Positions 1 through 64,000 of a stretch of 64,000 nucleotides of DNA are shown piece after piece (positions within the stretch are counted from its first letter, which is position 1; every line of letters starts with the position of its first letter). The position numbers and the translations under genes were made by a program. The notes under the pieces were generated by a model. That model worked only from the letters and a program-made list of their open reading frames with translations. It ran no database searches and was not told where the DNA came from. Source of the DNA: Patescibacteria group bacterium (GTDB lineage: Bacteria; Patescibacteriota; Minisyncoccia; Phycocordibacterales; DATDWN01); the NCBI GenBank assembly GCA_013816135.1, contig JACDEV010000001.1:28994-92993 (forward strand), in the 5' to 3' direction.

Positions 1-871
1 GTTCATGTTTCAAAAGAATAGATGGCTTTTGACGATCAATTACTAGCCTTGTAAGTATCTCCGCAAAATTTTCCTTTTTAACTGCGTTACTATAATCAAC
101 ACCAACAATCTGAAGTCCTTCGAGATCTTTCATCTCATCCATTAGTACACTTACCCCACTTGCTTTAACTGCTGTAATGAATGCCTCACTGTGACCAGCC
201 ATCTCTTCATGGTTTCCTGTAATATAATACGTACCAAATATCGAGACAATATCTTTCAGAGATTCGCTTAATTTAATTAAGTCTGGCGCGCTAGTACCGT
301 CGAAAAGATCTCCGCCAATAAATACAATGTGTGCTGAAAGTTCATTTACATTATTTACCACTTTTCTTAAGTAATTTTCACCATGAAGCTGTCCTAGGTG
401 CAGATCACTTATCCAAACAGCTTTTCTGTTTTCCCATGCTGCAGGTAAATTTGGTAACATTACTTCTACTTCGCTTACAATGAGTCTCTTAGCATGAAAA
501 ATCCCATATGTTGTGGTTGCTAAAGCGATTAATATAAACAGCTCTCCAATACGACTTACAGAATAACCAGAAATACCAGCAAAGGCGCTGTAGACAACAG
601 AAGCCATAAACAAATAACAAAAATAACCCATCCAAACTGCAGTGACAGAGTAATACAATCGTGTAAATCTATTATAATAATATCCACCAAAAATGATAGA
701 TAACACAAAACTTAAAGACAAAATGCTCAATCCAAGGGCTAAATAAAGCTTTGGGTAAAAAGAGATTATATTAAACATCAAAATCCAAGCTTGAAAAACA
801 ACAAAATTTCCGAGAAACAAAAAACTGAACACTATAGCCATAAAAACAAAAAATGATTGGCGTTTAGTCAT
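1..871 (-). CDS. Membrane-anchored calcineurin-like metallophosphoesterase (3' part of gene cut by window edge)
   Basis: Manual minus-strand translation gives ...VWISDLHLGQLHGENYLRKV...IVFIGGDLFDG...YYITGNHEEMAGH... with the DxH, GD and GNHE phosphoesterase motifs and N-terminal hydrophobic helices. The start ATG is complement of ~869-871. Confidence 0.6.
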   Translation of the reverse strand, partial: MTKRQSFFVFMAIVFSFLFLGNFVVFQAWILMFNIISFYPKLYLALGLSILSLSFVLSIIFGGYYYNRFTRLYYSVTAVWMGYFCYLFMASVVYSAFAGISGYSVSRIGELFILIALATTTYGIFHAKRLIVSEVEVMLPNLPAAWENRKAVWISDLHLGQLHGENYLRKVVNNVNELSAHIVFIGGDLFDGTSAPDLIKLSESLKDIVSIFGTYYITGNHEEMAGHSEAFITAVKASGVSVLMDEMKDLEGLQIVGVDYSNAVKKENFAEILTRLVIDRQKPSILLKHE

Positions 872-923
872 TAGATTGAATTAGAAAATACATATAATCT
901 TATTAATGTAGCATTTTTTAAAC

Positions 924-953
924 AAAAAAGAAGCTTTTTTAGCTTCTTTTTTT
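924..953. terminator. Rho-independent terminator (AAGAAGCT-TTTTT-AGCTTCTT followed by T5)
   Basis: Perfect 8-bp stem at 928-948 with flanking A/T runs, downstream of the minus-strand gene 973..1569. Confidence 0.6.
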
Positions 954-972
954 AATCAACTTATAAAGTTAA

Positions 973-1569
973 TTATTGAAATCTTTTTGCTACCCATCCA
1001 AACAAACTGAATTCGTTTTCATTTGAATCCACAAATGTTTCTATTCGTGCTTCGTCATTTTCCATTACTTTTATTTCAGTTTCTAACTCAACCTTACTCT
1101 CTGCCTTAATTTTTTGCTTTGAAAGTACTTTTAATTTATTGATTCTGTTTCCAGTCTTTACCAATTCGCTTCGTAATAATGCTGTATTCTTGAAATCAGT
1201 TCCAATTAGAAATGTCTTGAAAGCACTTCTTTCTTCTATCTTACTCATTGCTTCTACTGTAGTGGAAGCTGAATCATTTTGTTCCTGAGCAATTACTCTA
1301 ACTTGGCTACCTATTCCTCCCTCTCTACCTGCTACAGCGAGTAAACCTTTAACAAAAACCGATACTGCACTTCTGTGAGTAGATTCTGTGGTACTAGAAA
1401 GACCCATGTCTTCACCAGTTTCAGCTTTTGTATTTAATTCCATTTGTGAATCATTTTTACTTGTTTGAGCTGAAACATTCACACTACTTTCTAATGCTAA
1501 TACAGGCGAATACATACCGGCTAATAATAATAATGCCGCACCTTGGAAAACAAATTTATTTTTAATCAT
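973..1569 (-). CDS. Secreted hypothetical protein (N-terminal signal peptide)
   Basis: 198-aa ORF. The hydrophobic N-terminus MIKNKFVFQGAALLLLAGMYSPVLA is followed by a polar Ser/Thr/Glu-rich body. Confidence 0.45.
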   Translation of the reverse strand: MIKNKFVFQGAALLLLAGMYSPVLALESSVNVSAQTSKNDSQMELNTKAETGEDMGLSSTTESTHRSAVSVFVKGLLAVAGREGGIGSQVRVIAQEQNDSASTTVEAMSKIEERSAFKTFLIGTDFKNTALLRSELVKTGNRINKLKVLSKQKIKAESKVELETEIKVMENDEARIETFVDSNENEFSLFGWVAKRFQ

Positions 1570-1735
1570 ATAAATATTATCTCACTTATTTATTTCCTTG
1601 TATAGGCTAGTTAATAACAGAAATTTAATTTTTGACCTTTTAATTAAAAAGTACCGTTTTCGTTATCTTGACCTATATAGCTTTATTACGTAGATTGAAA
1701 CTAGAACACTCAAGTTCTTCGACATTGGAGGTAGT

Positions 1736-2839
1736 GTGCTTCAACGACACATTCCGGTTCTGGTGCTTACTGGCGGTCCTTGCGGAGGAAAAACTACAGT
1801 TCTGAGTTTCTTGCAACAAAAACTGACAGATCTAGGGTTTTACGTCATCACGGTGAGTGAAGCTGCAACGGAATTCATTCTTTCGGGACTCAAACCGGGA
1901 GTGTTGAAAATACCTGTTTTCCAGCGCCAGATCTTGAAGTACATCATCGAAAAAGAGAACAGATGGAAAACAGCAGCTGAACTCATGTTAATTGAGAAAA
2001 TAGTTATAATCTGTGACCGTGGAGTCGCTGATGCAGCTGCTTACACTTCCCCACACGAATTTGACATGATGCTGGGAAATCTTGGCTACAACATCGTCGA
2101 GCTTCGAGACAAGCGCTATGACGCTGTGATCTTCCTTCGGTCGGTTGCAGTGGATGCTCCCGATGTTTACACATGTCTCAACAACAATGCGAGAAGAGAA
2201 AGTGTTGAAGAAGCATGCACACTCGATGCTCGAACACTGGAAGCTTGGACAGGTCATCCGCATTTGCGAGTGATCGATAACAGCACAGGTATCGAAGAAA
2301 AGTGTGCTCGTGTTCTACAGAGTGCTTGTCGTGTGCTTGGAATTCCTGCTCCACTGGAGATTGAGCGCAAGTATCTTGTCTCTCAATGCGACCTGAACTT
2401 GCTTCCAAGACCGGTTCAACAGGTAAACATTGTTCAGTACTACCTTCAAAGCGAGAAAGAAGGCGATGTGGAAAGAATCAGGGCACGCGGACAAAGTGGT
2501 GGACACACTTACTACCATACGATAAAGCAATTTGTCCGTCCTGGCGTACGAAACGAAGTCGAACGCCAGATCACGAGAGATGAGTACTTCACTTTTCTCA
2601 AGCGAGCTGATCCTTCTTTCGGAAAGATCGATAAGACAAGATACTGTTTTGTCTGGGAAAATCAGTACTTCGAACTCGATTCTTTCCGAAATCCTCCAGG
2701 TCTAACACTTCTCGAGCTGGAACTAACGGAAGAGCACGACAAGTTCACCTTGCCTGACTTCCTTCAGGGTTATCTAACTGATGTTACGGATGACCCTCAA
2801 TTCAGTAACTATGAGATTGCAAGAAGGATTGCTTCATAA
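1736..2839 (+). CDS. P-loop ATPase (NadR/AAA_28-like) fused to a C-terminal CYTH (triphosphate tunnel) domain
   Basis: Walker A VLTGGPCGGKTT near the N-terminus. The C-terminal half begins with the CYTH-type ExExK motif (EIERKYLV) and is rich in Arg/Glu. The gene looks GC-richer than its flanks. Confidence 0.5.
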   Translation: MLQRHIPVLVLTGGPCGGKTTVLSFLQQKLTDLGFYVITVSEAATEFILSGLKPGVLKIPVFQRQILKYIIEKENRWKTAAELMLIEKIVIICDRGVADAAAYTSPHEFDMMLGNLGYNIVELRDKRYDAVIFLRSVAVDAPDVYTCLNNNARRESVEEACTLDARTLEAWTGHPHLRVIDNSTGIEEKCARVLQSACRVLGIPAPLEIERKYLVSQCDLNLLPRPVQQVNIVQYYLQSEKEGDVERIRARGQSGGHTYYHTIKQFVRPGVRNEVERQITRDEYFTFLKRADPSFGKIDKTRYCFVWENQYFELDSFRNPPGLTLLELELTEEHDKFTLPDFLQGYLTDVTDDPQFSNYEIARRIAS

Positions 2840-2855
2840 GATTCGGAAACGCCTT

Positions 2856-2889
2856 AGGCCTGCATTCGCAAGAGTGCAGGCCTATTTTT
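2856..2889 (+). terminator. Rho-independent terminator (AGGCCTGCA...TGCAGGCCT + ATTTTT)
   Basis: 9-bp perfect stem at 2856-2883 followed by a T-run, directly after the stop of 1736..2839. Confidence 0.7.
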
Positions 2890-3484
2890 AATCACTTTTC
2901 TCAAATAAGAATTGTAAATATGTTTTTGCTTTAACAGAAAGTTTCTCAAAATAGATTTCTTTGAAACCGCAATCACTTAAAATATCCTCTACTTCTTTCT
3001 TTTGAAAATAGGTAAATAATCTAGGAGAGTCTTCTCCCATACTTAGCCGAATCTCCTCTCCTTCACCCTCAATTAATCCTAGACCAAAAATTCCTTTATC
3101 CTTAAGTACTCTCTTAATCTCATTTATTGCTACTTTTATTTCGTTCTTATGAATATGCAAAAGAGAGGTATATGCCCACACCCCGTCAAAACTTTTATCT
3201 TCAAATGGAAGGCTTAAAAAATTGCCCACTACAGAATCAAACCCTCGAGATTTACTTATCTTAACCATAGACTCTGAAGCATCAAGACATATAACATCTA
3301 AGGCATTATCTGTAAAAATCTTTGCATCTCTTCCAGAACCGCTTCCAATATCCAGAACTTTCCCTTTTACTAATTTAGTAAATTCATTAGTAAAAGGCGA
3401 TGGGAACCTTTCCCAAAAATCGTCTGTTTCGAGAGTATATTCGTCAGCTTTATTATTATAAGTTTTTATTGTTGTTTCATCCAT
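2888..3484 (-). CDS. Class I SAM-dependent methyltransferase
   Basis: Motif I VLDIGSGSGRD and motif post-I D..ICLDASESM; 198 aa. Confidence 0.65.
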   Translation of the reverse strand: MDETTIKTYNNKADEYTLETDDFWERFPSPFTNEFTKLVKGKVLDIGSGSGRDAKIFTDNALDVICLDASESMVKISKSRGFDSVVGNFLSLPFEDKSFDGVWAYTSLLHIHKNEIKVAINEIKRVLKDKGIFGLGLIEGEGEEIRLSMGEDSPRLFTYFQKKEVEDILSDCGFKEIYFEKLSVKAKTYLQFLFEKSD

Positions 3485-3513
3485 ATAATTTAAAGTTAAA
3501 CATAATCAGTCGA

Positions 3514-3885
3514 TTATTTCGTTAGGCATTCCTTATATGTCTGAAAATTAGAATCTCCTTCGGTTATAAAAGCCGCAACACCTTTATTCCAAAATACTAC
3601 TGATTCATCAGCGTTTGCATAACGTGCACCTGAACCAGATATAGTCTGAGGTAAATACAAACTTCCTAATTTTTTTGTATTTATATGGACAAAATTCTTA
3701 TAAAATTCGGCATCAATGGATTTTCCGTCCGCACAAACAAATTTTGCTACTGAAATACTGTTCCCTAAAACAGACTTATTTTCATATTTTCTCCCAACTG
3801 CAAACCCAATAAAATATACAACTAAAAAAAGTAATATTGCTACAACCTGCGAAACTCGTGTGACTTGATTCCATTCTATTTTCAT
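3514..3885 (-). CDS. Membrane-anchored MliC-like (lysozyme-inhibitor fold) protein
   Basis: N-terminal TM helix, then ...SGSGARYANADESVVFWNKGVAAFITEG...C..., which resembles the MliC family signature (SGSGARY...W.KG.EA). Confidence 0.4.
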   Translation of the reverse strand: MKIEWNQVTRVSQVVAILLFLVVYFIGFAVGRKYENKSVLGNSISVAKFVCADGKSIDAEFYKNFVHINTKKLGSLYLPQTISGSGARYANADESVVFWNKGVAAFITEGDSNFQTYKECLTK

Positions 3886-3914
3886 ATTATTAAATTTACC
3901 TTATATAAAAGAAA

Positions 3915-3939
3915 ACTGCCAACCTCTGGGGTTGGCAGT
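3915..3939 (-). terminator. Terminator hairpin (ACTGCCAACC-TCTGG-GGTTGGCAGT) with T-run on the minus strand
   Basis: 10-bp perfect stem; the minus strand continues TTTTCTTTTAT. Lies between 3961..4437 and 3514..3885. Confidence 0.6.
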
Positions 3940-3960
3940 CCTTTGATGTGACAGTCGTAT

Positions 3961-4437
3961 TTAGAAGGTGCTTGTTGGGTGGATGTCCTCGACCTTACCA
4001 GTCTCGACATTAACCAGCCGAGCTGTCCCCTTGGGAGTGTCGTAACTTTTTTGAATCTGGAATCCATGTTTCTTTCCCCAGATCGTAGGGAATTGGTCGA
4101 TGAATTCCATGTGGGTAGAAAGAATGACGACATCGTGAGTCGACCCATTCTCTTCCAAAAGACGAAAGGTTTCTTCCACTTGCTCGGAATCGAGATTGTA
4201 CCCTCCCGAAAAAAGGCACTCATGTTCTTCGAAGGTAATGCCACCAAGACCAGCTGCAAGAATCACCGAAGTTTCTTTTGCTCGAGTTGCAGTCGAAGAT
4301 AGTAAAGCAATGGATGATTGATGAAGCTGGATGGCCAATGCCGTAGCCAACTCGGCCACTTGTCGCCGTCCTTCAGCCGTTAGGCTCTTTTCAGCGTATT
4401 TACCATGTCGCACAACAATAAGCTTTTTCAATGCCAT
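3961..4437 (-). CDS. Histidine phosphatase family protein (SixA/phosphoglycerate mutase-like)
   Basis: LIVVRHGKYAEKSLTAEGRRQ carries the RHG catalytic motif. 158 aa. GC-richer than flanks. Confidence 0.6.
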   Translation of the reverse strand: MALKKLIVVRHGKYAEKSLTAEGRRQVAELATALAIQLHQSSIALLSSTATRAKETSVILAAGLGGITFEEHECLFSGGYNLDSEQVEETFRLLEENGSTHDVVILSTHMEFIDQFPTIWGKKHGFQIQKSYDTPKGTARLVNVETGKVEDIHPTSTF

Positions 4438-4535
4438 ATCATTTTCCTTTCTAAAACTACTTTAGTTAATTATGGTGCAGATGTCAATTTAAATATATTT
4501 TATCTTGTCTCTTTTATTCTTTATTTTTAAATAAA

Positions 4536-5100
4536 AAAACACCCTCGATGGCATCTTGTGCGTCGAAGGCGGTTCTAAGTTAGCCGAAGCTATCTTATTG
4601 TATAAAGATCTTTCGCGTAGATCAGGGGGTGGGTGATCCCGACACAATTTGTAAGTCTGGCTGTTACACCATTCTAACTTGTTGCTACGGTCTCCCCAGC
4701 TCCCTGATGCTAGCATCCATTGGCCGTTCTTTTGGAACTTCCTAAGATATCCTTTTTCTTCGTGTGGTTTAGAATTTCACCACTTAAGATCCCAGGATGG
4801 GAATTGACTTATCTAGCCTTCTGTTTGAGTCTTAAAACTCGATTGCGGTTATTTCCTGTCCGCGATCCAGACGACGTTTGCGTCTACCAGAACCTCTTTG
4901 GATTTGGAGGTTAGCCCAGTAGAAACAATGTTTCGTTAAGTCAATGTACTTAGGACTGCTCATTTCAGATAAACCTTTACGGTTCACCCTTCGAGAAGGA
5001 TCACTCCTTCACTGAGTTATTGGCTTTTAACCTGAAAGTGGGAATTCCTCCCGCTTTCTAATCAGACAGTCTTTCAATACCTTTCTGATAACCACTCTAT
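4536..5100 (-). ncRNA. Candidate structured ncRNA (~560 nt, GC-rich, no credible ORF), possibly RNase P RNA; ends in a terminator hairpin + U7 at ~4536-4575
   Basis: A long non-coding gap in a gene-dense genome. The minus strand has GAAAGACUGUCUG (5' P4-like), AGGGUGAACCGUAAAGG and GUGGUGAAAUUCUAAACCAC (CR-II/III-like), and ACAGCCAGACUUAC (3' P4-like, pairing AAG-A-CUG/CAG-A-CUU). The terminator is CCUUCGA...UCGAGGG + U7. Confidence 0.3.
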
Positions 5101-5195
5101 ACCTAAAAAAATAAATGTCCACTGTACAAAGTGGATAAACTGTGGAGAAGAATAATACGGTTTTTAGATCAAAAAAACTTTAAATAACCATTTTC

Positions 5196-6071
5196 TTACT
5201 CGGTCCCAACTATATAGCAAACTCTTTGTAGCGGTTTGTAGTTCGAAATAAACACATCTTCTTTTTGTATTCCGTTTGGATATAAAACATTATATGTAAC
5301 CTCAGCGGTATAACCAATCTGTGGAGTGTTGATACATTCTGGTTTGTCTGCTTCTCTTGTAGCTACATTTATATATTTAGTAGGTGGAAAATCAATCACG
5401 TTAGTTATATTTACGTCACTAGTGTTAGCCACTCGACCATCACTTGTTCCATATATTTCAAAAATTGCGTTTTTGTTTTCTGTTTTTCCGCGTATCACGA
5501 TAGGTTTCAGTGTATCGTTTTTAAATTTCAAATCCGGACCAGGATCAGAATAGGTAGCATCAAGTCCTACGTCGTACTTCGCAACAGTAAACGTGTGATT
5601 GTGTCGTTCTGTGATTGGTAGACCAGCTTGGAGCAGACTTCGAAACAATACTGTCGATACTTGGCAGAGTCCACCACCGATACCAGTAGTTACCTCACCA
5701 TTTAAAAAAACTTTTTGTTCAGTAAAACCGTCCTGGGCTCTTACAAGACCAAGAGATTTGGTAAATGAAAATTCCTCCCCTGGTTGTACCACCGTACCAT
5801 TAATACGTGCGACACCAATCTCAATGTTTCGATGTCGTCCTACAGTACCACCTGCATATGACAAGGATGCACGCCCCAACAAGTCTGGAGCTGGAAGTTT
5901 TTCGGAAATTTTTACTGGTGTTGTAGTCGCATCCAGAACAGACTCTATTTTTGAGACAGAATTACTACGCAAAAAAATGTACAGTACCAATCCAAGTATT
6001 AAGAATGCCACAATAGAAGCGATGGTTACATTTCGAACCAACAACTTTCTTTTTTTGTGACGTGATGTCAT
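5196..6071 (-). CDS. VanW family protein (membrane-anchored)
   Basis: N-terminal TM helix, then the VanW signature GGGLCQVSTVLFRSLLQAGLPITER. Confidence 0.65.
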   Translation of the reverse strand: MTSRHKKRKLLVRNVTIASIVAFLILGLVLYIFLRSNSVSKIESVLDATTTPVKISEKLPAPDLLGRASLSYAGGTVGRHRNIEIGVARINGTVVQPGEEFSFTKSLGLVRAQDGFTEQKVFLNGEVTTGIGGGLCQVSTVLFRSLLQAGLPITERHNHTFTVAKYDVGLDATYSDPGPDLKFKNDTLKPIVIRGKTENKNAIFEIYGTSDGRVANTSDVNITNVIDFPPTKYINVATREADKPECINTPQIGYTAEVTYNVLYPNGIQKEDVFISNYKPLQRVCYIVGTE

Positions 6072-6086
6072 GAAGTAAGTATACTA

Positions 6087-6893
6087 TCAAATGTAAATTT
6101 TGGTTTGTTCCTCTAACCACATCCCTAAATTATTACAAACTTTTTTTATTATTTCTAAATCATCTGTCGGATTTAGCACAAGATACAAAGCTTCTTTCAT
6201 TTCTGGTTCTTTTTCCGGATAATACTCAGAGAAAATTTTATAACTCGGATATAAGTCTCTGGTATACAATCCCGCACGTTCCATTGTTAATTCAATACCA
6301 GTTCGGATAAATCTTTTCATTATCCATGCACAAGTATTTTTTATACTTTCACTCTCATGTGGCTTTAAAATCCACTCATCAATATATTTTAAATTTTTTC
6401 CTAAAGAATACACGTGACCCAATGTTTCTTTGCCAACTTTTATTTTTGACATTGATTTATTAAGGTCATCACCATACAAACAGGCACTTTGTAAAATATA
6501 AAGTCTATTTTTATCTGCATCCTCTATTGGATTAACTTCTAATTCAATATCTTGAACAAAAGGATATTTGACTTGAAGTTCTTTATCACATGAACTTATC
6601 CAATCTTTGTCTATTTCCCTTTTTTGCAAAGAAACATATGCAAACGTATCTACATCTGATATGCCTTGAACTGCATTTCCTTTCCCCACTGATCCTCTAA
6701 CATATACACTGTGTAACTTATCTTTGTATTGAACTTTGTATGCATTAACAATATCTTCTACAATAGGTTTCCATTCATCCTGGATTTTTTCTGGAGATGC
6801 AGGATTTGCGAGAAAGCCTTCTTTATCTTTTTCAAAGTATGACCCAATTTCTCGAATAGGTATTTCTTTATTATTCTCTAAATTTTCGGACAT
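6087..6893 (-). CDS. Pol-beta superfamily nucleotidyltransferase, ANT(6)/aminoglycoside-adenylyltransferase-like
   Basis: YVRGSVGKGNAVQGISDVDTFAYV has the GS...D.D nucleotidyltransferase motif. 268 aa, similar in size to AadK/ANT(6). Confidence 0.45.
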   Translation of the reverse strand: MSENLENNKEIPIREIGSYFEKDKEGFLANPASPEKIQDEWKPIVEDIVNAYKVQYKDKLHSVYVRGSVGKGNAVQGISDVDTFAYVSLQKREIDKDWISSCDKELQVKYPFVQDIELEVNPIEDADKNRLYILQSACLYGDDLNKSMSKIKVGKETLGHVYSLGKNLKYIDEWILKPHESESIKNTCAWIMKRFIRTGIELTMERAGLYTRDLYPSYKIFSEYYPEKEPEMKEALYLVLNPTDDLEIIKKVCNNLGMWLEEQTKIYI

Positions 6894-6899
6894 AATTTA

Positions 6900-7457
6900 T
6901 TATGATTCTATAATTGCGTTTAACGCATCGAGACATTGTAGTAATTGTGTCCATCCACTTGAGCCATTTAGATGTCCACCATTTTCAACAACAACAAGAT
7001 TTGCATTTAATTCTCTGGAAAAAGTTTTAGCATTATCTAATGGAACATTTGGATCATTGTCACCATGAATAACAGTAAAAGCATCGCATTTGGATTTTAT
7101 AGTTTCAAAATCAAATGGTGTTTCCAAAAAACTATCTATTTTTCTATTATTATTCTTTTCTGAAGGTCCAGAAACAAGTATTGCACCTTTGATAGTAAAT
7201 GCATCAGATTTTTCTAAGTATCGCAAAATTGCTGGAACACCAAGAGAATGTCCAACAAGGTATACGTCGTCGTTTTTATTTATTTCTACAAATCTAGAAA
7301 TCTCCTCCACCCATTCTGAGCAAACTGGTTCAATTGGTTTAGGCATTGATAACGAACAAGCATAAATATCTTGCTTTTCGAGTTCAGCCATTAGCCAAGG
7401 TCTCCATCCCCCGTTTGGACTTCCTTGAAAACCATGAATGATGAAGACTTTTGGCAT
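6900..7457 (-). CDS. Alpha/beta hydrolase, RBBP9/YdeN-like serine hydrolase
   Basis: Nucleophile elbow GHSLG, a downstream HGDNDPNVP (Asp) and a C-terminal GGH; 185 aa. Confidence 0.6.
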   Translation of the reverse strand: MPKVFIIHGFQGSPNGGWRPWLMAELEKQDIYACSLSMPKPIEPVCSEWVEEISRFVEINKNDDVYLVGHSLGVPAILRYLEKSDAFTIKGAILVSGPSEKNNNRKIDSFLETPFDFETIKSKCDAFTVIHGDNDPNVPLDNAKTFSRELNANLVVVENGGHLNGSSGWTQLLQCLDALNAIIES

Positions 7458-7469
7458 GGTGTTAAATAC

Positions 7470-7982
7470 CTAATGCTTCTCCGTTAAGATTTTTCCGGCC
7501 TCATTTATAAAAGTAGAATCTCTTGTCACCATATAAGTTGCTTCATATACATTCATAGGGCTTTCTGATAATTTCTTTTTAGCTTCTTCAAAAGGTAGCC
7601 AAACTTGTACAAACCCTTCGCTAATTTCATTATCTGTTAATTCTGGAGTCTTTTTTTCACCAACAACTTTTGCTAAATAACAATAAGATATTTGCTTCAG
7701 ATTTTGTTGTGATCTGTATTCAACAATCAAACCAATTTCTTTCCCCACATCAACATTTGATCCTATCTCTTCCAAGCATTCTCTTTTTAAGGCATCTATC
7801 TGATCTTCTCCAGAGTCTATGCCTCCACCAGGTAGTTTATAGTAATCATTTTTTGTTGCATGAAGTATTCCAACTAAATTGTCTTTATCAAAAACAATAG
7901 CTCTAACCGCTTCACGTTTTCTATATCCATTTGCCACTTCCTCAGTAACGTTTTCGTGATTAATGAGCTTAAGGTGTTGCAT
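7470..7982 (-). CDS. NUDIX hydrolase
   Basis: Nudix box GGGIDSGEDQIDALKRECLEEIG. Confidence 0.75.
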   Translation of the reverse strand: MQHLKLINHENVTEEVANGYRKREAVRAIVFDKDNLVGILHATKNDYYKLPGGGIDSGEDQIDALKRECLEEIGSNVDVGKEIGLIVEYRSQQNLKQISYCYLAKVVGEKKTPELTDNEISEGFVQVWLPFEEAKKKLSESPMNVYEATYMVTRDSTFINEAGKILTEKH

Positions 7983-8085
7983 AATGATATTATATAAATT
8001 TATTACTTAGAATAAAGGGAATCTTTCCTTACAGGAACGGTACACCTTTTCTGTTTTACTTAGTAAAACTATCAAAGGTCTTCGA

Positions 8086-8146
8086 TTCCCTACGCAGAGT
8101 CTCCCAGACTCTGCTGTCTCCCAATAAAGCTTAAGCTTTATTTTTG
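8086..8146. repeat. Inverted partial copies of the tRNA-Gln 3' end plus nested palindromes
   Basis: The plus strand TTCGATTCCCT...GTCTCCCAG copies the tRNA T-loop/acceptor. CTGTCTCCCA (8114-8123) is the inverse of TGGGAGACAG (8148-8157). A perfect palindrome ATAAAGCTTAAGCTTTAT lies between them. Confidence 0.6.
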
Positions 8147-8217
8147 CTGGGAGACAGGGAATCGAACCCCGATTAAAGGCTTCAAAGGCCTCTGTCCTAC
8201 CGTTAGACGATCTCCCA
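8147..8217 (-). tRNA. tRNA-Gln (anticodon UUG)
   Basis: Cloverleaf on the minus strand: acceptor TGGGAGA/TCTCCCA, D-loop AACGGTA, anticodon loop CTTTGAA, T-loop TTCGATT. Confidence 0.85.
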
Positions 8218-8262
8218 ATATCTATTTAAAACAGCTTTCATATTAGCACTTTCTTCATTTTT

Positions 8263-8297
8263 TACAAAAAAAAGTGAGTGGCCCGAAGACCACTCAC
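8263..8297 (-). terminator. Rho-independent terminator (GTGAGTGG-loop-CCACTCAC + T-run on the minus strand)
   Basis: 8-bp perfect stem followed on the minus strand by T9; downstream of 8318..8755. Confidence 0.7.
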
Positions 8298-8317
8298 CAA
8301 CATCAGAGAATCGATGT

Positions 8318-8755
8318 TTACGAAAAGATCGCGTAGATGTAGTACGGTGCCATCATGCCTGCAAGCATAACGGTACCGAACGTCAGAGCGCCAGCAAATC
8401 TTGTCGCTCCGTTTCTGTACATCACCCTCGCGATAAGTGCGGAAAGCACAATGAGCCCAACCGCATACCACGAGTAGAGGAACCATTCCCCTGCCACGAG
8501 CAGGTTGTAGTACGGTTCCACATATAGGGGCTTCAGATTGCCCAAGATGTACAGGATTACGAAGCTGACGCAGACGAGAAGTGTCATCATGGCAATCGGA
8601 TGACGAACGAGCCATGGACGATCGTCGTAATGGGAACTCCTCGACTTCTGTTGTTGACCAATAATCCAGTAGTGGAAGGTCAACCAGATGCCGAAGATCG
8701 CCATGAGGTACTTCGTACCCCAGTAAACAAGCGGTAACGTCGCTGGTAATTCCAT
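8318..8755 (-). CDS. Integral membrane protein (about 4 TM helices), hypothetical; clearly GC-rich
   Basis: 145-aa hydrophobic ORF. The overlapping 183-aa ORF in another frame is Arg-rich and looks like a GC-driven alternative frame. Confidence 0.5.
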   Translation of the reverse strand: MELPATLPLVYWGTKYLMAIFGIWLTFHYWIIGQQQKSRSSHYDDRPWLVRHPIAMMTLLVCVSFVILYILGNLKPLYVEPYYNLLVAGEWFLYSWYAVGLIVLSALIARVMYRNGATRFAGALTFGTVMLAGMMAPYYIYAIFS

Positions 8756-8948
8756 TTGTGGGCCCTCCAGAGCCTCTGAAAATTAGAATAGCTAAGAAAT
8801 CTATTGCTGTCAAAACAAAGTTTATACAAATTTATTAATCATTCAATAATTTTTTTGTAATTTTTCTCATCTACATATAGTATAAAGAAGTATTAAAATT
8901 AACATTTTAAATCCAGGTTTCTAATAATTCATTAACTTATTAATAAAA

Positions 8949-9419
8949 ATGAACGAATTTACTGCAAAGAAGTTAGGCGAGGTTTTGGCTTTCGCAAAAG
9001 TAGGCCAAGAAACTTTGGAAAAAGGTCAGTCTGCCCTATCGTCAGTTTTAGGTGAAGATGAAGTTGAAAAGATGACTTCTGCTTGTGAAGAACATCAGGA
9101 AGTTATCATGAGCTTAGCAAAAGCTGAAAACGTAGAAGAAGTAGTAACAAAGAAAATGGAAGCTACTAGCGAAAAGCTTCGAAAGATGCGAGACCTATAT
9201 GTCGGTGAGCAATGGGACAATCCAACGGAGCTTCTTGAGTGGTCAGGATTTTTTGAAGGAGCGGCTTTGGTGCATTGGTCACTGGTCAAAGGAGCGGGAG
9301 AAGCAAAAAATGACCCAAAGCTTGTTGACCTTGCAAAGATTGGTTTTGACTTCCACCAGAAGTTTCTAGATAAAGCCACAACCTTGCTACACAACGTAGG
9401 AAAAACCAAAGGAATATAA
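8949..9419 (+). CDS. Hypothetical protein (helical, possibly ferritin-like)
   Basis: 156-aa ORF with no diagnostic motif recognised. Confidence 0.35.
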   Translation: MNEFTAKKLGEVLAFAKVGQETLEKGQSALSSVLGEDEVEKMTSACEEHQEVIMSLAKAENVEEVVTKKMEATSEKLRKMRDLYVGEQWDNPTELLEWSGFFEGAALVHWSLVKGAGEAKNDPKLVDLAKIGFDFHQKFLDKATTLLHNVGKTKGI

Positions 9420-9456
9420 AAATAAGTTAAAATAATTAAAATTAACTAATAAAAAA

Positions 9457-9750
9457 ATGATTATAGTACACGACACTTTTGTTTGTAAACCAGGTAATGC
9501 GTCAAAATACGCTAAGATTTTTAAAGAAGTTATGGGTGGAGAAGAAAATGTTCTTAATGTGTTGACAGATATGACAGGGCAGTATCATCGAATAATAATG
9601 GTAAGCACTTATGAAAATCTCGCTGATTTTGAAAAATCATTTGAAAAGTATAATAATCCAACTCCAGAGATGACTGAAGCTATGAATAAAATGAAAGACT
9701 TTTCAGAAATGTATACAACGGGTTCAAGAGAGATCTTTAAGGTTTGGTAA
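9457..9750 (+). CDS. Hypothetical small protein (possibly Dabb/NIPSNAP-like alpha/beta barrel)
   Basis: 97-aa ORF. Confidence 0.3.
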   Translation: MIIVHDTFVCKPGNASKYAKIFKEVMGGEENVLNVLTDMTGQYHRIIMVSTYENLADFEKSFEKYNNPTPEMTEAMNKMKDFSEMYTTGSREIFKVW

Positions 9751-9812
9751 TAGAAGGACTCTTTTCTTTTTTTTAATTTATGGTATAGTTAAGAAAGAAA
9801 AGGAGTGAGTAA

Positions 9813-10688
9813 ATGAGTGGAAACTTGAATATCGGATCAGTGAACGGACACATAGTTGGAAGGGTCTTGAAAGAGACAGTTCGACGAGCAGCGGTGGTCA
9901 TCCGAAACGAAACGATGATCTTCGACGCGAGAACAAAGGAAAGCTACAGTGGGACGATGGACGATGTGTTCACGTCGGCAGATACGAAGGCACAAGCTCT
10001 CTACCTGCGTACCTTCGATGAATGCTTCCCTCTCTGTGGAGTCATCGGCGAGGAAAACAATCTTACGATCAAACCCGAAGAAGGGTGCACCGCGTATTTC
10101 ACGGTAGACCCTTTGGATGGAACCAAAGCCTATGTCCGTCGGCAATCCCATGGAGTTGCAACAATGGTTGCACTCGTGGACAAAGGTGAAGTTCTGTCCG
10201 CCTATATCGGAGATATCAACACCGACGAAGTGTATGGTTTCCGACCTGGTTCGAATAAAGTTTTCCGGATCACGAGATTGGATTCATTCGAAGAATTACT
10301 TCCCGGCAAAACGCTTGGAAGTCTCAAGGAAGCCCACTGCCTACTTCGGGATCCTGTCGAGATATACAGTACTTCCACTCAGACCCTCGTCAAGAAGTTC
10401 AAAAACTACGAGGTTATGGGGTCATCTATCGGTACCTGGATGGCACGACTTTGGAAACAAGAGATTCCTGCTGTGCTCATTGAAGCAGGATGGGAAACCC
10501 CATGGGATTCAACACCCATAATCGGAATTTCCCAGAAACTTGGATATGTGTTCCTCCGTCCTGGAGGATTAGGTCTTCCTGGAGAGCGTGTGTGGAAAAT
10601 ATTTCAACCCAAGCTTGTCCAAAAAAAAGAACGACGGAATCACGATACGTTAGTTATCCACGCAAACAATCTACATCTTCTCTACTGA
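9813..10688 (+). CDS. Inositol monophosphatase/CysQ family phosphatase
   Basis: Motifs VIGEEN, VDPLDGTKAY (DPxDGT) and ETPWDSTP (WD..); 291 aa; GC-richer than flanks. Confidence 0.6.
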   Translation: MSGNLNIGSVNGHIVGRVLKETVRRAAVVIRNETMIFDARTKESYSGTMDDVFTSADTKAQALYLRTFDECFPLCGVIGEENNLTIKPEEGCTAYFTVDPLDGTKAYVRRQSHGVATMVALVDKGEVLSAYIGDINTDEVYGFRPGSNKVFRITRLDSFEELLPGKTLGSLKEAHCLLRDPVEIYSTSTQTLVKKFKNYEVMGSSIGTWMARLWKQEIPAVLIEAGWETPWDSTPIIGISQKLGYVFLRPGGLGLPGERVWKIFQPKLVQKKERRNHDTLVIHANNLHLLY

Positions 10689-10697
10689 TCTTTACCC

Positions 10698-10733
10698 TAA
10701 AGGGTCCGCAGCAATGCGGACCCTTTCTTATAT
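10698..10733. terminator. Bidirectional terminator (AAAGGGTCCGC-AGCAAT-GCGGACCCTTT)
   Basis: 11-bp stem between the convergent genes 9813..10688 and dnaX, with T-rich sequence after it. Confidence 0.7.
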
Positions 10734-11774
10734 TTATTTATACTCTTTTATTATTTTCACCAGTGCCAGTTCAAGTGGAAGCTGAGGAATATACGCCCCA
10801 GTTGTTTTTTCATAAGCAGTAAGAAGTTCTATCATAGTTTGAGAACTGAAACTTCCCTCTTTCTTAGAAAGTTTTTCCGCAAAGCTAAATTCTTTTTCAG
10901 ATAGATCATTTTTTATTACAGATGGGGCGCCAAATCTTACAAGTAGCACAGCACGAGTTGTGTGTAATATAAGTTTTAGAAACACAGACATATCCACATT
11001 CTGGCTAGTAGCTTTTTTTACAGCTTCCAATCCTAGTGTTAAATCTTTTTCTGCAATAGCAGTTACAACATCATGAACCAATGTTATAGCTGGAGCTCCC
11101 GTCACCAATCTAACTTCATCTTCTGAAATTTTCTTATCTTTACTATAAGCTAGAATTTTTTGAATAATTCCTTGAGTGTCTCGAAAAGATCCATCCCCAA
11201 GAAGTGCCACCAATTCTGCAGAAGCCTCGTCAATAATATAACCTTCTTTTTTTGCAATATTTATAACAACTTTTTTCAAAACCTCTTGGCTAGGTTTTTT
11301 GAATGTATAAACTTCGCAACGTGAAAGAACTGTTTCCGGAATTTTGTGAGTTTCAGTAGTGGCCAGAATAAAAACAACATGAGCAGGTGGTTCTTCCAGA
11401 GTCTTTAATAATGCATTTGCTGCAGCCTTTGAAAGCATATGGACTTCGTCCAAGATATAAACTTTGTATTTTGATTCGAAAGGAAGAGTAAAAACTGATT
11501 CATTCAATGCTCGAATGTCATCGATGGAAGTATTTGATGCTGCATCTATTTCATAAATATCGTTCTTACTAGTTCCAATGGTGCTAGCAAAAATTCTAGC
11601 AACAGAAGTCTTTCCTGTTCCACGAGTCCCTGAAAAAAGATAAGCGTGAGAAATTTCACCAGATTTTGCTTCTGCTTCCAAGACTTTCACTATATGTTCT
11701 TGACCAATTACGTCTGCAAACTTTGCAGGTCGATATTTTCTATAGAGTGCTTCTGACATATTTAGAACTTTCAT
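10734..11774 (-). CDS. dnaX: DNA polymerase III subunit gamma/tau (short form)
   Basis: YRPAKFADVIGQEHIVKVL...AYLFSGTRGTGKTSVARIFA (Walker A) and DEVHMLS (Walker B). Confidence 0.85.
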   Translation of the reverse strand: MKVLNMSEALYRKYRPAKFADVIGQEHIVKVLEAEAKSGEISHAYLFSGTRGTGKTSVARIFASTIGTSKNDIYEIDAASNTSIDDIRALNESVFTLPFESKYKVYILDEVHMLSKAAANALLKTLEEPPAHVVFILATTETHKIPETVLSRCEVYTFKKPSQEVLKKVVINIAKKEGYIIDEASAELVALLGDGSFRDTQGIIQKILAYSKDKKISEDEVRLVTGAPAITLVHDVVTAIAEKDLTLGLEAVKKATSQNVDMSVFLKLILHTTRAVLLVRFGAPSVIKNDLSEKEFSFAEKLSKKEGSFSSQTMIELLTAYEKTTGAYIPQLPLELALVKIIKEYK

Positions 11775-11914
11775 ATTTGGTCGATTTCTTTGTCGGAGTT
11801 CAAAAAATAATTCTCATCTTATATCGTATAAGCCTCCAATTATTTTTCTTCTCCTCCTTGAACTCACCTCAAATCTGTAAGTTCTACTAGTATAACTTAT
11901 AATTTTGAAAACAA

Positions 11915-11945
11915 AAAAACCGCTTGCATTGCAAGACGGATTCTG
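11915..11945 (-). terminator. Terminator hairpin + T7 carrying the shared motif GGTTTTTTTGTTTTCAAAAT
   Basis: Minus-strand CCGTCTTGCAATGCAAGCGG followed by T7. The flanking 21-nt motif recurs at 12366-12386. Confidence 0.55.
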
Positions 11946-11984
11946 GCACCACCGAGCCAAAAATAGCTCGGTGGCTGAGTAGGT

Positions 11985-12314
11985 TCAGCTCAAACAGTCG
12001 GGATAGTCACTGTTTATGGAATTGCAATTGTTCGTCCAGTGTTCGCGCAAACATGGATCCTTCAATAGGAATCCCTCTTTTCCATTGTAGCTGAGTTCGA
12101 AGTTGTTTATTATCATTTGTTCCCAAGCCCTTAGAATATCTGATGATAATTGAGAAAGTCCGAAACTCTCACGAATGAGGTTGTGTCCTTTAAATGATAT
12201 GTCCTCACACTCACAACAGATCTGAATGTGAATCGGTTTCACTTCGTTCTTATGTGCGGGTACGCGCATTATGACTCGTTTGCATTCCGGACAAACGACA
12301 CATCGCTCAAACAT
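11985..12314 (-). CDS. Small Cys-rich zinc-ribbon protein, hypothetical
   Basis: CVVCPECKRV...CCECED. 109 aa. Confidence 0.45.
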   Translation of the reverse strand: MFERCVVCPECKRVIMRVPAHKNEVKPIHIQICCECEDISFKGHNLIRESFGLSQLSSDILRAWEQMIINNFELSYNGKEGFLLKDPCLREHWTNNCNSINSDYPDCLS

Positions 12315-12365
12315 ATCGAGACCTCCAGATCAATTTGCTTTATCTGTTTAAACCATAACATATTG

Positions 12366-12445
12366 ATGAAAAATTTTGAAAACAAAAAAACCGAGCTCAA
12401 TGAGTCGGTATTCGTAACCACGGCAGGCAAAGCCTGCCGTGGTTA
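12366..12445 (-). terminator. Tandem-hairpin terminator (12-bp perfect stem ACCACGGCAGGC/GCCTGCCGTGGT, then a second hairpin, then T7) with the shared motif
   Basis: Minus strand reads AACCACGGCAGGCTTTGCCTGCCGTGGTT...CCGACTCATTGAGCTCGG TTTTTTTGTTTTCAAAAT; downstream of 12453..12797. Confidence 0.6.
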
Positions 12446-12452
12446 GATATTC

Positions 12453-12797
12453 TTACGCTCCGTCGTCTTCTGTTTTACTACGATAAGGAGTCTCGTAATC
12501 AGAAGGAGTTGGATAAGATTGATAATCTACCAATTCGTTTACTTGACGTTCCAAACTATGGAGGATACGCCTTCTTACAAGGAAGCCGTATTCTTTCAAA
12601 CTTGAATAAGGTAAAACATCCGCAGTCAGGTTTGGAGACCTTAGAAGTTCCACTCTGGAACATGCTCCGCAAACCCGAAGTCCGAAGAACTGTTGTTCAG
12701 TCTTGGTAGAAGTCTTGCCGCACTTTTTTCCACACCCTCGGCAGTAGACAGGTACCGTTCTAATCTCCATCCGACACCTCCGCGAACTTGAGGACAA
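12453..12797 (-). CDS. Small Cys-rich zinc-ribbon protein, hypothetical (likely distant paralog of 11985..12314)
   Basis: CRGCGKKCG...CGAC; a shared L..L(S/T)(S/A)D(I/V)L segment; 114 aa. Confidence 0.45.
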   Translation of the reverse strand: MSSSSRRCRMEIRTVPVYCRGCGKKCGKTSTKTEQQFFGLRVCGACSRVELLRSPNLTADVLPYSSLKEYGFLVRRRILHSLERQVNELVDYQSYPTPSDYETPYRSKTEDDGA

Positions 12798-12829
12798 AGA
12801 AACTTTCTCTTTTTAAACACTATCATAAT

Positions 12830-13165
12830 TCTAGAAAAAAAAGCAATAAATAAAATATAAAAAACACCTGCCGTGATGGAAGATGTGTGTGCTTTACTGG
12901 CTCTCGCTCCAAGATGGAGCGAGAGCCAGTATGGAAGGTGCTGCGATCTACACTACTGGTAAAAATTGTATTTTTCCTAGCCCTACGGATTTGTACTTTT
13001 ACATACCTCACCGCAGGGTCGATGAGCAGTTGGGAGCCTCCTTTTGTCCGATTTATTAGGTTCGGACAGGAATTACGCGTAATGTGGACATTGCCTCAAC
13101 AGAGGGATGGCACATCAGGGCGTCTCTTTCTAAGTAGAACCCTATCACAGACCAATAATGTGTCA
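12830..13165 (-). other. Structured non-coding leader/ncRNA candidate between dus and the zinc-ribbon gene
   Basis: About 330 nt without a credible ORF. Contains a 12-bp perfect hairpin GGCTCTCGCTCC-AAGAT-GGAGCGAGAGCC (12899-12927), the palindrome ATTACGCGTAAT, and a minus-strand T6 run about 35 nt after the hairpin. Confidence 0.35.
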
Positions 13166-13169
13166 AATA

Positions 13170-14153
13170 CTATTGTTTTAGATAATCTTCTACTATTTCT
13201 TCCACTTCTTTTGCATCTTTAGCTTCCATAAGTTTCATCCGTAGTTCCTTAGCACCATCCCATCCATTCACATAAGCCTTATAATGTTTTTTCATTATAG
13301 CAAAGCTTTTTTGAGGAAGTAATTCTTCAAAAAGTTTAGTGTGCTCTACCATCACTCTTAATCTATCGGGAATAGAGACTTCTTCTCTCTTTACTTCCCT
13401 ACTAAAACACCAAGGGTTTCCAAAAATTGCTCGTCCAAGCATTACGCCATCACATCTAGTTTCTACAACTTTATTTTCCGCATCTACAAGATCTGTTACG
13501 TCCCCATTTCCAAAAATAAGAGTTTCACTTTTTTTTCCATTAGAATCAACAAAGTTATCACGTATTTCAACTGCTCTCTTTATATGTTCCCATCTGGCAG
13601 GAACAGAAGACATTTCTTTTCTAGTTCTCGCATGGATAGTTATTATTGCGGGATTTGTCTCAAGTAACACAGGAAGCCAAGTTTCAAGTTCATTTCTGTT
13701 ATATCCGATACGAGTTTTCACACTTACCGGCAAATCTTTGCCATTTTTCTTTGCTCCTCGCATAGCTGCCAAAATAACTTCTTGGGAGTTCTTGAAGTTC
13801 TTTATATGGGCTGAGCCTGAACCTTGCTTTTCAATTGGCACTGCAGGACATCCCATATTCAAATCTATACCATCAAAACCAAGATCACATGCTAATTCCG
13901 CAGCTTTTTCTATCATCTCAGCTTTACCAGAAAAAAACTGGGCAACTATTGGTCGTTCTTCTTCGGTAAACGCTAAATCCTTTATCAAGTGATTATAACC
14001 TCCCAGAAAAAGTCCATCGGCAGAAACAAATTCTGTCCACATAACATCTGGCTTTCCATACTTGGCAATTATCCGCCGAAAAGCCGGATCTGTAACATCG
14101 GCCATAGGAGCTAGCACCATTATTGGTTTTTTTAAGTCTTTCCAAAAATTCAT
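13170..14153 (-). CDS. dus: tRNA-dihydrouridine synthase
   Basis: IMVLAPMADVTDPAFRRI...TIHARTR...GNGDV TIM-barrel Dus motifs; 327 aa. Confidence 0.8.
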   Translation of the reverse strand: MNFWKDLKKPIMVLAPMADVTDPAFRRIIAKYGKPDVMWTEFVSADGLFLGGYNHLIKDLAFTEEERPIVAQFFSGKAEMIEKAAELACDLGFDGIDLNMGCPAVPIEKQGSGSAHIKNFKNSQEVILAAMRGAKKNGKDLPVSVKTRIGYNRNELETWLPVLLETNPAIITIHARTRKEMSSVPARWEHIKRAVEIRDNFVDSNGKKSETLIFGNGDVTDLVDAENKVVETRCDGVMLGRAIFGNPWCFSREVKREEVSIPDRLRVMVEHTKLFEELLPQKSFAIMKKHYKAYVNGWDGAKELRMKLMEAKDAKEVEEIVEDYLKQ

Positions 14154-14208
14154 GAATTGACTATATTATATTTATTCTATATAAACAATTAAAGAGGAAA
14201 CTAATCAT

Positions 14209-14832
14209 ATGAACAAACCGAAATTAACAGTCTTTGCATCGGGATCTAAAACAGGAGGCGGATCAGGTTTCGAAAACTTGGTTAAAGCTTCTCGTAACGG
14301 AATTCTAGATGCAGAAATACGTGTAGTTTCCAGCCGTGAAAATACAGGTGTTAAAAAGATCGCAGATGAGCTAGGAGTGCCGTTCACATATTCAGCAGGA
14401 CCATGGACCAAAGAGACATATCAAGAACTCGCTAAGGGTTCAGACTTTGTCGCCCTCTCTGGGTGGCTGAAGCTAGTTACTGGTCTTGATCCTCGAACGA
14501 CTTTCAATATCCATCCTGGACCTCTTCCTCGATTTGGTGGCGAGCGCATGTATGGGCATTATGTACACGAAGCCGTAATAGAAGCCTTCAATCGTGGTGA
14601 AATCACACACTCCGCAGTGACAATGCACTTCGTGACTGAGAAATTTGATGAAGGCCCAGTATTCTTTCGGAAAGCCATCGAGATTATCCCCGGCGATACT
14701 GCCGACAGCCTTAGTGCACGAGTTAACACTGTTGAGCATCTATACCAACCGATCGTTACGGATGCAGTTCTGAAGGGCAAAATTTGGTGGGATGGCAAGA
14801 ACCCAGACTCACTACATTCGATCTATATATAG
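14209..14832 (+). CDS. Formyltransferase family protein, phosphoribosylglycinamide formyltransferase (PurN)-like
   Basis: NIHPGPLPRFGGERMYGHYVHEAV and FDEGPV correspond to the formyl-transferase N/H/D motifs; 207 aa. Confidence 0.55.
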   Translation: MNKPKLTVFASGSKTGGGSGFENLVKASRNGILDAEIRVVSSRENTGVKKIADELGVPFTYSAGPWTKETYQELAKGSDFVALSGWLKLVTGLDPRTTFNIHPGPLPRFGGERMYGHYVHEAVIEAFNRGEITHSAVTMHFVTEKFDEGPVFFRKAIEIIPGDTADSLSARVNTVEHLYQPIVTDAVLKGKIWWDGKNPDSLHSIYI

Positions 14833-14842
14833 AAGAGTAGGT

Positions 14843-14880
14843 AAATCCGCGTTGAAAGACGCGGATTTCGTTTATTTCAA
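14843..14880. terminator. Bidirectional terminator (AAATCCGCG-TTGAAAGA-CGCGGATTT + T-rich)
   Basis: 9-bp stem between convergent genes. Confidence 0.65.
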
Positions 14881-15735
14881 TTTATAAAATAATTTATTAC
14901 CGTAACGCATATCGATGTATTGTATAGGAAGGTCTGGAGTTGAACTTGCAACAAATACTTTTGATTTTAGAAGTGCAACTAGATTTTCCATTACTTTAGA
15001 AAGTGACTCTTTAGTATCAAAATAAATTTCTCCCCCTCCACGCAATACTAGTGAATACTCGCCTCCGCCTTTGGAAACAAGATAGATTGGATGCAAGGAA
15101 ATTGAGCGAGTAAAATCAATGAATCTAGATATCTCACTAAATTCTGTACTAGAGGCTATATACTGTGAACCAATAGGACTGCTTGATGAAATTTCTCCAT
15201 AATATTTGAAATAAGCATCTCCCGAAAAGTAAGGTGATTCTGCAAATATAGTGCTATTTTGATCTAAAAAATAACATTGCTCAGTTACAGAATTATTCGG
15301 TAAATTGTCACACCAAATAGCAAAGGGCTTTTTCTCAGTAATGACAATTGAAAGTGTGTGAAAATTCTTTGGAGAAATTTTTATGGTGTCAATTCTTTTG
15401 AATATATCTCTCAAATCATTCTCCAAATGTATTTTTGGATACCAAAAATAATTATTCTTGGGATACAGCCAAAAATATGATCCTCCCAAAAAATCCAAGG
15501 ATTCTCTTTCAATTTCATTTGAAGTAAGAAGGATTCCACCCGACAGCTCGACTTTTGAAATCCTAAGTTTTTGACGATAAGAAATAAAAGAAGATAATCC
15601 TAGTATAAAAAAAATAACAACAAGAATAATGGTATACCTAATAAGCCTTTTATTTCGCTTTTTTTTTAAATACTCCTCACGTTGTGGAAGATTGTTAAAT
15701 GACATAATAATTCTTTTAAAAACAGAACAAAACAA
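14872..15735 (-). CDS. FtsQ/DivIB-like cell-division protein (single TM + POTRA-like domain)
   Basis: Basic N-terminus KKKRNKRLIRY, one TM helix and a periplasmic beta-rich domain. The position in a cell-division/replication neighbourhood supports the call. Confidence 0.4.
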   Translation of the reverse strand: MFCSVFKRIIMSFNNLPQREEYLKKKRNKRLIRYTIILVVIFFILGLSSFISYRQKLRISKVELSGGILLTSNEIERESLDFLGGSYFWLYPKNNYFWYPKIHLENDLRDIFKRIDTIKISPKNFHTLSIVITEKKPFAIWCDNLPNNSVTEQCYFLDQNSTIFAESPYFSGDAYFKYYGEISSSSPIGSQYIASSTEFSEISRFIDFTRSISLHPIYLVSKGGGEYSLVLRGGGEIYFDTKESLSKVMENLVALLKSKVFVASSTPDLPIQYIDMRYGNKLFYKLK

Positions 15736-15748
15736 ACAAAACTATTAT

Positions 15749-17044
15749 CTATTTTTTAGATATGATAGTTTGTCCGCCCATATAAGGTTGTAGGACTTCT
15801 GGAATTTTTATTGAACCATCAGCTTGCTGATAATTCTCTACTATCATAATTAAGGGACGTCCGGATAAAGCCGTGTTGTTGAGTGAGTGAGCAAACTTCA
15901 TTTTTCCATCGTCGTCTCTATATCGTATATTCAACCTTCGTGTCTGGAAGTCATGGAAATAAGAAGCAGAGCCGGTTTCCCTGTATGTATTTTCAGATGG
16001 CATCCAAACCTCAATATCATATTTTTTTACTTGGCCCAATCCTAAGTCTCCACCGCAGTTTACGACAACATGATAAGGCAATCCCAAAGCTTCAGTGATC
16101 TCTTCAGAATTCCTTTCTATTTCTTCATGATGCTTAACTGATTCAGCATGAGATGCTTCACAAAGAACCACTTGTTCAAATTTATAAAATTCATGGACCC
16201 TAAGAATGCCTTTCGTATCTTTTCCATGACTACCTGCTTCTCGTCTAAAAGCCGAAGAAAAAGCTAAAGTCTTTAGAGGTAAATCTTTCTTATCTACAAC
16301 TTCATCCATGTAGTAGCCCATTGTTGCAACTTCGGCAGTACCTGATAAATATTCTCCGTCTTGAGTTTTATAAAGATCTTCTTCTCCTTGTGGAAGATAG
16401 CCTGTGCCCATAAGCAATTCTCTTTTTAATAAAGACGGTACTATCATTTGTGTCCAATCTTGTTTTCCCGCTTCAGAACCTGCACCTTTCTTATAAAAAA
16501 ACTCTTGTACGAACTGCCATAAAGCAAACTGCAATCTTGCGCCATCCCCTTTCAAAAAATATCCACGGAAACCTGCGACTTTTGTACCTCGCTCAAGATC
16601 AAGCATATCCAAATCCTGCATCAGTTCTACATGATTCTTTGGAGTAAAATCAAATTTTGGAATTTCTCCCCAAACCTTTACTTCTTTATTATCTTTATCA
16701 TCTATACCATCCGGAACTGACATATCGGGAATATTAGGAACAGCTACCATGAGTTTTTGCCACTGAAGCATGACATCCTTCAACTCTTCCTGTTCTTTTT
16801 GTAATTCCTCCTTCAATATTTTCATCTCAGCTATCATCTGAGATTTTTCAGCTTGATCTTCAGTTCTTACCATTTTCTCGCTGACCTCATTTTGTTCTGC
16901 CTTTTTTTTATCTGTGGAAAGTATGAGCTCACGTCTTCGGTCATCAATCTTTAGCAGTGCTTCAACATCAAAATCTATATGCTTCTTTACAGCTCCCGCA
17001 GAAATAAGATCTTTATTTTCTCGAATGAATTTAATATCCAACAT
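15749..17044 (-). CDS. serS: Seryl-tRNA synthetase
   Basis: N-terminal coiled-coil arm (MLDIKFIRENKDLI...) and a class II catalytic core with motifs FRRE...GILRVHEF...GSALNNT-like (SLNNTALSGRPL). Confidence 0.85.
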   Translation of the reverse strand: MLDIKFIRENKDLISAGAVKKHIDFDVEALLKIDDRRRELILSTDKKKAEQNEVSEKMVRTEDQAEKSQMIAEMKILKEELQKEQEELKDVMLQWQKLMVAVPNIPDMSVPDGIDDKDNKEVKVWGEIPKFDFTPKNHVELMQDLDMLDLERGTKVAGFRGYFLKGDGARLQFALWQFVQEFFYKKGAGSEAGKQDWTQMIVPSLLKRELLMGTGYLPQGEEDLYKTQDGEYLSGTAEVATMGYYMDEVVDKKDLPLKTLAFSSAFRREAGSHGKDTKGILRVHEFYKFEQVVLCEASHAESVKHHEEIERNSEEITEALGLPYHVVVNCGGDLGLGQVKKYDIEVWMPSENTYRETGSASYFHDFQTRRLNIRYRDDDGKMKFAHSLNNTALSGRPLIMIVENYQQADGSIKIPEVLQPYMGGQTIISKK

Positions 17045-17118
17045 AATATATATAGTATCAAAAGGTCACAGATATGAGAATAGCGGGACCTTCCGGGCCC
17101 GCTATGAATTCAAACATT

Positions 17119-17650
17119 TTAGTTTTTCTTTTTAGGTGGCCACGGCTCGCTGAACTTTCGAAGCTCAGAACTAAGCACCCATAACGGATTTCTTTCTCCA
17201 CTCTGAAAGCTTACGACCTTGCGTGGATTCCGCCAACCTGAACACATTACTTTTTTATTTCTGAGTTGTCCGATTGAGAGCACTTCGCGACATTTCAGGG
17301 TATCCATCGGATGCACCATATCTTTACCTACGATGCAATAACAAGAAATATCCTTTTTCAATCTAACTTGTTCTCTCAATAGATTATCTCCTACTCTGCA
17401 TGGGATTATTGTTGACCTCTTCCCATGCATTCGAACATTCAGATTGCAGGAAGTAGAAGACTGTGTGATGTGACGGAAAACAAAACGGAATAGCGTTATG
17501 TTTCTCCTTATTGTATGTCACTACTTCCACTCCCTGGATCTCTATGAGTTCACCTTCTCTTACCCAGTTTCCTGTCCTAACACAGTCTCCTTTGGGAGAA
17601 CTCCAGAGATGTCTCACTTCTTTCTTCATTCGAACTAACTTCCTGAGCAT
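17119..17650 (-). CDS. Hypothetical protein; two overlapping ORFs (88 aa + 103 aa) that may be one frameshifted gene
   Basis: ORFs 17384..17650 and 17119..17430 overlap by ~47 nt in different frames. Both are GC-rich and no family was recognised. Confidence 0.25.
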
Positions 17651-17721
17651 ATGCCCTCCGAAAGATACCTTACACTAATTTAACAAAATTTCAACAATCT
17701 AATCTGATACAATATATATGT

Positions 17722-18576
17722 ATGGAAATAAAGGATTTATCAAAAAAAGAGTTTCCTTCTCTACTTAAAGAAATAAATGATCCACCGAAATCTCTTCGGA
17801 TAATTGGAAATTTCCCAAAAACTGAAAAATATCTTTGTGTTGTAGGGTCTCGAAAGTATAGTGATTATGGACGGGCGGTTTGTGAAAAGTTGATTGAAGG
17901 TCTGTCGGGCTATTCCATAACAATAGTCTCTGGTCTAGCACTTGGTATTGATGCTATTGCCCATCGCGCTGCGCTAAAAGCAGGACTTCCAACTATTGCC
18001 GTTCCAGGTTCTGGACTTAGCGAAAAATCACTTTATCCAAAAACCAATGTTCTCTTAGCTAAAGAAATTGTTGAAAATGGCGGCGCATTAATATCAGAAT
18101 TTCCCGATGATTTTCTACCTCGACCTTACAGCTTTCCACAAAGAAACAGAATAATGGCAGGTATGTGTCATGCAACTTTTATTATCGAAGCAGAACTTAA
18201 ATCAGGAACTCTAATAACTTCAAAATATGCAATCGAATACAATAGAGATGTATTCACTGTTCCAAATTCTATATTTTCAAAAACTTCAGAAGGTCCTCAC
18301 ATGCTTTTAAGGCTAGGTGCGACACCAATAACACAATCAAGTGACATAATCAGCGCGCTTGGATTACAGGCGCATGATGATCTTTTTCAGAAGAAAAACT
18401 ATTCAAACTGTTCGAGTGACGAGCATGAGATTATTAATATTTTAAATGAACCATTATCACGAGATGAGATTATCCGTCGACTAGGGAAACCTGTCTACGT
18501 AACACAGACAATATTAGCCACTATGGAAATCAAAAACCTTATAGAAGAAACTATGGGAGAGATCCACCTAAGGTAG
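17722..18576 (+). CDS. dprA: DNA processing protein DprA/Smf
   Basis: Rossmann-like VVGSRKYSDYG...IVSGLALGIDAIAHRAAL...TIAVPGSGL. Confidence 0.8.
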   Translation: MEIKDLSKKEFPSLLKEINDPPKSLRIIGNFPKTEKYLCVVGSRKYSDYGRAVCEKLIEGLSGYSITIVSGLALGIDAIAHRAALKAGLPTIAVPGSGLSEKSLYPKTNVLLAKEIVENGGALISEFPDDFLPRPYSFPQRNRIMAGMCHATFIIEAELKSGTLITSKYAIEYNRDVFTVPNSIFSKTSEGPHMLLRLGATPITQSSDIISALGLQAHDDLFQKKNYSNCSSDEHEIINILNEPLSRDEIIRRLGKPVYVTQTILATMEIKNLIEETMGEIHLR

Positions 18577-18620
18577 TTGCTAAACAAATATTCTTTGATA
18601 TTCTAAAAGTTGGAGGTAGC

Positions 18621-18878
18621 ATGAAAACGATTGTTGTTATGACTTTGGTTCAGGTATTGGAAAGTATGGATGGAAAAAACCTCCAGCCTACACACAAATT
18701 CATTGAACCAGGGACAGTGATTAAGGTTGCTGATCCTGAAACATGTACATTCGAAGGACAAGATTGCATCGCTCTACATCTAGAAGGTCATTCTGGAAAC
18801 TTCTATATTATTGAAAAAGACCTGGATGTAGCTCAAGGTGATGCGCCTAAAAGAAGAAAAAAAGATAAAATTAATTAA
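18621..18878 (+). CDS. Hypothetical small protein with a basic tail
   Basis: 85-aa ORF ending in PKRRKKDKIN. Confidence 0.35.
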   Translation: MKTIVVMTLVQVLESMDGKNLQPTHKFIEPGTVIKVADPETCTFEGQDCIALHLEGHSGNFYIIEKDLDVAQGDAPKRRKKDKIN

Positions 18879-18881
18879 ATA

Positions 18882-18920
18882 GCCTGGCGGGTTTCCCCGC
18901 CAGGCTATTATTTAATTTTA
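18882..18920 (+). terminator. Rho-independent terminator (TAGCCTGGCGGG-TTTC-CCCGCCAGGCTA + TTATTTAATTTT)
   Basis: 12-bp perfect stem followed by a T-rich tract. Confidence 0.75.
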
Positions 18921-18967
18921 AACTCAAATTTGCAAAATAAATTTTTTGCGGTAATACTAGATGAGTT

Positions 18968-21175
18968 ATGAAACTTTTAATTGTAGAATCTCCAGCAAAA
19001 GCAAAAACAATTTCAAAATATCTCGACGGAGAGTATGAAGTTGTTGCGTCCGTTGGACACATTCGCGATTTGCCGAAATCAAACAAGATAGCTATCGACA
19101 TTGAATCCGGATTTGTTCCTCATTATGAAATCTCAAAAGGAAAGGAGAAAATTGTGGCAGATATAAAAAGTTTAGCAAAGAAAGCTACAGAAGTTTTACT
19201 TGCAACTGACCCTGACCGTGAAGGAGAAGCTATTGCTTGGCATATTGCCGAGGCAACAGGCCTCAAGCATCCAAAGCGAGTAGTCTTCCACGAAATTACC
19301 AAAGAAGCTGTCACAGAAGCAGTTAAACATCCAAGAGATATCGATGATAACTTGAAGCAAGCTCAGGAAGCCAGAAGAGTTCTAGACAGACTAGTAGGTT
19401 ACGATTTATCAGGACTTATTTGGAAAAAGGTTCGTTATGGTCTATCAGCAGGAAGAGTTCAATCCCCTGCACTTCGAATAATCATGGAACGTGAAAGAGA
19501 AATACGAGCTTTCAAGAGCCATACCTTCTGGGTTATTTCTGCTGAAGTAGCAAAGGATAAAAAAATCAACTTCACAGTTGTCTGCGAAGAAGAACCTGTG
19601 GACGAAAAAGTTTTGAAACACATTGTTCTAGTTGCGGAAAAAGGAGGCCAAGATAAAAAGTGGAAAGTAAAAGATGTAAAAGAAACAGAAGTAAAAAAAT
19701 CTCCGAAAGCTCCATTCATCACTTCAACTCTCCAACAGTCTGCCTCAAGCCGTTTAGGTTACGCTCCATCTAGAACTATGGGTATTGCTCAGAAACTATA
19801 CGAATCTGGACACATTACTTATATGAGAACAGACTCAACAAATCTCAGTCAATTAGCTATTTCAGAAATATCTAAAGTTGTTGAAAAGAAATTTGGCAAA
19901 GATTTATTACAAATAAGAACTTATTCTGCAAAAAGTAAAAATGCACAAGAAGCCCACGAAGCAATTCGCCCTACTCATTTTGATATTGAGGAAGTCGGAC
20001 TAAATGACGAACAAAAAAAACTCTACCAACTTATATGGAGAAGAGCTGTAAGTTCACAGATGAAAGATGCTCAGACTTTGAGGACAAAGATAACTGCTAA
20101 TGTAGATGGAAATGATATTCCTGATTTTTCCATCACTGGTTCTCAAATAAAATTTCCAGGCTGGCTTATGGGAGACCCGGCTTCGAGAGGCGACGATGTT
20201 GAATTACCAAAGGTCAAAGTCGGCGAACAATTAGAACTAATTAAAGTTTCTTCAGAAGAAAAGCAGACCGAACCACCAACACGCTATTCTGAAGCTGGTC
20301 TCGTGAAGGAATTAGAAAAAAGAGGTATCGGACGTCCTTCAACTTATGCTTCTATAATCAAAACCATTGAAGACAGAGGTTATGTAGAAAAGATAAATAA
20401 AGCTCTAGTTCCAACAGACACAGGAGATGTAGTTTCGAGTTTCCTTGAAGCAAACTTTGCAGACTATATAAGTGACAGCTTCACTGCTGAGATGGAAGAC
20501 AAATTAGACCTCATTGCTGAAGGTAAGGAAGAATATGTAAAAACTCTAAAGACATTTTATAAACCTTTCCTTGCGGAAGTGAAAAGCAAAGACAAGATGG
20601 ATAAGGTTACAAATCTGGGAGATGCTGATCCAAAATTCAAATGTCCTACCTGCGGAAAAGATATGATAATCAAACTCTCCCGAAGTGGAAAATTTCTTTC
20701 ATGCTCTAATTATCCTGATTGTGAAGGTGCACTTACAATGGAAGGAGTTGAGATAAAGAAAGATGAACCAATTGGTATGGATCCTGAAACAGGCCTGCCA
20801 ATATTTCTTATGATCGGAAAGTACGGACCATATGTTCAACTTGGAGAAAGAGTGAAAGGTAAAGGTTCTAAAAAAGCCAAAAAGCCAAAAATGGCTAGTG
20901 TTCCAAAGACAAAAGATCTGACTTCTGTAACTCTTGAAGATGCTCTAACATATCTGACTTTGCCAAGAATACTCGGAGTTCATCCCGACACAGGCGAAAA
21001 CATATCTGCAAATATAGGAATGTTCGGACCTTATGTTGTTCATCAAAAAGATTTCCGATCACTTAAAGAAGATGATGTTTATAAAATTGAACTTCCTAGA
21101 GCTCTTGAAATATTTTCCCAAGAAAAAAAGTCCCGTAGTAGAGGTCGTTATAGTGCCAAAGGCACGAAAAAATAA
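18968..21175 (+). CDS. topA: DNA topoisomerase I
   Basis: Toprim MKLLIVESPAKAKTISKYL...VGHIRDL and C-terminal Zn-ribbons (CPTCGKDM...CSNYPDCEG). 735 aa. Confidence 0.9.
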   Translation: MKLLIVESPAKAKTISKYLDGEYEVVASVGHIRDLPKSNKIAIDIESGFVPHYEISKGKEKIVADIKSLAKKATEVLLATDPDREGEAIAWHIAEATGLKHPKRVVFHEITKEAVTEAVKHPRDIDDNLKQAQEARRVLDRLVGYDLSGLIWKKVRYGLSAGRVQSPALRIIMEREREIRAFKSHTFWVISAEVAKDKKINFTVVCEEEPVDEKVLKHIVLVAEKGGQDKKWKVKDVKETEVKKSPKAPFITSTLQQSASSRLGYAPSRTMGIAQKLYESGHITYMRTDSTNLSQLAISEISKVVEKKFGKDLLQIRTYSAKSKNAQEAHEAIRPTHFDIEEVGLNDEQKKLYQLIWRRAVSSQMKDAQTLRTKITANVDGNDIPDFSITGSQIKFPGWLMGDPASRGDDVELPKVKVGEQLELIKVSSEEKQTEPPTRYSEAGLVKELEKRGIGRPSTYASIIKTIEDRGYVEKINKALVPTDTGDVVSSFLEANFADYISDSFTAEMEDKLDLIAEGKEEYVKTLKTFYKPFLAEVKSKDKMDKVTNLGDADPKFKCPTCGKDMIIKLSRSGKFLSCSNYPDCEGALTMEGVEIKKDEPIGMDPETGLPIFLMIGKYGPYVQLGERVKGKGSKKAKKPKMASVPKTKDLTSVTLEDALTYLTLPRILGVHPDTGENISANIGMFGPYVVHQKDFRSLKEDDVYKIELPRALEIFSQEKKSRSRGRYSAKGTKK

Positions 21176-21387
21176 TACCGACCTCACTACGGATTAATCC
21201 GGTAGTGTAGTTGGTATTAGCATTTGCGCAAGGTATTCCTTGTCATACCAACTTCTACTAGCGGAAAGCGTGGTTTTGCAAAGAAAAAGAAAGTTTAGTT
21301 GAATTTAGATAATAGAAAAGATCTCGACGTGTCGAGAGTTCGTGATACGCACGAGACCCTTTCCATATCGAGACCAAATGCCTCATT

Positions 21388-21660
21388 TTATTTGATGTAA
21401 CCCAGAAGTTGTCTGTGTCCACACTTCATGCACTGGCGGATTTCAAGACCCTCCTTCTTGATGACATGAGCGAAGAGTGAGGAGCAGTTACCGCAAAGCT
21501 GAAATCGTCCAGAGGCTCTGCCTGCTGCGAAGACCACGAAGGTAATGATGAGAATTACGATCAACACGACGCCGACAACGAACTGTCCGTCCTGAGTCTG
21601 CAACATGTTGAGAAAACGGTAGACAGGGACCATGTGATCCTCCGCGCTATTAAAGCGCAT
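21388..21660 (-). CDS. Small membrane protein with a C-terminal zinc ribbon, hypothetical
   Basis: TM helix VVGVVLIVILIITFVVFAAG, then CGNC...CMKCGH. GC-rich. Confidence 0.4.
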   Translation of the reverse strand: MRFNSAEDHMVPVYRFLNMLQTQDGQFVVGVVLIVILIITFVVFAAGRASGRFQLCGNCSSLFAHVIKKEGLEIRQCMKCGHRQLLGYIK

Positions 21661-21747
21661 TACTTACATCTTTTATAATTATACCAATCTATATAACTAA
21701 AGTCAATACCATATAAAAAGCTCTAGAATTGGGTTATAATCGAAAAT

Positions 21748-23301
21748 ATGAATGATATTAAAGAGATAACTTCCCTACTGCATGACCCCAGCCCAAGTGA
21801 TATGGCGCTTATTTCAAAGGCTTATGATTTTGCAAAAAAAGCTCACGAGGGTCAGGACAGAAAAGCTGGAGATCCGTACTTCAATCACCTTTTTGCGACT
21901 GCAAAGAATATTGCAGAGCTTGGAATGGGTCCGACTACTATTTCGGCAGGTTTTCTTCATGACACAATAGAAGACACCAAAGCAACAGCTGAACAGATTG
22001 AAAATGAGTTTGGTAAAGAAATTCTATTTCTTGTGGAAGGTGTAACAAAACTAGGTAAAATCCGCTACCAAGGAAGTGCTAGGCACAATGAAAGTTTGAG
22101 AAAATTATTTGTAGCAATGTCCCAAGATATCCGAGTGTTGATAATAAAGCTATGTGACAGACTTCACAACATGCAGACTCTTGAGCATGTCGCAAAGGAA
22201 AAGCAAGTTCGTATCGCTACAGAAACACTGGAAATTTATGCACCGATTGCATATCGACTTGGAATTAGAAAATTAAATCGTGAACTTGAAGATCTAGCTT
22301 TCAAATATGTTTATCCAGAAGAATATAAGCAAGTAATTGATCTTCTGAATCAGCACAAAGGAACTGAATTGGAATATTTGGAAAAGTTCAATAAAAGTTT
22401 GAAAAAAGAGTTGGCAAAAGGAGAAGTTACTGACTTCCATACAGATTTCCGTATCAAAGGACTTTACAGTCTTCATAAAAAGCTAAAACGTAAAGAACTT
22501 GATATTGAAAATGTCCATGATATATCAGCTTTAAGAGTAGTCGTCCCAAACATAGCAGACTGCTATAAAGTATTAGGAATCATTCATAGCAACTGGAGAC
22601 CTCTTCCTGGGCGCATAAAGGACTATATCGCCTTTCCAAAACCTAATGGATACAGATCTCTTCACACAACCATCTTTACCGGTGATGGAGGAATAATTGA
22701 AGTTCAAATTAAAACAGATGAAATGTATCGTGAAGCAGAATATGGAATCACTTCACATATTTCCTATAAACAAGTCCAGAATGATAATTCCAAAAAAACC
22801 AAACTTACTACTAATCCGAATTTGCAATGGGTAAAACAAATTTTACCAACAATGGAAAAATGGAATAACGACGACCCAATAAATTTAGGTAAAAAAATAC
22901 CCAAAAGATCACTAAATCTTGAAGATGTTCCAAGCTGGGTAAAGGACCTTGTCGAGTATCAAAAAGAAGCCGGTGATGAGTTTTTGGATGACATCAAGAC
23001 TGATTTCTTTGAAGAGAGGATTTTTGTATTTACACCTAAAGGAGATGTGATAGATCTACCAAAAGGCTCATCTATAATTGATTTCGCGTTTGCAATTCAT
23101 ACAGATATTGGTGGCCACATGGCCGGTGCAAAAGTAAATGGCAAATTTGTAACTATAAACACTATCCTAAAAAATGGTGATCGAGTAGAAATTGAAACTA
23201 AAAAAAATGCTAAACCTAGTGTTAAATGGCTGGAGCACTGCAAAACAACAATGGCGAAACGAAGAATAATTAGAGCTGTTGAGACTTTGAAAACAAAGTA
23301 G
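21748..23301 (+). CDS. rel: Bifunctional (p)ppGpp synthetase/hydrolase, RelA/SpoT family (short; HD + synthetase + TGS, no ACT)
   Basis: HD domain HLFATAKNIAELGMGPTTISAGFLHDTIEDT, synthetase RVVVPNIADCYKVLGIIH..W.P, and a TGS domain IFVFTPKGDVIDLPKGSSIIDFAFAIHT. Confidence 0.85.
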   Translation: MNDIKEITSLLHDPSPSDMALISKAYDFAKKAHEGQDRKAGDPYFNHLFATAKNIAELGMGPTTISAGFLHDTIEDTKATAEQIENEFGKEILFLVEGVTKLGKIRYQGSARHNESLRKLFVAMSQDIRVLIIKLCDRLHNMQTLEHVAKEKQVRIATETLEIYAPIAYRLGIRKLNRELEDLAFKYVYPEEYKQVIDLLNQHKGTELEYLEKFNKSLKKELAKGEVTDFHTDFRIKGLYSLHKKLKRKELDIENVHDISALRVVVPNIADCYKVLGIIHSNWRPLPGRIKDYIAFPKPNGYRSLHTTIFTGDGGIIEVQIKTDEMYREAEYGITSHISYKQVQNDNSKKTKLTTNPNLQWVKQILPTMEKWNNDDPINLGKKIPKRSLNLEDVPSWVKDLVEYQKEAGDEFLDDIKTDFFEERIFVFTPKGDVIDLPKGSSIIDFAFAIHTDIGGHMAGAKVNGKFVTINTILKNGDRVEIETKKNAKPSVKWLEHCKTTMAKRRIIRAVETLKTK

Positions 23302-24375
23302 TTATATAGAAAAATTCTTTATTGAGTATATTTCTTCTTCAGAATTATCATCAGATTTAACTTGTTCAGGAGTCCGATCATCTAGATTGTTTAAATCTTC
23401 AACTGTCATCTCAGCAATCTTTGGATCTCGGACATAGTTGGGAATGTGTTCATTTATTGGAGCTATTGGGTTCGCCTCAATATGCCGATCTAACATCTGT
23501 GTAGGAGAAGCTGCTATTTTGTTTGATTTCAATAAATCTAGAATTACATGCAGATCATCTACTGAAAAATAATCGATCATGATCTTTCCCCCATTCTCTC
23601 TTTTCTCAATAGAAACTCGAGTACCGAGAGTTTCAGTAAGCTTCTCTTCCATTTCCTGTGTTTCAGGATCTAGTGTAGCTCCTTTCTTTCGTATCTTGTC
23701 ATAAGCTATTCGACGGCCAATAGCTTCTGCCTCACGTACGGTCAACTTCTTAAACATTATTTCCTTAAACAAGGTTAGCTGTTCCTCGGGTCTGTCACCG
23801 AGCATCATCAAAGGTCTAGCATGACCTTCCGATATTTTCCCTAATGATAAGGCATCCAAGATTTCCGGTGGTAGTGCGAGAAGTCTAAGTGAGTTAGAAA
23901 CATACTCGCGACTTTTTCCGACTTTCTTGGCAATCTCAATATGCTTAAAACCAAATTCTTCAGAAAGTCTCATGAAAGCGCGAGCTCTGTCGACAGGATT
24001 CAAATCCTCTCGCTGGATGTTTTCAATAATTGCTAGTTCTAACTTCATCAAGTCATTTGTCTCATCACCCACTTTGATCAGGACTGGTACCTGGCTTAAG
24101 CCTGCTAGTTTGGAAGCTCGTAGACGTCGCTCACCCGCAATTAATTCGTATTCCACAGACAAGCCACCATCTTCCTTTGGAACTTCCTTACGAGTAACCA
24201 CAAGAGCTTGGAGAACTCCATACTGTCTTATCGAATCAGAAAGACTCTTTAGCTGAGTTTCATCAAAATCACGACGAGGCTGAAAGGGATTTGGAACTAT
24301 CTTGTCGACGTCGATCCAAAAAATAGAATCATTGTAGAATTGGGACATAATTTTTATGTAAAACAATTTTATCAT
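23302..24375 (-). CDS. parB: ParB/Spo0J chromosome partitioning protein
   Basis: IVPNPFQPRRDFDETQLKSLSDSIRQYGVLQALVV and ELIAGERRLRAS. Confidence 0.85.
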   Translation of the reverse strand: MIKLFYIKIMSQFYNDSIFWIDVDKIVPNPFQPRRDFDETQLKSLSDSIRQYGVLQALVVTRKEVPKEDGGLSVEYELIAGERRLRASKLAGLSQVPVLIKVGDETNDLMKLELAIIENIQREDLNPVDRARAFMRLSEEFGFKHIEIAKKVGKSREYVSNSLRLLALPPEILDALSLGKISEGHARPLMMLGDRPEEQLTLFKEIMFKKLTVREAEAIGRRIAYDKIRKKGATLDPETQEMEEKLTETLGTRVSIEKRENGGKIMIDYFSVDDLHVILDLLKSNKIAASPTQMLDRHIEANPIAPINEHIPNYVRDPKIAEMTVEDLNNLDDRTPEQVKSDDNSEEEIYSIKNFSI

Positions 24376-24420
24376 GGAAAGTTCAACAGCTCAAATATAG
24401 TGGCTTTTAACCATGTTATA

Positions 24421-25758
24421 ATGCCCAAGATGAAAAAAGCCGAAACTACTGAAAAAGATAAAGACGATTTCAAAGTGGAAGGTGGTAGAAAACTTTCTGG
24501 AACGATCGAAACAAACACATCTAAAAATGGAGCTTTGGGACTCTTTTGTGCTTCCCTCTTAAATCGTAGTCAGACTATCCTTCACGGTATTCCAAGAATT
24601 GAAGAGATTTCCAGGATCATTGAAATCTTCGAAAGTATTGGCGTGAGTGTTGAATGGATAGAGAAAAATTCAGTACGTATTTCTCCACCTATAAAGTTTA
24701 GTTTAAATAAAATAGATAGCAGTGCATCTACGCGCATCAGATCAATACTTATGATGATAGGAGCTCTCATTCACTTTGAAAAAGAGTTTAAAATTCCACA
24801 TGCTGGTGGGTGCAAGATGGGACAGCGGACAATTGCGGCTCACAGATATGGTCTGGAAGCTTTGGGAGTAAGCATCAATACTGAAGAATCTTTCTACGAA
24901 ATAAAAAGTAGAGTTCTCAAAGCTAATAACATTGTGTTATACGAGGCCAGTGACACAGCTACGGAAAATCTTCTTATCGCCGCAGCCTTAATACCAGGAG
25001 TGACCACTTTTCGATTTACTCCTCCTAACTATCAAGTTCAGGAAGTCTGTTTCTTTTTAGAAAAATGCGGAGTAAAAATAGAAGGTATAGGCACAAGCAC
25101 ATTGATTGTCCACGGTGTAAAAGAAATAAATACTCCAATTGAGTATTACAACAGTGAAGATCCCGTGGAATCAATGATGTTTATCTCAGCAGCAATTATT
25201 ACTAAATCTGATTTGAAAATTACTCGCTGCCCTATTGATTTCTTATCACTGGAATTACTAAAACTAGAAATAATGGGTTTGAAATATAAAAAATCTGAAA
25301 TATATAAAGCAAAAAACGGAAGAACCGATCTGTGCGACCTTACTATTTATGACTCCAAACTAACAGCATTAGTAGACAAAATACATGCAGCAGCTTATCC
25401 AGGAATAAATTCTGATAATCTTCCTTTTTTTGTTCCAATTGCTACAACAGCAGAAGGTTCAACACTGATCCATGATTGGATGTGGGAAAATAGAGCAATT
25501 TATTTCACAGAACTAAACAAGCTTGGTGCAAACATTATTTTAGCTGATCAACATCGCGTTTTCGTAAATGGACCAACAGAGCTTAGAGCCAACGAAATCA
25601 TCTGTCCTCCTGCTTTACGTCCAGCAATGATAGTTCTAGTTGCTATGCTAGGGAGCAAAGGTACATCTATACTTCGAAATGTATACTCAATAAAACGTGG
25701 CTACGAAAACATAGCAGAAAGACTGAATGCTATTGGGGCGGATATTACGATATTGTAA
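24421..25758 (+). CDS. murA: UDP-N-acetylglucosamine 1-carboxyvinyltransferase
   Basis: VEGGRKLSGTIETNTSKNGALGLFCASLL is MurA/EPSP-synthase-fold. The start was moved to the internal ATG at 24421 to avoid overlap with the parB start. Confidence 0.8.
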   Translation: MPKMKKAETTEKDKDDFKVEGGRKLSGTIETNTSKNGALGLFCASLLNRSQTILHGIPRIEEISRIIEIFESIGVSVEWIEKNSVRISPPIKFSLNKIDSSASTRIRSILMMIGALIHFEKEFKIPHAGGCKMGQRTIAAHRYGLEALGVSINTEESFYEIKSRVLKANNIVLYEASDTATENLLIAAALIPGVTTFRFTPPNYQVQEVCFFLEKCGVKIEGIGTSTLIVHGVKEINTPIEYYNSEDPVESMMFISAAIITKSDLKITRCPIDFLSLELLKLEIMGLKYKKSEIYKAKNGRTDLCDLTIYDSKLTALVDKIHAAAYPGINSDNLPFFVPIATTAEGSTLIHDWMWENRAIYFTELNKLGANIILADQHRVFVNGPTELRANEIICPPALRPAMIVLVAMLGSKGTSILRNVYSIKRGYENIAERLNAIGADITIL

Positions 25759-25795
25759 AACACCTACAACATTTCTGTTGTAGGTGTTTTATGAG
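25759..25795 (+). terminator. Rho-independent terminator (AACACCTACAAC-ATTTCT-GTTGTAGGTGTT + TTAT)
   Basis: 12-bp perfect stem directly after the murA stop. Confidence 0.7.
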
Positions 25796-26009
25796 TGACC
25801 AATTTAATTTATTTTCTTGGTATAGAACTCAAGAAAACCAATATCGAGTCAATTTCTAAGGCCTCTTTTAGTTATGCTTTCGCTTAATACGTTTGATTGC
25901 CTGAAGTTTACTTGTTTCTTTTGAATTAGAACGAGATACTGATTTTCTTGAACTCTTAAGGATTGGAGAAAATACCTTGTCTATATACTATCATAAGTGA
26001 AGAAATATG

Positions 26010-26555
26010 TCAAGCTTTTAATTTGATCTCATTAATTTTATTCCATATTCCTATGTCTCCTATTTTTTTATAAAGATCCACAGAATAAACAATAAATGTA
26101 AACGTTTCAGCAACATTAGTGAGTTCATCCTTAATTTCAGTAAATAGTTTATCAGCTATACCAGCAGAAATAGTCATGTGAGGATTGAAATCTGATATAT
26201 TGTCATCATATTTAAGTAAAACACGACCTTTAAGAACAACAGAAGATGCTGAATTAATTTCTTTCAAGTAAATAATGGACTTAGAATTTGGTTTGAAATA
26301 AACTACATTACTATCATTTCTGTTTTCAAAATAACCAATCGAGTCTAGCGTAACTTCTTCCGATTTTAAACTAAATAATTCCTCAGATAGTTTTTTTATT
26401 ATGATGTCTAAATCCTCAGTATGAAATGGAGGGTAGATAGTTATATGTGGCTCGATTGAAGAAATAAGCTTTTTATATATTTTTCTATATTCATCTACTT
26501 TTCTAGACACTTCATTGGGTGGTGTGATAGCTAAGAGGTACGAAATTTTATCCAT
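26010..26555 (-). CDS. 2H phosphoesterase superfamily protein (LigT/2'-5' RNA ligase-like)
   Basis: Two H-x-T-x motifs (EPHITIYPPF and NPHMTISAG) at the spacing typical of LigT. Confidence 0.65.
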   Translation of the reverse strand: MDKISYLLAITPPNEVSRKVDEYRKIYKKLISSIEPHITIYPPFHTEDLDIIIKKLSEELFSLKSEEVTLDSIGYFENRNDSNVVYFKPNSKSIIYLKEINSASSVVLKGRVLLKYDDNISDFNPHMTISAGIADKLFTEIKDELTNVAETFTFIVYSVDLYKKIGDIGIWNKINEIKLKA

Positions 26556-26563
26556 AAATAAAT

Positions 26564-26700
26564 CATATCATGAAGCCGGAGGTGAGAATCTTTCCCTCGA
26601 CTCAAACTCTCGCCGTCGCTCATGTTTGGTCTGGGCACCAACTCGCGTTTTCGTTTTGCTAAACGAAAAATCGCTCCGTTGTTCAAGTCTCTCGCGCGAA
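26564..26700 (+). other. Degenerate tRNA-Leu(CAA)-like pseudo-tRNA with two insertions, convergent with the real tRNA-Leu(CAA)
   Basis: Plus strand GCCGGAG...CGACTCAAA[~37-nt insert]CGCGT[~22-nt hairpin insert TTTTCGTTT-AGCA-AAACGAAAA]CGCTCCGTTGTTCAAGTCTCTC mirrors the acceptor, anticodon arm and T-arm of the adjacent tRNA. The 3' acceptor is not matched. Confidence 0.5.
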
Positions 26701-26723
26701 ACATGTTTCGCTCTCTAGCACAA

Positions 26724-26745
26724 ACCAAAAACCGCTTTCGCGGTT
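26724..26745 (-). terminator. Terminator after tRNA-Leu(CAA) (AAACCGC-GAAA-GCGGTTT + T5 on the minus strand)
   Basis: 7-bp stem and T5 immediately 3' of the tRNA. Confidence 0.6.
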
Positions 26746-26752
26746 TGTTTTG

Positions 26753-26834
26753 TGCCGGAGGAGAGACTTGAACTCTCAACCCTTGCGAGACGCGATTTTG
26801 AGTCGCGCGCGTATACCAATTCCGCCACTCCGGC
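26753..26834 (-). tRNA. tRNA-Leu (anticodon CAA)
   Basis: Acceptor GCCGGAG/CTCCGGC, anticodon loop CTCAAAA, long variable arm, T-loop TTCAAGT. Confidence 0.9.
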
Positions 26835-26898
26835 ATAAACAAAAGAATACCTTATATAAACAAAAAATCAAACATAAATTTTATAATCTTATCCGTAT

Positions 26899-26935
26899 AA
26901 TAGAGAAAGGTCGGCACGGATGCCGACCTTTTTTT
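26899..26935. terminator. Terminator hairpin (AAAGGTCGGC-ACGGAT-GCCGACCTTT + T7)
   Basis: 10-bp perfect stem with T7 on the plus strand, between tRNA-Leu and the 3' end of 26938..27459. Confidence 0.6.
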
Positions 26936-26937
26936 AT

Positions 26938-27459
26938 TTACTTTGAATTCTTCTTTCTTGCACGTTTTCTTTTTTTCCACGCCTTATTGCGTACTGTGGC
27001 GGGGAGAAGTTTCGTTTCTCTAAACAACAACTTCCTGACAGTAAGAGCCTCGTGGATATGGGTATTGCTAACTTTAATACCCATAAGCATTACTGGATCT
27101 CCCACTCGACTTAGACGGCTTTGATAAAGAACGTACTTTTCATCCTCCTCGATGATTTCGATTTCATACCCCAATGCAACAATCAAGGGAAAATGCGCTA
27201 CACACAATCGCTTCGCCAAGTCCACATATCTGCTTGGAGACATCGTACGAACGAAACTCTCCGCAGCAATCCACACGGTGGCGCTTTGAGACTTCTGACC
27301 TCGACTGTAAGCTTTCCAAATACCGTTAAGTACTTGAATGAGAATCTTACGTCTAATCAGTTCTTCGGGTTGAAGCCGTAGTACTTCCCACTTTTTTATC
27401 TTTTTGAGAATCCCTTGTCTATCTTTCTTGGTCTTGATATCGAGCACAACACGTGACAT
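26938..27459 (-). CDS. Hypothetical protein with a Lys/Arg-rich C-terminal tail; tRNA-adjacent and GC-richer than flanks
   Basis: 173-aa ORF ending KAWKKRKRARKKNSK; no family recognised. Confidence 0.35.
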   Translation of the reverse strand: MSRVVLDIKTKKDRQGILKKIKKWEVLRLQPEELIRRKILIQVLNGIWKAYSRGQKSQSATVWIAAESFVRTMSPSRYVDLAKRLCVAHFPLIVALGYEIEIIEEDEKYVLYQSRLSRVGDPVMLMGIKVSNTHIHEALTVRKLLFRETKLLPATVRNKAWKKRKRARKKNSK

Positions 27460-27519
27460 CTTTGCCTCCTCATAGCAATTGCTCTATAACTGAATCCGTC
27501 GTATAGTCTGACAGACTTT

Positions 27520-28428
27520 ATGAAAAATACAAGACTCCAAATTAAACCTAAGATATTGGTGATTTTAGGTCCAACTGCTTCTGGGAAAAGCGCACTCGCT
27601 GTAAATATTGCTAAAAAATATAATGGCGAGATTATTTCTGCTGATTCTAGACAAGTGTATATTGGTCTGGATATTGGAACAGGTAAAATAACAAAGAAAG
27701 AAATGATGGCTATTCCCCACTACATGCTCGACGTTGTCTCTCCAAAAAAAGTTTTTTCAGTTTCTGATTGGAAAAAACAAACAGAAAGAATCATTAAAGA
27801 TATCCTTGCTAGAGGGAAACTACCTATTATATGTGGTGGAACTGGTTTTTATATTCAGTCTATTGTAGAGGGTATTATTCTTCCAGAAGTTTCAGCAAAC
27901 AAGAAACTAAGAAAAACACTAGAGAGAGAAAGTTTATCTGAACTTTTAAATACACTGATCAGACTGGATCCAAAAAAAGCAAAAGAAATAGATACAAAAA
28001 ATCCTGTAAGACTTATTCGTGCAATCGAGATTGCTACAGCTCTTGGCTCGGTTCCAAAGATTAAAAAAAATGAAGCCTATGATGTATTACAAATTGGTTT
28101 GAAGATTGAAGACAATGATCTCAAAAGAAGAATAAATAAAAGAATAACTTCTAGACTAAAATCCGGAATGATACAAGAAGTAAAATCTCTTCATAAACAA
28201 GGACTTTCTTGGAAGAGAATGAATGAACTAGGTCTTGAATACAAACTGCTCGCTACATACATTCAGGAAAAAACTACAAAAAAAGAATTGATAAAAAACT
28301 TAAACAATGAAATTTGGCACTATGCCAAAAGACAAATGACCTGGTTCAAGAGAGATAAGAATATAAAGTGGTACTCACCAATAAGCAAAAAAATAAATTC
28401 GGAAATTAAGGATTTTTTAAGTGTCTAA
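27520..28428 (+). CDS. miaA: tRNA dimethylallyltransferase
   Basis: P-loop ILGPTASGKSALAVNIAKK...IISADSRQVY.GLDIGT.K. Confidence 0.85.
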   Translation: MKNTRLQIKPKILVILGPTASGKSALAVNIAKKYNGEIISADSRQVYIGLDIGTGKITKKEMMAIPHYMLDVVSPKKVFSVSDWKKQTERIIKDILARGKLPIICGGTGFYIQSIVEGIILPEVSANKKLRKTLERESLSELLNTLIRLDPKKAKEIDTKNPVRLIRAIEIATALGSVPKIKKNEAYDVLQIGLKIEDNDLKRRINKRITSRLKSGMIQEVKSLHKQGLSWKRMNELGLEYKLLATYIQEKTTKKELIKNLNNEIWHYAKRQMTWFKRDKNIKWYSPISKKINSEIKDFLSV

Positions 28429-28475
28429 AAATTACAATTCAAATTAAATAAATATTGTGTTATTATGTTGCCCAC

Positions 28476-28546
28476 GGGGGATTAGTTAAGTGGTATAACA
28501 GCGCTCTCCAAAAGCACTGTCGGGAGTTCGATTCTTCCATCCCCCG
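28476..28546 (+). tRNA. tRNA-Trp (anticodon CCA)
   Basis: Acceptor GGGGGAT/ATCCCCC, D-loop AGTGGTA, anticodon loop CTCCAAA, T-loop TTCGATT. One C·A mismatch in the anticodon stem. Confidence 0.75.
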
Positions 28547-28604
28547 CAAAAATTACGGAGTAATTTTTTTCTGGGGGATGAGCAGAGCATGGGTATGCTC
28601 TGCG

Positions 28605-28745
28605 TGAAGAATCGAAGCCCGATTGAGATATTTTGTGAGCAATGCGATACAAAATATCCAATTGGGATACTGCTCCTGTAAGGAGAGATTCTTCTATGGA
28701 GACGGCGAGTTTTGAGTCGCGGAAGATTCTTCCATTTTTTGTTAT
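28605..28745. repeat. Patchwork of tRNA-derived fragments: partial tRNA-Tyr 3'-half copy, tRNA-Leu anticodon-arm-like segment and an 11-nt repeat of the tRNA-Trp 3' region
   Basis: 28629-28639 TCGAAGCCCGA equals the tRNA-Tyr variable/T region at 31184-31194. 28706-28717 TTTTGAGTCGCG equals the antisense tRNA-Leu(CAA) anticodon arm. 28727-28737 GATTCTTCCAT equals 28531-28541. A 9-bp hairpin GCAGAGCAT-GGGT-ATGCTCTGC also sits here. Confidence 0.5.
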
Positions 28746-28756
28746 AATTATGTTAT

Positions 28757-29389
28757 ATGAAAATTACTAAACTTGGACACTGTTGTTTATTAGTAGAAAC
28801 TAAAGGAAAAAGAATCCTTACTGATCCAGGTAGTTATACTGTTGAAGCTCATTCTAAATTAGAAAATATTGATTTCATTCTTTTTACGCACGAGCATCAA
28901 GATCATTATCACGTTGATTCTCTAAAATTGATCATTCAAAATAATCCCCATGCAGTTGTTTTTTCTAACAGTTCAGTTAGTGAACTTCTAACTCAAGAAG
29001 GGATTCCACACACTAAAATAAGTCATGATGAAAGTTTTGATCTAGGAGGTATTCCAGTACTAGGTTTGGGAGAAAAGCACGCACAAATGCATAGTTCTAT
29101 TCCAGTTTCTTCAAACCTAGGTTTTTATATAGATAAGAAACTTTGGTATCCGGGGGATGCATTTACAGATCCAGAGAGATCTGTAGAAGTATTAGCTCTT
29201 CCTGTATCTGGACCATGGATGAAAATTGGAGAAGCAATTGATTATGCACTTTTGATTCAACCAAAGAAAGCATTCCCTGTTCATGATGGTACACGATTTG
29301 GTTCTGCGCATGTTCTTCCCGGCAAAGTTCTTCCTCAACATGGAATAGAATTCGTTGTCATGGTTGAAGGTGATACTAAAGAATTTTAA
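28757..29389 (+). CDS. MBL-fold metallo-hydrolase
   Basis: THEHQDHYH has the HxHxDH motif; 210 aa. Confidence 0.65.
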   Translation: MKITKLGHCCLLVETKGKRILTDPGSYTVEAHSKLENIDFILFTHEHQDHYHVDSLKLIIQNNPHAVVFSNSSVSELLTQEGIPHTKISHDESFDLGGIPVLGLGEKHAQMHSSIPVSSNLGFYIDKKLWYPGDAFTDPERSVEVLALPVSGPWMKIGEAIDYALLIQPKKAFPVHDGTRFGSAHVLPGKVLPQHGIEFVVMVEGDTKEF

Positions 29390-29674
29390 TAACAAAAAAG
29401 CGCTCTAGAGCGCTTTTTTGTTATTTCTTAGACTCTTTGAAACTAACTCGTTTTCTGAGTTTCTTGCTGTATTTCATAAGGTCGATTTTTCGCTCAACTT
29501 TCTTCTTATTCTTTGAAGTCCAGCGTACCTCCCCTGTTTCCTTATTTCTTAGTATGATCAATCGGTCTTGTGACATATGCGTTATTTAAGTAGATAGAGC
29601 ATACCTAAATACGGGTAAAATTGCAAATCGAATGAAAAACGAAAGGCACCCGATGTTCTGGGTGCCTTATAATT

Positions 29675-30316
29675 TTAGAGACTATCTTCAGGTCCAATGA
29701 TAGGAAGGCGATGACTCATCCGAAGCCATCGGGCAAACGTGATCCATGAACCATCGATTGAAACGTAGCTTTCCCTTTTAATTGAGAATCGGGCCAGGCT
29801 GTACCCACTTTCATCCTTAATCCCCAGTCCTTCGAATACTCCCCGAGCAATCTCGATTGCTGTATCACAGAATTGTTCTCTATGAGCAAGAACAAAGAAC
29901 AATTTGAAGGTTGTGTCCGTCCATCTTTTTGTAGCTGGGAATTCGATGTGGACTCCAAACTCATTTGGCTTTTTTGAATTTCCAGAAGGATTGTTTAATC
30001 TTGCTTCAAGAAATTTCACAATTGCTTCTGAATTTGGAGGAATGTTCGGCCCACGTTGCCGTCGAATATCGAGAACTATTTCACCCTTGCGCTGGTCATG
30101 CTCTCCGTCTCTTGGTTGAGAGATAGCTTCCATTCTAAACAAGCCATGAACTTTTTCTTGAGCCTGGTAATCAATGACTTTTGAGTCAACCAAACCAAGA
30201 TCCAAATTCCCATCCATAGACAAGCTAGTTGGAAGACCCATGCCGTAGCAATCCCAAGTTAAAGTAACTTTGTCCCAAATCTTCATCTGACTCTCCTTGT
30301 CGCTCATTATACCCAC
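29675..30316 (-). CDS. Hypothetical protein, GC-richer than flanks, probable mobile-element cargo
   Basis: 213-aa ORF divergent from the recombinase remnant; no family recognised. Confidence 0.35.
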   Translation of the reverse strand: MGIMSDKESQMKIWDKVTLTWDCYGMGLPTSLSMDGNLDLGLVDSKVIDYQAQEKVHGLFRMEAISQPRDGEHDQRKGEIVLDIRRQRGPNIPPNSEAIVKFLEARLNNPSGNSKKPNEFGVHIEFPATKRWTDTTFKLFFVLAHREQFCDTAIEIARGVFEGLGIKDESGYSLARFSIKRESYVSIDGSWITFARWLRMSHRLPIIGPEDSL

Positions 30317-30346
30317 ATGGGCGTCCAGTATTAGACTGGATCATTT

Positions 30347-31150
30347 AGGAGCGATCTAAGGTCAATATTATTTAAAATAGGTAAAAAAGGAAGACCTAGA
30401 GCTCAAAAACACATATTTCCTTTTACTGGAATAATGACTTGTGGTGAGTGTGGAGCAAGAGTTACAGCTTCAGAAAAAAAGAAGTTGAATAAAACCAGTG
30501 GGAAAATAGAAACTTACGTTTACTATCATTGTACAAAAAGAAAGAAGTATATAGATTGCAAAGCACAACCAGTTACTGTATCTAAGCTTGAAGATGACAT
30601 TGTAAAAACAATAGAAACAAATCTGATTGATCCAGAGTTTTATAAACTAGGTTTAGAGACTTGGAAAGAAGTGCACGAACTGGAAACAGACCAAAGACAG
30701 AAAATATACGAGGCACAATTCAAAAATGTAGAAGAAACAGAAAAGAAATTGGATCGAGCACTTACATTTCTTTTTGATGGAACAGTTACAAAAGAACAAT
30801 ACAACATCCAAAAACAAGAATTAGAAAAATTACTAACAAGAGAAAAAGACAAACTCGCACAAACAGAAAAAAGAGCTACGAACTGGAGAGAACTTACTGA
30901 AAATGTTTTACACTTCTCTGCTTTAGCTGTAGAAGCGCTTAAACATGGAGATGTTCAGGTCCGGAGAGAGACACTGAGTAGTCTAGGTTGGAACCACAGG
31001 ATAGAATCTAAAAAACTGTTTATAAACCTACATTCTTGGTTTACTGTTCTTAAAAAAGGTGAGGAAGAGCTTTTACCAGAAATAAAAGCGTTGGAACTGG
31101 AAAAAATCGTTGATAAGCAAAGACGGATGGAAGCTTTTGCCACCATCCGT
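30347..31150 (+). pseudogene. Large serine recombinase, 5'-truncated remnant (recombinase + Zn-ribbon + coiled-coil part only; resolvase catalytic domain missing)
   Basis: The frame is open from the stop at 30344: ...KKGRPRAQKHIFPFTGIMTCGECGARVTA...YYHCTKRKK...C... is the typical Zn-ribbon_recom motif, followed by a long coiled coil. The annotated ORF (30434..31306) runs on antisense through tRNA-Tyr, which looks spurious. Confidence 0.6.
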
Positions 31151-31159
31151 CCTAGGTTG

Positions 31160-31242
31160 TGCGTCGGGAAGGATTCGAACCTTCGAAGCCCGAAGGCGCC
31201 AGATTTACAGTCTAGTGCGATTGACCACTCCGCCACCGACGC
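31160..31242 (-). tRNA. tRNA-Tyr (anticodon GUA)
   Basis: Acceptor GCGTCGG/CCGACGC, anticodon loop CTGTAAA, long variable arm CGCCTTCGGGCTTC, T-loop TTCGAAT. Confidence 0.85.
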
Positions 31243-31402
31243 ATTCTCGATACTCATTATTCCCTCATCTGCTTTGTTGCTGATTGTGCCCGCTTCCGCA
31301 GAGTAGTTTTCTACACTTTGGTCGCGGTACTCATCAGCGCCTCGCATCTGTGGGAATTCTGTGCTCGAGAAATACTTTAACACATTTTATTTAATTGAGA
31401 AA

Positions 31403-34075
31403 CTATACTAAAGTTTTTTCGTGAACAAAGCTGTCTGAGACGAAGGAGCCATTCCTCCCTTTTTTAACAGTAAAATCAAATTCTCCATTTTTTATATCAA
31501 CAGTTATTGAACCCCCTTTAGACAAACCTTTACTTACCATAAGCGAAGCAATAGAAGTTAGTATTTTAGTTTGGATTAAACGCTTTAGAGGCCTCGCTCC
31601 GTACTGAGGGCTATAACCTTCCTTACTTAAATGTTCAAAGACTGCATCAGACAAAATTAATTTGATTTCTTTTTGAGCCAAGCGATCTTTCACGATACCT
31701 ACCTGTATCTTTACAATTTCCTTGATTGCTTCCCTGCTCAAAATATCGAAGACAATTATGTCATCTAAACGATTTAGAAATTCTGGCCTAAAATGATCTC
31801 GTAAAGCATCGAGAACTTTGGACTTAGCATCCTCATATCCGGCTTTTTCATTCCCAGAAGCAAAACCTATTTTTTCCATTTTATCTATATAGCGAGCACC
31901 GATGTTTGAAGTAAGGATGATGACAGTATTTCTGAAATTTACCAACCTGCCTTTTGCATCAGTTAATCTTCCATTATCCAGAACCTGAAGAAGAATGTTG
32001 AAAACTTCTGGGTGTGCTTTTTCAATTTCATCAAACAATATAACTGAATATGGTCGATGTCTGACCATCTCAGTAATAGTTCCACCTTCTTCGTGTCCAA
32101 CATAACCTGGAGGAGCACCAATTATCTTTGATACGCTGTGCTTTTCCATAAATTCAGACATATCTATCCTAATGAGAGATTTATCATCATCAAATAAGAA
32201 TTCTGCCAAAGCTTTGGTCAGTTCTGTTTTACCGACACCTGTTGGTCCAAGAAATAGAAATGAACCGATCGGACGGTTAGGGTCAGCAATACCAGCTCGT
32301 GAACGTTTGATAGTATCTGAAATCTTTTTCACAGCATCTACCTGGCCTACTATTCTTTTTCGGAGAACTTCTTCCATTCTGTTTAACTTTTCTGCTTCTT
32401 CTTCTAGCATTCTGGAAACAGGAACCCCTGTCCATTTGGATACGACTGTAGCGATATCGTTTTCAGTTATTTCTTCATTTAATATCCTTCGTGAACTCTG
32501 AAGTTTTTTTAATCTTTTTGCTTTGTTATCTAAATCTTTTTCGTAAGCAGGAATTTTGCCATATCGAATCTCTGCTGCTTTTGCTAATTCAGCCTTCGCT
32601 TCTGCTGTCTCTGCTTCCCGTCTCAACTCTTCTAACCTCTTTTTAATACCCTTAATATCGTTTACTGTTTCTTTTTCATTATTCCACTTAATCTCAATTT
32701 CTGAGGTTTGTTCTTTAAGATCTGCAATATTCTTGTCAATTTCCTTCAATCTGGTTTTAGATTTAGGATCTGTTTCCTTTTTAAATGCTTCATGCTCTAT
32801 TTGGAGCTTTACAATCTTTGAATGAGCACTCTGAAGAACTGGAGGTTTATTTTCTAGAGCAATCTTCAAAAACGAAGCTGACTCATCTATCAGGTCTACT
32901 GCCTTATCAGGTAAAAATCTATCAGTGATATAACGACTAGAAAGATTGACTGCAGAAATAATTGCCTCATCAGTTATTCTGACACCATGATATAACTCAT
33001 ATTTTTCTTTCAAACCACGTAAAATAGTAACTGCATCATCTACGCTTGGCTCATTTACATAAACTGGCTGAAATCTTCTTGAAAGTGCTGGATCTTTTTC
33101 GATATGCTTTTGATACTCTTTCAAAGTAGTAGCACCAATTGCCCTAAGTTCACCTCTAGCTAAAGCTGGTTTAAGCATATTGGAAGCATCAAGTGATCCT
33201 TCTGCTGAGCCTGCTCCGACAATAGTATGTATCTCATCGACGAACAAAATAACTTTGCCGTCTGATCTTTCAATTTCCTTTAAGATATTTTTTAGTCTCT
33301 CTTCGAATTCTCCTCGGTACTTTGTTCCCGCAACCAAAAGTCCTAGATCAAGGGATACTAGTTCTTTATCTTTTAATGATTCAGGCACATCTCCCATCGA
33401 CATTCGAATAGCTAAACCTTCAACGATTGCGGTTTTTCCCACGCCAGCTTCCCCAATAAGCATCGGATTATTTTTTGTCCGCCTTGAAAGAATCTGAATT
33501 ATTCTAGAAATTTCATCATCGCGACCAATAACGGGGTCAAGTTTATTTTGCTGAGCGAGCTTTGTGAGGCTTCTAGTAAATTTTCCTAAAGCTTTGAATT
33601 TCTTCGGTGCATCAGGCTCAACTGTTTTTGTACTTCTAATATCCTCGATGACTCGCAGTACTGCATCTTTATCTATTTTAAATTTTGAAAGTAGGTCTTT
33701 GGCAGGACTTGGGATTTCCATAAGAGCCATGAACAAATGTTCAGTAGATACGAACTCATCATTTAAATGTGAAAGTTCTTTACCTGAAGCTTCAATTGTC
33801 TGAGCTAATTCAGGAGTGAGATAGATTTGATAAGATGCAGATAAAGTTTGTCCAGCTTCAGTGCCTTCAATAGCTTCCAAAAGTGAATCTGTCAGTAATA
33901 TAGTATCAACTTCCAATCTGTCTAAAATTGATGTGACGATGCTTTCTTCCTGCAAAATAAGAGCTGTGAGTAAATGAAGTGGGTTTACATGATTCTGTCC
34001 GCGTTCAATAGCGAGCTCATGAGCTCGGCGGATGGCTTCTTTTGCTTTTGTTGTAAAGTGACTGAATGGAGGCAT
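31403..34075 (-). CDS. clpB: ATP-dependent chaperone ClpB
   Basis: Clp N domain, two AAA+ modules ([15 protein letters not shown]; [17 protein letters not shown]) and a long middle coiled-coil; 890 aa. Confidence 0.9.
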
Positions 34076-34214
34076 GTTTTGTATTTATACAATGTAATTT
34101 ATAATTTTATTACGATTTCATCACGAATATAGACAATCCGGAAGAACAATATGCTTAATATATGTGAATTTTACTCTATATTTCACAAAAGTCAACATGA
34201 ATTTTAATATTAAT

Positions 34215-35054
34215 TTAATTCAAGAGAATGCTAATCTCTTTTTTCAAAATAGCTGAGAAAGTAAAGGCTTTTAGACCTTCTCCTGTGGTTTTAATACCTA
34301 CAACATTTCCCGATAAGTCGAATAATGGACTGCCATGAATAAGATCCTTGCTTGGAAGATCTGTATCAATTGATGACAAATATTCTACAGTTGTACTACC
34401 AATTCCAGATTCTTTCATATCTAAAGAAACTATTCTACCTACAGAAACTGAATTTGTGACTAAACCTCCTAGACCAATAATAGTTTGACCTAATTTTGGT
34501 GGAATCTCAGTAATCACCGCTGGAACAAAAACGTAAGGCCCTTTAGGAGATTTTTCTTGACCAGCTCTAAACAAAATAAAAGTAGTTGATTTATTTTCAC
34601 CTACTGGTGTAAGTGGTAATTCAGTTCCATCATTTGTAATTCCAATATATCCGTTTCCCGTAGTGTCGCCATTCCTATCTGCTGCAATTATTCCTTCTTT
34701 AGTTACCACCAACCCAATTCCATATGTCCTAGTTGTGAAATTTCCACCATCTTTTTCTTTTATTCTTACTATGCTGTTAATATTTTTCTTTATGGAATCT
34801 AAAATAAGATCCTCCTCCTTCAACACTACTGTTGTTGTGACTTTGTTATTACTTGTAGTCACAGTAGTAGTAGGTGTAGCAGGAGTAACTGTCTCGATAG
34901 TCTTTTCTACAATCCTATTAATATTTCTTGTCACTTCAAGTGGAGCTTCCTGTAAAAGAGAAACTGTAATGATTCCTGTAGCAATTGAAGTAACAAAGCT
35001 AATAAGCAAAACTAGAAGGACTAGTTGATTTTTATTTAAGTCTTCCATAGGCAC
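34215..35054 (-). CDS. Membrane-anchored trypsin-like (S1/HtrA-like) serine protease without PDZ
   Basis: N-terminal TM helix. HGSPLFDLSGNVVGI is the Ser-region motif, with GSP in place of the canonical GDSGG. Confidence 0.45.
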   Translation of the reverse strand: MPMEDLNKNQLVLLVLLISFVTSIATGIITVSLLQEAPLEVTRNINRIVEKTIETVTPATPTTTVTTSNNKVTTTVVLKEEDLILDSIKKNINSIVRIKEKDGGNFTTRTYGIGLVVTKEGIIAADRNGDTTGNGYIGITNDGTELPLTPVGENKSTTFILFRAGQEKSPKGPYVFVPAVITEIPPKLGQTIIGLGGLVTNSVSVGRIVSLDMKESGIGSTTVEYLSSIDTDLPSKDLIHGSPLFDLSGNVVGIKTTGEGLKAFTFSAILKKEISILLN

Positions 35055-35067
35055 ATATTAACATAAT

Positions 35068-36264
35068 TTATTTTATTATTTTTGAGAGTGCTTCAACTAA
35101 TGCGTCAACATCAGATTTATTGGAATACTTTCCGAATGTAAATCTCAGGCTAGAGTTGGCACAATTAGGTTTACCTAAAGCATTAACAACATACGAGGAT
35201 GAATCTTCTTTCAAAGTCCGACATGAGGATGAATAAGAAGCAGAAATTCCGCAAACATCCAGAGAAATAACAGCAAACTCAGAATCAATACTAGGAAAAC
35301 ATATATTTATATTGTTCGGTAATCTAAATTCTCTGGAACCATTAATTTTAGCTTTTGGAAATTTTTTTAATAATACATCTATTCCGTAATCTCGTATTGA
35401 AGTTAGTCTTTGGCTTTCTCCTAATCTATCATTATTTGCCAAACTTAATGCTTCTGCTAAACCAACGATAGCTTGTAGATTTTCCGTTCCGCTTCTAATT
35501 CCCTTCTCTTGTCCTCCTCCAAACAAAATAGGAAATATATTTGTTTCTGTTTTTGCATATAACAATCCAGAGCTTCGCGGACCATACATCTTTATTCCAT
35601 CCAACGTTAAAAGATCAACACGAAGTTTCAAGACATCGATATCCAAGTAAACTGCAGCCTGACAGGCATCTGTATGAAAGTATGGTAATTCTGTATTTTT
35701 GTTTCGTTTGTATTCTTTAATTAATTTTCCAATTTGGTTTATTGGTTGGATAGTTCCAATCTCATTATTAGCATACATTACACTAACCAGAACCGTGTTA
35801 TCTTTTATCGCTTTTATAATATCTTTCTCAGAAACAATTCCTTCTTCGGAAACTGGCACATAGGTTACTTCTCCTCCACGTCTCTCTATCTCTTTGCATA
35901 TCTCCAGAATAGCGGGATGCTCAATTACGGTTGTTACTATATGAGGAATAAAATCATCTCTCTTGCAAGCTTCGAAGACTCCAAGTAAAGCGAGGTTGTT
36001 ACCTTCAGTCCCTCCACTTGTAAAAATAATTTCGCTTTTTTGGCAATTCAAAATATTAGCAATCTTTTCTCTTGCCTCTTTGATTTTTTCTTTCACAACC
36101 AATGCTTCACTATAAAGCGCTGATGGATTTGCAAAATTTCCACCACTTGTGGATTCCTTCATAACTTTAAGTACCTGCTCATCTATCGGAGTAGTGGAAG
36201 CATAATCCAAAAAAATTCGTTTGTTTGGAGTTTTGTTTATTTTAAATGGGTTCGGAAAATTCAT
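35068..36264 (-). CDS. Cysteine desulfurase (class V aminotransferase, IscS/NifS-like)
   Basis: PLP-fold motifs FTSGGTEGNNLAL and HTDACQA; C-terminal active-site region SSSCRT. 398 aa. Confidence 0.75.
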   Translation of the reverse strand: MNFPNPFKINKTPNKRIFLDYASTTPIDEQVLKVMKESTSGGNFANPSALYSEALVVKEKIKEAREKIANILNCQKSEIIFTSGGTEGNNLALLGVFEACKRDDFIPHIVTTVIEHPAILEICKEIERRGGEVTYVPVSEEGIVSEKDIIKAIKDNTVLVSVMYANNEIGTIQPINQIGKLIKEYKRNKNTELPYFHTDACQAAVYLDIDVLKLRVDLLTLDGIKMYGPRSSGLLYAKTETNIFPILFGGGQEKGIRSGTENLQAIVGLAEALSLANNDRLGESQRLTSIRDYGIDVLLKKFPKAKINGSREFRLPNNINICFPSIDSEFAVISLDVCGISASYSSSCRTLKEDSSSYVVNALGKPNCANSSLRFTFGKYSNKSDVDALVEALSKIIK

Positions 36265-36320
36265 ATCTGTATCATACTAATTATTTTGCAAAAAACAATA
36301 AAATATGCCATAATATCGAA

Positions 36321-36788
36321 ATGATTTTTGATCCTATCTATATTTCATATGCACTTATTGGTGTTATGTTGATATTGGTAGGATGGATAATTAGGCTTGA
36401 AATAAAAATTTCTCATCTTTTAATTGGTAAGGATTCAAAGTCCTTAGAAGACTCAATTGTCTCTGCAGGGGAAAATCTAAAGAAATTAAACGATTTCCAA
36501 AGAGAAGCCATCATGCATTTCATGAACGTCGAAAAACGACTGAATCGCAGTATCCAAGCAGTTGAAACTATCCGCTTTAACCCTTTCAAAGGAACGGGTG
36601 AAGGCGGAAGCCAAAGCTTCTCAACTTCTTTTCTTTCAGAGGATGGTAATGGAGTTGTTATATCCAGTATTTATTCCAGAGAACGTGTAAGCGTCTTTTC
36701 AAAACCATTAAATAAATTTGAAAGTAAATTTGAACTGACTGAAGAAGAAAAAGAAGTTATTGTAAACTCAAAAAAAACTCTAGACTAA
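36321..36788 (+). CDS. Membrane protein, DUF4446-like hypothetical
   Basis: TM helix ISYALIGVMLILVGWII followed by RFNPFKGTGEGGSQSF. The start was moved to the internal Met to avoid overlapping the desulfurase start. Confidence 0.35.
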   Translation: MIFDPIYISYALIGVMLILVGWIIRLEIKISHLLIGKDSKSLEDSIVSAGENLKKLNDFQREAIMHFMNVEKRLNRSIQAVETIRFNPFKGTGEGGSQSFSTSFLSEDGNGVVISSIYSRERVSVFSKPLNKFESKFELTEEEKEVIVNSKKTLD

Positions 36789-36815
36789 ACGTCATGGACT
36801 TAAAAATTCACAATC

Positions 36816-38321
36816 ATGGAAACAACAAATACCAACATGAAAGAAAGATCTCCTATTGTGGCCATAATGGGACATATAGACCATGGAAAATCTACTCTAC
36901 TTTCTTATATAAGACACAGCACTGAACCTCTTAATGAAGCAGGAGGTATCACTCAACATATTTCAGCATATGAAGTTGAACATTTTGCTACTGATGGTAA
37001 AAAACATACGTTAACTTTCATAGATACTCCGGGACACGAAGCTTTTAGTGGAATAAGAAAACGAGGAGCAAAAGTGGCGGATGTAGCTATTTTGGTAGTT
37101 TCTGCAGAAGATGGAGTTAAACCACAAACTATTGAAGCACTCCATTCTATTACTGAAAGCAAGACTCCTTATATTGTCGCTATAAATAAGATAGATAAGC
37201 CTGGTATAGATATTGAAAGAACAAAGCAAAGCTTAGCTGAAAATCAGATATATGTGGAAGGTTATGGAGGCGATGTACCATTAGTTCTGATATCTGCAAA
37301 AACAGGTCAAGGAATTCCAGAACTTTTCGATATGATTATATTAGTCTCACAACTGGAATCACTTCAAGGAGACTCTAGTATTTCTGCAAACGGAATAGTT
37401 ATAGAGAGTAATCGAGATGTAAAAAAAGGAATATCTGCAACATGCATAATCAAAAATGGAACTCTCACCAAAAGCATGTATATTACTTCAGGTTTATCAT
37501 CTGCCCCAATAAGAATAATGGAAAATTATTTAGGTAAACAAATTGAAAATGCTACATTTTCTAGCCCTATAAAAATAATTGGTTGGGATAGTCTGCCAGA
37601 AGTTGGAAATGAGTTTAAATCTTTTAAATCCAGAGATGAAGCTAGAGAACAAATTGAAAAAGAAAAAGAGCTGAGAAGTTCAAATAAAGGAGAGAAGGAA
37701 TCCATTGTAGACACGACCAACTCAATACCTGTCATTCTTAAAGCAGATACAGGAAGTAGTTTGGAAGCGATGATCTCAGAAATAAAGAAATTGACCACAG
37801 AAAGGATAAGTGCAAAGGTTATTTCGTCAGGTATAGGAACTATTTCTGAAAATGATGTCAGACTGGCCGATGGTAATGAAAAAGCAATAATAATTGGATT
37901 CAATGTGAAAGTTGACTCTCCTGCAAAAAACTTAGCAGACAGAAACGAGATTGAAATTCAGAAATTCGACATAATTTACAAAATGAATGAGTGGTTGAAG
38001 GAAGTGCTAGCAACACGTACACCAAAAATGAAAGTTGAAGAATCAACAGGCTTAGCTAAAATATTGAAGCTATTTAGTAAAGTAAAAGATAAGCAGATAA
38101 TAGGTGGTCGAGTAGAAAAAGGTAGTATCGTAGTAGGATCCTTGGTAAAGATATCCAGACGTGATGTAGAGATTGGAGAAGGCAGGATTCGAGAACTCCA
38201 ACAGCAGAAATCTGCTTGTACTGAAGTTAAAGAAGGTAAAGAATTTGGAGGACTTATAGTTGCAAATATTGAAATTGCTGCGGGTGATAAAATCGAGAGC
38301 TTTATAACTATCGAAAAATAA
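36816..38321 (+). CDS. infB: Translation initiation factor IF-2 (short form lacking the N-terminal extension)
   Basis: G domain IVAIMGHIDHGKSTLL, DTPGHEAF, NKID; C-terminal beta-barrel domains; 501 aa. Confidence 0.85.
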   Translation: METTNTNMKERSPIVAIMGHIDHGKSTLLSYIRHSTEPLNEAGGITQHISAYEVEHFATDGKKHTLTFIDTPGHEAFSGIRKRGAKVADVAILVVSAEDGVKPQTIEALHSITESKTPYIVAINKIDKPGIDIERTKQSLAENQIYVEGYGGDVPLVLISAKTGQGIPELFDMIILVSQLESLQGDSSISANGIVIESNRDVKKGISATCIIKNGTLTKSMYITSGLSSAPIRIMENYLGKQIENATFSSPIKIIGWDSLPEVGNEFKSFKSRDEAREQIEKEKELRSSNKGEKESIVDTTNSIPVILKADTGSSLEAMISEIKKLTTERISAKVISSGIGTISENDVRLADGNEKAIIIGFNVKVDSPAKNLADRNEIEIQKFDIIYKMNEWLKEVLATRTPKMKVEESTGLAKILKLFSKVKDKQIIGGRVEKGSIVVGSLVKISRRDVEIGEGRIRELQQQKSACTEVKEGKEFGGLIVANIEIAAGDKIESFITIEK

Positions 38322-38322
38322 T

Positions 38323-38646
38323 ATGAGCAATCGTAATGAAAAAATAGAAGAAATACTTCACGATTTAGGAGCTCGTTTCTTACTCTTAAATGGAAACACC
38401 TCATCACTTTTGACTGTTACGCGAGTAGAGTTAACAAGGGATGGAAAACGTGCTACTATTTTCTTTACGGTATTTCCCGAGACTTTTGAGAAAACCGCTC
38501 TAGAATTTGCTAAACGCAAAAGGAGCGAATTCAAGGAATTTGTTAAGGATAATTCAAAATTAGGCAGAATACCTCAGCTTGATTTTGAAATAGATACTGG
38601 AGAAAAGAATCGTCAGAAAATTGACTCTCTTCTAAACGAAAGCTAA
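38323..38646 (+). CDS. rbfA: Ribosome-binding factor A
   Basis: LLTVTRVELTRDGKRATIFFTV KH-like RbfA signature; it immediately follows infB, as is usual for this operon. Confidence 0.8.
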   Translation: MSNRNEKIEEILHDLGARFLLLNGNTSSLLTVTRVELTRDGKRATIFFTVFPETFEKTALEFAKRKRSEFKEFVKDNSKLGRIPQLDFEIDTGEKNRQKIDSLLNES

Positions 38647-38653
38647 TATTCAG

Positions 38654-38728
38654 GGCCTGGTCGCCAAGTGGTAAGGCAAAGATCTGCAAAATCTTTATAC
38701 GGCGGTTCGATTCCGCCTCAGGCCTCCA
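38654..38728 (+). tRNA. tRNA-Cys (anticodon GCA), CCA encoded
   Basis: Acceptor GGCCTGG/TCAGGCC, anticodon stem-loop AAGAT-CTGCAAA-ATCTT, T-loop TTCGATT. Confidence 0.8.
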
Positions 38729-38745
38729 GGAAAAAAGTGTACTTT

Positions 38746-38829
38746 GCCCGGGTGGCGGAATTGGTATACGCGTTCGACTTAAAATCGAATCTCGAAAGAG
38801 GTATGGGTTCGACTCCCATCCTGGGCACA
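38746..38829 (+). tRNA. tRNA-Leu (anticodon UAA)
   Basis: Acceptor GCCCGGG/CCTGGGC, anticodon loop CTTAAAA, long variable arm, T-loop TTCGACT. Confidence 0.9.
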
Positions 38830-38881
38830 GAAAAACTGTTTTAAATAGTTTTTCGTTTGCTAGAGTTTTAGAAATATATTT

Positions 38882-38956
38882 GCACCCATAACTCAGCTGG
38901 TAGAGTAGCTCCCTCTTAAGGAGAATGTCGTTGGTTCGACTCCAACTGGGTGCACA
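38882..38956 (+). tRNA. tRNA-Lys (anticodon CUU)
   Basis: Acceptor GCACCCA/TGGGTGC, D-loop AGCTGGTA, anticodon loop CTCTTAA, T-loop TTCGACT. Confidence 0.8.
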
Positions 38957-39115
38957 AGTCAAAAAATTCTAAACTGCTTTAGAATTTTTCGGACTTGTGC
39001 AAGCCGGAAGTATGTTTGCGAGTACGCAAACAACTGAGGCGGGGTCGAGGAAATTTCAATTCGACGGAATTGAAATTATCCTTGACCACAAGTGCACGCT
39101 AATGTATTTACATTT

Positions 39116-39199
39116 GGGCAAGTGGCGGAATTGGTATACGCGCTAGTCTTAGGAACTAGTTCCTCACGGATTGGGAGTTCGAGTCTCCCCTTGCCCACA
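39116..39199 (+). tRNA. tRNA-Leu (anticodon UAG)
   Basis: Acceptor GGGCAAG/CTTGCCC, anticodon loop CTTAGGA, long variable arm, T-loop TTCGAGT. Confidence 0.9.
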
Positions 39200-39236
39200 A
39201 TTAAAAAACACCTTTACCGGTGTTTTTTAATTGTGG
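39190..39236. repeat. 23-bp perfect inverted repeat that includes the last 10 nt of tRNA-Leu(UAG) and a terminator core
   Basis: CTTGCCCACAATTAAAAAACACC-TTTACC-GGTGTTTTTTAATTGTGGGCAAG. Confidence 0.7.
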
Positions 39237-39254
39237 GCAAGAGCAAAGCGATGC

Positions 39255-39345
39255 TTTGCGCGGGAGACTCGAACAACGGAGCGACTCTTGTTTTAGCAAA
39301 AACAAGACGCGAGTTGGTGTCCAGACCATAATTTTCTGACGAGAA
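39255..39345 (-). other. Second degenerate tRNA-Leu(CAA)-like element (homolog of 26564..26700), convergent with tRNA-Leu(UAG)
   Basis: Plus strand GCGCGGGAGACTCGAACAACGGAGCGA[CTCTTGTTTT-AGCA-AAAACAAGA]CGCGAGTTGGTGTCCAGACCA[CATAATTTTC-TGACGAG-GAAAATTATG]AGTCGCGG. It is ~80% identical to the reverse complement of 26590-26700, with compensatory changes in the inner hairpin. Confidence 0.5.
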
Positions 39346-39360
39346 AATTATGAGTCGCGG

Positions 39361-39467
39361 ACGAGTCTCATTCAATATCCAAACACGGGTACTGATCCTG
39401 TAAGGATCGAGTCTCCCTCTGAGTTCATGAAAAGTGAGAGTTGTGACCGAGTCTCCCTTTTCCCACC
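39361..39467 (+). repeat. Direct partial copies of the tRNA-Leu(UAG) T-arm/3' end (att-site-like scars)
   Basis: Copies of TCGAGTCTCCC(C)TT.CCCAC at 39405-39425 and 39447-39467, and a truncated copy at 39361-39373. The real tRNA 3' end is at 39180-39199. Confidence 0.55.
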
Positions 39468-39515
39468 TGTTGACACTCTATTTTTACAGTTGTATTATCG
39501 AGCACAGAGGTACAG

Positions 39516-39770
39516 ATGAAAATAATTTTGACGAAAAGAAGTCACGATTGGCATGCTTGCCTTGATGGAAACACCGTCATTTGGGGGTGTGGAGAATCAC
39601 CCAAAGAGGCTATTGGAGACCTGATATACTCGCATCAAGCTATGTTTCCAATCTTGGTCGTCAATCAAGAACAAACATCTGAACCATTTGCTCACAATCG
39701 AGTGGAGCTACCTGGAGGCAAAGTGGTTATGATGACTGACCAGGAGTTTTCTGCAGACTGCAATAGGTAA
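39516..39770 (+). CDS. Hypothetical small protein (GC-richer than flanks)
   Basis: 84-aa ORF followed by repeated terminator element copy 1. Confidence 0.35.
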   Translation: MKIILTKRSHDWHACLDGNTVIWGCGESPKEAIGDLIYSHQAMFPILVVNQEQTSEPFAHNRVELPGGKVVMMTDQEFSADCNR

Positions 39771-39782
39771 AGAAGTAACCAC

Positions 39783-39829
39783 GCCCGCTCGACAGCACTA
39801 CCCGTGCAGTCGCGCGGGTTTTGCTTTGA
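39783..39829 (+). repeat. Repeated terminator element copy 1 (CCCGCTCGACAGCACTACCCGTGCAGTCGCGCGGG + TTTTGCTTT)
   Basis: Nearly identical to 40228-40273. Confidence 0.6.
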
Positions 39830-39942
39830 ATTCCCAAAAATGGAAAATTCTGATCGAGTCTCTTTTTGAATTTCGAGATTATCTCCCCTCCTAATATGCA
39901 AATATAAGTTAATATGTATAATGAAAACAGAAAGGAGCTCTT

Positions 39943-40209
39943 GTGGTTAACAAATCTCAACGAAACGACCCTCGTTTCTGGAAAAAGTGGCACAACGCTG
40001 GTGCTGTCTTCGGGAAAATGACTCGCGAAACCCTTGAGCAAATGTTTAATCGCAAGATTGCTCAGCGTATTGGGGTTTCCATCGAAGAAGTTCGATTAAA
40101 CATGGTCCAGTGCTCATGCTGTTGGACTCCTGAATTCAGAGCTCGAATGAGGAAAGCTATCATAGAGGTTGGGGGTGACCCTAGCTCTGTCCATGATCCT
40201 CTATTCTAA
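39943..40209 (+). CDS. Hypothetical small protein (GC-richer than flanks)
   Basis: 88-aa ORF followed by repeated terminator element copy 2. Confidence 0.35.
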   Translation: MVNKSQRNDPRFWKKWHNAGAVFGKMTRETLEQMFNRKIAQRIGVSIEEVRLNMVQCSCCWTPEFRARMRKAIIEVGGDPSSVHDPLF

Positions 40210-40227
40210 CCCACTCCATAACGACAG

Positions 40228-40273
40228 ACCCGCTCGACAGCACTACCCGTGCATCGCGCGGGTTTTGCTTTAT
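40228..40273 (+). repeat. Repeated terminator element copy 2
   Basis: CCCGCTCGACAGCACTACCCGTGCATCGCGCGGGTTTTGCTTT. It shares a ~43-nt near-identity (one single-base indel) with copy 1. Confidence 0.6.
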
Positions 40274-40708
40274 TTAATTTACCTTCTCCCACCCAATTAC
40301 TGGATGTAGTTCCCACCAACGATGGGCAATATCATATCTAGTTACACCCCATATCTTTATTTTATCTCCTGAAATTGGAAGTGTTAATGGATATTCAGGT
40401 ATTATTTCTGTAACCAGAGTACCTGATTTACTTTTAATATTTATATGTACATCTCCATCTTGAGCAGAAACAACATCTGTTACTGTACCTTCCAAACTTG
40501 CTCGAGGCCCAGCATACAATCCGCTATTTAAAATTCCTATGTCGATTAAAGGATAATTAGCGGTCTCTTTTGCCAACATTTGCCGTCGCATGAAAAAACC
40601 ATAAACAGGTGTTATGAATTGTGGATTATATAAGGTGTAGTTTAGGAAAAAATCAAATGCCACAAAGGCAAAAATAATTAAAAATATTTTAGCGAATTTT
40701 ATTTTCAC
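40274..40708 (-). CDS. Membrane-anchored hypothetical protein (possible OB-fold exported domain)
   Basis: N-terminal TM helix IFLIIFAFVAFDFFL; 144 aa. Confidence 0.35.
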   Translation of the reverse strand: MKIKFAKIFLIIFAFVAFDFFLNYTLYNPQFITPVYGFFMRRQMLAKETANYPLIDIGILNSGLYAGPRASLEGTVTDVVSAQDGDVHINIKSKSGTLVTEIIPEYPLTLPISGDKIKIWGVTRYDIAHRWWELHPVIGWEKVN

Positions 40709-40742
40709 AGATTTATTATATCATTTTTTAAAACTGGGTTGA

Positions 40743-41255
40743 TTGACAATAACCAGCTTGAATAGTATTTTTCACCTAGAGGAGGATGGAATGAGAAAAC
40801 CTATCAAACTCGACATCCTTCAATGGATAAGAGTGCAGAGAAAATATCTACCACCATTACGGCTGGGGGTAATTTCACTTCGAATTGACCGAAGTTGGAC
40901 TGAAATTTCTCAGTATGGAATGAAATATTTGGCGACTGAGTTGATTGTTCGATGGCCAAGGTTCCTAATGATAAGATTAGATTTAGCTAATTATCATGTA
41001 GGAGGTTTCCTTGAGCCACACATCGATCCAACTTTCGAAGAAGTGCGCCAATACAATTCTATATTAGTCCTAAAAAGTCCTGAAGTAGGTGGCGAATTGA
41101 TTTCGGAAAAGTTTGTCTATAACAGTAAGTACTTGAAGATCATCGAGCCAAATAGATATCAGCACGAAGTTACTAAAATCACGCAAGGCGAAAGACTTGT
41201 GTTGAATCTAAGCCTCCGTTTTTCTTTTGAAAAGCTTCCTTCTCCCCCGTTCTGA
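40743..41255 (+). CDS. Possible 2OG-Fe(II) oxygenase superfamily protein
   Basis: HVGGFLEPHIDP and a downstream His fit the HxD...H pattern weakly; 170 aa. Confidence 0.3.
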   Translation: MTITSLNSIFHLEEDGMRKPIKLDILQWIRVQRKYLPPLRLGVISLRIDRSWTEISQYGMKYLATELIVRWPRFLMIRLDLANYHVGGFLEPHIDPTFEEVRQYNSILVLKSPEVGGELISEKFVYNSKYLKIIEPNRYQHEVTKITQGERLVLNLSLRFSFEKLPSPPF

Positions 41256-41359
41256 AAAACCAAGACCGCTCGCCTTAAAAGCCAGCGGTCTTCTTCATGA
41301 GAATTTTAGTATATATATGTTATAAAAAATAAAGAATTGTTCCATTTTTAGGAGGTTGT

Positions 41360-42151
41360 GTGAACAGGATTTACATGTTTTTGATGGTAATTGCAACTGT
41401 TTTGCTTTGGTCTTGTGGCACAGGAAGTAATCCAGTAGAACCAAGCAGGGAAAGTGATGTAATCTTTTCAGATGGTTTCAGTACTTACAGTAATGGATTA
41501 ATTACCAATGAATTTGCATATTGGAATCCAAACAATCCAAATGCAAAACATTCGATTATTTGGGAACTTACAAGTGGCTCACTTTTTGCTCAAAATGGTG
41601 AAGGATGGACTGGAATTCCTGACAATATAGGTCCTAATGCATTGTCTACAAACGGAACGAACTCTGCTGTCTTTCGTCTAACTACAAAAAGAAGTGACTT
41701 CAGAGATGTTTCTGTAAGTTTTTCTTTGCTCAATCAAAACTTAGTAGAAACCTCCATAACTCCACAGAGTAGTGTAGACGGCGTTCATTTCTTTCTACGC
41801 TACCAAAGTGAGGAAAATCTTTATTACGCCAGTATAAATCGAAGAGATAATACGGCAGTGATAAAGAAAAAAATCCCGGGTGGAATCTCAAATGGTGGAA
41901 CCTATTACGAGTTGAGTTCTTACGTAAGTCACACGGTTCCGTATGGAAGTTGGCAAAATGTAACCTCAACAATAAAGAACAACACTGACGGATCAGTATC
42001 AATTGAACTTTATTCTGAAGGCCAACTGGTAGTCCAAGCTAATGATAAAGGGAATGTAGGAGGACCACCAATACTAAACGCAGGAAAGTTGGGTATTAGG
42101 GGTGACAACGCAAACCTAAAGTTCAAGAACTTTGTTGTAAAGTCATTCTAA
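41360..42151 (+). CDS. Secreted lipoprotein with a LamG/concanavalin-like jelly-roll domain (DUF1080-like)
   Basis: Lipobox LLWSCG; the C-terminus GKLGIRGDNANLKFKNFVVK resembles the DUF1080 C-terminus. Confidence 0.35.
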   Translation: MNRIYMFLMVIATVLLWSCGTGSNPVEPSRESDVIFSDGFSTYSNGLITNEFAYWNPNNPNAKHSIIWELTSGSLFAQNGEGWTGIPDNIGPNALSTNGTNSAVFRLTTKRSDFRDVSVSFSLLNQNLVETSITPQSSVDGVHFFLRYQSEENLYYASINRRDNTAVIKKKIPGGISNGGTYYELSSYVSHTVPYGSWQNVTSTIKNNTDGSVSIELYSEGQLVVQANDKGNVGGPPILNAGKLGIRGDNANLKFKNFVVKSF

Positions 42152-42226
42152 CTTTTAAAAGGCTGGTAACAGCCTTTTGCTTTTATCCATTTGCCACATT
42201 AACCAACCACTAGTATTCTTAATAAT

Positions 42227-43219
42227 ATGCAAACATATAAAGATACGCTTAGCTGGCAGGCGCTTGGAAGAATAGTGATTACAGCTGCTTTGGTGTTACT
42301 AGCTTGGAAATCAGTTGAAGCTATTGTCCTAATTCTAATCTCACTTGTTCTGAGTGTGGCTATGTACCCTATTGTGGAAAAATTTCATAAAAAAATGCCA
42401 CTCCTACCAGCTACTATCTTGGTGCTATTACTTTTACTTATTCCTCTTATAGGACTCATCGTATATATAGTAATGAATCTAACTTCTCAATTTCCACAAA
42501 TAGTAGAAGCTGTAAATTCTATACTCCACAGTTCTCGATTTCTTTCTAGTTTAACTGGAAATATAGATATCTCAACTTATCTGCAAAATTATTCTGGATT
42601 ACTTCTGAGCTCAACAAAAAATATTGCTATAACAGCCACGGAAGTTTTGACTGTCTTTTTTCTTTCATTCTACCTTATATACGACTACAAAATCCTTTTT
42701 AATTTATTTTTAAATTTCTTTTCTAATGATGAAAAGAAAAAAGTGACTGAAGTCTTGTCCGAAGTTGCTAGAGTAACGGGCTTATATGTCAGAGGAAATG
42801 TTTTGATATCAATTATTTCCGGAGTAGTTATTTATATTGGCTTACTTTTGCTTCATATTCCTTTTGCTCTTCCACTTGCCTTATTTACTGCAGTACTTGA
42901 TCTTCTCCCTTTGGTTGGACCTACAATAGGAAGTTTGCCAGCTATTCTTATCGGTTTTGCGATATCTCCATTTCAAGGATTTTTAGTAATTATCCTATAT
43001 TTTACTTATCAGCAACTGGAGAATGTCTTTATCAGTCCTGTAATATATAATCAGGCATTAAATCTTTCTCCTGCATTAACCTTCCTTGCAGTGGTAATAG
43101 GTGGCACAGTATTCGGTATCATTGGTGCACTTTTTGCTTTACCTGTTGCGGCGAGCATTCCTGTCTTAATGAAATATAAGGAAGAGTATACGCAAAGGCA
43201 TCAAGAAGTTTCTAATTAA
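42227..43219 (+). CDS. AI-2E family transporter (UPF0118/PerM-like)
   Basis: Multi-TM protein of ~330 aa with the characteristic N- and C-terminal helix bundles. Confidence 0.6.
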   Translation: MQTYKDTLSWQALGRIVITAALVLLAWKSVEAIVLILISLVLSVAMYPIVEKFHKKMPLLPATILVLLLLLIPLIGLIVYIVMNLTSQFPQIVEAVNSILHSSRFLSSLTGNIDISTYLQNYSGLLLSSTKNIAITATEVLTVFFLSFYLIYDYKILFNLFLNFFSNDEKKKVTEVLSEVARVTGLYVRGNVLISIISGVVIYIGLLLLHIPFALPLALFTAVLDLLPLVGPTIGSLPAILIGFAISPFQGFLVIILYFTYQQLENVFISPVIYNQALNLSPALTFLAVVIGGTVFGIIGALFALPVAASIPVLMKYKEEYTQRHQEVSN

Positions 43220-43224
43220 TAAAA

Positions 43225-43800
43225 ATGACAAACTCAGAACAAGATGGAGAGCAGATATTTTTGCTCGAAGCTTTGCGCAAATTCAAACAAATTGGTTCCA
43301 TACTTCCTAGCAGTAAATATCTTGGAAAAAGTATGGCTAAGTTTGTTTCAGGAAAAGAAGGATTTGTAGTTGTGGAGCTTGGCGCAGGTACTGGAGTAAT
43401 CACAAAAGAAATTCTAAAAAAACTTTCTAAAACTGGAAGGCTTATTGCTTTTGAGAACAACAAAGATCTCGCTGAATACCTCCGACAAAACATAATGGAC
43501 CCAAGACTAATAGTTTTGGAAAAAAATGTCTTGTCTATGAAAAAATATCTTAACGATCTTGGGTATAGCAAAGTGGATTGTATTATTTCCGGACTACCAC
43601 TAGGAACTATAAAAAAATCTGATAGAACGAAGATACTAGAAACTATACAAAAACTACTAAAGAAAGATGGAGCTTACATCCAATTTCAATATTTTCTTTC
43701 TTCCCTTTCTATGATAAAAAAACACTTTAGCCGGACAAAGATAAAGAATTATGAGCTTCGAAATTTTCCACCAGCTTTTGTCTATGAGTGCAAGAAATAG
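43225..43800 (+). CDS. Class I SAM-dependent methyltransferase
   Basis: Motif I VVELGAGTGVITKEIL; 191 aa. Confidence 0.6.
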   Translation: MTNSEQDGEQIFLLEALRKFKQIGSILPSSKYLGKSMAKFVSGKEGFVVVELGAGTGVITKEILKKLSKTGRLIAFENNKDLAEYLRQNIMDPRLIVLEKNVLSMKKYLNDLGYSKVDCIISGLPLGTIKKSDRTKILETIQKLLKKDGAYIQFQYFLSSLSMIKKHFSRTKIKNYELRNFPPAFVYECKK

Positions 43801-43904
43801 CATTGACTTTTTCACTTTTTTATGATACTAATTTGGGCAGAGCTGAAGTTTGCCAAGAGGTAAACAGCATACGTTCATTGACGTTTCTAGATGTTAAAAG
43901 GAAA

Positions 43905-45086
43905 AGTATGAAAGAATTTGAAAGAGGTTTTGCACTAATAGTATTAGTACTATTAGGCTCCGTCTGGTATTCAATGGGATTTCTGGGGGTACTGGTAATC
44001 TTGGTTCTTATTTCCGGTTTAATTGCTTCTTGTGTCTTTGCTGCGTGGCAAATGGCAAAAGCAGACATTCTATTCACATTTATCGGCATCGGTGAAATCA
44101 AAATGGTGGATAGAGGTGTCGGCAACTTCTGGAAGATTTTGGCTAATTTGCCAGGTCATCATGTTGAAGGCGAAAAAATCGTTGAAGATAGTAAAGAAGA
44201 ACATACAAAAAGTTATCTGGAAAAACGTTATGGTCTTTACTTTATCGGCTTCTCGCCGGCAAAGCTTCATGAATTTGAGTTTGTTCATGAAAGGATCAAT
44301 CCGGACATCAAAAAAGGTATGCCTCCAGACGAGTGGATCAAAAGGGATGATCATGCACAGAAAACCACCACTCTGCTCTGGGAGATTCCACATTGGTATT
44401 TGGTCTCCGGGGTAGAATTCCATGATCAAATGAGTGGTGAACTACTCTTCAATTGCATGTCACGAGTCACTAGACCTGTAGTTGCTATCTACCTTCGTAG
44501 AGGGCAATTCATCGACTATTCTGCACAATATGTAAACGGTGCAGTAATTGATTCTGTAAGAAATGAGAATTTTTCTGATCTTCAAGGTCTCCAGAAAATG
44601 GAGAGTGCAATTAAGGAAGAAGGAGGGAAAACACCTCTTTCAGAGGAAATTGTATCGAAGGTCAACGTGCTTCTTGAAGACGCTGTTGGTCTGAAGATGC
44701 AATGGGGATTTATTTCCCAGTACGATGCATCTGATAAGTCTGACCAGAAAGCGCTTGAAGCTAGAAAGGTAGCTCAATTAGAGGGTGAAGCTAAGATTGA
44801 GACAGCTAAGCAAGCTGTTGCAATCTCTAAGCAAACCGCAAAACAAACCAACATTGAAGCGAAAGCTCAGCTTAAAGCTGACGAGATCAAGTCTAAGGGA
44901 CAAATGTCAGGGCTAGAAGCTGCACTCAACATCATCAAGGAAAGATTCCCAGATATTGACCCATCAGAAGCTCTACAAAGAGCAACTGAACTTGCAGTCG
45001 CAACAAAAATGTCTCACCCACAATCTCCAGTAACAGTACTGGGAGCAAGTGTGAGTATTGGTGTTAAAACTGCGGAGAAAAAGTAA
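43905..45086 (+). CDS. SPFH/band-7 (flotillin/stomatin-like) membrane protein
   Basis: N-terminal TM helices, SPFH-like FIGIGEIKMVDRGVGNFWKILANLPGHHV, and a C-terminal Ala/Lys/Glu/Gln-rich coiled coil. The start was taken at the internal Met to avoid overlap with the methyltransferase. Confidence 0.4.
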   Translation, partial: SMKEFERGFALIVLVLLGSVWYSMGFLGVLVILVLISGLIASCVFAAWQMAKADILFTFIGIGEIKMVDRGVGNFWKILANLPGHHVEGEKIVEDSKEEHTKSYLEKRYGLYFIGFSPAKLHEFEFVHERINPDIKKGMPPDEWIKRDDHAQKTTTLLWEIPHWYLVSGVEFHDQMSGELLFNCMSRVTRPVVAIYLRRGQFIDYSAQYVNGAVIDSVRNENFSDLQGLQKMESAIKEEGGKTPLSEEIVSKVNVLLEDAVGLKMQWGFISQYDASDKSDQKALEARKVAQLEGEAKIETAKQAVAISKQTAKQTNIEAKAQLKADEIKSKGQMSGLEAALNIIKERFPDIDPSEALQRATELAVATKMSHPQSPVTVLGASVSIGVKTAEKK

Positions 45087-45844
45087 TGTTTAAATACATT
45101 GCTGGAACTATTTTTGGGTTAATCATCATTGCTGTATGTGTTGGTCTATGGGCTAAATCACTAAATCCATCACTTCCTCCGGACTCACTTGAGGATTCAC
45201 CTGAAGCTATTAAGTGGAGACAAAAGTACTGGAAAAAACATGATTGGATACCGATTCTTGTCTTTCTACTCATGTTGCATGCAATGGCCTGGATGACTTG
45301 GCCCAATTCTTGGATGTCGATTTGGCAAGAGAGCGGTAAATTTTCTCTAACCAAAACAATAATGATCCTAGCTTTCCACGCTTTTGCGATCATTTTCTTC
45401 GACATACTACCAGAAAAAAAAGACAGTCCATGGAAATACCTCGTTGCAAGGATAGGTGTGGGACTCTGCTTTATCGGATTTTTGATAGTAATCGGGGCTC
45501 TTCCGTGGTTTGGTGAAAAATACTGGGAAGAGAAGGAGAAGGCTGAAATGGTAAGGGTTGCTTTAACTGAGGCGATTCGTATCGAACAGCAAAAACCTTT
45601 TGAAGTAACCGCTCCTGCTTATTATATCTTGAGTGAAAGAATCCTGACTCCAGAATATACAGAAGTAACTACTTCAGGTCCGATTTACGTCGTTACTGAC
45701 AGGGGTGACTGGATAGAGTATGAAAACAACCTAACTGAAAAGACTATTCTTCCTTACTACACTGCTGGAATGAGATTCACATCTAGAACGTTTGAAAATG
45801 AAGGAGAACATAAAAATGTTACGGTCATTGTAAAAAGACCCTAA
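45086..45844 (+). CDS. Multi-TM membrane protein with a soluble C-terminal domain (possible NfeD-like partner of the SPFH protein)
   Basis: 252 aa; start overlaps the stop of the SPFH gene. Confidence 0.35.
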   Translation: MFKYIAGTIFGLIIIAVCVGLWAKSLNPSLPPDSLEDSPEAIKWRQKYWKKHDWIPILVFLLMLHAMAWMTWPNSWMSIWQESGKFSLTKTIMILAFHAFAIIFFDILPEKKDSPWKYLVARIGVGLCFIGFLIVIGALPWFGEKYWEEKEKAEMVRVALTEAIRIEQQKPFEVTAPAYYILSERILTPEYTEVTTSGPIYVVTDRGDWIEYENNLTEKTILPYYTAGMRFTSRTFENEGEHKNVTVIVKRP

Positions 45845-45850
45845 CTACTA

Positions 45851-45893
45851 TGAAAAACCGCGCTTATCCCTAAAGATGAGCGCGGTTTTCACT
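45851..45893. terminator. Bidirectional terminator (AAAACCGCGCT-loop-AGCGCGGTTTT)
   Basis: 11-bp perfect stem between convergent operons. Confidence 0.7.
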
Positions 45894-45908
45894 TTTGTTT
45901 ATTTTTGA

Positions 45909-46208
45909 TTATAAATTCAAATATTGCTGAGAAATTGGTTCATCGTTTAAATTAATACCAAACGAATACAGAACAAATTTTATAAGACCATATACAGAAA
46001 ACATCACAAACATGCCAACTAATCCCCATAAAATTGCATCTTGAGCTTGTTTTCTATCCTTATCACCAGCTTCAAGAGAAAGATATTTTACTATTCCCCA
46101 TGTAAAGTAAGCAAAAGCTAGAGCAAATGCCAAAAGAATTAAAGGGTTCAGAATCAATTTATTGACCTTATTTAAGAAAGGTACAATAGTAATTGAATTC
46201 GATGGCAT
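45909..46208 (-). CDS. Small two-helix membrane protein, VirB2/TrbC pilin-like paralog 1
   Basis: ...FAYFTWGIVKYLSLEAGDKDRKQAQDAILWGLVGMFVMFSVYGL. Confidence 0.4.
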   Translation of the reverse strand: MPSNSITIVPFLNKVNKLILNPLILLAFALAFAYFTWGIVKYLSLEAGDKDRKQAQDAILWGLVGMFVMFSVYGLIKFVLYSFGINLNDEPISQQYLNL

Positions 46209-46226
46209 ATATAAAAACTTAAATTA

Positions 46227-46574
46227 TTATAGACCTGGAACTGTAGGAAGTGGAACTGCAGTAACTGTGCTGATTCCTAATGCATTCTGAAGCCAAATAA
46301 CCAAACCATAAACAGAGACCATAACAGCAATAGCTATGACACCATAGATCATATGACTCTTTCCTTGTTCCTGAGCCTTTGGATCACCTGCACCTCGTAA
46401 GAACTGGATAACTCCCCAAAAGAAGAAGATTATGGCAAGAGCAAACATAATTGGAATGATCTTTGCAATGATCTGACCAATTGCAGTAACTAGTTGTGAA
46501 AGACCACTAAGGTTTCCCTGAGCAAATGCGAATGCTGGAGAGAAAGCCATGACTGCGTAAATAACTTTTTTCAT
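46227..46574 (-). CDS. Small two-helix membrane protein with Sec signal peptide, VirB2/TrbC pilin-like paralog 2
   Basis: Signal peptide ...AFAFA|QG; IFFFWGVIQFLRGAGDPKAQEQGKSHMIYGVIAIAVMVSVYGL. Confidence 0.4.
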   Translation of the reverse strand: MKKVIYAVMAFSPAFAFAQGNLSGLSQLVTAIGQIIAKIIPIMFALAIIFFFWGVIQFLRGAGDPKAQEQGKSHMIYGVIAIAVMVSVYGLVIWLQNALGISTVTAVPLPTVPGL

Positions 46575-46657
46575 ATTAAATTTTACTTATTGATATTATG
46601 TGTAATGACTTAATTCTACTATAAAAACGTTGGAAAACAAGGCTACTGTGGATAGCT

Positions 46658-47134
46658 TTAACAAGGATTTGCAGCAAAAGGATCTTCACCAGAAGTGCAG
46701 TGTCCAGGAGTTTGATATATACCACTTGAACCGCCAACTGTTCCAGTGAAGTTAGGAACAGTTGTATGACTCTCTAATGTAGTTCCACCTGCTCCAGCCC
46801 CTATTCCACTTGGTTTTATCCCAAGAGCATTTCCAATAAAGGAAATTATTCCCATTATGGAAATAATAACAAAGAGAGCAACCACTCCCCAAATCATTTT
46901 CTGTTTACCCTCATCTCGAGTTTTTGAATCTCCTGCATGTAAAATGAATTGTCCAACTCCCCAGAAGAAATACAGAAATGCCAAACCTATTATGACAGGT
47001 TCTGTAAGGTGTAATATTTGTCTAATATCCAAAAGCAAACCTTTAATCCCATCGAGTGCTGCAAAAGAAACAACTGGAAATAAAACCAACACTGACAATA
47101 TTGCAAATGATATTTTATTTATATTTTTTTTCAT
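46658..47134 (-). CDS. VirB2/TrbC pilin-like paralog 3 (with a Gly/Thr-rich C-terminal extension)
   Basis: Signal peptide ...VSFA|AL; LYFFWGVGQFILHAGDSKTRDEGKQKMIWGVVALFVIISIMGI. Confidence 0.4.
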   Translation of the reverse strand: MKKNINKISFAILSVLVLFPVVSFAALDGIKGLLLDIRQILHLTEPVIIGLAFLYFFWGVGQFILHAGDSKTRDEGKQKMIWGVVALFVIISIMGIISFIGNALGIKPSGIGAGAGGTTLESHTTVPNFTGTVGGSSGIYQTPGHCTSGEDPFAANPC

Positions 47135-47139
47135 AATTA

Positions 47140-47547
47140 TTATTTATTAGGATACCCTACTTTACTACTATATTCCGGCGTTAAAACATCAGTCCTGAGA
47201 AGTACTCCATTTGGATCAGAGCCACCTGCAAAAAACTCACCCGCAGCAAGTCCAACCAATATACGATAGGTTACCATAATAAAAAGTGCTAACACTCCCC
47301 AGATCATATATTGTTTTCCTTTTGCTATTTCCTCAGGTTTACTGGAGCTAAGGATGAACTTGGAAAGACCCCAGAAGAAAACAAGTGATGCAAGGATTTC
47401 TAATATAGGAATAAGGGTATTAACAATTTCAGTAGCATATTGAACTATAGTCTGGAAATTAGATCCTGCTAGATCGAAATCTGCTCCGAAAACAATAGTA
47501 GGTACATATAATAAAGTCAGAAGGAAAATAATTTTCAAAGTTTTCAT
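47140..47547 (-). CDS. VirB2/TrbC pilin-like paralog 4
   Basis: LVFFWGLSKFILSSSKPEEIAKGKQYMIWGVLALFIMVTYRIL. Confidence 0.4.
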   Translation of the reverse strand: MKTLKIIFLLTLLYVPTIVFGADFDLAGSNFQTIVQYATEIVNTLIPILEILASLVFFWGLSKFILSSSKPEEIAKGKQYMIWGVLALFIMVTYRILVGLAAGEFFAGGSDPNGVLLRTDVLTPEYSSKVGYPNK

Positions 47548-47548
47548 G

Positions 47549-47938
47549 TTAAGTAGTTAATGCCGTTACTGTATTCTCAACAACCTGTGCAATCCCTGCG
47601 GCACCCAGCAATATACCAGCACCAATCAAAGCCCAGAGTAATCGTTGTTTAGCTATCTTGATTTCCTTGGGGTTACCTTGAGCTAAGACAAAACTGAAAC
47701 CTGCCCAGATAATCCAAACAACCACAATTACAGACGCTACAGGCATAATTATATTTTTAAGTATAGTTTTCAATAAAGCTGGAAGTGAATCACCTGCTTT
47801 TTTTGCTGGATTATCAATTCTTATATCATATGTTTGGGGAGGATTTACAAGCGGAGCTGATGGGACAGATGCACTAATGAAAAAAGGAACGGAGAGTAGA
47901 AACAAAAACATCAAAAGAAAACTTTTTTGTATTTTCAT
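47549..47938 (-). CDS. VirB2/TrbC pilin-like paralog 5
   Basis: IIWAGFSFVLAQGNPKEIKIAKQRLLWALIGAGILLGAAGI. Confidence 0.4.
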   Translation of the reverse strand: MKIQKSFLLMFLFLLSVPFFISASVPSAPLVNPPQTYDIRIDNPAKKAGDSLPALLKTILKNIIMPVASVIVVVWIIWAGFSFVLAQGNPKEIKIAKQRLLWALIGAGILLGAAGIAQVVENTVTALTT

Positions 47939-47943
47939 AAAAA

Positions 47944-48423
47944 TTATTTAAAAAATATTACAGGTTTATCTAGCAAAGAATTTGTTATCAAAGTGACAAT
48001 AAGCCATGCAGCCAATATAAATCCCATTCCTATTAACACTTTTACCAACATAGCATTAATCTTGGTTCTTTCACTAGGATTAGAGCCATTTATCATGTAC
48101 TTAAATCCTGCCCAAGCTAATATAACCACGCAAAACATCAATGCAAACTTCGATCCCCAAGCAACGATATCTACTGTTGCCGCAACCAAGTCCTTGAGAC
48201 CACAATTACCATACACTGCTGTGTCTCCAGAACCTTGAATGCATTCATAGGTTATACCCGTATTAGTATTTTTTCTGACCGGCTCATTGACTGGATTAGA
48301 GGATGGATTAACAAGGGGAGCATCTGTTGCGTAAATTACGACAGGTAGAACTAATAAGCAACAGAATAAAATAAGTATTGGTAAGAATAAAAATTTGTTT
48401 TTTATATTATTTGAAAATCTCAT
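47944..48423 (-). CDS. VirB2/TrbC pilin-like paralog 6 (Cys-containing N-terminal extension)
   Basis: ILAWAGFKYMINGSNPSERTKINAMLVKVLIGMGFILAAWLIV. Confidence 0.4.
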   Translation of the reverse strand: MRFSNNIKNKFLFLPILILFCCLLVLPVVIYATDAPLVNPSSNPVNEPVRKNTNTGITYECIQGSGDTAVYGNCGLKDLVAATVDIVAWGSKFALMFCVVILAWAGFKYMINGSNPSERTKINAMLVKVLIGMGFILAAWLIVTLITNSLLDKPVIFFK

Positions 48424-49703
48424 TTCAGTTCTGTTCCAAGCTCATCATTTGCAGTATTTAAAGCTTCGCTAACCCTATTTCTTCCGCTGGTTATTGATTC
48501 AATCATATCACGCAAAGTTCCTGCGCTTTTGTATGCATCAGGATCTATCCAAGAATGGGCAATTAAGGCGGAGCTATAAAAAACAGACCGGAATGCATCT
48601 GCTGGCTTATTAGATAACAAATCTCTTCTAACAGGAGGTAGGTTAGTTATAGTCTCTAATGCTGTCAAAGCTGTGGCTTCTGTAAGAGCGTTTACGGCAA
48701 GAAAGGACCCACCTATCTGTTTAGACTGCTTTACGATAGCTAGAGAGTACATATGACCAAAGACAGACTTCTTTGCTGAATCACGAATTTGAGGAACATA
48801 AGTAACATCAAAATTCAAATTAGAATTCTTCTGTTGGATTGGAAATATTTCACTAGCAAATCCAAGATACATAGAAAGATTACCAGACAAAAAGAAGTTG
48901 AGTGATGATGGCAATGCTCTGTTCCATGTATAAGTAGCAGAAGTAGGGTTGGAGAATTGAGTGTAGAAGTTAATTGCTGATGTGCCTGGAGCTATAGGGT
49001 AATCAAACTGAGAATTCAAAACAGCCATTACACCTTGACTAGTTCTGCTTGTTATCGGTGTTCCCGCTTGGAGCAAAAGCATTGAAATAATTTCTTTTGC
49101 GTTTGTAATATTTCTCCATTCACCTAACGCAATAGCACTTTTCAATATGTTTCCGGAGCTATCCTTATTTGTAATCTTGTCTACCAATGGGTATATCTGA
49201 TCCCAGTACTGAGGTGGTTGTGAGATTTGATTATTAGAAAACATATCTCGATTCCAATACAGAACCATAGGATCTATTATAAATGGAACAGCTACTATTC
49301 CATCTGTTGAAAGAAAGATTTCTCCTTCTTCAATAAATTTATCTTTAAAAGTCCTTGCTGGATAACTCTTGTAAGGAATTACAAAAAGCTTCTTACTATT
49401 CTTGTAGATAAAATCATCTCTGAGAATAACGATATCTGGACCGGTACCTTCAGCCAAAGCCTCCACGAATTCTGAGTCAAAGTTTGCTGTGTCCTTTTTT
49501 ACATAGGCAATTTTCACTTCCTTGTTTGATTTCAAAGTCGAATTTTGATATGCGCTATCAAATGCTTCGTTGGAAATAGTTCCCCAAACCACTAGATTTG
49601 CACTTTGTGGGGAGACAGTGGCTTTAGAAAGAGCAAAAACAGCAATTCCTACTACAGAAGAAATGCCGAAAATGGTAAGGATGGCTATCTTGAAATTACT
49701 CAT
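48420..49703 (-). CDS. Membrane-anchored extracellular solute-binding protein (family 1, MalE-like)
   Basis: N-terminal TM anchor, then LVVWGT...EALAEGTGPDIV...VPFIIDPMVLYWNRDMF, typical of SBP_bac_1; 427 aa. Its start overlaps the methyltransferase stop. Confidence 0.5.
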   Translation of the reverse strand: MSNFKIAILTIFGISSVVGIAVFALSKATVSPQSANLVVWGTISNEAFDSAYQNSTLKSNKEVKIAYVKKDTANFDSEFVEALAEGTGPDIVILRDDFIYKNSKKLFVIPYKSYPARTFKDKFIEEGEIFLSTDGIVAVPFIIDPMVLYWNRDMFSNNQISQPPQYWDQIYPLVDKITNKDSSGNILKSAIALGEWRNITNAKEIISMLLLQAGTPITSRTSQGVMAVLNSQFDYPIAPGTSAINFYTQFSNPTSATYTWNRALPSSLNFFLSGNLSMYLGFASEIFPIQQKNSNLNFDVTYVPQIRDSAKKSVFGHMYSLAIVKQSKQIGGSFLAVNALTEATALTALETITNLPPVRRDLLSNKPADAFRSVFYSSALIAHSWIDPDAYKSAGTLRDMIESITSGRNRVSEALNTANDELGTELK

Positions 49704-50227
49704 AATTTTTTAAAAATGAATCCATAGTGATGGCTTCCCGCAAATATCTCACGGTCTAAATGAAATCCGTGGTGAAGAAAAAGATCTTTGACCGTTTCTT
49801 TTTTCATAACATGCTCTGGTATAGGTCCAAGTCCGCCGAATGAATCCGTCCAATCTACCACCAATACTTTCCCGGCAGGCTTCAATACCCTTTTAGCTTC
49901 ATTTATTGTACCTTTTTTATCCTCAACTTGAAAAAGAACATTACATAGAAACACAATGTCTGCTGAAGCACTCTTGAGTTTTGTGCCATTTTCTTTTTCA
50001 ATATCTCCCCAAATGACTTCGATATTATAAAGTCCATCCTTTGCTGCTGTATTCTTCAGTTTTGTCAGAAGGTCTTTCTGGGCATCAATTGCATAAACTC
50101 TTCCTGTAGCCATGAGAGCTCTTGCTGCTGCTATAGAGTAATGTCCTGACCCACTGCCAAAATCTGCAATTTCTTGACCTACTTGTATTCCGCACTGCTC
50201 GACATTTTTTACCGGATCAGAAAACAT
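49700..50227 (-). CDS. Class I SAM-dependent methyltransferase (first gene of the pilin-like operon)
   Basis: Motif I IADFGSGSGHYS and LKPAGKVLVVDW; 175 aa. Confidence 0.6.
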   Translation of the reverse strand: MFSDPVKNVEQCGIQVGQEIADFGSGSGHYSIAAARALMATGRVYAIDAQKDLLTKLKNTAAKDGLYNIEVIWGDIEKENGTKLKSASADIVFLCNVLFQVEDKKGTINEAKRVLKPAGKVLVVDWTDSFGGLGPIPEHVMKKETVKDLFLHHGFHLDREIFAGSHHYGFIFKKL

Positions 50228-50254
50228 ATAACTTTATTATAGTATGAAAAAATC

Positions 50255-50278
50255 CCTTAAGTAAGGGAGTTATTAACA
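50255..50278 (-). terminator. Terminator hairpin (TCCCTT-AAGT-AAGGGA + T6 on the minus strand) immediately upstream of the methyltransferase start
   Basis: Either terminates gyrA transcripts about 250 nt downstream of gyrA, or acts as an attenuator in front of the operon. Confidence 0.5.
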
Positions 50279-50414
50279 AATAAAATCTCATACTCACAAC
50301 ATGCTTTCCTCAACACGCGTAAATCGCTGTTGCGATTTCGCTATGCTCGCTTACCCAGCTGTGCAAGTCTCGGAAAACATATTATTCGATGAGATTTAGT
50401 TAAAATGAATATTT

Positions 50415-50530
50415 CTCGTTGAGTCATAAGTTTTCTGAGACCTTCGCAAGGCTGACGAGCCGAGAAAAGCAAAATCTTTTCAAAGATTTATGCGTGTTGA
50501 AGAAAACTTATGACGAGAAAGAGATTTCTA
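50415..50530. repeat. Conserved ~115-nt structured element, copy Y (paralog of 57135..57245)
   Basis: About 75% identity to copy X. Hairpins covary: AAATCTTT-TC-AAAGATTT here versus AAATCTC-AGCA-GAGATTT in X, and GGCT-GACG-AGCC here versus GCG-ACGG-CGC in X. Confidence 0.5.
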
Positions 50531-53012
50531 CAAACATATCAAACTTGCTATCGAGTCGCCCTCCCGCAACTTCATAACCCTCACTCCCTGAGTCTGACGG
50601 CCTAGAACCGGAATCTCCTTTGCGTCTACACGTATAACCTGAGATTTCTTTGAGATGGCTACAACTTCTGCCTCGTCACTAGAGAATATCTTCGCTGAGA
50701 TGATATTTCCGGTCTTTGGAGTGACCTTTGCTGTTTTTATTCCTGACCCACCTCTATTTTGGATTTTGTATTCATCAATATCGGTTTTCTTTCCATATCC
50801 ATTATTTGAAATAACCATTATGGTAGCTGAGTTAACTGAGTTTGAAACGGTTTCAGCTGATATAACTTCATCGCCCTTGCCAAGCTTCATTCCACGAACA
50901 CCCATTGCTGTCCTACCCATCTCTCTTATATCTGATTCTTTGAAATGTATAGCCTGACCTTTTGCTGTAACGATAATCACAGTATCTTTCTTGTGAACAA
51001 ACGAAGCAGAGATTAGGGAATCACCACCATCTAGTTTGATCGCAATAATTCCAGAGATGCGCACATCATGAAAGCTGGCAGTAGAAACTTTCTTGGCTAC
51101 TCCTTGTTTGGTCACCATCATAAGTGAGCTTTCTGACTTCTTAACTTCCTTTGGCATTGGAAGAATAGAGGTGATTTTTTCACCTTCGAATAATGGGAGA
51201 AAATTCTGGACTGATTTACCTCGAGTTGCTCGCCTACCTTCTGGAATATCATACATTTTGGTCTGATATACCTTTCCTTTGTCAGTAAAGAACAAAAGGT
51301 CGGAATGAGTGGAAGTTATGAGAAGCATAGTTACAAAATCCTCTTCTTTGGTATCAAGGTCCACAACACCGACTCCCCCTCGTTTTTGTTTTCTAAATTC
51401 ATCTGGATTTGTACGCTTAATATATCCGCCTGCTGTCAAAACAAGTGCGTTCTCTTCATCTGCGATTAAATCTTCAACAGATAATATTTGAGCTCCGCCT
51501 TTGATTATTCGAGTTCTCCTTTCATCTCCGTACTTTTCTTTAATCTCTTTGCTCTCATCTTTAATTATTCCAAGAATCTTTTTTGGACTAGATAAAATAG
51601 CTTTCATTTCATCTATGAAAAGCTGGACTGCCTTCAATTCATCCTCGATTTTCTTTCTTTCAAGACCTGCAAGTCGTGAAAGCTTCATTTCCAAAATAGC
51701 TGTGGCCTGGATAGCAGAGAACTTGAACTCTGACATCAATTTTTTGTGTGCTTCCGGTGTATCTTTGGAACCACGGATGAGTTTGATTATCTGATCAATA
51801 TGATCGAGAGCTTTTTTCAATCCAAGAAGGATATGTTCTCTTTCTTGTGCCTTTCTTAAATCATATTCTGTTCGTTTTCTGATCACTGTCATTCGGTGAG
51901 TAACAAACTCTTCCAAAATTCCTTTTAGAGATAGAGTTTCTGGTACACCATTTACCAATGCAACCATGTTGTAATGGAAAGCTTCTTCAAGCTGAGTGTG
52001 CTTATATATATAATTCAAAACTGACTGTGGGTGAGAAGTTCCTTTGAGGTCAATTGCTATTCGAATATCCTTTGCAGACTCATCTCGCATAGCTTTTACT
52101 CCTTCAAGTTTTTTGTCTCGAACTAGTTCAGCTATCTTTGTAATAAGGTTTGCCTTGTTTACTCTATATGGAATGGAAGTAATAATAATCTGAAAATTCC
52201 CTGCTTTGTTTTCAACAATCTCCGCAACACCTCGAGTAACCACTCCGCCTTTTCCATTTGCATAGGCGTGAGCAATATCTTTTTGATTGAAAGCCACTCC
52301 TCCAATCGGAAAAATCTGGACCTTTAACGAACTGAAGTAGGTCTTCTGTTGTTGCGTCTTTATTGTCCACAAGATGAATTACGGCATCCATGACTTCTCC
52401 TAAGTTATGAGGAGGAATATTTGTTGCCATACCAACTGCAATACCCAAAGTTCCATTCAAAAGAAGGTTGGGGACTCGAGTTGGCAAAACTGCAGGCTCT
52501 TTCTTTGTGCCATCATAGTTCGGAAGAAAATTAACTGTCTCTTTTTCAATATCACGGAGAAGTTCTCCAGCAATCCTAGACATCTTGGCTTCGGTATATC
52601 GATAAGCCGCCGCATTATCACCGTCGATAGAACCAAAGTTTCCTTGTCCGATGATAAGTGGATACCGCATCGTGAAATCCTGAGCCATTTTGACCATAGA
52701 GTCGTAGACGGCAACGTCACCATGAGGATGGTAATCTCCAATAACCGCTCCAACTACTGTCGCTGATTTTCTAGTCTTGCCTGAAACAGTCAAGCCATTT
52801 TCATTCATCGCATGAAGAATCCTTCTATGTACTGGTTTCAATCCATCACGGACGTCAGGAAGGGCACGGTCAGTAATAACAGACATAGCGTAGTCGATAA
52901 AAGAGGTCTTCATTTCATCGATAATTTCCTGAGAAATAACGTTCACTCTTGGCAATATCGGCTCGTCTTTAGGAGTATCTGTAGATTTTTTAGGCATAAA
53001 AATATAGGTCAA
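50528..53012 (-). CDS. gyrA: DNA gyrase subunit A, interrupted by a single-base frameshift (two ORFs 52212..53012 and 50528..52372)
   Basis: The N-terminal ORF has the active-site [11 protein letters not shown] and ends ...KGPDF. The downstream frame continues ...[27 protein letters not shown]... The frames differ by +1 at the A5 run 52311-52315 (T5 on the coding strand). Confidence 0.8.
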
Positions 53013-53052
53013 TTATATCATATTCATAAAGCATTTCAAACACATATTTTAA

Positions 53053-53367
53053 TTATTGATTGCTAGTTTTAGCCCTAGAAGTAGTTGTGGAATAATAAAC
53101 TGAAGAATTTTTAATGGAAGAAAGAGTGTCTTTGATTGCCTTAAATCCTCCTGTAAGAGTTTCACCAAAAGTGGAAAGTGGACTCGGCTCTAAACTAGAA
53201 GCATTTTGTGTCTGAATTTGTTTTTGTCGGAAATCTGGATAAATAACAGAAAGCCAGATTACAAAAATAAGTCCTGAAATAAAGAAGGCAAAAGAAAAAG
53301 CAATTTGTTTTTTCTGACGCGGGGACTTTTGCCTTACTTTTTCAAGTATTTCTAACATTTTAAACAA
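53053..53367 (-). CDS. Small membrane protein, hypothetical
   Basis: 104-aa ORF with one TM helix (FAFFISGLIFVIWLSVIY). Confidence 0.35.
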   Translation of the reverse strand: MFKMLEILEKVRQKSPRQKKQIAFSFAFFISGLIFVIWLSVIYPDFRQKQIQTQNASSLEPSPLSTFGETLTGGFKAIKDTLSSIKNSSVYYSTTTSRAKTSNQ

Positions 53368-53995
53368 TTTCCAATACCGAAACTTCTGCTTCCATTCCTT
53401 CCAAGTCTTTTTTCTTAATAGTTAGCTTGTCTACTGGTTTTACTGCCTCACTACCAGATTCTTTCAAAAATACTTTCAAAGCATTTTTGTCACCCACGTC
53501 TTCAAAATGACTTGGAATGATGAGCTTTGGTTCGAACTGTACAGCGAGCTTATGTGCGCTTGCTGCATCCAAGACTCCGTTACCTCCTATAGGTACAAAA
53601 AGAATATCAATACCATCAATTGCTTCTTTAGTTTCAGAGCTTAAATCCTTGTCACCCAATGCACCAAGAAAACAGAGATTAATACCTTCTAGATACACTG
53701 TATATATAGTATTGACCTTTTCTTCACCGCCGTAATTAGATTTAGATAGAAAGCCTTTGATAAAAACTCCTGATACTTCGTACTCACCTGGACCTTTAAT
53801 TAGAAATGATTCTTTGTCACCGCGTGAAGTGACGTCTGAGCCATTGTGTTCAGGGCTGTTTAAAGAAATTAGGGTTATATCGCTTCCGAATCTAGTAGCT
53901 TTTAATTTTGAATCTTTTGAAATAGGATTAACTGCAATAGTAGTGTCTCCGAAGGTAACTTTGAAAAAATCTGCACCATGGTATGTAATTATCAT
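53360..53995 (-). CDS. MBL-fold metal-dependent hydrolase (UPF0173-like)
   Basis: 211 aa, beta-lactamase-fold-like with His/Asp motifs (ITYHGADFF...SPEHNGSD...PSHFED). Confidence 0.45.
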   Translation of the reverse strand: MIITYHGADFFKVTFGDTTIAVNPISKDSKLKATRFGSDITLISLNSPEHNGSDVTSRGDKESFLIKGPGEYEVSGVFIKGFLSKSNYGGEEKVNTIYTVYLEGINLCFLGALGDKDLSSETKEAIDGIDILFVPIGGNGVLDAASAHKLAVQFEPKLIIPSHFEDVGDKNALKVFLKESGSEAVKPVDKLTIKKKDLEGMEAEVSVLEIV

Positions 53996-54085
53996 AAGTC
54001 GATTATATAGGAATATTCTTTAATTTTCAATTTATACAACAACACCGCCAGACAAACGATGTTGTTGGCGGTGTTCCACAATCTA

Positions 54086-54340
54086 CTAACCTTTGATTCC
54101 AATCCAATCTGCTTTCGTTTGTCCCTTTTGAAAAGCTTCGAGTCGCTCTTTGTACATACGTAAGTCCAAAGCTTCGACTTCTTTCTGAGGAACCTGACGA
54201 TATATAGGGTCGAATCTCAATCTACCGTACTCTTTTCCCCCTTTGGTAATCGAAAGAATATCTCCGACAGAACGACCTATCACATACTCCTTCTTCTGGG
54301 GATTGTGCAACTGCGAGAATTCAACAAAAATTGGTGTCAT
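54086..54340 (-). CDS. Hypothetical small protein (GC-richer than flanks)
   Basis: 84-aa ORF. Confidence 0.3.
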   Translation of the reverse strand: MTPIFVEFSQLHNPQKKEYVIGRSVGDILSITKGGKEYGRLRFDPIYRQVPQKEVEALDLRMYKERLEAFQKGQTKADWIGIKG

Positions 54341-54486
54341 TAACTAACCTCCTTGATTACCCTCTCATATATCCCTACCGGGGTCAATTACGTAGACAAA
54401 ACTTTAATTTTCGATTTATTTTTAAATTTACGACAAAAGAAAAGCCCCGATTGAAGCCGGCCACAGTTGGCCGACTTCTTTCGAGA

Positions 54487-54630
54487 CTAGCACTGATGAA
54501 TTGCAATGATGATGGAAAGTAGCCCGGCAAGCACAGCGACAAACGCAGTGAGCCACCGGTAACGAGTATCCCCGCCAACATACAAACTGACATTAAACGC
54601 GCACACCACTGCACACACAAAAGAACCCAT
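54487..54630 (-). CDS. Possible 47-aa hydrophobic micro-protein with a strong RBS (GGAGGATTAGATC-ATG)
   Basis: Manual translation MGSFVCAVVCAFNVSLYVGGDTRYRWLTAFVAVLAGLLSIIIAIHQC. GC-rich. The listed 78-aa ORF in another frame looks less plausible. Confidence 0.25.
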   Translation of the reverse strand: MGSFVCAVVCAFNVSLYVGGDTRYRWLTAFVAVLAGLLSIIIAIHQC

Positions 54631-54801
54631 GATCTAATCCTCCTATTCTATATTATACACAATAATACAATATTGTCAAGTAGATTAAAAACTCTCATTC
54701 ATGTATAGTCAGACTCGTACATTAATAGCCGTAGTTTGCCTTAACCTTATCTCTTCCTGAATGCTTACTGTCCGAGATAAAAAGCTAACTACACACAACT
54801 A

Positions 54802-55947
54802 ATGTCAACAGCAACAGTAGGTAACGAAGAAGAAGTTAGAGATGAAACTCTAGAAAATGATGCAGAGCCAGTAAAGAAGGAAGGAACTATGTCTCGCATC
54901 TTGAATGCGAGTGCAAACCCTCCATCAATAGATGATGTTATAGAAGGAAAAGTAATCGGGATTGAAAAGTCATCGGTTTATATCGACATACCTCCATTTG
55001 GAACAGGTATTATTTATGGACGAGAATATATCAACGCTCGAGACATTATAAAGAAGATAAATGTTGGAGACAGCGTTGCTGGAAAAGTGGTTAGCCTTTC
55101 AAACAAAGATGGTTATATCGAAATTTCACTAAAAGAAGCAAGGCAAGCACTTATCTGGAGCGAAGCAGAAGACGCTATTCGAGACAAGAAAATCTTTGAA
55201 TTACCTATTCAAGAAGCCAACAAAGGAGGACTTATCCTCGCATGGCAAGGTATTTCTGGTTTTCTTCCAGCTTCACAGCTTAAAACTGAACACTACCCAC
55301 GAGTAGCTGATGGAGACAAAGAAAGAATCTTAGAAGAACTAAAGAAACTTGTTGGTCAGAAAATCTCAGTTGCAATCATTGGAGCAAGCCCTAAGGAAGG
55401 TAAGCTTATTTTCTCTGAAAAGAATCCTGAACAGAAGAATAAAGACTATATTATTGGCAAATATGCTTTGGGTGACGAAGTTATGGGAGAAATCACAGGA
55501 ATGGTTGATTTCGGAGTGTTCGTAAAACTTGAAGAAGGCTTAGAAGGACTTGTTCACATTTCTGAAATCGATTGGGCACTTGTTGAAAGTCCAAAACTTC
55601 TATTCCACATCGGAGAAAAAGTTAAAGTAAAAATAATAGAAATAAAGGAAGGCAAGATTTCTCTATCTATCAAGGCACTGAAAGAAAACCCTTGGAAAGA
55701 AGCTGAGAAGAAATACAAAAAAGACGACGTTGTTGAAGGTGTAGTTATAAAATTCAACAAGCACGGTGCACTAGCTTCTATCGAAGAAGGAATCGCAGGA
55801 CTTGTTCATATTTCTGAATTCGGTAGCGACCAAGTTCTTCACGACAAGCTTGAATTAGGTAAAAACTATAAATTCAAGATTTCAATGTTCGATGCAAAGG
55901 AACAGAAAATGACTTTGTCTTATATTGACCCAAGTAAGAAAGAGTAG
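54802..55947 (+). CDS. rpsA: 30S ribosomal protein S1 (four S1 domains)
   Basis: Repeated S1 motifs (GKVIGIEKSSVYIDI..., GEITGMVDFGVFVKL..., GVVIKFNKHGALASI...). Confidence 0.8.
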   Translation: MSTATVGNEEEVRDETLENDAEPVKKEGTMSRILNASANPPSIDDVIEGKVIGIEKSSVYIDIPPFGTGIIYGREYINARDIIKKINVGDSVAGKVVSLSNKDGYIEISLKEARQALIWSEAEDAIRDKKIFELPIQEANKGGLILAWQGISGFLPASQLKTEHYPRVADGDKERILEELKKLVGQKISVAIIGASPKEGKLIFSEKNPEQKNKDYIIGKYALGDEVMGEITGMVDFGVFVKLEEGLEGLVHISEIDWALVESPKLLFHIGEKVKVKIIEIKEGKISLSIKALKENPWKEAEKKYKKDDVVEGVVIKFNKHGALASIEEGIAGLVHISEFGSDQVLHDKLELGKNYKFKISMFDAKEQKMTLSYIDPSKKE

Positions 55948-55964
55948 TTATCCTAATAATTTTC

Positions 55965-56140
55965 CAAGACACGCATAAAGCCCTACTAGGGCTTTTGCTA
56001 TGCTCGTCAATCAAGAAAACAATCAATAAAATGAATTGTGTCCTTTCGCAAACTCGGCTACTGCCTCAAACAGTGCTTCGGACTATTCATTTTATTGTTG
56101 TTTTCTAATTGACTGTGCAATGTCTTGGAAAATTATTACT
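55965..56140. repeat. Nested palindromic element after rpsA: terminator + 12-nt outer IR + 21-nt inner IR + a conserved core shared with 59850-59900
   Basis: Terminator AAAGCCCTA-CT-AGGGCTTTT. Outer IR TTTTCCAAGACA/TGTCTTGGAAAA. Inner IR GAAAACAATCAATAAAATGAAT/ATTCATTTTATTGTTGTTTTC. Core CAAACTCGGCTACTGCCTCAAACAGTG. Confidence 0.5.
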
Positions 56141-56194
56141 CAAACTTATTGTTAAACAAACTCAAGTGCACGTCTTGACAATTAGAGGTTTATA

Positions 56195-56518
56195 GTGTAT
56201 ACATCTGCGATGAAATTTATTGCAGGTACATGCCTTTTTATAGCCCTACTCTCACCTAACTTTGCTGTTGCTGCGGGTTTTCAGAGTGAAAAAGTTTCAG
56301 CTTCCATCGAAGATAACGGCAACTGGCAATTAACTGACCTACAGTCACATGTAACTTGGCATGGAGAGTGGCTTTTCGGCCACATGATGAAAGTCAGCGG
56401 AAGTGATGATTCATGCTTTATTCTAGGAGAAAATGAAAAAGGTTTGGTTCAACTTGATTGCACAAATTTGAAAGAAATCAGTATACTTATCTATTACGAA
56501 CACTCAAATTCTAATTAA
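56195..56518 (+). CDS. Secreted hypothetical small protein
   Basis: Signal peptide ...FAVAA|GF; 107 aa. Confidence 0.35.
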   Translation: MYTSAMKFIAGTCLFIALLSPNFAVAAGFQSEKVSASIEDNGNWQLTDLQSHVTWHGEWLFGHMMKVSGSDDSCFILGENEKGLVQLDCTNLKEISILIYYEHSNSN

Positions 56519-57098
56519 ATCCAGTCATTGCCTTATCAAGTCCATCTGAGATGAAAGTTTCGATTGTTTGATTTACTTTTTTAGATAGTTTCTTTAATTC
56601 GGCTACTTCTTCTGGTTTGAATTTACCTAAAATAACTTTTGTAACAGCAGCTTCACCAGAAGGCTTTTTTATTTTGCCTGTTGGGGTCGTTGGAGAAATT
56701 CCAATCCTAACTCTGGAAAATTTTTCAGTCTTTATAGCTTTTATTATTGATTCAACTCCCCTATGACCTCCTGAAGAACGGTTAAAAGAGATTTTGGACT
56801 TTCCGAAAGGCATATCTAAATCATCATAGATTATAATCATTTTTTCCGCTGCTTTAACACTGCCCACTAGTGGCTTAACGGATTTACCAGAATCATTCAT
56901 AAAAGTATCTGGTAACACTAAAGTTACTGTTTGCTTCCCGACTTTTACTTTCGCCACTTGGGCATTCAGTTTCTTATCAGCTTTCCAATCAGCATCTAAA
57001 GATTTTCCAAACCATTCTACCAACATTCGTCCAGTATTATGGCGTGTTTCTTCATATTCAGCACCTGGATTACCCAACCCTACTAATATGTATGACAT
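56511..57098 (-). CDS. pth: Peptidyl-tRNA hydrolase
   Basis: LVGLGNPGAEYEETRHNTGRMLVEWF Pth signature. Confidence 0.85.
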   Translation of the reverse strand: MSYILVGLGNPGAEYEETRHNTGRMLVEWFGKSLDADWKADKKLNAQVAKVKVGKQTVTLVLPDTFMNDSGKSVKPLVGSVKAAEKMIIIYDDLDMPFGKSKISFNRSSGGHRGVESIIKAIKTEKFSRVRIGISPTTPTGKIKKPSGEAAVTKVILGKFKPEEVAELKKLSKKVNQTIETFISDGLDKAMTGFN

Positions 57099-57134
57099 AA
57101 AAATAATTATAACATACCTCCTTTACTGTAAAAA

Positions 57135-57245
57135 CTCGTTGAGATCATTTGTTTTTAGAGACTTCGCAGTGCGACGGCGCGAGATAAGCAAAATCTCAGC
57201 AGAGATTTATGCGGTTTATAAAAACAAATGTTGAGAAAGAGTTTT
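57135..57245. repeat. Conserved ~115-nt structured element, copy X (paralog of 50415..50530), in the divergent pth/lepB intergenic region
   Basis: CTCGTTGAG...GAGACTTCGCAGTGCGACGGCGCGAGATAAGCAAAATCTCAGCAGAGATTTATGCGG...ATGTTGAGAAAGAG aligns along its full length with copy Y. Confidence 0.5.
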
Positions 57246-57306
57246 GATTTATTACGTCACGCAAAATCCCATTGTGTCAAACGTACATCACCTGTATACT
57301 GCAACC

Positions 57307-57891
57307 ATGAATGAAGAAACTCCTTTAATTTCTCCTATTAAACCCCAATCTTCCAATAAAGCTGTTCTGAAAGAAATAATAATATTGGGCCTCATTGCAC
57401 TTGGAATCATACTTCCATTTCGGCTTTTTATTGCCGAGCCTTATATAGTTTCAGGAGCCTCAATGGACCCTACATTTAAAACTGGAGACTATTTAATAGT
57501 AGATAAGCTTTCATATGAACTAGGAACCCCAAAAAGGAATACAGTTATAGTATTCAAATACCCTAACGACCCTACAAAAAGCTTCATCAAAAGAGTGATT
57601 GGTTTACCCGGCGAAACTGTAATTATGGAAGGTAATAATGTTCGAATAATAAATAAGGACAAACCACAAGGTTTTGAAGTTGATCAATCCTATGTAACTC
57701 ATCCCCAAGCAGAATCTTTCCAAAAAACATTAAAAAGCGATGAGTATTTCGTTATGGGAGATAATAGAAGGGAAAGTTTTGATTCCAGATCATGGGGACC
57801 ACTTCAGAAAAAGTTTATTCTTGGTAAACCAATACTAAGATTATTTCCAATAAATAAAATAAGTGTGCAGCCAGGAAAGGATGATAAGTAA
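57307..57891 (+). CDS. lepB: Signal peptidase I
   Basis: SGASMDPTFKTGDYLIVDK (S26 SM.PT box) and GDNRRESFDSR. The start was moved to the Met at 57307 (MNEETPLI...) inside the listed ORF. Confidence 0.8.
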   Translation: MNEETPLISPIKPQSSNKAVLKEIIILGLIALGIILPFRLFIAEPYIVSGASMDPTFKTGDYLIVDKLSYELGTPKRNTVIVFKYPNDPTKSFIKRVIGLPGETVIMEGNNVRIINKDKPQGFEVDQSYVTHPQAESFQKTLKSDEYFVMGDNRRESFDSRSWGPLQKKFILGKPILRLFPINKISVQPGKDDK

Positions 57892-57908
57892 AAAATAGTT
57901 TAATTACA

Positions 57909-59108
57909 ATGGGTAAAAAAGAACCAATCAAAGAAAAAACCCATTTAGAAAGTATTACCGATAAGATCGGTGAAATTGCTGTGCACTATGGTTTTACTGT
58001 TATCAAACCTCCAACAGTTTCAAACGACGATCTGTCAAAATCAAAGCAATTCAAAGAATTTGACCATTATGGAGATGTTGAAGAGAAAGTAGCCCTTACT
58101 CGATGGTACATGGATGCAAGACTAGATTTAGAATCGCAGCCACTAGCTATTCATTTCAAAAAACCACTGCCGGGAAGTTTATTGAGGAAGAAAGCAACTC
58201 ACGAAATGTATGGCTTTGAGATAATGGGAAGCAACAGATGTACGAGTGAAGCTCTACTTATAAAATGTGCTTTAGCAGTTCTAGAGGAGCAAGGTTATGA
58301 AGACATATATATAGACATAAACAGCATCGGAGATCGTGAATCTATAAACAAATTTGAGAGGGAATTAAACACCTATTTCCGTAAGAACGGCAATGCTTTG
58401 CCAGTAAAACATAGACAGGAATTCAAAAAAAATCACTATTCAATACTCTTGAGGCCGACAGCAGAAACAAAAGAATTTCTTGATAACGCACCACAACCTG
58501 TAGCTTCCCTTTCAGAACTCGGAAGGATTCATTTTAAGGAAGTTCTTGAATCTATCGAAGCTTTTGATGTTGCCTACAAAATAAAATCTAATATTTTATC
58601 TAACAAGAACTACGCCTCTTATACAATTTTTGAGATAAGACAATCTTCAAAAACAGAAGGTGAAGCAGATGAGTTGTTAGCTTACGGCTATCGATACAAT
58701 CACTTAGCAAAAAAACTAGGAGGTAAAAGAGAGATACCTTCAATCGGTGTAACTATTATAGTAAAAAAAGATCCTAAACTCTTAAAGAAGGTTTTAGTAA
58801 AAAACATAAAAAAGCCTAGATTTTACCTCGTACAGCTAGGTTCGACTGCAAAACTCAAAGCTTTAAATATTGTTGAAATGCTTCGAAAGTTAAAAATACC
58901 TGTTTACCATTCAATTACTAAAGACAAGATTACTGGGCAATTAAACGGAGCAGAATATATGAAAGCTACTCACGTACTCATAATGGGTCAGAAAGAAGCT
59001 ATTGAGAACTCTATCGTCGTTCGTAATGTCTCAAACAGAGAGCAAGAAACTATCCCTTTAGAAGAGCTTGGTGAATTCTTGAGGAACTTAGATAGCGGCA
59101 AGAAATAA
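57909..59108 (+). CDS. Histidyl-tRNA synthetase-like class II aaRS (divergent motif 2; may be a true HisRS or a HisZ-like paralog)
   Basis: Motif-3-like YGYRYNHLAKKLGGKREIPSIGVTI and the HisRS-like EMYGFEIMGSN...IYIDINSIGD. C-terminal HGTP-type anticodon-binding domain (YLVQLGSTAKLKALNIVEMLRKLKIPVY). Confidence 0.5.
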   Translation: MGKKEPIKEKTHLESITDKIGEIAVHYGFTVIKPPTVSNDDLSKSKQFKEFDHYGDVEEKVALTRWYMDARLDLESQPLAIHFKKPLPGSLLRKKATHEMYGFEIMGSNRCTSEALLIKCALAVLEEQGYEDIYIDINSIGDRESINKFERELNTYFRKNGNALPVKHRQEFKKNHYSILLRPTAETKEFLDNAPQPVASLSELGRIHFKEVLESIEAFDVAYKIKSNILSNKNYASYTIFEIRQSSKTEGEADELLAYGYRYNHLAKKLGGKREIPSIGVTIIVKKDPKLLKKVLVKNIKKPRFYLVQLGSTAKLKALNIVEMLRKLKIPVYHSITKDKITGQLNGAEYMKATHVLIMGQKEAIENSIVVRNVSNREQETIPLEELGEFLRNLDSGKK

Positions 59109-59149
59109 GCCTTGAACTCATTTTAATCTTGTGCTAGAGTAGACCTCAT

Positions 59150-59398
59150 ATGATAAACGCAGAAGTAGTAAAAACTGGAAACGAAAACAACCTTAACCTC
59201 ATCAGACGATTTACCAAAAGAGTCCAAGGTTCAGGTATTTTGCCACGAGTAAGAAGCATAAGATATGCTTCAAGAAAAATGTCTGAATACGTAAAGCAGA
59301 AAAAAACCTTGAAGGTCTTGAAAAGACGAGAAGAGGTAAATGAACTAATAAAAATGGGAAAAATGTCTGAATATACAGGACGAGGAGCAAAGAAATAG
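59150..59398 (+). CDS. rpsU: 30S ribosomal protein S21
   Basis: LIRRFTKRVQGSGILPRVRSIRYASRKMSEYVKQKK matches the basic S21 pattern; 82 aa. Confidence 0.55.
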   Translation: MINAEVVKTGNENNLNLIRRFTKRVQGSGILPRVRSIRYASRKMSEYVKQKKTLKVLKRREEVNELIKMGKMSEYTGRGAKK

Positions 59399-59400
59399 TA

Positions 59401-59787
59401 ATGAAGGAGGAAAGATTTAGCATAACAAACAAAACAAAAGACACGCTCCCACGCGTGCCTTTTGCTAATATAGCTGAAACGACTTTACCAAAAGATTATG
59501 TATTATCGTTAGTTTTCGTAGGAACAGGTGAATCAAAAAAACTAAATAAGAGTTATAGAAATAAAGATAAGCCCACAAACATTCTCAGCTTCCCTCTTGA
59601 TAAAAAAAATGGAGAAATATTTATTACTTTGTCTGTTGCGAAAAAAGAAGCCAAAAATTTTGATAGAAAAATTGATAATTTTGTAGCATTTCTGTTTATC
59701 CACGGTTTAATGCATTTGAAAGGATTCGATCACGGTAGTACAATGGAAAGAGCTGAGATAAAATTGCGAAAGCAATTTCGTATCTAG
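59401..59787 (+). CDS. ybeY: Endoribonuclease YbeY (rRNA maturation factor)
   Basis: H..HGLMHLKGFDHGS is the YbeY H-x-x-H-G-x-x-H-L-x-G-x-D-H zinc motif. Confidence 0.8.
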   Translation: MKEERFSITNKTKDTLPRVPFANIAETTLPKDYVLSLVFVGTGESKKLNKSYRNKDKPTNILSFPLDKKNGEIFITLSVAKKEAKNFDRKIDNFVAFLFIHGLMHLKGFDHGSTMERAEIKLRKQFRI

Positions 59788-59839
59788 CACTTACTTTTCC
59801 TAAAATTTTCGAAAGCCTTGCACAGGAAATTAGAAAATA

Positions 59840-59915
59840 ACAGCGAGTCCCGTCAGCCGGAGACACTGTTTGAGGCTGCAGCCGAGTTTGTCGGGAGGCA
59901 AGGGACGAGCGCTTT
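59840..59915. repeat. GC-rich palindromic element containing the second, inverted copy of the ~27-nt core seen at 56058-56087
   Basis: The reverse complement of 59861-59890 reads CAAACTCGGCTGCAGCCTCAAACAGTG (25/27 identical to the 56058 copy). It is flanked by the IR AGCGAGTCCC/GGGACGAGCGCT. Confidence 0.45.
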
Positions 59916-59994
59916 ATTTTCTTGATTTCCGAGCAGAGCAAAAGTCTAGAAAGACTTTATGCGAGCTTAAGAAAATTTTTTAGGAAAAAACCTT

Positions 59995-61176
59995 ATGTTA
60001 CGTAATATTGCAGTTGGAATAGATATTGGAACATACCAAGTGAAGGTGGTAGTTGCAGAACTTGTGAAGGAAAACGGAAAATCTGTTACAAAAATCATTG
60101 GTAGTGGGCTGACAGAATCAAAAGGCCTACGACATGGTTATATAATTAATAGCTCAGATGTAACTGAAAGCATTAGAACGGCTGTAAGACTTGCTGAAAA
60201 GACCTCAGGTGTAAAAATAAATAAAGCTTATATTGCAGTTGGTGGAATAGGTCTAACAGGTTTTACAGGCACAGCAAGTACTGTTATCAGCAGAGCAGAC
60301 TTACAAATCACAGAATTGGATATAGATAAGCTACACAAGATCTGCGAAGAAAGCTTGCCACAAAATTTGATCCAGAATCATAAGATACTACACAGCATTC
60401 CACTATCCTACAAAATCGATGGAAAAACACTTTTAGCAAAAAGCCCAATCGACATGAAAGGCACAAAGCTAGACGTAAAAATGCTTTTTGTAACTTGTCT
60501 GGAACCACATTTAAATGATTTATTAGAAGCAGTTGATGAAACAGGAATTCATGTAGTTGATGTCATGGCATCTCCTATTGCTGCTTCATTTGTTACTTTA
60601 TCCAAATCACAAAAAATGGCTGGTTGTGTCCTGGCAAATATCGGTGCGGAAACTGTTTCTATTGTCGTGTTTGAAAATAACATTCCTGTTTCATTGGAAG
60701 TATTCCCGATTGGCTCAACGGACATAACCAACGACATTGCCTTAGGTCTGAAAATTCCTCTTGAAGAAGCTGAAAATCTAAAGGTAGGAGGTATAGGAGC
60801 GAACTCTTATTCAAAAAAGAAACTTGATGAAATCATAACGGCAAGACTTTCTGATATGTTCGAATTGATAGAAAATCATTTAAAAAAAATTGGAAGAAAT
60901 GGACTACTTCCAGCTGGTATTTTTATTACTGGAGGAGGTGGAGGAGTCGGAACTATCGAAGACTTTGCTAAAATAGCTTTAAAACTTCCTTCCCGGATAG
61001 CGGCACTTTCTCTTGGCAATGAAAAAAATAATATGAAAGACTCTACTTGGGCAGTAGCTTACGGTTTATGTATGTTAGGACTATCAAAGGAAGAAAAAGT
61101 TAATCTCGGAATACAAAACACTATGCAGAAATCTGGAAAAATAATATCGGGTTGGATTCAAAAGTTTTTACCTTAA
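59995..61176 (+). CDS. ftsA: Cell division protein FtsA
   Basis: Actin-fold start IAVGIDIGTYQVKVVVAEL, phosphate-2 motif GGIGLTG, and FITGGGGGVGTIEDF. Confidence 0.8.
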   Translation: MLRNIAVGIDIGTYQVKVVVAELVKENGKSVTKIIGSGLTESKGLRHGYIINSSDVTESIRTAVRLAEKTSGVKINKAYIAVGGIGLTGFTGTASTVISRADLQITELDIDKLHKICEESLPQNLIQNHKILHSIPLSYKIDGKTLLAKSPIDMKGTKLDVKMLFVTCLEPHLNDLLEAVDETGIHVVDVMASPIAASFVTLSKSQKMAGCVLANIGAETVSIVVFENNIPVSLEVFPIGSTDITNDIALGLKIPLEEAENLKVGGIGANSYSKKKLDEIITARLSDMFELIENHLKKIGRNGLLPAGIFITGGGGGVGTIEDFAKIALKLPSRIAALSLGNEKNNMKDSTWAVAYGLCMLGLSKEEKVNLGIQNTMQKSGKIISGWIQKFLP

Positions 61177-61312
61177 TTTTTATATTTTTCTTCAAATTTA
61201 GCTTAAATTTGGCTGTAAATCACAGCACAAGGCTTTTTAGTGTCAATTGTTTTTATTTAAATCCTTTTCTGATATAGTACTCTTACTATTCAGAATTAAT
61301 CACAATCACCAC

Positions 61313-62458
61313 ATGCCCTTAATCAAACCAGACGTAGAAGCATTTGCTCGGATAAAAGTACTTGGTATCGGCGGTTCAGGAAAAAATGCACTGAATCACA
61401 TGATAAACTCTAAAGTAAAAGGTGTAGATTTTATTGCTATCAATACTGACTCTCAGGATCTTCATCATGTAATGGCAAAGAGAAAGATTCATATCGGAAA
61501 GAATCTTACACGGGGATTAGGAGCTGGAATGAACCCTGAACTTGGTAAGAGGGCTGTTGAGGAGACAAAGGAAGAGATTCAAGAAGCTGTAAAAGGAGCT
61601 GATATGGTTTTCATAACTTGCGGATTGGGTGGAGGTACTGGTACTGGTGCAGCTCCTATTGTTGCGCGAATCTCAAAAGAGATGGGAGCACTGACTGTTG
61701 CTGTAGTTACCAAGCCATTCTTTTTTGAAGGACAGCAGAGAATGAGACTTGCTGATGCTGGCTTGGATGAATTACGACAAGCAGTTGATGCGATAATCGT
61801 CATTCCTAATGACCGTTTACTTTCTACTATTAGCAAAGAAACTACAGCTAAAAATGCTTTTGGAATGGCCGATGACGTTTTGAAATCTGCAGTTGAAGGT
61901 ATTTCAGACCTTATTACTACTCCAGGAATAATCAACATCGACTTTGCAGATATAAAAGCTGTCATGGCTGATGCAGGGCCAGCTCTGATGGGTATCGGAA
62001 CAGCCTCAGGTGAAAAGCGTGCTGAGGAAGCTGCAAAGATGGCTATCAATTCCCCACTTTTGGAAGTTTCAATAAACGGAGCAAAAGGTGTTCTATTTTC
62101 TATAGCAGGTGGGGATGACTTAGGAATGTTCGAAATTCAAGATGCTGCCAAGATAATAACTGAATCTGTTGATCCAAATGCAAAAATCATATTTGGAACG
62201 GTTAAAGATGATAAGTTAAAAAAAGGAGAAGTTAAAATAACTGTCATTGCTTCAAATTTTCCTGAAAACTACACAAAGAAAACTCTCTTTCAATCAAATA
62301 AACCTGAAGTAGAAAAAGAGGTGGTTAGAGAAGAAAAAGGTAAAATTTATAATTCAATGCCATCATCTGCTCCTGAAGAAAAATCAAATGATAATTCCGA
62401 TGATGATGACGAATGGGGTGCTGTTCCTGCTTTTCTCCGACGTTCAAAGTTAAAATAA
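61313..62458 (+). CDS. ftsZ: Cell division protein FtsZ
   Basis: IKVLGIGGSGKNALNHMI and tubulin signature GGGTGTGAAP. The start was taken at the Met at 61313 inside the listed ORF. Confidence 0.9.
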   Translation: MPLIKPDVEAFARIKVLGIGGSGKNALNHMINSKVKGVDFIAINTDSQDLHHVMAKRKIHIGKNLTRGLGAGMNPELGKRAVEETKEEIQEAVKGADMVFITCGLGGGTGTGAAPIVARISKEMGALTVAVVTKPFFFEGQQRMRLADAGLDELRQAVDAIIVIPNDRLLSTISKETTAKNAFGMADDVLKSAVEGISDLITTPGIINIDFADIKAVMADAGPALMGIGTASGEKRAEEAAKMAINSPLLEVSINGAKGVLFSIAGGDDLGMFEIQDAAKIITESVDPNAKIIFGTVKDDKLKKGEVKITVIASNFPENYTKKTLFQSNKPEVEKEVVREEKGKIYNSMPSSAPEEKSNDNSDDDDEWGAVPAFLRRSKLK

Positions 62459-62486
62459 AGACTACATAAATTTATTTTATTCACGT

Positions 62487-62632
62487 CCTCTTTTTTGTCG
62501 GATACAGCACAATTTCTTCTGTCTTCCGCAGACTCCCTCGGCTTCGGTCGCCCCACTAGGGTGGGGTTTAGTGCTCACGACTAGAAGAAATTGTTGGTAT
62601 CCGAGTCAAAAAATGCGGATGCTCAGAAAATA
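62487..62632. repeat. Long imperfect inverted-repeat element (~35-bp stem) downstream of ftsZ, flanked by a T6 and an A6 run
   Basis: TTTTTTGTCGGATACAGCACAATTTCTTCT...AGAAGAAATTGTTGGTATCCGAGTCAAAAAA, with an inner hairpin CCCCAC-TAG-GGTGGGG. Confidence 0.45.
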
Positions 62633-62674
62633 AATTTACTTCCGTTAATAGGAAATTCAGTATAAAATATTTAT

Positions 62675-63595
62675 ATGACTTATGATTTAATTATTATCGG
62701 TGGAGGTCCTGCGGGTGTTGCAGCAGGAGTTTATGCTGCACGTAAAAGGTTAAAAACACTCCTTATTGCTCCGGAATTCGGTGGACAATCAGTTGTTTCA
62801 GATGGAATTGAAAATTGGATTGGTACAGTAAAAATTTCTGGCTCTGATTTAGCCCACGACCTTAAAGCACACTTACTTGCATATGCTGGAGAAACTGTTG
62901 ATATCAAGGAAGGTGAAACTGTAACAGATATTGTTAAAAATGAATCAGGATTTATAGTAAAATCAGAAAGTGAATACTCAGCAAAATCAATCCTAATAGC
63001 TACTGGAAGTACTCGACGGAAACTAGAAATTCCTGGTGCGGCAGAATTCGACAACAAAGGACTAACTTACTGCGCTTCATGTGATGGACCACTTTTTAGC
63101 GGACAGGATGTGGTTGTAATAGGTGGTGGTAATGCAGCATTTGAATCTGCAGCTCAGCTTTTAGCTTATTGTAAATCCGTAACCTTACTCAATCGAACTG
63201 ATAGTTTCAAAGCTGATGAGATAACAATTTCCAAACTAGAAAAAAATCCAAATTTTAAGATAATAAAAAATGCTGTGCCTACAGAAATAAAAGGCGATGG
63301 TTTTGTAAAAAGTATTATATACACTGATACAAAAACAGGAGAAAACCATGAAATAATTGCTCCAGGAATATTTGTAGAAATAGGACTTATACCTACAACT
63401 TATTTTGCAAAAAACATTATTGAATTAAATAAAATAGGTCAAATCCCTGTAGACCCTAGAAATCAACAAACAAAAGTTCCTGGAATATGGGCTGCTGGTG
63501 ATTGTACTGACGGACTTTACCACCAGAACAACATAGCCTCAGGAGACGCCGTAAAGGCTCTTGAGGACATCTATGTTTCAATGCACACCAAATAA
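62675..63595 (+). CDS. trxB: Thioredoxin-disulfide reductase-like FAD/NAD(P) oxidoreductase
   Basis: FAD site DLIIIGGGPAGVAAGVYAAR, redox CASCDG, NAD site VVVIGGGNAAFESA; 306 aa. Confidence 0.75.
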   Translation: MTYDLIIIGGGPAGVAAGVYAARKRLKTLLIAPEFGGQSVVSDGIENWIGTVKISGSDLAHDLKAHLLAYAGETVDIKEGETVTDIVKNESGFIVKSESEYSAKSILIATGSTRRKLEIPGAAEFDNKGLTYCASCDGPLFSGQDVVVIGGGNAAFESAAQLLAYCKSVTLLNRTDSFKADEITISKLEKNPNFKIIKNAVPTEIKGDGFVKSIIYTDTKTGENHEIIAPGIFVEIGLIPTTYFAKNIIELNKIGQIPVDPRNQQTKVPGIWAAGDCTDGLYHQNNIASGDAVKALEDIYVSMHTK

Positions 63596-63596
63596 A

Positions 63597-63914
63597 CTAC
63601 TTGATATCTTTAATTTCTTTTTTAATCTTTCCTTCTATATTATCCAATTCTTCCTTCAAATCATCTTTTGTTTTCTGTTCTCTTCTTTTAACACCGGCAG
63701 CAGTTTTTGCACTGACTAGATAAGTTACATATGTAGATAAGCCATCTCTCAATTTATCAAATGATGTATGAAGCATCTCTTCAGCTTCTGATATTTCGTG
63801 ACCTTTTTTCTTCTTTGATCGTCTATAAAGGATCCACAAAATTATTAGAAGTAGCAAAAGAAGCAGTAACAATGAAAGGAGTGTGATTATTATCGTCATG
63901 TAATTTAAAATCAA
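63597..63914 (-). CDS. Small membrane protein with a Leu-rich TM helix and a charged coiled-coil tail, hypothetical
   Basis: MTIIITLLSLLLLLLLLLIILWILYRRSKKKK...; 105 aa. Confidence 0.35.
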   Translation of the reverse strand: MILNYMTIIITLLSLLLLLLLLLIILWILYRRSKKKKGHEISEAEEMLHTSFDKLRDGLSTYVTYLVSAKTAAGVKRREQKTKDDLKEELDNIEGKIKKEIKDIK

Positions 63915-64000
63915 GCCACCTAAACGAATAAAGCTAGACGACGTTACCTCAACAGTTATAGGATCTGATAAGCCACTAGCTGATCCACTTTCAGAAACGT

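Follow-up and report, generated by a model that had tools for sequence, protein, structure and literature searches.

Copies of a tRNA-Leu end as arms of small folded non-coding elements in an ultra-small (CPR) bacterium

The stretch of DNA analysed here (64 kb, hereafter the window) belongs to a Zambryskibacteria-like genome of ultra-small (CPR) bacteria. The partial copies of a tRNA-Leu end that it carries form the arms of small non-coding elements with a strong fold, a family with members of 130-270 nt, hereafter mirror units. A unit starts at the base after the tRNA discriminator with a terminator (A-run, hairpin, T-run), followed by an inverted copy of the tRNA end (~20 nt), a core of one of a few conserved two-hairpin types, and a direct copy. 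Within the inverted copy an interposed hairpin separates the acceptor 3' strand from the T stem and T loop, and the arms of each unit always match the preceding tRNA. We lean, with some reserve, towards regarding the tRNA-Leu(UAG) end copies as arms that belong to short insertion elements, non-coding, which in this CPR clade lie directly behind many tRNA genes. No paper describing mirror units was found in the literature, and in a search of Rfam 15 only tRNAs pass the gathering threshold, with chance miRNA-hairpin matches to the terminator at E <= 10; the family is apparently undescribed so far.

Organization of the tRNA-Leu(UAG) locus

The tRNA-Leu(UAG) gene (39116..39198, plus strand; ARAGORN, Rfam 59.6 bits) lacks an encoded CCA and is the last gene of a Cys-Leu(UAA)-Lys-Leu(UAG) cluster that is kept in relatives. 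As a previous sequence-only reading of this DNA had reported, a perfect 23-bp inverted repeat spans its end (39190-39212 / 39219-39241, 6-nt loop). The repeat (39190..39241) forms a bidirectional terminator hairpin of A-run, stem and T-run, a layout also seen in relatives, and over the outer 9-10 bp of this hairpin the acceptor 3' strand of the tRNA faces its inverted counterpart (39232-39241). Hairpin H1 (39242..39261, plus strand), conserved in place and variable in sequence, exactly fills the gap between the inverted acceptor strand and the T stem and T loop of this tRNA, likewise in inverted form (GGGAGACTCGAAC; 39262..39274, plus strand, 13/13 complementary to 39177-39189). The inverted T arm co-varies with the tRNA in relatives (L006 and L015, GAGGGACTCGAA; L017, AGAGGACTCGAAG). 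Both inverted copies had been overlooked previously. The type-2 core of this complete unit (39275..39361, plus strand; nhmmer match 39266-39368, E 1e-17) reads ACGGAGCG, a hairpin, CGCGAG..., a hairpin with a GACG loop, and GAGTCGCGGA, and the unit ends in direct copy 1 (39362..39373, plus strand), the 3' part of T loop and T stem (CGAGTCTC only).

Two older, 5'-truncated units follow on the plus strand. The first, of type 1 (39374..39421), retains the 3' half of a long hairpin, GTACTG and a hairpin with a TGTAA loop, and ends in direct copy 2 (39408-39421); it gives a partial nhmmer match (39373-39413, model positions 46-85 of 86) and is homologous to sequence in L005 and L008. The second, a type-2b fragment (39417..39467) homologous to the unit of L014, closes with direct copy 3 (39448-39467), which includes the acceptor strand and of all copies resembles the tRNA 3' end most closely (89%). 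At least three direct partial copies had been noted before, and all three were recovered; the identity of the third is 17/19-20 and not the 18/20 given then. A weak fourth copy (39852-39872), previously missed, is the only one outside 39362-39467. The motif CGAGTCTCYC occurs four times against 0.17 expected, a count reached in 0 of 100 shuffles. The tRNA-end repeats, the 23-bp inverted repeat and a duplicated terminator further downstream (39784-39827 and 40229-40271, 97.7% over 44 nt, likewise claimed before) are all present and non-random. Beyond the units lie two cassettes, ~3.5 kb of lineage-specific genes and a pair of genes of SPFH type.

A family of units behind tRNA genes and its fold

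Units in the window follow five tRNAs (Gln, Leu-CAA, Trp, Lys and Leu-UAG); the four besides Leu-UAG had gone unnoticed in the previous reading. The tRNA-Gln unit is of type 1 (8014..8145, minus strand), whereas that of tRNA-Leu(CAA) is of type 2 (26575..26751, minus strand) and its arms copy the unusual TTCAAGT T loop of this tRNA. Behind tRNA-Trp, a type-1 unit is joined by a type-2 3' fragment (28548..28736, plus strand, E 1e-19). A degenerate type-2b unit follows tRNA-Lys (38956..39097, plus strand), with an inverted acceptor strand, two hairpins and a terminator (38951-39001) encompassing the end of the tRNA, and is orthologous to spacers in L003, L008 and L033. The layout recurs behind tRNA-Leu(UAG) of relatives (L003, L005-L008, L015, L017, L020, L032, L033, L036 and L038); other tRNAs followed by it are those for Gln, Leu(CAA), Trp, Tyr, Lys and Leu(UAA). 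Across the sequences examined, an inverted T arm (>=10/12 nt) lies downstream of 38 of the 138 tRNAs, against 1.2% for non-cognate arms, and nhmmer gave 35 type-1 and 29 type-2 matches.

On the tRNA-sense strand, pairing between the inverted and the direct copy closes a fold with a three-way junction; the folding z-score of the region is -9 on either strand. The acceptor strands of the two copies are paired in roughly half of the units, and this pairing is weakened at the third copy of the window (CTTTTCCC). Among type-1 units 92.5% of cells are paired, and double-change cells number 173, compared with 57 +/- 6 after shuffling (0/500 get as high) and 17-30 in slid controls. Compensatory pairs make up 28 of 36 in type 1, where the H1 hairpin has compensatory changes in 7 of its 8 pairs; in the first hairpin of type 2 the figure is 12 of 14. 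Loop and junction bases (GTACTG, the TGTAA loop, the GACG loop) are conserved. On the tRNA-sense strand, G.U pairs outnumber A.C mismatches by 34 to 14 (p = 0.0055), an excess which indicates a fold formed by one strand and not a palindrome of double-stranded DNA.

Could such structures arise as non-functional by-products of replication, with template switching (quasi-palindrome correction) extending terminator hairpins into the tRNA end and local slippage multiplying the T-arm motif? The perfection of the 23-bp repeat across the tRNA end fits this, as do inverted copies that track the tRNA sequence as if from gene conversion. We nevertheless consider it very improbable: it accounts neither for shared cores with conserved loops and a hairpin at a fixed junction, nor for a direct copy 120-250 nt away, the G.U asymmetry or the clean filled and empty sites described below, and the covariation extends beyond the arms.

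Proposed insertion at the tRNA end and its alternatives

In one relative (L011), tRNA-Leu(UAG) is followed after 8 nt by tRNA-Leu(CAG), and in another (L014) these two tRNAs are separated by a 146-nt unit that is bounded by a perfect direct repeat of 19 nt. The sites of L029 and L039 are empty. The same tRNA is occupied by different unit types in different genomes, and in the window it is the complete type-2 unit that lies nearest the tRNA, with a type-1 fragment common to relatives farther away. At least 10 3'-terminal fragments were found, but no true 5'-only fragments. Filled and empty sites, turnover of types and distal 5'-truncated older copies together indicate that insertion at the tRNA end has probably been repeated; the relatives are too distant to have revealed a recent event. 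At the Leu(UAG) site, the newest insertion would be the one adjoining the tRNA, and each insertion would regenerate a tRNA-end-like 3' boundary. Targeting would be by the tRNA-end sequence itself, which the inverted copy of the element matches, via recombination or priming, and the mobilising enzyme would act in trans. A complete proximal element, truncated distal ones and cassettes that each end tRNA-end-like fit such serial insertion.

Several points count against insertion, among them the distance of the relatives and, as given below, the negative searches for an enzyme and for free copies and the unrelated ends of serine-recombinase elements. Because the arms follow the sequence of each tRNA, an element that moves would have to re-template both of them from its target, and no mechanism is known to do so. 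Orthologous units, such as the Trp units of the window, L001, L007 and L013, remain alignable although IF2 of these genomes is only ~70% identical, which looks like purifying selection and could reflect a host function. A more far-reaching proposal, which we put forward tentatively, is that mirror units are a new class, either tRNA-end-homing elements or RNAs mimicking the top half of a tRNA, with their target specificity encoded in nucleic acid, namely in the two tRNA-end copies that close the conserved three-way-junction fold. Each insertion would then take both copies of the final ~20 nt, inverted and direct, afresh from the tRNA that serves as target, a course suggested by the 3'-anchored, 5'-truncated copies. 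If so, the units would be landing pads for one-gene cassettes in CPR genomes otherwise devoid of classical mobile elements.

A purely host-based origin is possible but rather doubtful in our estimation. The units would then be vertically inherited structured RNAs encoded by the host within tRNA transcription units, their paired arms mimicking the tRNA top half by reproducing both strands of the acceptor/T-stem helix, with a hairpin standing for the tRNA body and two hairpins for the T loop. They might be substrates of RNase P/Z and the CCA-adding enzyme; alternatively, lying between tRNA genes and the promoter that comes next, they might insulate against read-through or serve as a signal for processing, and selection or gene conversion would keep the arms matched. 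The strong covariation, the conserved GTACTG, TGTAA and GACG bases and the G.U excess on the tRNA-sense strand all agree with an RNA, as do orthologous units kept across ~30% IF2 protein divergence, a constant orientation relative to the tRNA and unit boundaries that coincide with the discriminator positions of tRNA and pseudo-end. However, a T-run terminator separates the tRNA from the unit, which has no visible promoter of its own, and many orthologous tRNAs lack a unit. The L014 unit, terminator included, sits between two otherwise adjacent tRNAs, and arrays of truncated copies with type turnover resemble selfish behaviour. Neither ARAGORN nor the Rfam tRNA model calls a tRNA inside the units.

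If the units are insertion elements, which enzyme would mobilise them? The claim that no integrase is left at the locus is borne out, since no ORF in 39.5-45.9 kb has a recombinase domain (Pfam, PHROGs), and neither transposase nor reverse transcriptase was found there. Searches with phmmer (XerC, XerD, Cre, lambda Int and one large serine recombinase as queries) gave no tyrosine recombinase in the 64-kb window at E <= 10. No free or viral copy of the units was found, nor a partner transposon or other element, RAYT and DDE transposases included. Large serine recombinases, comparable to integrases of the phiC31/Bxb1 type, adjoin tRNA 3' ends in L002 and L014, where they are complete (Resolvase, Recombinase and Zn_ribbon_recom domains), and in more distant CPR loci (L043-L046). 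The window holds a truncated one at tRNA-Tyr (30335-31303, Zn ribbon only) and none at Leu(UAG). No sequence is common to the units and the ends of the serine-recombinase elements; these enzymes of the clade are candidate mobilisers, unlinked to the units by sequence.

Several known systems invite comparison. Tycheposons of Prochlorococcus are tRNA-targeted integrative elements that form islands (bioRxiv 10.1101/2020.12.28.424599). Much as proposed for the mirror units, they insert at tRNA genes, leave partial-tRNA direct repeats, push older elements outward, persist as cargo-only remnants and build islands at conserved positions. Here, however, units are 130-270 nt, non-coding and without integrase, hallmark gene or compositional signal, and they add an inverted tRNA-end copy and a covarying fold; the hallmark tyrosine or serine recombinase and the replication module were not found at the locus. 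MITEs, REPINs and att-only cis-mobilisable elements are likewise small, multi-copy, strongly hairpinned and intergenic, with terminal inverted complementarity and with filled and empty sites (five units lie in 64 kb). The arms of mirror units differ from tRNA to tRNA rather than forming one terminal repeat, and no autonomous partner transposon was found. The attC sites of integrons and single-strand attachment sites that fold, for instance attP of CTX phage, share with the units a make-up as imperfect palindromes with bulges whose folding re-creates a double-stranded target-like site, as well as strand asymmetry and one-gene cassettes bounded by such sites. Neither IntI nor another tyrosine recombinase is present in the window, the cassettes here bear their own promoter and intrinsic terminators, and the site mimics a tRNA end and not an attI or dif core.

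With tRNA-like elements (the tRNA-like domain of tmRNA, plant-mitochondrial t-elements and viral tRNA-like structures), the units may share a closing helix of acceptor stem plus T stem that would end at the discriminator position. Their loop bases are paired, which leaves no T loop or T arm, and the putative mimicry is specific to the neighbouring tRNA. By analogy with IS200/IS605 (guide tetranucleotides) and IS110 (bridge RNA), an element-borne complement of the target might specify the site. This is an analogy and no more, in that the complementarity spans ~20 nt, inverted and direct copies are both present, and TnpA and an IS110 recombinase are absent here.

Limits and content of the insert

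Synteny with relatives breaks at 39198, the tRNA-Leu(UAG) end, and resumes at 43788/45909. In at least 10 relatives the flanks are kept (the IF2-RbfA-tRNA cluster on one side; the SPFH pair, a pilin block and an SBP on the other), with unrelated content of 0.1-5 kb between them, and a different small ORF directly follows the last tRNA-end copy in every relative. The site is hypervariable downstream of the tRNA, and the content of the insert is present or absent between conserved flanks. Since the SPFH pair is syntenic with relatives, the lineage-specific insert runs from the tRNA 3' end to about 43790 (~39199-43790); the accessory run had been extended to 45900, which takes in this ancestral flank (43788-45844). 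Nor is the run richer in GC, as had been proposed: its GC is 0.378 against 0.375 for the window, and codon-usage z-scores of its genes range from -1.3 to +0.6, like the core except for two small ORFs. GC-richer parts are confined to the one scored small ORF (39516-39770, 0.44), the non-coding units and a terminator spacer (40210-40273, 0.58).

The sequence-only reading had called the site a probable serial integration hotspot and suggested old, decayed insertions. It is a genuine hotspot; decayed integrase-borne islands are not supported. In that model, to which we give a low probability, the tRNA 3' end is attB and the repeats are attL/attR scars of successive large integrase-encoding islands or prophages, of which only repeats and some cargo genes are left. 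Direct repeats running from T loop to tRNA end, as at sites of tRNA-targeting integrases, speak for it, together with lineage-specific content, integrase remnants elsewhere in the window (at tRNA-Tyr) and the precedent of Prochlorococcus tycheposon islands with scattered partial tRNAs. Yet the 40-270 nt between copies are no random products of decay: they are non-coding, structured and conserved, and they turn up again behind other tRNAs and in other genomes. The copies are arms of clade-wide small elements found also behind tRNAs without an island. The model leaves the inverted copy unexplained, and the distal repeat, integrase and deviant composition of an integrase-borne tRNA island are all missing: a repeat search found no tRNA-end copy near 43.8 or 45.9 kb. 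Large serine recombinases exchange at a 2-bp core and create no 20-nt direct repeats, and serine recombinases are the only integrases seen here.

Mirror units mark sites that gather short gene cassettes and lineage-specific genes. Cassette 1 (39470..39872, plus strand) consists of a sigma-70-like promoter (39470-39498, 11/12), a gene for an 84-aa ORFan (39516-39770), a compound GC-rich terminator (39784-39827) and a type-2b-like 3' fragment with the weak direct copy 4. Cassette 2 (39873..40293, plus strand) holds an 88-aa ORF (39943-40209) and a terminator (40229-40271), and closes with a pseudo-acceptor end (CCTTCTCCCACC, 40282-40293). The cassette terminators are common to several genomes. 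The genes that follow (40274..43800, annotated by Pfam) have no tblastn match in 28 related loci. They encode a 144-aa membrane protein (minus strand), a 330-aa AI-2E transporter (Pfam E 6e-45) and a 191-aa class-I methyltransferase (Pfam), the last two as previously named; the calls of a 2OG-Fe(II)-like protein (170 aa) and a LamG/DUF1080-like lipoprotein (263 aa) hold weakly, through sub-threshold Pfam matches. For the fast-evolving flanking pair (43788..45844, plus strand; a 432-aa SPFH-like protein and a 252-aa membrane partner), the NfeD-like label of the partner is unsupported, and the SPFH assignment stands at family level: the window copy has no Band_7 match, but 7 of 8 homologues do, and the pair is 29-30% identical to its L014/L011 homologues (blastp, E 1e-20 to 5e-22).

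Repeats and variable genes behind tRNA-Leu(UAG)

Patescibacteria (CPR bacteria) have tiny genomes, and the routes by which they gain genes are little known. The window carries eight tRNA genes, and a Cys-Leu(UAA)-Lys-Leu(UAG) cluster (38654-39198) lies directly after IF2 and RbfA, an arrangement kept in Zambryskibacteria/Paceibacterota (CPR) genome bins with 63-74% identical IF2. A sequence-only reading had interpreted repeats of the tRNA-Leu(UAG) 3' end as a probable serial integration hotspot (39190-45900), and all the repeat features it listed were found. They comprise a perfect 23-bp inverted repeat (39190-39212/39219-39241) that takes in the final 9-10 nt of the tRNA and three direct copies of its T-loop/3' end (39362-39373, 39408-39421, 39448-39467), the third of which is real but matches at 17/19-20 positions rather than 18/20. 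The motif CGAGTCTCYC occurs four times in the 64 kb against 0.17 expected. Two copies had been missed: a perfect 13-nt inverted T-arm copy (39262-39274) and a weak fourth direct copy (39852-39872). Together with 39232-39241, the former makes up an inverted tRNA 3' end interrupted by a 20-nt hairpin, and 39199-39470 folds far better than shuffled sequences on both strands (z = -9.2 and -8.9).

In tblastn searches of 28 related loci, each compared over ~10 kb on either side of IF2 (the genes may exist elsewhere in those genomes), no counterparts of the ORFs at 39516-43800 were found, while a pair of genes encoding 432 and 252 aa (43788-45844) is fast-evolving and syntenic, lying just ahead of a pilin block in most relatives. 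The Pfam Band_7/SPFH domain is recognised in seven of the eight 432-aa family members, though not in the window copy. Since the ORFs lack counterparts and the pair is syntenic, the lineage-specific insert is, judged from gene order, about 39199-43790, with the SPFH pair forming its syntenic flank. The small T4SS-pilin-like genes from 45909 onward have counterparts in the related loci. A block (45909-48423, minus strand) encoding six small membrane proteins, for which the precomputed Pfam matches are to T4SS_pilin/TrbC, is kept in relatives and marks the right-hand core flank.

Among relatives the interval from tRNA-Leu(UAG) to the SPFH-like gene ranges from 0.1 kb (loci L029/L039 and L011) to ~5 kb (L005, L008), with mostly unrelated genes. 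By these comparisons it is, as had been proposed, a true hotspot, and this at genus-to-family depth. A hotspot as such is an ordinary kind of feature; this one offers a concrete, recurrent site of CPR gene gain. The earlier interpretation is partly supported. The earlier observation was largely confirmed, save for some annotations and its “GC-richer gene run”, which is unsupported because the insert matches the core both in GC (0.378 against 0.375 for the window) and in codon usage (scored against 45 core ORFs, its genes have z between -1.3 and +0.6). Only the one scored small ORF (GC 0.44) and non-coding stretches are GC-richer, and compositional deviation was discarded as a marker of the island.

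The insert contains two cassettes (39470-39872 and 39873-40293). In each, a promoter and its small ORF are followed by a compound GC-rich terminator and then by a tail that holds a tRNA-end-like copy. The terminators (39784-39827 and 40229-40271), noticed previously as a duplication, are 97.7% identical over 44 nt. Related terminators follow small ORFs in islets of L017 (~13838), L033/L037 (~2688 in L037), L003 (~4513 and ~5141), L006 (~13013) and L015 (~12541, minus strand). They share the form CGCCCGC...ACCCGTGCA...GCGGGTTTTGCTTT, and the ORFs closed by it in different genomes are unrelated. Homologues of the 84-aa cassette ORF, sought to trace cassette mobility, were absent among 5.8 billion proteins; it is an ORFan present only in two assemblies of one population, with identical loci.

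A family of mirrored tRNA-end units

Behind tRNA-Leu(UAG) in relatives lies a non-coding mirror unit of 130-270 nt that begins with a terminator hairpin. The acceptor strand comes next in inverted form, and a small hairpin (H1) separates it from the inverted T arm; a conserved core leads on to the tRNA 3' end copied in direct orientation, which closes the unit. A promoter -35 box follows, and the ORF driven by this promoter is small and different in every genome. The direct copy is often perfect (23 nt in L036, 19 nt in L014) and the inverted copy tracks its own tRNA: it reads GAGGGACTCGAA in L006 and L015, whose T stem is GAGGG/CCCTC, and AGAGGACTCGAAG in L017. The layout recurs in the window behind tRNAs Gln, Leu(CAA) and Trp, and in degenerate form behind Lys; in relatives it is also found behind Trp, Tyr, Lys, Leu(UAA) and Leu(CAA). 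An inverted T arm (at least 10/12 nt matching) lies downstream of 38 of 138 tRNAs, compared with 1.2% when the arms of other tRNAs are used.

The few core types recur across units that follow different tRNAs. In type 1, GTACTG stands between a long AT-rich hairpin and a 5-bp hairpin whose loop is TGTAA. Type 2 runs from ACGGAGCG through a first hairpin and CGCGAG... to a second hairpin with the loop GACG, and type 2b is a variation on it. In the sequences examined, nhmmer found 35 type-1 and 29 type-2 matches; L023, L024 and L026, which are more distant loci, gave none. A long type-1 variant (L006 12583-12830, L004 ~4000-4182, L018 ~3900-4114) has ~110 additional nt, forming another two hairpins, that separate the long hairpin from the TGTAA one. 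Rfam searches (gathering threshold and E <= 10) returned only tRNAs and spurious miRNA-hairpin matches, and the literature on CPR, tRNA-flanking repeats and serine recombinases yielded a single relevant item, the tycheposon paper, and no description of mirror units. Going by Rfam and the searchable literature, this family of structured elements, which copies the 3' end of whichever tRNA precedes it, is apparently undescribed, and it is mechanistically unexplained. Viral contigs scanned for the tRNA end, module A and the two core types gave 0, 0, 1 and 0 matches, the single one lying inside a phage structural gene and dismissed as chance.

RNAalifold on 22 type-1 units predicts a fold of H1, an arm helix, a two-part long hairpin and a short hairpin, with 92.5% of cells paired and compensatory changes in 28 of 36 pairs. 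Double-change cells number 173, against 57 +/- 6 in shuffled alignments (0/500 reach the observed value) and 17-30 with partners slid; in the first type-2 hairpin, 12 of 14 pairs are compensatory. Because G.U pairs exceed A.C mismatches on the tRNA-sense strand (34 against 14, p = 0.0055), the conserved entity is a single-stranded fold of that strand, as RNA or DNA. The outer 12 bp of the paired arms, read directly from the sequence, are both strands of the tRNA acceptor/T-stem helix; in the paired-arm fold H1 takes the place of the tRNA body and the core that of the T loop. This likeness may be functional, we infer. The sense-strand bias, together with the conservation of orthologous units across ~30% protein divergence, argues for a serious rival to mobility, namely that the units are a host RNA mimicking the top half of tRNA, which we hold possible though rather doubtful; many tRNA genes would then be accompanied by a new class of tRNA mimics. 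Three known architectures were rejected: a hammerhead-like three-way junction (its strands would need another order and sequence at the junction, and Rfam has no match), a retroviral-type primer-binding site (the CCA complement is missing before the inverted acceptor strand) and a CRISPR-like array (the intervals hold homologous fragments of units instead of spacers).

Related bins have many contigs that end in or just after the tRNA cluster (L001, L004, L007, L010, L012, L013, L016, L018, L019, L021, L030), which fits assemblies broken by multi-copy mirror units or by strain heterogeneity. The frequent contig breaks at tRNA clusters of CPR genome bins are probably caused by mirror-unit repeats, and these repeats could also pass for att sites in island calling.

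Signs of insertion at tRNA ends

If the units are mobile, what traces did they leave? In L011, tRNA-Leu(CAG) follows tRNA-Leu(UAG) by 8 nt; in its close relative L014, a 146-nt unit with its own terminator, bracketed by the perfect repeat CGAGTCTCCCCTCACCCAC, lies between the two. The unit is absent behind an identical tRNA in L029/L039 and L031, and one tRNA can bear different unit types in different genomes. Behind tRNA-Leu(UAG) of the window a complete type-2 unit adjoins the tRNA, with a 5'-truncated type-1 unit, the type of most relatives at this site, and a type-2b fragment distal to it. At least ten fragments across all loci comprise only the 3' part of a unit, with a tRNA-end copy at the end of each, and no true 5'-only fragments were seen. 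Gene cassettes separate the unit from the tRNA in L003 and L009.

The best-supported reading, to which we give somewhat better than an even chance, is that small non-autonomous elements with target-matching arms would insert repeatedly at the tRNA end, cassettes and lineage-specific genes then accumulating behind them. Mobility of this kind would imply targeting by ~20 nt of complementarity to tRNA ends. The decay of large islands, as the sequence-only reading had it, accounts for the hotspot, but it leaves unexplained the conserved structured intervals, the inverted copies and the units at tRNAs without islands, and is considered unlikely; replication artefacts as the source of the units are more improbable still.

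Serine recombinases at tRNA ends

The insert contains no recombinase, in line with the earlier remark that no integrase remains, and queries with XerC, XerD, Cre and lambda Int detected no tyrosine recombinase in the whole 64-kb window. Large serine recombinases do occur at tRNA 3' ends in this clade, in L002 and L014 and as a truncated copy in the window. That of L002, at tRNA-Leu(UAG), lies inside a perfect 116-nt inverted repeat (13032-13147/14616-14731) starting within the final 4 nt of the tRNA; the repeat-bracketed segment may be invertible, or the repeats may be long terminal repeats. Their inner ends carry the acceptor-strand-like GTGGGCAA and TTGCCCAC.

Homologues of the L014 recombinase, which is encoded at tRNA-Tyr by an element of ~1.8 kb (2438-4207), number more than 7000; the best 120 are 80-92% identical, with Wolfe-, Moran-, Kuenen-, Doudna- and Yanofskybacteria among their named sources. 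Between distant CPR lineages (L014, L043, L044/L045, and L046/L047 with the gene at 3001-4470/4971) the element is 80-85% identical in DNA and 86-88% in protein. In the four contexts examined (Leu-UAA, Val, Tyr) the 3' end of the gene touches or overlaps that of a convergent tRNA. Inverted repeats of about 100 nt lie on either side of the gene in three of these contexts, and repeats of 70-100 nt bracket it in L014, L044/L045 and L046/L047. None were found in L043, where two inverted tRNA-Leu(UAA) genes flank the gene. No paper on this element was found in the literature. The link between serine recombinases and mirror units is circumstantial, because the ends of the L002- and L014-type elements share no sequence with the units.

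The window copy (30335-31303, plus strand) adjoins tRNA-Tyr (31159-31242, minus strand), its reading frame entering the 3' end of this convergent tRNA, and retains only a Zn_ribbon_recom domain and a C-terminal coiled coil, without the catalytic domain. Nearby are a lineage-specific MBL-fold hydrolase (28757-29389) and a 213-aa ORF common only to L002, and together these genes look like a second small tRNA-bounded islet.

Homing-endonuclease-type ORFs occupy tRNA-cluster spacers in L008 (12046-12657, HNH by Pfam) and L023 (13590-14237, putatively LAGLIDADG-like from its motif only). Single tRNA genes of conserved clusters are also flipped: tRNA-Lys in L005, L017, L034 and L038 relative to the window and other loci, Trp and Leu(CAA) in L001-L020, and Cys-Leu(UAA) in L044. 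These flips suggest inversion between inverted tRNA-end copies, or inversion catalysed by recombinases.

Follow-up and report, generated by a model that had tools for sequence, protein, structure and literature searches.

Organization of the locus

The window analyzed here, a 64-kb stretch of a Patescibacteria chromosome, contains a block of eight minus-strand open reading frames (ORFs) encoding a methyltransferase (MTase), a solute-binding protein (SBP), and six small pilin-like proteins. The ORF positions were checked and all eight lie where a first-pass annotation had placed them, with the six small-protein genes adjoining one another at 45909–48423. As that annotation also had it, the co-directional upstream genes overlap, the MTase stop with the SBP start and the SBP stop with the start of the first pilin-like gene; the pilin-like genes themselves are separated by 1–18 nt, with a single exception of 83 nt. 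Because of these overlaps, the tight spacing, and a flanking terminator, the MTase, the SBP, and the six pilin-like genes constitute one eight-gene chromosomal operon. A terminator scan placed a GC-rich hairpin with a 15-bp stem (45854..45889) in the gap that separates the last array gene, ending at 45909, from a convergent gene ending at 45844, and this putative bidirectional terminator would close the operon. The same scan found a small hairpin followed by T7 on the minus strand (50253..50268), approximately 25 nt 5′ of the MTase ATG. A terminator hairpin had been proposed just ahead of the operon, and the hairpin and T-run are indeed present at 50268–50253, where they are probably the terminator of gyrA. 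Past this hairpin, direct reading of the sequence shows a TATAAT hexamer (50241–50236), a putative element 8 nt ahead of the MTase ATG.

Further upstream is a 245-nt imperfect palindrome (50283–50527; RNA fold −100.9 kcal/mol, z −8.8), with partial copies at 57131–57254 and 59929–59989. It had been described as a conserved structured element in front of the operon, a description that did not hold. In 80 other species the corresponding loci lack the palindrome, and it is therefore a genome-specific repeat and not a conserved operon leader or a part of the operon.

The first gene of the operon (49700..50227, minus strand) encodes a 175-aa protein without a signal peptide, whose Pfam matches (Methyltransf_31, 73.9 bits; Methyltransf_11, 59.3 bits) agree with its earlier assignment as a class I SAM-dependent methyltransferase; the nearest solved structure is a generic SAM methyltransferase (3dh0, E 3e-17). 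It lies immediately 5′ of the SBP gene in 59 of 70 metagenome loci and is missing in one subclade in which gyrA adjoins the SBP gene (e.g., locus L049), making it a facultative member of the block. The second gene (48420..49703, minus strand) encodes a 427-aa, membrane-anchored or secreted extracellular SBP of family 1 (MalE/MBP-type). The earlier description of a membrane-anchored MalE-like protein was supported by a match to Pfam SBP_bac_8 (50.7 bits) and by a profile of 19 orthologs that, along the whole of the protein (6–423), matched MBP1 (PDB 4r9f; E 1.3e-13). Hydropathy places a hydrophobic N-terminal segment at residues 6–24, and more than 2343 homologs carry the name "extracellular solute-binding protein." A structure model of the SBP had a pLDDT of 48, too poor for viewing a binding pocket.

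The six pilin-like proteins

All six small proteins score above the gathering threshold of the T4SS_pilin family PF18895 (32.3–38.4 bits vs. 26.6; E 1e-7 to 1e-9), matches that, at the level of sequence, are far beyond chance. The 129-aa protein alone also exceeds the cut-off of PF04956 TrbC (30.0 vs. 27.9), and all six match the NCBIfam Mbov_0395 pilin-like family (NF045849) weakly, at 19.7–31.8 bits, under its curated cut-off of 40. A signal peptide with small residues at −3/−1 (AFA|Q, SFA|A, VFG|A, ISA|S, IYA|T) is present in five of the six and missing in the 99-aa protein. Each protein has two hydrophobic helices; the first terminates in (F/I/A)W(G/A)G, the loop between them is short and K/R-rich, with a motif that is approximately G-D/N-P/S-K...K, and the second opens with (I/L)(W/Y)G in five of the six. 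The shared architecture proposed in the first-pass annotation is thus recovered, with the loop motif only approximate. For the 115-aa member, AlphaFold2 (118-sequence alignment, mean pLDDT 83) predicted a two-helix hairpin, with helices at residues 22–60 and 65–98 joined by a 4-residue turn. Fold searches could not distinguish VirB2 from other helical hairpins, no sequence-level match to any solved pilin was found, and a tblastn search against plasmids returned nothing. It is the curated profiles, which match all six proteins, together with the predicted helix-turn-helix, that uphold the proposed identity as VirB2/TrbC-type pilin-like hairpins.

Small proteins with two transmembrane (TM) segments are generally hard to classify; no evidence was found that the array is unrelated to pilins. 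The six paralogs are only 15–29% identical to one another, and therefore do not represent an assembly duplication; the same array also recurs in independent assemblies. Likewise, a holin or bacteriocin-immunity family was rejected, with no such Pfam family and no PHROGs or PADLOC matches among the six. We regard a non-pilin origin as extremely improbable.

Reciprocal-best-hit clustering of 324 pilins from 57 loci produced six large communities and two singletons, with one paralog of the window in each community. The first protein (159 aa, group 1; 47944..48423, minus strand; PF18895 33.1 bits) has a signal peptide followed by an N-terminal extension of about 55 aa with two invariant cysteines and then the hairpin; of 50 orthologs, 90% or more keep both cysteines, and the group comes first in the array in 50 of 50 loci. 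In second position is the 129-aa protein of group 2 (47549..47938, minus strand; PF18895 35.5 bits, PF04956 TrbC 30.0 bits), the most TrbC/VirB2-like of the six, which scores 31.8 bits against Mbov_0395, its cut-off of 40 unmet. Protein 3 (135 aa, group 3; 47140..47547, minus strand; PF18895 32.7 bits) is of an "FFWG...GK..MIWG" class, and its group is found in 50 loci at position 2–3. Protein 4 (158 aa, group 4; 46658..47134, minus strand; PF18895 32.7 bits), of the same class and from a group present in 40 loci, ends in a Gly-rich tail some 55 aa long, as the paralog alignment shows. The penultimate protein 5 (115 aa, group 5; 46227..46574, minus strand; PF18895 38.4 bits) belongs to a group with 73 members in 56 loci, at times duplicated in relatives. 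Protein 6 (99 aa, group 6; 45909..46208, minus strand; PF18895 32.3 bits), the hairpin without a signal peptide, consists of two hydrophobic segments only, and its group closes the array in 55 of 55 loci.

Each of the six groups was found in 40–56 of the 57 loci in a fixed position, and identity between orthologs (31–57%) exceeds that between paralogs. As judged from this clustering, the groups are ancient, separately conserved subunit types in a fixed gene order and not interchangeable copies: groups 1 and 2 are specialized leading types with exposed N-terminal extensions, group 6 is a signal-less terminal type, and groups 3–5 make up a more expandable "FFWG" core class. Tandem divergent VirB2 copies are also found in the type IV secretion systems (T4SSs) of Bartonella and Anaplasma, where, as cited by the authors of the Patescibacteria survey, the paralogs have been read as antigenic or host-range variants, and a role in host range or evasion of recognition has been suggested for the Patescibacteria paralogs too (PMC12102498). 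The present array could by analogy be a cassette of interchangeable major pilins that broadens host range or evades recognition. The low paralog identity, the differing exposed N- and C-terminal tails, the variable mid-array copy number, and the faster evolution of the pilins relative to the SBP, MTase, and gyrA are all in keeping with this. However, all six types are older than the split between the sampled species, and every one has kept its place in the order. Orthologs are also more alike than paralogs, and the leading and the terminal types each occur in a single copy with an architecture of their own, such as the Cys pair in group 1 and the lack of a signal peptide in group 6. The fixed order and the distinct single-copy end types fit a division of labor and not interchangeable variants, and in contrast to Bartonella and Anaplasma the copies here are six ancient ortholog groups; a variation cassette is improbable.

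Coupling of the array to the solute-binding protein

Comparison with relatives showed that the association between SBP and array is essentially universal in the lineage. In 57 of 57 loci from GTDB species, each with 4 kb or more of flanking sequence, 4–7 pilin-like ORFs come after the SBP gene, and in a second, independent sample of 80 metagenome loci the array lay directly 3′ of an SBP ortholog in 68 of the 69 with enough flank. The block is always downstream of gyrA, which is upstream in 50 of 50 metagenome loci. We read the block as probably core and vertically inherited in the class Paceibacteria. Since gyrA is equally always adjacent, strong synteny in this clade alone is no proof of function.

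A normal set of T4SS pilins might share no more than a promoter with unrelated housekeeping genes, the SBP feeding a sugar ABC importer encoded elsewhere. Such an operon of convenience is compatible with the equal synteny of gyrA and other housekeeping neighbors, with the dispensability of the MTase in one subclade, and with an SBP that is a full-length member of a carbohydrate SBP family and is the slower-evolving partner (63/44% identity vs. 44–57/31–41% for the pilins). Insertions, however, pile up between gyrA and the SBP gene (8 to 3354 nt) but almost never separate the SBP from the first pilin-like gene. There the distance from stop to start, with a median of 2 nt, is at most 68 nt in 72 of 73 cases, and the two codons often overlap; this tightness persists even among SBPs that have diverged to about 42% identity. 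Nor were permease or ATPase genes found within 10 kb on either side of the block in six genomes, and the SBP is an orphan with no ABC permease or ATPase gene close by. Mere convenience is a minority reading to which we give limited credence.

Relation to known type IV secretion systems

The first-pass annotation had reported no T4SS ATPase or channel gene in the window, and the ORF search agreed: neither these nor an ABC permease or ATPase were detected among the ORFs of the 64-kb window or in the 10 kb past its right edge. In five other genomes, the ±10 kb around the block likewise contained no VirB4, VirB6, or VirD4, so that homology alone links the locus functionally to a T4SS. Of 3035 Patescibacteria assemblies, 2417 carry VirB4, which in Paceibacteria lies near dnaA. 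The L057 genome (Zambryskibacteria RIFOXYC1_FULL_39_10) was scored VirB4-positive, as were 22 of 25 Zambryskibacteria MAGs in the same list.

The same annotation could name no canonical arrangement of this kind. The coupling to an SBP is indeed unusual, but the array itself is not new, since tandem VirB2-like arrays have already been published for Patescibacteria. A survey described 441 arrays of 2–11 genes each in 383 assemblies, most abundant in Microgenomatia and Saccharimonadia, with sequence-divergent pilins of 25% mean identity (Quinonero-Coronel et al., 2025, PMC12102498), and Southlakia epibionticum has an essential series of six pilins inside its T4SS cluster SEML1_0006-0019 (Wang et al., 2023, PMC10633639; PMC12857230). 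Common to those arrays and the present one are PF18895 and PF04956 matches, a tandem arrangement of about six members, roughly 25% paralog identity, and a chromosomal location with no relaxase context. In contrast to S. epibionticum, the present array is neither in nor near a virB4 cluster, and it differs from the published arrays in sharing its operon with a MalE-type SBP gene and, in most cases, an MTase gene, with gyrA as the neighbor. No mention of SBP-pilin coupling was found in T4SS papers on the topic or by full-text search, and the Patescibacteria pilin-array literature yielded none of six fixed ortholog groups or of hairpin fusions; the fusion of the array into an SBP operon and the six ordered groups both appear to be new.

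Like VirB2, TrbC, and TraA (PF04956), the proteins here are small pre-proteins in which a signal peptide precedes two hydrophobic helices linked by a short basic loop. In classical Gram-negative T4SSs a single pilin gene adjoins virB3/virB4 and its product requires dedicated processing by cyclization or acetylation, whereas the present locus has six distinct types in a monoderm host and lacks adjacent T4SS genes. The Mycoplasma ICE family Mbov_0395 (NF045849) is similarly a VirB2-like hairpin protein of a wall-less or monoderm MPF-FATA-type system, but is a single gene in a mobile element, and all matches here fall under 40 bits. The DNA-import pili Ced and Ted of Crenarchaeota combine VirB2-like CedA1 pilins with a VirB4-like ATPase and have no SBP; they offer a precedent for VirB2-type filaments that serve import, not export, in organisms lacking an outer membrane. 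Solute-binding-fold proteins tied to a T4SS-type apparatus outside their own ABC operon include PrgZ and TraC, the pheromone-binding proteins of enterococcal plasmids, and ChvE, the sugar-binding protein that signals to VirA in Agrobacterium. PrgZ is an OppA-type (family 5) and ChvE a family-2 SBP, both acting in sensing or regulation; the present SBP is by contrast of family 1 (MalE/MBP-like), and neither PrgZ nor ChvE is known to be co-translated with pilin genes.

A proposed function

We lean toward reading the locus as the form that the VirB2-like pilin array takes in Paceibacteria (Parcubacteria/Zambryskibacteria-type), a heteromeric assembly at the surface or in the membrane, probably built by a T4SS, with the SBP as its partner for binding a ligand or host. 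The inferred parts of this view are how the proteins sit in the membrane, their assembly by a T4SS acting in trans, the formation of a filament, and any role of the SBP or MTase. The six two-helix products would be exported by Sec, the last inserting by itself, and would sit in the membrane N-out/C-out with the basic loop in the cytoplasm, like VirB2/TrbC/TraA propilins. A VirB4-based T4SS encoded elsewhere on the chromosome would most likely extract them, and where the cell touches its host, the extracted subunits may form a pilus-like filament or conduit of mixed composition. The co-translated, surface-tethered MalE-type SBP might then bind a ligand or host glycan in capture or recognition.

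The six hairpins could instead form a fixed, hetero-oligomeric bundle or ring of 12 TM helices in the cytoplasmic membrane, where it would partner the SBP as an SBP-dependent uptake channel or receptor that involves neither a T4SS nor a pilus. This would suit the strict SBP-array coupling with no ABC permease nearby, the six conserved types in fixed order, and the separation of the block from virB4, and hairpins concatenated behind one signal peptide recall fused c-subunits, which occur in rotary ATPases. The sole homology signal is nonetheless to pilins, an SBP working with 2-TM subunits is without precedent, and no energy-coupling component is apparent; a fixed 12-helix transporter also sits poorly with the 4 to 8 hairpin units seen among species and with fusions of up to 8 units. 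Such a complex seems unlikely, and the T4SS-built assembly remains our preferred reading.

Relatives carry 2–8 hairpin units in a single chain behind one signal peptide, and these chains provide sequence-level evidence on the physical adjacency of hairpin units. One fusion, the three-unit P0242, sits at array position 3 of the SBP-array block, and such a chain stands in for the middle genes of the block at locus L091.

Gene organization and identity of the encoded proteins

Eight co-directional ORFs lie on the minus strand at 45909-50227, with every coordinate exactly as called in the first-pass annotation, whose observation as a whole is confirmed. The first encodes a class I SAM methyltransferase (MTase) of 175 aa (49700-50227; Methyltransf_31, 73.9 bits) and the second a solute-binding protein (SBP) of 427 aa (48420-49703; SBP_bac_8, 50.7 bits over residues 59-362), so both upstream genes had been correctly recognized, along with their overlapping stops and starts: the MTase ends within the start of the SBP gene, which in turn runs into the first of the small genes. 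Downstream of the SBP, on the same strand, follow genes for six small proteins of 159, 129, 135, 158, 115, and 99 aa in order of transcription, separated by the remaining gaps of 5, 1, 5, 83, and 18 nt. No obvious Shine-Dalgarno motifs were seen upstream of the eight starts. A terminator scan located a hairpin with a 15-bp stem (45854-45889) between the last array gene and a convergent gene pair, and the hairpin with a T-run that had been noticed ahead of the operon is real (50268-50253); it is followed by a TATAAT hexamer, a putative element read from the sequence, 8 nt before the MTase ATG. Proteins identical to those of the block are deposited as hypothetical proteins H0W91_00450-00475 and, for the SBP, as MBA3732836.1 ("extracellular solute-binding protein", "Patescibacteria group bacterium"), and in protein and locus searches the closest homologs carry the names Zambryskibacteria, Paceibacterota, or Patescibacteria.

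The identification of the small proteins as VirB2/TrbC pilin-like proved right. All six pass the cut-off of 26.6 bits for PF18895 (T4SS_pilin), scoring 32.3, 38.4, 32.7, 32.7, 35.5, and 33.1 bits from the sixth protein to the first, and the 129-aa protein also passes PF04956 (TrbC/VirB2; 30.0 bits, cut-off 27.9), while the 159-aa protein stays below that cut-off at 15.6 bits. Each protein has two hydrophobic helices around a short K/R-rich loop, the hairpin of VirB2-type pilins, and all but the last carry a signal peptide, with small residues at positions -3 and -1. NCBIfam gave only sub-threshold matches, to a Mycoplasma ICE pilin-like family. Sequence and profile searches of the PDB with the pilins found nothing relevant, and the TrbC-like pilin had no tblastn match among 72,556 plasmids. 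Pairwise identity among the six paralogs is only 15-29%, which excludes an assembly duplication as the source of the array; the holin reading is likewise excluded, and no holin, phage, or defence family matches the pilin-like proteins. An apparent strain variant of the second pilin, at locus L002, reflects only a gene call truncated where the contig stops; at the DNA level the sequences are 100% identical.

A known kind of array with an apparently unreported partner

Arrays of divergent VirB2-like genes have been described in Patescibacteria. A search of 3,035 genomes with PF04956 and PF18895 recovered 441 arrays from 383 assemblies, each made up of 2-11 VirB2-like genes, at a mean paralog identity of 25% (Quinonero-Coronel et al., 2025; PMC12102498). 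By the definition used there (at least two PF18895 or PF04956 genes on a Patescibacteria chromosome, in tandem or one gene apart, with a mean identity of about 25%), the six tandem genes studied here, with their identities of 15-29%, form a Patescibacterial VirB2 array. In Southlakia epibionticum, the essential T4SS cluster likewise includes a series of predicted pilins (Wang et al., 2023; PMC10633639). A review from 2025 puts the number of "structurally conserved but sequence-divergent" pilins in this species at six and speculates on a pilus serving as an uptake conduit (PMC12857230). The only Patescibacterium amenable to genetics requires both the T4SS and its pilin series, yet their function has been called "completely unknown" (PMC11665869). 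Since six-gene divergent arrays have already been published, the present array is a feature of known kind, and the locus refines a known kind of system. The arrangement had been described in the first-pass annotation as not a canonical one that could be named. This is overstated for the array itself, but it stands for the coupling to an SBP, of which no mention was found in Patescibacteria T4SS papers, a perspective article, or a full-text search.

The coupling is strongly conserved. A relative of the SBP is encoded in at least 594 GTDB species genomes, and the 80 best loci among these (42-72% identity) were taken as a species sample. In every one of the 80 that had room downstream, pilin-like ORFs directly follow the SBP on the same strand. 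The synteny proposed for checking in relatives is borne out, with four to seven pilin-like ORFs after the SBP in 57/57 loci whose flank extends for 4 kb or more. Between the SBP stop codon and the start of the first pilin gene lie a median of 2 nt, and no more than 68 nt in 72 of 73 cases; the interval from gyrA to the SBP ranges from 8 to 3354 nt, accommodating inserted genes. Eighty metagenome loci, drawn around another subclade, formed an independent second sample with a similar result: a pilin-like ORF right after the SBP in 68/69, four or more such ORFs in 31 of the 34 loci whose flank reached 4 kb, the MTase directly upstream of the SBP in 59/70, and gyrA upstream in 50/50. An operon of convenience is not favoured by these data over the model of assembly in trans set out below. 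What varies here from the published kind is that the array stands apart, is obligately coupled to an SBP, and has its six paralogs in order; together these features form a conserved core locus of the class Paceibacteria. Many third-party MAGs named "uncultured Candidatus Saccharibacteria" encode SBPs of up to 67% identity, as similar as those in records named Zambryskibacteria or Paceibacterota, and share the gene order; the label on those assemblies is probably generic or erroneous and was set aside.

The solute-binding protein and the methyltransferase

More than 2,343 homologs of the SBP were found in the database, the best 120 of them at 62-74% identity. A profile of SBP orthologs aligns over residues 6-423 to MBP1 (PDB 4r9f; E 1.3e-13), so that the protein belongs along its full length to the carbohydrate SBP family (family 1, MalE/MBP-like). 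An AlphaFold2 model built on a 19-sequence alignment had a mean pLDDT of 48, too poor to confirm two lobes, and was discarded. Median identity of the SBP to the window protein is 63% in close and 44% in far relatives, in comparison to 44-57% and 31-41% for the pilins, 69% and 52% for the MTase, and 86% and 69% for gyrA. This greater constraint on the SBP than on the pilins suggests a conserved ligand. The MTase is missing in a subclade in which gyrA abuts the SBP (for example, locus L049) and is therefore treated as accessory; as a cytoplasmic enzyme, it could in principle modify the Lys-rich loop of the pilins.

Six ordered ortholog groups

When the 324 array pilins of the 57 species were clustered by reciprocal best hits, they fell into six large communities and two singletons. 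Each community contains one of the paralogs of the window, is present in 40-56 of the 57 loci, and keeps a fixed position. Group 1 comes first in the array in 50/50 loci and group 6 last in 55/55, while group 5 is penultimate and is duplicated in some loci. In every case, identity between orthologs lies above that between paralogs. The groups also differ in build. Group 1 proteins are extended at the N terminus by an exposed stretch in which two cysteines are near-invariant, and they have in common with group 2 a helix that ends in W/Y-A-G-F and a loop with "NP". The motif FFWG...GK..MIWG unites groups 3-5, and group 6 lacks a signal peptide. As judged from the sequences, this combination of fixed order and differing architecture argues for six ancient, non-interchangeable types with a division of labour in one assembly, that is, for a heteromeric machine. 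It argues against recently amplified, interchangeable variants and antigenic variation, and a reading of the genes as variation cassettes is not favoured over the heteromeric assembly.

Fused multi-hairpin proteins

A profile search over 1.84 billion representative proteins (E ≤ 1e-3) found 49,283 relatives. Many of the top matches are single chains in which two to eight hairpin units stand in tandem behind one signal peptide, joined by Gly/Ser-rich linkers. Such poly-pilins (matches P0241, P0242, P0246, and others) are present in several independent assemblies, and no mention of them was found in Patescibacteria T4SS papers. A three-unit protein annotated as "pilin" (MCF7834248.1) occupies position 3 of a gyrA-MTase-SBP-pilin block (L091, 10001-11011), where it replaces the middle genes of the array; every one of its units is of the group 3/4/5 class. 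Concatenation of hairpins is topologically consistent with an N-out/C-out orientation, and its natural occurrence implies that neighbouring units lie side by side in the final structure, so that the fused proteins offer constraints for modelling subunit packing. A further apparent fusion, of pilins 1 and 2 at locus L063, is spurious and stems from a masked stretch of N.

Absence of secretion and transport genes nearby and a model for assembly

Pfam annotation of the window ORFs agrees with the earlier statement that no T4SS ATPase or channel gene is present: no VirB4, VirD4, or VirB6-type genes were found in the 64-kb window or in the 10 kb past its right edge, and the same range contains no ABC permease (BPD_transp_1) or ATPase. 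Within 10 kb on either side of the block, five related genomes annotated with Pfam showed no T4SS or ABC-transporter genes. The array is thus not encoded with VirB4 and other T4SS assembly genes (window, the 10 kb beyond, and five relatives), nor is the SBP encoded with cognate permease and ATPase genes (window and five relatives). In Paceibacteria the VirB4 system sits near dnaA. Table S1 of PMC12102498 scores 22 of 25 Zambryskibacteria MAGs as VirB4-positive, including the genome that contains locus L057.

Because related genomes carry a Patescibacterial VirB4 system, the economical model is one of assembly in trans. The six hairpin proteins would be inserted by Sec with the basic loop in the cytoplasm, as are VirB2 propilins; a VirB4 system encoded elsewhere would then extract the pilins and assemble them into a heteromeric pilus-like structure, of which the surface-tethered SBP would be the ligand- or host-binding partner. 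A T4SS-independent channel made of the SBP and hairpin proteins would fit the lack of T4SS genes around the block, while the VirB4 systems of related genomes speak for assembly in trans. The data favour no rival over assembly in trans; only the artefact and holin readings are excluded.

A more specific proposal is rather unlikely: that the SBP and the six VirB2-like hairpin subunits form one dedicated Paceibacteria apparatus, an SBP-capped heteromeric filament or channel that binds a conserved carbohydrate derived from the host, or a glycan on its surface, and passes material on to the epibiont. If true, it would provide genetic evidence for a Patescibacterial "T4SS pilus" in uptake or host recognition, possibly without VirB4 machinery. 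The locus overturns nothing. It does show that, in the largest CPR class, the array is tightly joined to a well-conserved protein of sugar-binding type, and it gives the question of the Patescibacterial T4SS pilus a defined subunit set and a testable partner, since the SBP can be produced in soluble form and assayed for its ligands and for binding to the pilins.

Genomic surroundings and intergenic elements

The window is an ordinary small-genome chromosome, with topA, relA/spoT, parB, a murA-type gene, serS, clpB, infB, a cysteine desulfurase, gyrA, S1, hisS, lepB, ftsA, ftsZ, dnaX, dprA, and eight tRNAs. The spacer between gyrA and the MTase contains an imperfect palindrome of 245 nt (50283-50527; RNA fold -100.9 kcal/mol, z -8.8), with partial copies in two other intergenic regions (57131-57254 and 59929-59989). 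It had been taken for a conserved structured element, a description that does not hold: the palindrome was not found at the corresponding loci of 80 other species, and no Rfam family matched it above threshold, on which grounds a role as riboswitch or operon leader was rejected. The palindrome resembles a MITE- or REP-type repeat specific to this genome and is not part of the operon.

The gyrA gene is split into two overlapping ORFs (52212-53012 and 50528-52372) by one extra T in a T-run at about 52314. An otherwise identical public contig differs by one gap in 20.7 kb and has an intact gyrA of 822 aa; the split is probably a homopolymer sequencing or assembly error. The convergent pair beyond the array (43788-45086 and 45086-45844, plus strand) encodes two membrane proteins. 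That of 432 aa has only weak homologs (24-30% identity) in about 14 of the 80 loci, and its positional counterparts of about 406-408 aa in relatives carry a Band_7/SPFH domain. The other, a multi-pass protein of 252 aa, matches nothing in Pfam, and no homolog of it could be detected among the 80 loci. A gene of similar size stands at its position in the relatives inspected.

TraF-type peptidases that mature pilins belong to the Peptidase_S26 family. A signal peptidase I of this family is encoded about 7 kb upstream of the block (57244-57891, plus strand), in a neighbourhood kept in all relatives inspected, and is probably the housekeeping LepB. An ORF at 30434-31306 (plus strand) has only the zinc-ribbon domain of a serine recombinase and overlaps tRNA-Tyr (31159-31242, minus strand); it is perhaps what is left of an integrated element. 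Just past the right edge of the window (L088, 10923-20921) lies a cluster encoding large, secreted-looking proteins, with a faint cohesin match, a dockerin match, and a protein of 1182 aa; in this organism the cluster may serve adhesion or belong to the cell surface.

Follow-up and report, generated by a model that had tools for sequence, protein, structure and literature searches.

Intergenic repeats of the ERIC, Correia (CREE) and REP-BIME kind are ~100-180 nt long, form extended hairpins and can lie either way round, often directly past stop codons and sometimes in inverted pairs; Correia and ERIC elements come in short and long size classes. Orphan non-coding RNA motifs such as raiA, HEARO, ROOL and Drum (Rfam) are defined by covariation, combine conserved junction nucleotides with variable stems and an optional extra domain, and had no known function at discovery. 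In Y RNA, 5S rRNA and tRNA-like genes, a basal helix joins the two termini, the conserved nucleotides sit in a branched head and the flanking gaps show a gene-like asymmetry. RNase III processing hairpins of the phage T7 type place long double-stranded stems, with conserved internal loops, between cistrons. Each of these traits recurs in a family of structured elements found in the window, i.e., the 64-kb stretch of Patescibacteria DNA analysed here.

Copies in the window and beyond

The first-pass annotation had reported two copies of a structured element, Y and X, alike along their whole length. Both are real (79 of 116 columns are identical between Y, 50415-50530, and X, 57135-57245), but the family numbers five in the window, Z, V and W having been overlooked. 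Copies X, Y and Z are short and V and W long, within a family range of ~115-185 nt, and the sense strand is plus for X, Y and W and minus for Z and V. A covariance-model search of the 64-kb window with filters off returned these five copies and none elsewhere, and a degenerate core pattern matched five times against 0.00 expected from 100 shuffles. The features are:

50245..50268, minus strand: canonical intrinsic terminator, 6-bp stem and U6, 14 nt past Z
50283..50397, minus strand: copy Z, short, from the three-way alignment; core 50304-50380; CM R1 65.5 bits
50414..50524, plus strand: copy Y, short, from sequence; P0 UCUC/GAGA, internal loop GUUGA/GAGAAA, P1, core 50429-50506 (three-way junction), P1'; MFE -40.7 kcal/mol, z -4.8; CM R1 69.1 bits
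50423..50441, plus strand: 5' arm of P1 in Y, partner 50496-50514, tandem G.A pairs (CUGAG/UUGAAG), from P1 mismatch statistics
50450..50461, plus strand: P3 hairpin of Y, GGCU-GACG-AGCC, from pair counts; flanked by a GCA(A)/GA internal loop and P2 (UUC 50443-50445 with GAA 50464-50466)
50469..50493, plus strand: P4 hairpin of Y; GCA clamp, A/U-rich stem, 4-nt loop, bulged A, UGC
55955..56137, minus strand: copy V, long, from the long-form alignment; -82.1 kcal/mol, z -13; between an S1-domain gene (plus, ends 55947) and a 102-aa ORF (plus), antisense to both
57131..57245, plus strand: copy X, short, from sequence; P0 AAAACUC/GAGUUUU, core 57148-57225; fold z -4.2; CM R1 72.8 bits; in the divergent gap between pth (minus) and lepB (plus)
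59798..59985, plus strand: copy W, long, from repeat families D1, I5, I6 and I9, alignment and the long-form alignment; -69.1 kcal/mol, z -5.6; between ybeY and ftsA

On folding, X and Y thus gave z values of ~-4.2 to -4.8. Copies Z and Y lie head-to-head, 5'-to-5', with a 16-nt AT-rich spacer between them, and gyrA, which carries a frameshift within the window, ends at 50528.

The search for homologs that had been suggested yielded ~130 further copies in Patescibacteria MAGs and metagenomes. Among genome pattern matches, 42 of 119 were true members (33-91 bits) and the other 76 genome loci scored 25 bits or less; metagenome contigs contributed ~90 further copies. Nearly all of the 42 lie in MAGs labelled Saccharibacteria, Paceibacterota/Parcubacteria, Nomura-, Taylor-, Kaiser- or Zambryskibacteria, or Minisyncoccia, and in the sample examined the family is restricted to the ultra-small Patescibacteria (CPR). 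The element matched none of the 4227 models of Rfam 15 in sequence or structure, including the known leaders that the annotation had thought of, and no ARAGORN model.

Fold, covariation and folding strand

All copies share a basal helix, P1, and a three-way junction (P2, P3, P4), to which a subset adds an outer P0 helix and a purine-rich internal loop. P1 is long (17-43 bp), nearly perfectly paired and variable, its sequence differing even between copies of one genome. P2 has 3 bp and P3 has 4 bp with a GACG loop, and the GNA/GA (GCA/GA type) internal loop between them probably comprises two sheared G.A pairs and one looped-out base. P4 consists of a GC clamp, a bulged A, an A/U-rich stem and an ANYA-type (AGCA-type) loop. 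Some 20 nucleotides are invariant, concentrated in junctions, loops and the internal loop, and the peripheral stems vary. In W, an arm of ~30 bp with a conserved apical module, CUGUUUGAG..CGAGUUUG, takes the place of P3, and the long-form alignment shows conserved U.G pairs in this arm.

The hairpins that had been said to covary between X and Y do so: in P4, X has AAAUCUC/GAGAUUU where Y has AAAUCUUU/AAAGAUUU, and in P3 it has GUGC-GACG-GCGC where Y has GGCU-GACG-AGCC, although the register first given for P3 of X was off by one. The outer helix P1 of these copies (14-19 bp) covaries as well, with GUCAUAAGUUUUCU/AGAAAACUUAUGAC in Y and AUCAUUUGUUUUUA/UAAAAACAAAUGUU in X. Across the genome set, 91.2% of cells were paired versus 67.0% after shuffling, with 300 versus 96 double-change cells, and pairing fell to 36-50% when the partner was slid. 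An independent metagenome set gave 92.1% versus 68.8% and 447 versus 129 double-change cells; both sides changed in 24 of 24 pairs, and none of 500 shuffles reached the observed value. P2, whose columns were unpaired in the model, was paired in 90.6% of cells (21 versus 4.6 double-change cells; 0 of 500 shuffles). In P4, 99.3-99.6% of cells were paired, its clamp exchanging GCA/UGC for GCG/CGC, GUA/UAC, ACA/UGU or GGA/UCC. With homologs at hand and covariation significant, these results support the earlier argument that the family is selected for nucleic-acid secondary structure and not for a protein.

The annotation had also considered a duplicated promoter followed by the 5' end of a duplicated small ORF (MxRKxF), and ATG-N2-GAGAAAGAG does stand at the end of both X and Y. 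However, the ATG sits in the covarying 3' arm of P1, and is therefore part of a stem and not a start codon; homologs carry GCTGGC, GCGCC or ATACT in its place. The two ORFs would be of unequal length (7 aa in Y, where the AUG lies inside the invariant UUUAUGCG, and 12 aa in X), and a Shine-Dalgarno sequence is absent. The P1 covariation and the unconserved ATG refute this explanation, whose chance is negligible.

To read the folding strand, the P1 palindromes were aligned without regard to orientation. Mismatches comprised 60 G.A/A.G versus 4 C.U/U.C, 84 purine-purine versus 13 pyrimidine-pyrimidine and 31 G.U versus 15 A.C, and the asymmetry of G.A over C.U marks a single folding strand; the conserved U.G pairs of the long-form arm add to this. 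Wobble pairs are nearly absent from P2-P4 (12 G.U versus 9 A.C in ~900 cells), which is not what an RNA read off a single strand usually shows and hints at constraint on both strands.

The clustering of ~20 invariant nucleotides in junctions and an internal loop, amid variable peripheral stems, would also suit a new class of self-cleaving or catalytic RNA, a special case of a structured RNA in which the junction would be the active site and P1-P4 the scaffold. Several small ribozyme classes are multi-copy and occur in both orientations without a fixed gene association, as this element does, and the absence from Rfam fits a new class. Nevertheless, a search at E<=10 gave no match to the models of hammerhead, twister, twister-sister, pistol, hatchet or HDV ribozymes, nothing points to a cleavage site, and a ribozyme would not need so long a P1; we consider catalysis quite improbable.

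Neighbouring genes, orientation and transcription signals

Copy Y had been placed between gyrA and a terminator hairpin, and X in the 5' leader of pth, divergent to lepB, an arrangement read as a riboswitch, attenuator or, like ribosomal-protein leaders, a cis-regulatory 5' leader. A same-strand gene does follow X (lepB), W (ftsA) and Z (a methyltransferase gene), in some homologs 13-20 nt separate the element from a start codon, and the three-way junction, whose joining regions are conserved, is aptamer-like. Y indeed adjoins the end of gyrA, but the hairpin and U6 come after Z, and are followed by a TATAAT hexamer and the methyltransferase ATG at 50227. A TATAAT-like hexamer lies 6-8 nt ahead of the ATG of lepB, pth and the methyltransferase gene, such that genes adjoining copies look leaderless and X, although correctly assigned to the divergent gap, would lie upstream of the lepB promoter and outside any leader. 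Moreover, Y and V face gene 3' ends, and orientation is nearly random: among 80 copies with both neighbours called, 29 were <-E<-, 18 ->E->, 18 ->E<- and 15 <-E->, leaving 33 of 80 with a downstream gene on the element's strand. Of 35 copies that precede a same-strand gene, 9, Z included, are cut off from it by a canonical terminator. The genes downstream have unrelated functions, neither an alternative pairing nor an expression platform is present, and P1 has a length and stability that do not suit a switching helix. The leader explanation, very improbable in our estimate, is largely refuted.

Orientation also differs at orthologous sites. At one pair of loci (L036/L094) the flanks are collinear and the element inverted, and further orthologous gaps differ likewise (L029/L064, L054/L090); in a relative with 67% GyrA identity, position after gyrA and orientation are kept and P1 changes are compensatory. 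The element is independent of its neighbours' orientation. Such in-situ flips, together with nearly perfect Watson-Crick inverted repeats, the parity of G.U and A.C in P2-P4 and pairs that make larger palindromes, might indicate an element acting as DNA, with variable inverted repeats around an asymmetric core: a folded ssDNA or cruciform (a recombination, priming or roadblock site) or an invertible switch. We regard this as improbable. The inverted repeats are unlike at every locus and would be unrecognisable to a site-specific invertase; copies point both ways within 10 kb and so are unlinked to replication direction; and orientation is identical in three assemblies of the source organism. 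By inspection the core has no convincing outward promoter, a non-exhaustive look noticed no recombinase or HUH gene beside copies, and the non-canonical pairs show strong strand asymmetry, with G.A motifs typical of RNA.

A weightier rival, still unlikely in our view, is that the copies are palindromic repeats at gene ends, akin to REP/BIME, ERIC or Correia elements, and are co-transcribed with their neighbours. In either orientation the long hairpin would then stabilise mRNA 3' ends, be an RNase III site or bring about factor-dependent termination, and the conserved head would be secondary (e.g., a protein landing pad). The copies are intergenic, lie in both orientations and fall into short and long size classes as do Correia and ERIC; of 102 flanks that face a stop codon, 43 come to within 10 nt of the base of the hairpin, convergent gaps exceed divergent ones in two counts (18 versus 15 and 14 versus 7), and P1, being nearly wobble-free, pairs on both strands. 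Most copies have no canonical terminator nearby, and the S1-domain gene is followed by antisense V and the next promoter without another terminator. However, in ~70% of tight cases (30 versus 13, <=10 nt) the folding strand is absent from the abutted gene's mRNA, and in the window and at a further locus (L009) gyrA is followed by an antisense copy and then a canonical terminator. In contrast to young MITE or REP families, P1 differs between copies of one genome and the core, with its covarying stems, is conserved across Patescibacteria lineages; neither target-site duplications nor copies in viral contigs were encountered.

A proposed autonomous small-RNA module and its known counterparts

We tentatively prefer to view each copy as an autonomous structured small-RNA module that does not control the gene beside it. 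The module would most likely be a gene for a small non-coding RNA, or else an RNA excised from any transcript crossing it. Its sense strand folds into the long closing helix P1 capped by the conserved three-way junction, whose ~20 invariant nucleotides would form a functional head that presumably binds a partner, protein or RNA, conserved throughout the Patescibacteria. P1, variable and with hardly any wobble pairs, brings both ends together and is probably a processing or termination hairpin; as it pairs on both strands, it could also close the mRNA of a convergent neighbour whose stop codon it abuts. The element has a gene-like polarity, the 3' end of the palindrome lying a median of 9 nt from a convergent stop codon (<=25 nt in 43 of 55) and 5'-side gaps having medians of 52-88 nt; adjacent elements are paired 5'-to-5' in 8 of 8 cases. 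Judged from sequence, the element may be transcribed and P1 processed, e.g., by RNase III. Some copies have a canonical terminator directly before or after them on the sense strand, but U-tracts are not enriched 3' of the element, and P1 is therefore not a canonical intrinsic terminator. Against a small-RNA gene, besides the near-absence of wobble pairs in P2-P4, -10-like motifs upstream of the palindrome are not enriched over the control, the unit inverted at L036/L094 is the element alone without an outside promoter, and in 5'-to-5' pairs, with 32-48 nt between cores, the 5' arms are almost in contact and leave scant space for a promoter.

Compared with ERIC, Correia and REP-BIME, the element differs in that its stem is unlike at every locus, with compensatory substitution, its conserved part is an asymmetric three-way-junction head, and it spans several Patescibacteria lineages instead of one genus or family; terminal inverted repeats, target-site duplications, a GTAG motif and a linked transposase were not seen here. 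Orphan RNA motifs lack so long and wobble-poor a closing helix, and, unlike them, the element is multi-copy, flips orientation at orthologous sites and has no Rfam 15 match. Y RNA, 5S rRNA and tRNA-like genes have a much larger head than its ~55 nt, and it is without their ARAGORN or Rfam matches or a recognisable promoter. T7-type RNase III sites have no three-way-junction head and function in a single orientation, but offer a plausible analogy for the use of P1, as a hairpin with putative cleavage.

Five copies of the element and their common fold

The first-pass annotation had described X and Y as a structured pair alike over their full length, and this was borne out. Aligned end to end (Y 50415-50530, X 57135-57245), they are identical in 79 of 116 columns (about 70%), and the folds of Y (-40.7 kcal/mol, z -4.8) and X (-37.1 kcal/mol, z -4.2) lie well below shuffled controls. 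A degenerate core pattern matched exactly five sites in the window (0.00 expected), and a covariance model of the family, run with filters off over the whole 64 kb, found no copy beyond these five. In a three-copy comparison Z was less similar than the X/Y pair.

Copies in the window
57131-57245, +, X, short copy between pth and lepB
50414-50524, +, Y, short copy at the end of gyrA
50283-50397, -, Z, short copy 16 nt from Y and arranged 5'-to-5' with it
55955-56137, -, V, long copy after an S1-domain gene
59798-59985, +, W, long copy between ybeY and ftsA

One contig of GCA_020064125.1 matches the window in its pth gene, with no difference, and also has all five copies at unchanged covariance-model scores; nearest by protein identity were a Minisyncoccia MAG (FtsA 76%) and a Kaiserbacteria-labelled MAG (GyrA 67%).

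The two hairpins named in the first-pass annotation exist and covary. The motif ATG-N2-GAGAAAGAG, with which both copies were said to end, is also present, but its ATG lies within an outer stem, in the 3' arm, since that helix covaries between Y (GUCAUAAGUUUUCU/AGAAAACUUAUGAC) and X (AUCAUUUGUUUUUA/UAAAAACAAAUGUU); GAGAAAGAG comprises a conserved internal loop and the 3' arm of the outermost helix, P0. The alternative that the similarity reflects a duplicated small ORF was not supported, and the terminator hairpin with U6 assigned to Y actually lies 3' of Z on the minus strand.

An alignment of 35 sequences gave the fold, which was then checked by pair tests on the genome and metagenome sets. 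Helices P2-P4 form a three-way junction, the head.

Parts of the fold
P0: in a subset of copies only, e.g. AAAACUC/GAGUUUU; encloses a GUYGMR/RAGRAA internal loop
P1: 17-43 bp, almost fully paired, sequence not conserved
P1-P2 joint: one or two nucleotides unpaired
P2: UGC/GCA
Internal loop: 5'-GNA / 5'-GA, with G, A, G, A conserved and the middle base free
P3: 4 bp, loop GACG or GACUG
P2 3' strand: followed by two unpaired nucleotides
P4: GCA clamp, A/U-rich stem, AGCA/ACCA/AGUA-type loop, bulged A, UGC
3' end of head: GU, then the P1 3' arm

We infer that the GNA/GA loop forms two sheared G.A pairs with one looped-out base. GCA and UGC could also pair in an alternative way; covariation decides for P4, to which UGC belongs because AGCA<->AUGC covaries (AGCG<->ACGC), and the same exchange rules out P2 as CGCA/UGCG. 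In the long form, an arm of ~30 bp takes the place of P3; it covaries too, and its tip is a conserved module, GAAGCAYUGUUUGAG-hairpin-CGAGUUUGCGARAGG. The stem base of some copies is itself an A-run/U-run (P0 AAAACUC/GAGUUUU).

A second family of structured repeats (T elements, ~110-130 nt) was observed in the window. Each copy has two hairpins, one with a GACG loop and the other with an AGCA loop, a GC clamp and a bulged A; these P3/P4 modules are common to both families but stand in reverse order. Covariation between the two copies extends to both stems, and the copies gave no Rfam match at the gathering threshold and no homolog among ~270 loci. Long perfect A-run/U-run palindromes, e.g. CCACAATTAAAAAACACC...GGTGTTTTTTAATTGTGG, lie right after both tRNA-Leu genes and look like bidirectional intrinsic terminators.

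T elements and tRNA-Leu palindromes
26595-26704, -, T element just 3' of a tRNA-Leu gene and its palindromic terminator
39251-39360, +, T element in the same position
26715-26760, -, tRNA-Leu palindrome
39195-39236, +, tRNA-Leu palindrome

Homologs and covariation

The core pattern matched at least 119 blocks in a scan of 185,579 species genomes. Among the genome matches listed, at least 42 loci (56 copies) were true, with covariance-model scores of 33-91 bits, and the other 76 loci scored 25 bits or less. True loci came from MAGs labelled, as deposited, Saccharibacteria, Paceibacterota/Parcubacteria, Nomura-, Taylor-, Kaiser- and Zambryskibacteria and Minisyncoccia, plus a few unlabelled; this taxonomic breadth, like the number of copies, is to be read as a lower bound. 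The metagenome scan added at least 94 matches, 86 of them distinct. The homolog search proposed at first pass thus yielded further copies in Patescibacteria MAGs and metagenomes. None of 33 pattern matches in IMG/VR viral contigs was real by the covariance model, and a phage or mobile origin was rejected on this count.

Two long-form copies occur on a contig labelled Nitrospira sp. (L012, JBEBJM010000008.1), which is probably a mis-binned Patescibacteria contig. Matches in Sphingomonadaceae, Bradyrhizobium and other Alphaproteobacteria (L003, L007, L017, L018, L022, L030, L037, L041, L043, L049 and others) belong to an unrelated long palindromic repeat, GTCATTGCGAGCGnAGCGAAGCAATCCAG...CTGGATTGCTTCGC...GCAATGAC, that fits the pattern by chance.

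Pairing was far above shuffled levels in the genome set (91.2% of cells vs. 67.0%; 300 double-change cells vs. 96) and in the metagenome set (92.1% vs. 68.8%; 447 vs. 129), in which all 24 pairs vary on both sides and 0 of 500 shuffles matched the observed values, although such statistics somewhat overstate significance, related sequences being non-independent events. We consider the covariation signal real because it holds both against slide controls and in the independent metagenome set: sliding the 3' partner by 1-3 columns in the genome set reduced pairing to 36-50%. P2, which lies outside the alignment model, was 90.6% paired, with 21 double-change cells versus 4.6.

Orientation, flanking genes and the folding strand

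Of 134 non-redundant copies, 80 had both neighbour genes called within 400 nt by mechanical ORF calls (at least 80-90 aa).

Neighbour orientation (E, element with its sense strand left to right)
<-E<-: 29 of 80
->E->: 18 of 80
->E<-: 18 of 80
<-E->: 15 of 80

The riboswitch-like leader suggested at first pass does not fit these contexts, as only 33 of 80 copies share their strand with the gene downstream and orientation flips at orthologous sites. Between loci L036 and L094 the flanks are collinear and the entire element, P0 included, is inverted; neighbour-protein clustering revealed likewise flipped copies in L029/L064 and L054/L090. A DNA-level role, inversion included, is a possible explanation of the element. 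Elsewhere position is retained or shifts: in L009 a copy directly follows gyrA in the same orientation as Y, its P1 bearing many compensatory changes, and the hisS-like/hyp82/ybeY/ftsA cluster of L061 and L097 has copies in a gap other than W's.

Flanking gaps, measured from palindrome ends
3' side, stop codon of convergent gene: median 9 nt, 43/55 within 25 nt
5' side, stop codon of same-strand gene: median 52 nt, 18/47 within 25 nt
3' side, start codon of same-strand gene: median 49 nt
5' side, start codon of opposite-strand gene: median 88 nt

All eight adjacent pairs (<200 nt apart) are arranged 5'-to-5'. The strongest rival explanation is a gene-end hairpin of the REP/ERIC/Correia kind, and the 3' end does lie close to convergent stop codons; in ~70% of tight abutments, however, the neighbour mRNA would carry the non-folding strand.

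The folding strand was assessed by aligning the P1 arms as DNA, with orientation-neutral scoring, and tallying mismatches. G.A/A.G numbered 60 against 4 C.U/U.C, purine-purine 84 against 13 pyrimidine-pyrimidine, and G.U 31 against 15 A.C. This asymmetry, together with conserved U.G pairs in the long-form arm, indicates that selection for folding acts on the sense strand. P2-P4 contain hardly any wobble pairs (12 G.U and 9 A.C in ~900 cells), and this scarcity may mean that the complementary strand must pair as well.

Hexamers resembling a -10 box showed neither enrichment nor a positional peak upstream of the element, and a dedicated promoter of that kind was rejected. There was likewise no U-tract enrichment after it (mean 3.4 T vs. 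3.2 A in the 10 nt past the palindrome), and a scan at X, V and W found no intrinsic terminator; the element does not fit a Rho-independent terminator, a G+C-rich hairpin with a U-tract right behind it. Nor did the attenuator suggested at first pass hold, for which P1 would have to be coupled to an expression platform (a terminator/antiterminator pair or an alternative pairing that sequesters the RBS): P1 is almost fully paired over its 17-43 bp, and any terminator is a separate hairpin past the element. Canonical terminators flank only ~12% of copies per side and strand, and in 9 of 35 cases one stands between the element and a downstream gene on its own strand. In both the window and L009, gyrA is followed by an antisense copy and then a canonical terminator.

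In several neighbouring genes a TATAAT-like hexamer precedes the ATG by 6-8 nt, and a 102-aa ORF has TTGACA and a partial -10 (TAT...) ~10 nt before its ATG. Such spacing suggests that operon-leading genes of this organism have mRNAs without a leader, and X would lie upstream of the lepB promoter.

Promoter-like sites
57099-57125, -, TATAAT-like site of pth
57296-57311, +, TATAAT-like site of lepB
50228-50250, -, TATAAT-like site of the methyltransferase gene
56171-56212, +, TTGACA and partial -10 of the 102-aa ORF

The gyrA gene (50528-53012, -) is present as two overlapping ORFs, 52212-53012 and 50528-52372; as their frames differ, UGA recoding was rejected. It is a single 822-aa gene in contig JAITZQ013542813.1 of the same organism, and a 1-nt indel against L120 accounts for the split, which makes it either an assembly error or a pseudogene. 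An oriC near the cumulative GC-skew minimum (52-56 kb) was rejected, there being no DnaA-box cluster and mixed gene orientation. Downstream of the methyltransferase and solute-binding-protein genes lie four small paralogous ORFs (129-159 aa; 46658-48423, -), a run that extends past 46658; in the corresponding public contig their products match T4SS_pilin/TrbC Pfam families.

A single folding strand, an orientation that is indifferent to neighbours and flips, and flanks with a gene-like asymmetry are difficult to square with a cis element in the 5' or 3' UTR of a neighbour mRNA. Since tight abutments mostly put the non-folding strand into that mRNA, we favour a self-contained structured RNA with the head as its functional part; the palindromic base could be a hairpin for processing or termination that works on either strand. 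Against such an autonomous RNA stand the lack of a recognisable promoter and the nearly touching 5' arms in pairs. It is conceivable, if on the doubtful side, that the elements are genes for an unrecognised class of small structured RNA found across Patescibacteria/CPR, with the head an RNP subunit or catalyst and the base self-terminating on both strands and prone to inversion.

Patescibacteria, mostly uncultured, account for a large share of the diversity of bacteria; their genomes are ~1 Mb and hold very little non-coding sequence. An element of ~115-185 nt that is kept there in multiple copies, with ~20 invariant nucleotides and compensatory changes in every helix across lineages, likely does something important. 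As an RNA gene, it would give these organisms, about whose RNA biology almost nothing is known, a lineage-wide class of ncRNA; as a gene-end element, it would represent a mode of transcript-end formation undescribed for the phylum. One folding strand, a 3' end at stop codons, obligate 5'-to-5' pairs and orientation flips are testable rules, and the alignment of the covariance model (R1) suffices for annotating the family.

Comparison with known classes

The element is absent from Rfam 15. The known leaders and T-box proposed for checking at first pass were not recovered: no family, riboswitches, r-protein leaders, known ribozymes, 5S, SRP, 6S and Y RNA included, matched the copies or 18 homolog loci, and at the gathering threshold the window and these loci gave tRNAs only. 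Scans at E<=10 around X, Y/Z and V gave spurious miRNA, snoRNA and sRNA matches, far below threshold. ARAGORN detected eight ordinary tRNAs in the window, all away from the copies, and gave no tRNA or tmRNA identity for the element. We found no description of it in full-text searches of literature largely outside subscription journals.

A new ribozyme is a possible reading. The hammerhead candidate in Y (CUGACGAG) was rejected, as X is without CUGA and there is no GAAA/UH core or Rfam match. Stem arrays of TIGR-Tas systems have been described in CPR (PMC12045711); their kink-turn/box C/D-like features are a 3-nt bulge with tandem G.A, A.G pairs, RUGAUGA and CUGA motifs and an adjacent Tas (Nop-domain) gene. 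A k-turn at P2/P3 conflicts in register with the covarying P3 pairs, the CUGA/UGAAGA likeness in P1 resolves into tandem G.A pairs without a bulge (CUGAG/UUGAAG), and no TIGR-type arrays are present.

Among repeats, MITEs (Correia, ERIC, RUP) have conserved terminal inverted repeats, a target-site duplication and near-identical copies per genome, whereas here the arms differ between copies, the boundaries show no direct repeats and X and Y are about 70% identical. REP/BIME elements with RAYT are 20-40-nt palindromic units whose GTAG foot is conserved and to which a tnpA(REP) gene is linked; neither the size of the present element nor its branched, conserved head fits this, and a GTAG foot is not visible in the alignments. 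In invertons, the inverted repeats at recombinase sites are conserved, the promoter is internal and both orientations occur in one population. Here the inverted repeats differ per locus, the core has no clear promoter, three assemblies share one orientation and flips were seen only between species. Finally, integron attC sites carry R''/L''...L'/R' boxes at the hairpin base and a variable top, and stand in one-orientation arrays at cassette ends with intI. GTTGAGT in Y fits GTTRRRY, yet at the wrong end and without conservation; the element reverses the attC plan, with a variable base and a conserved top, and its copies lie in mixed orientations between housekeeping genes.
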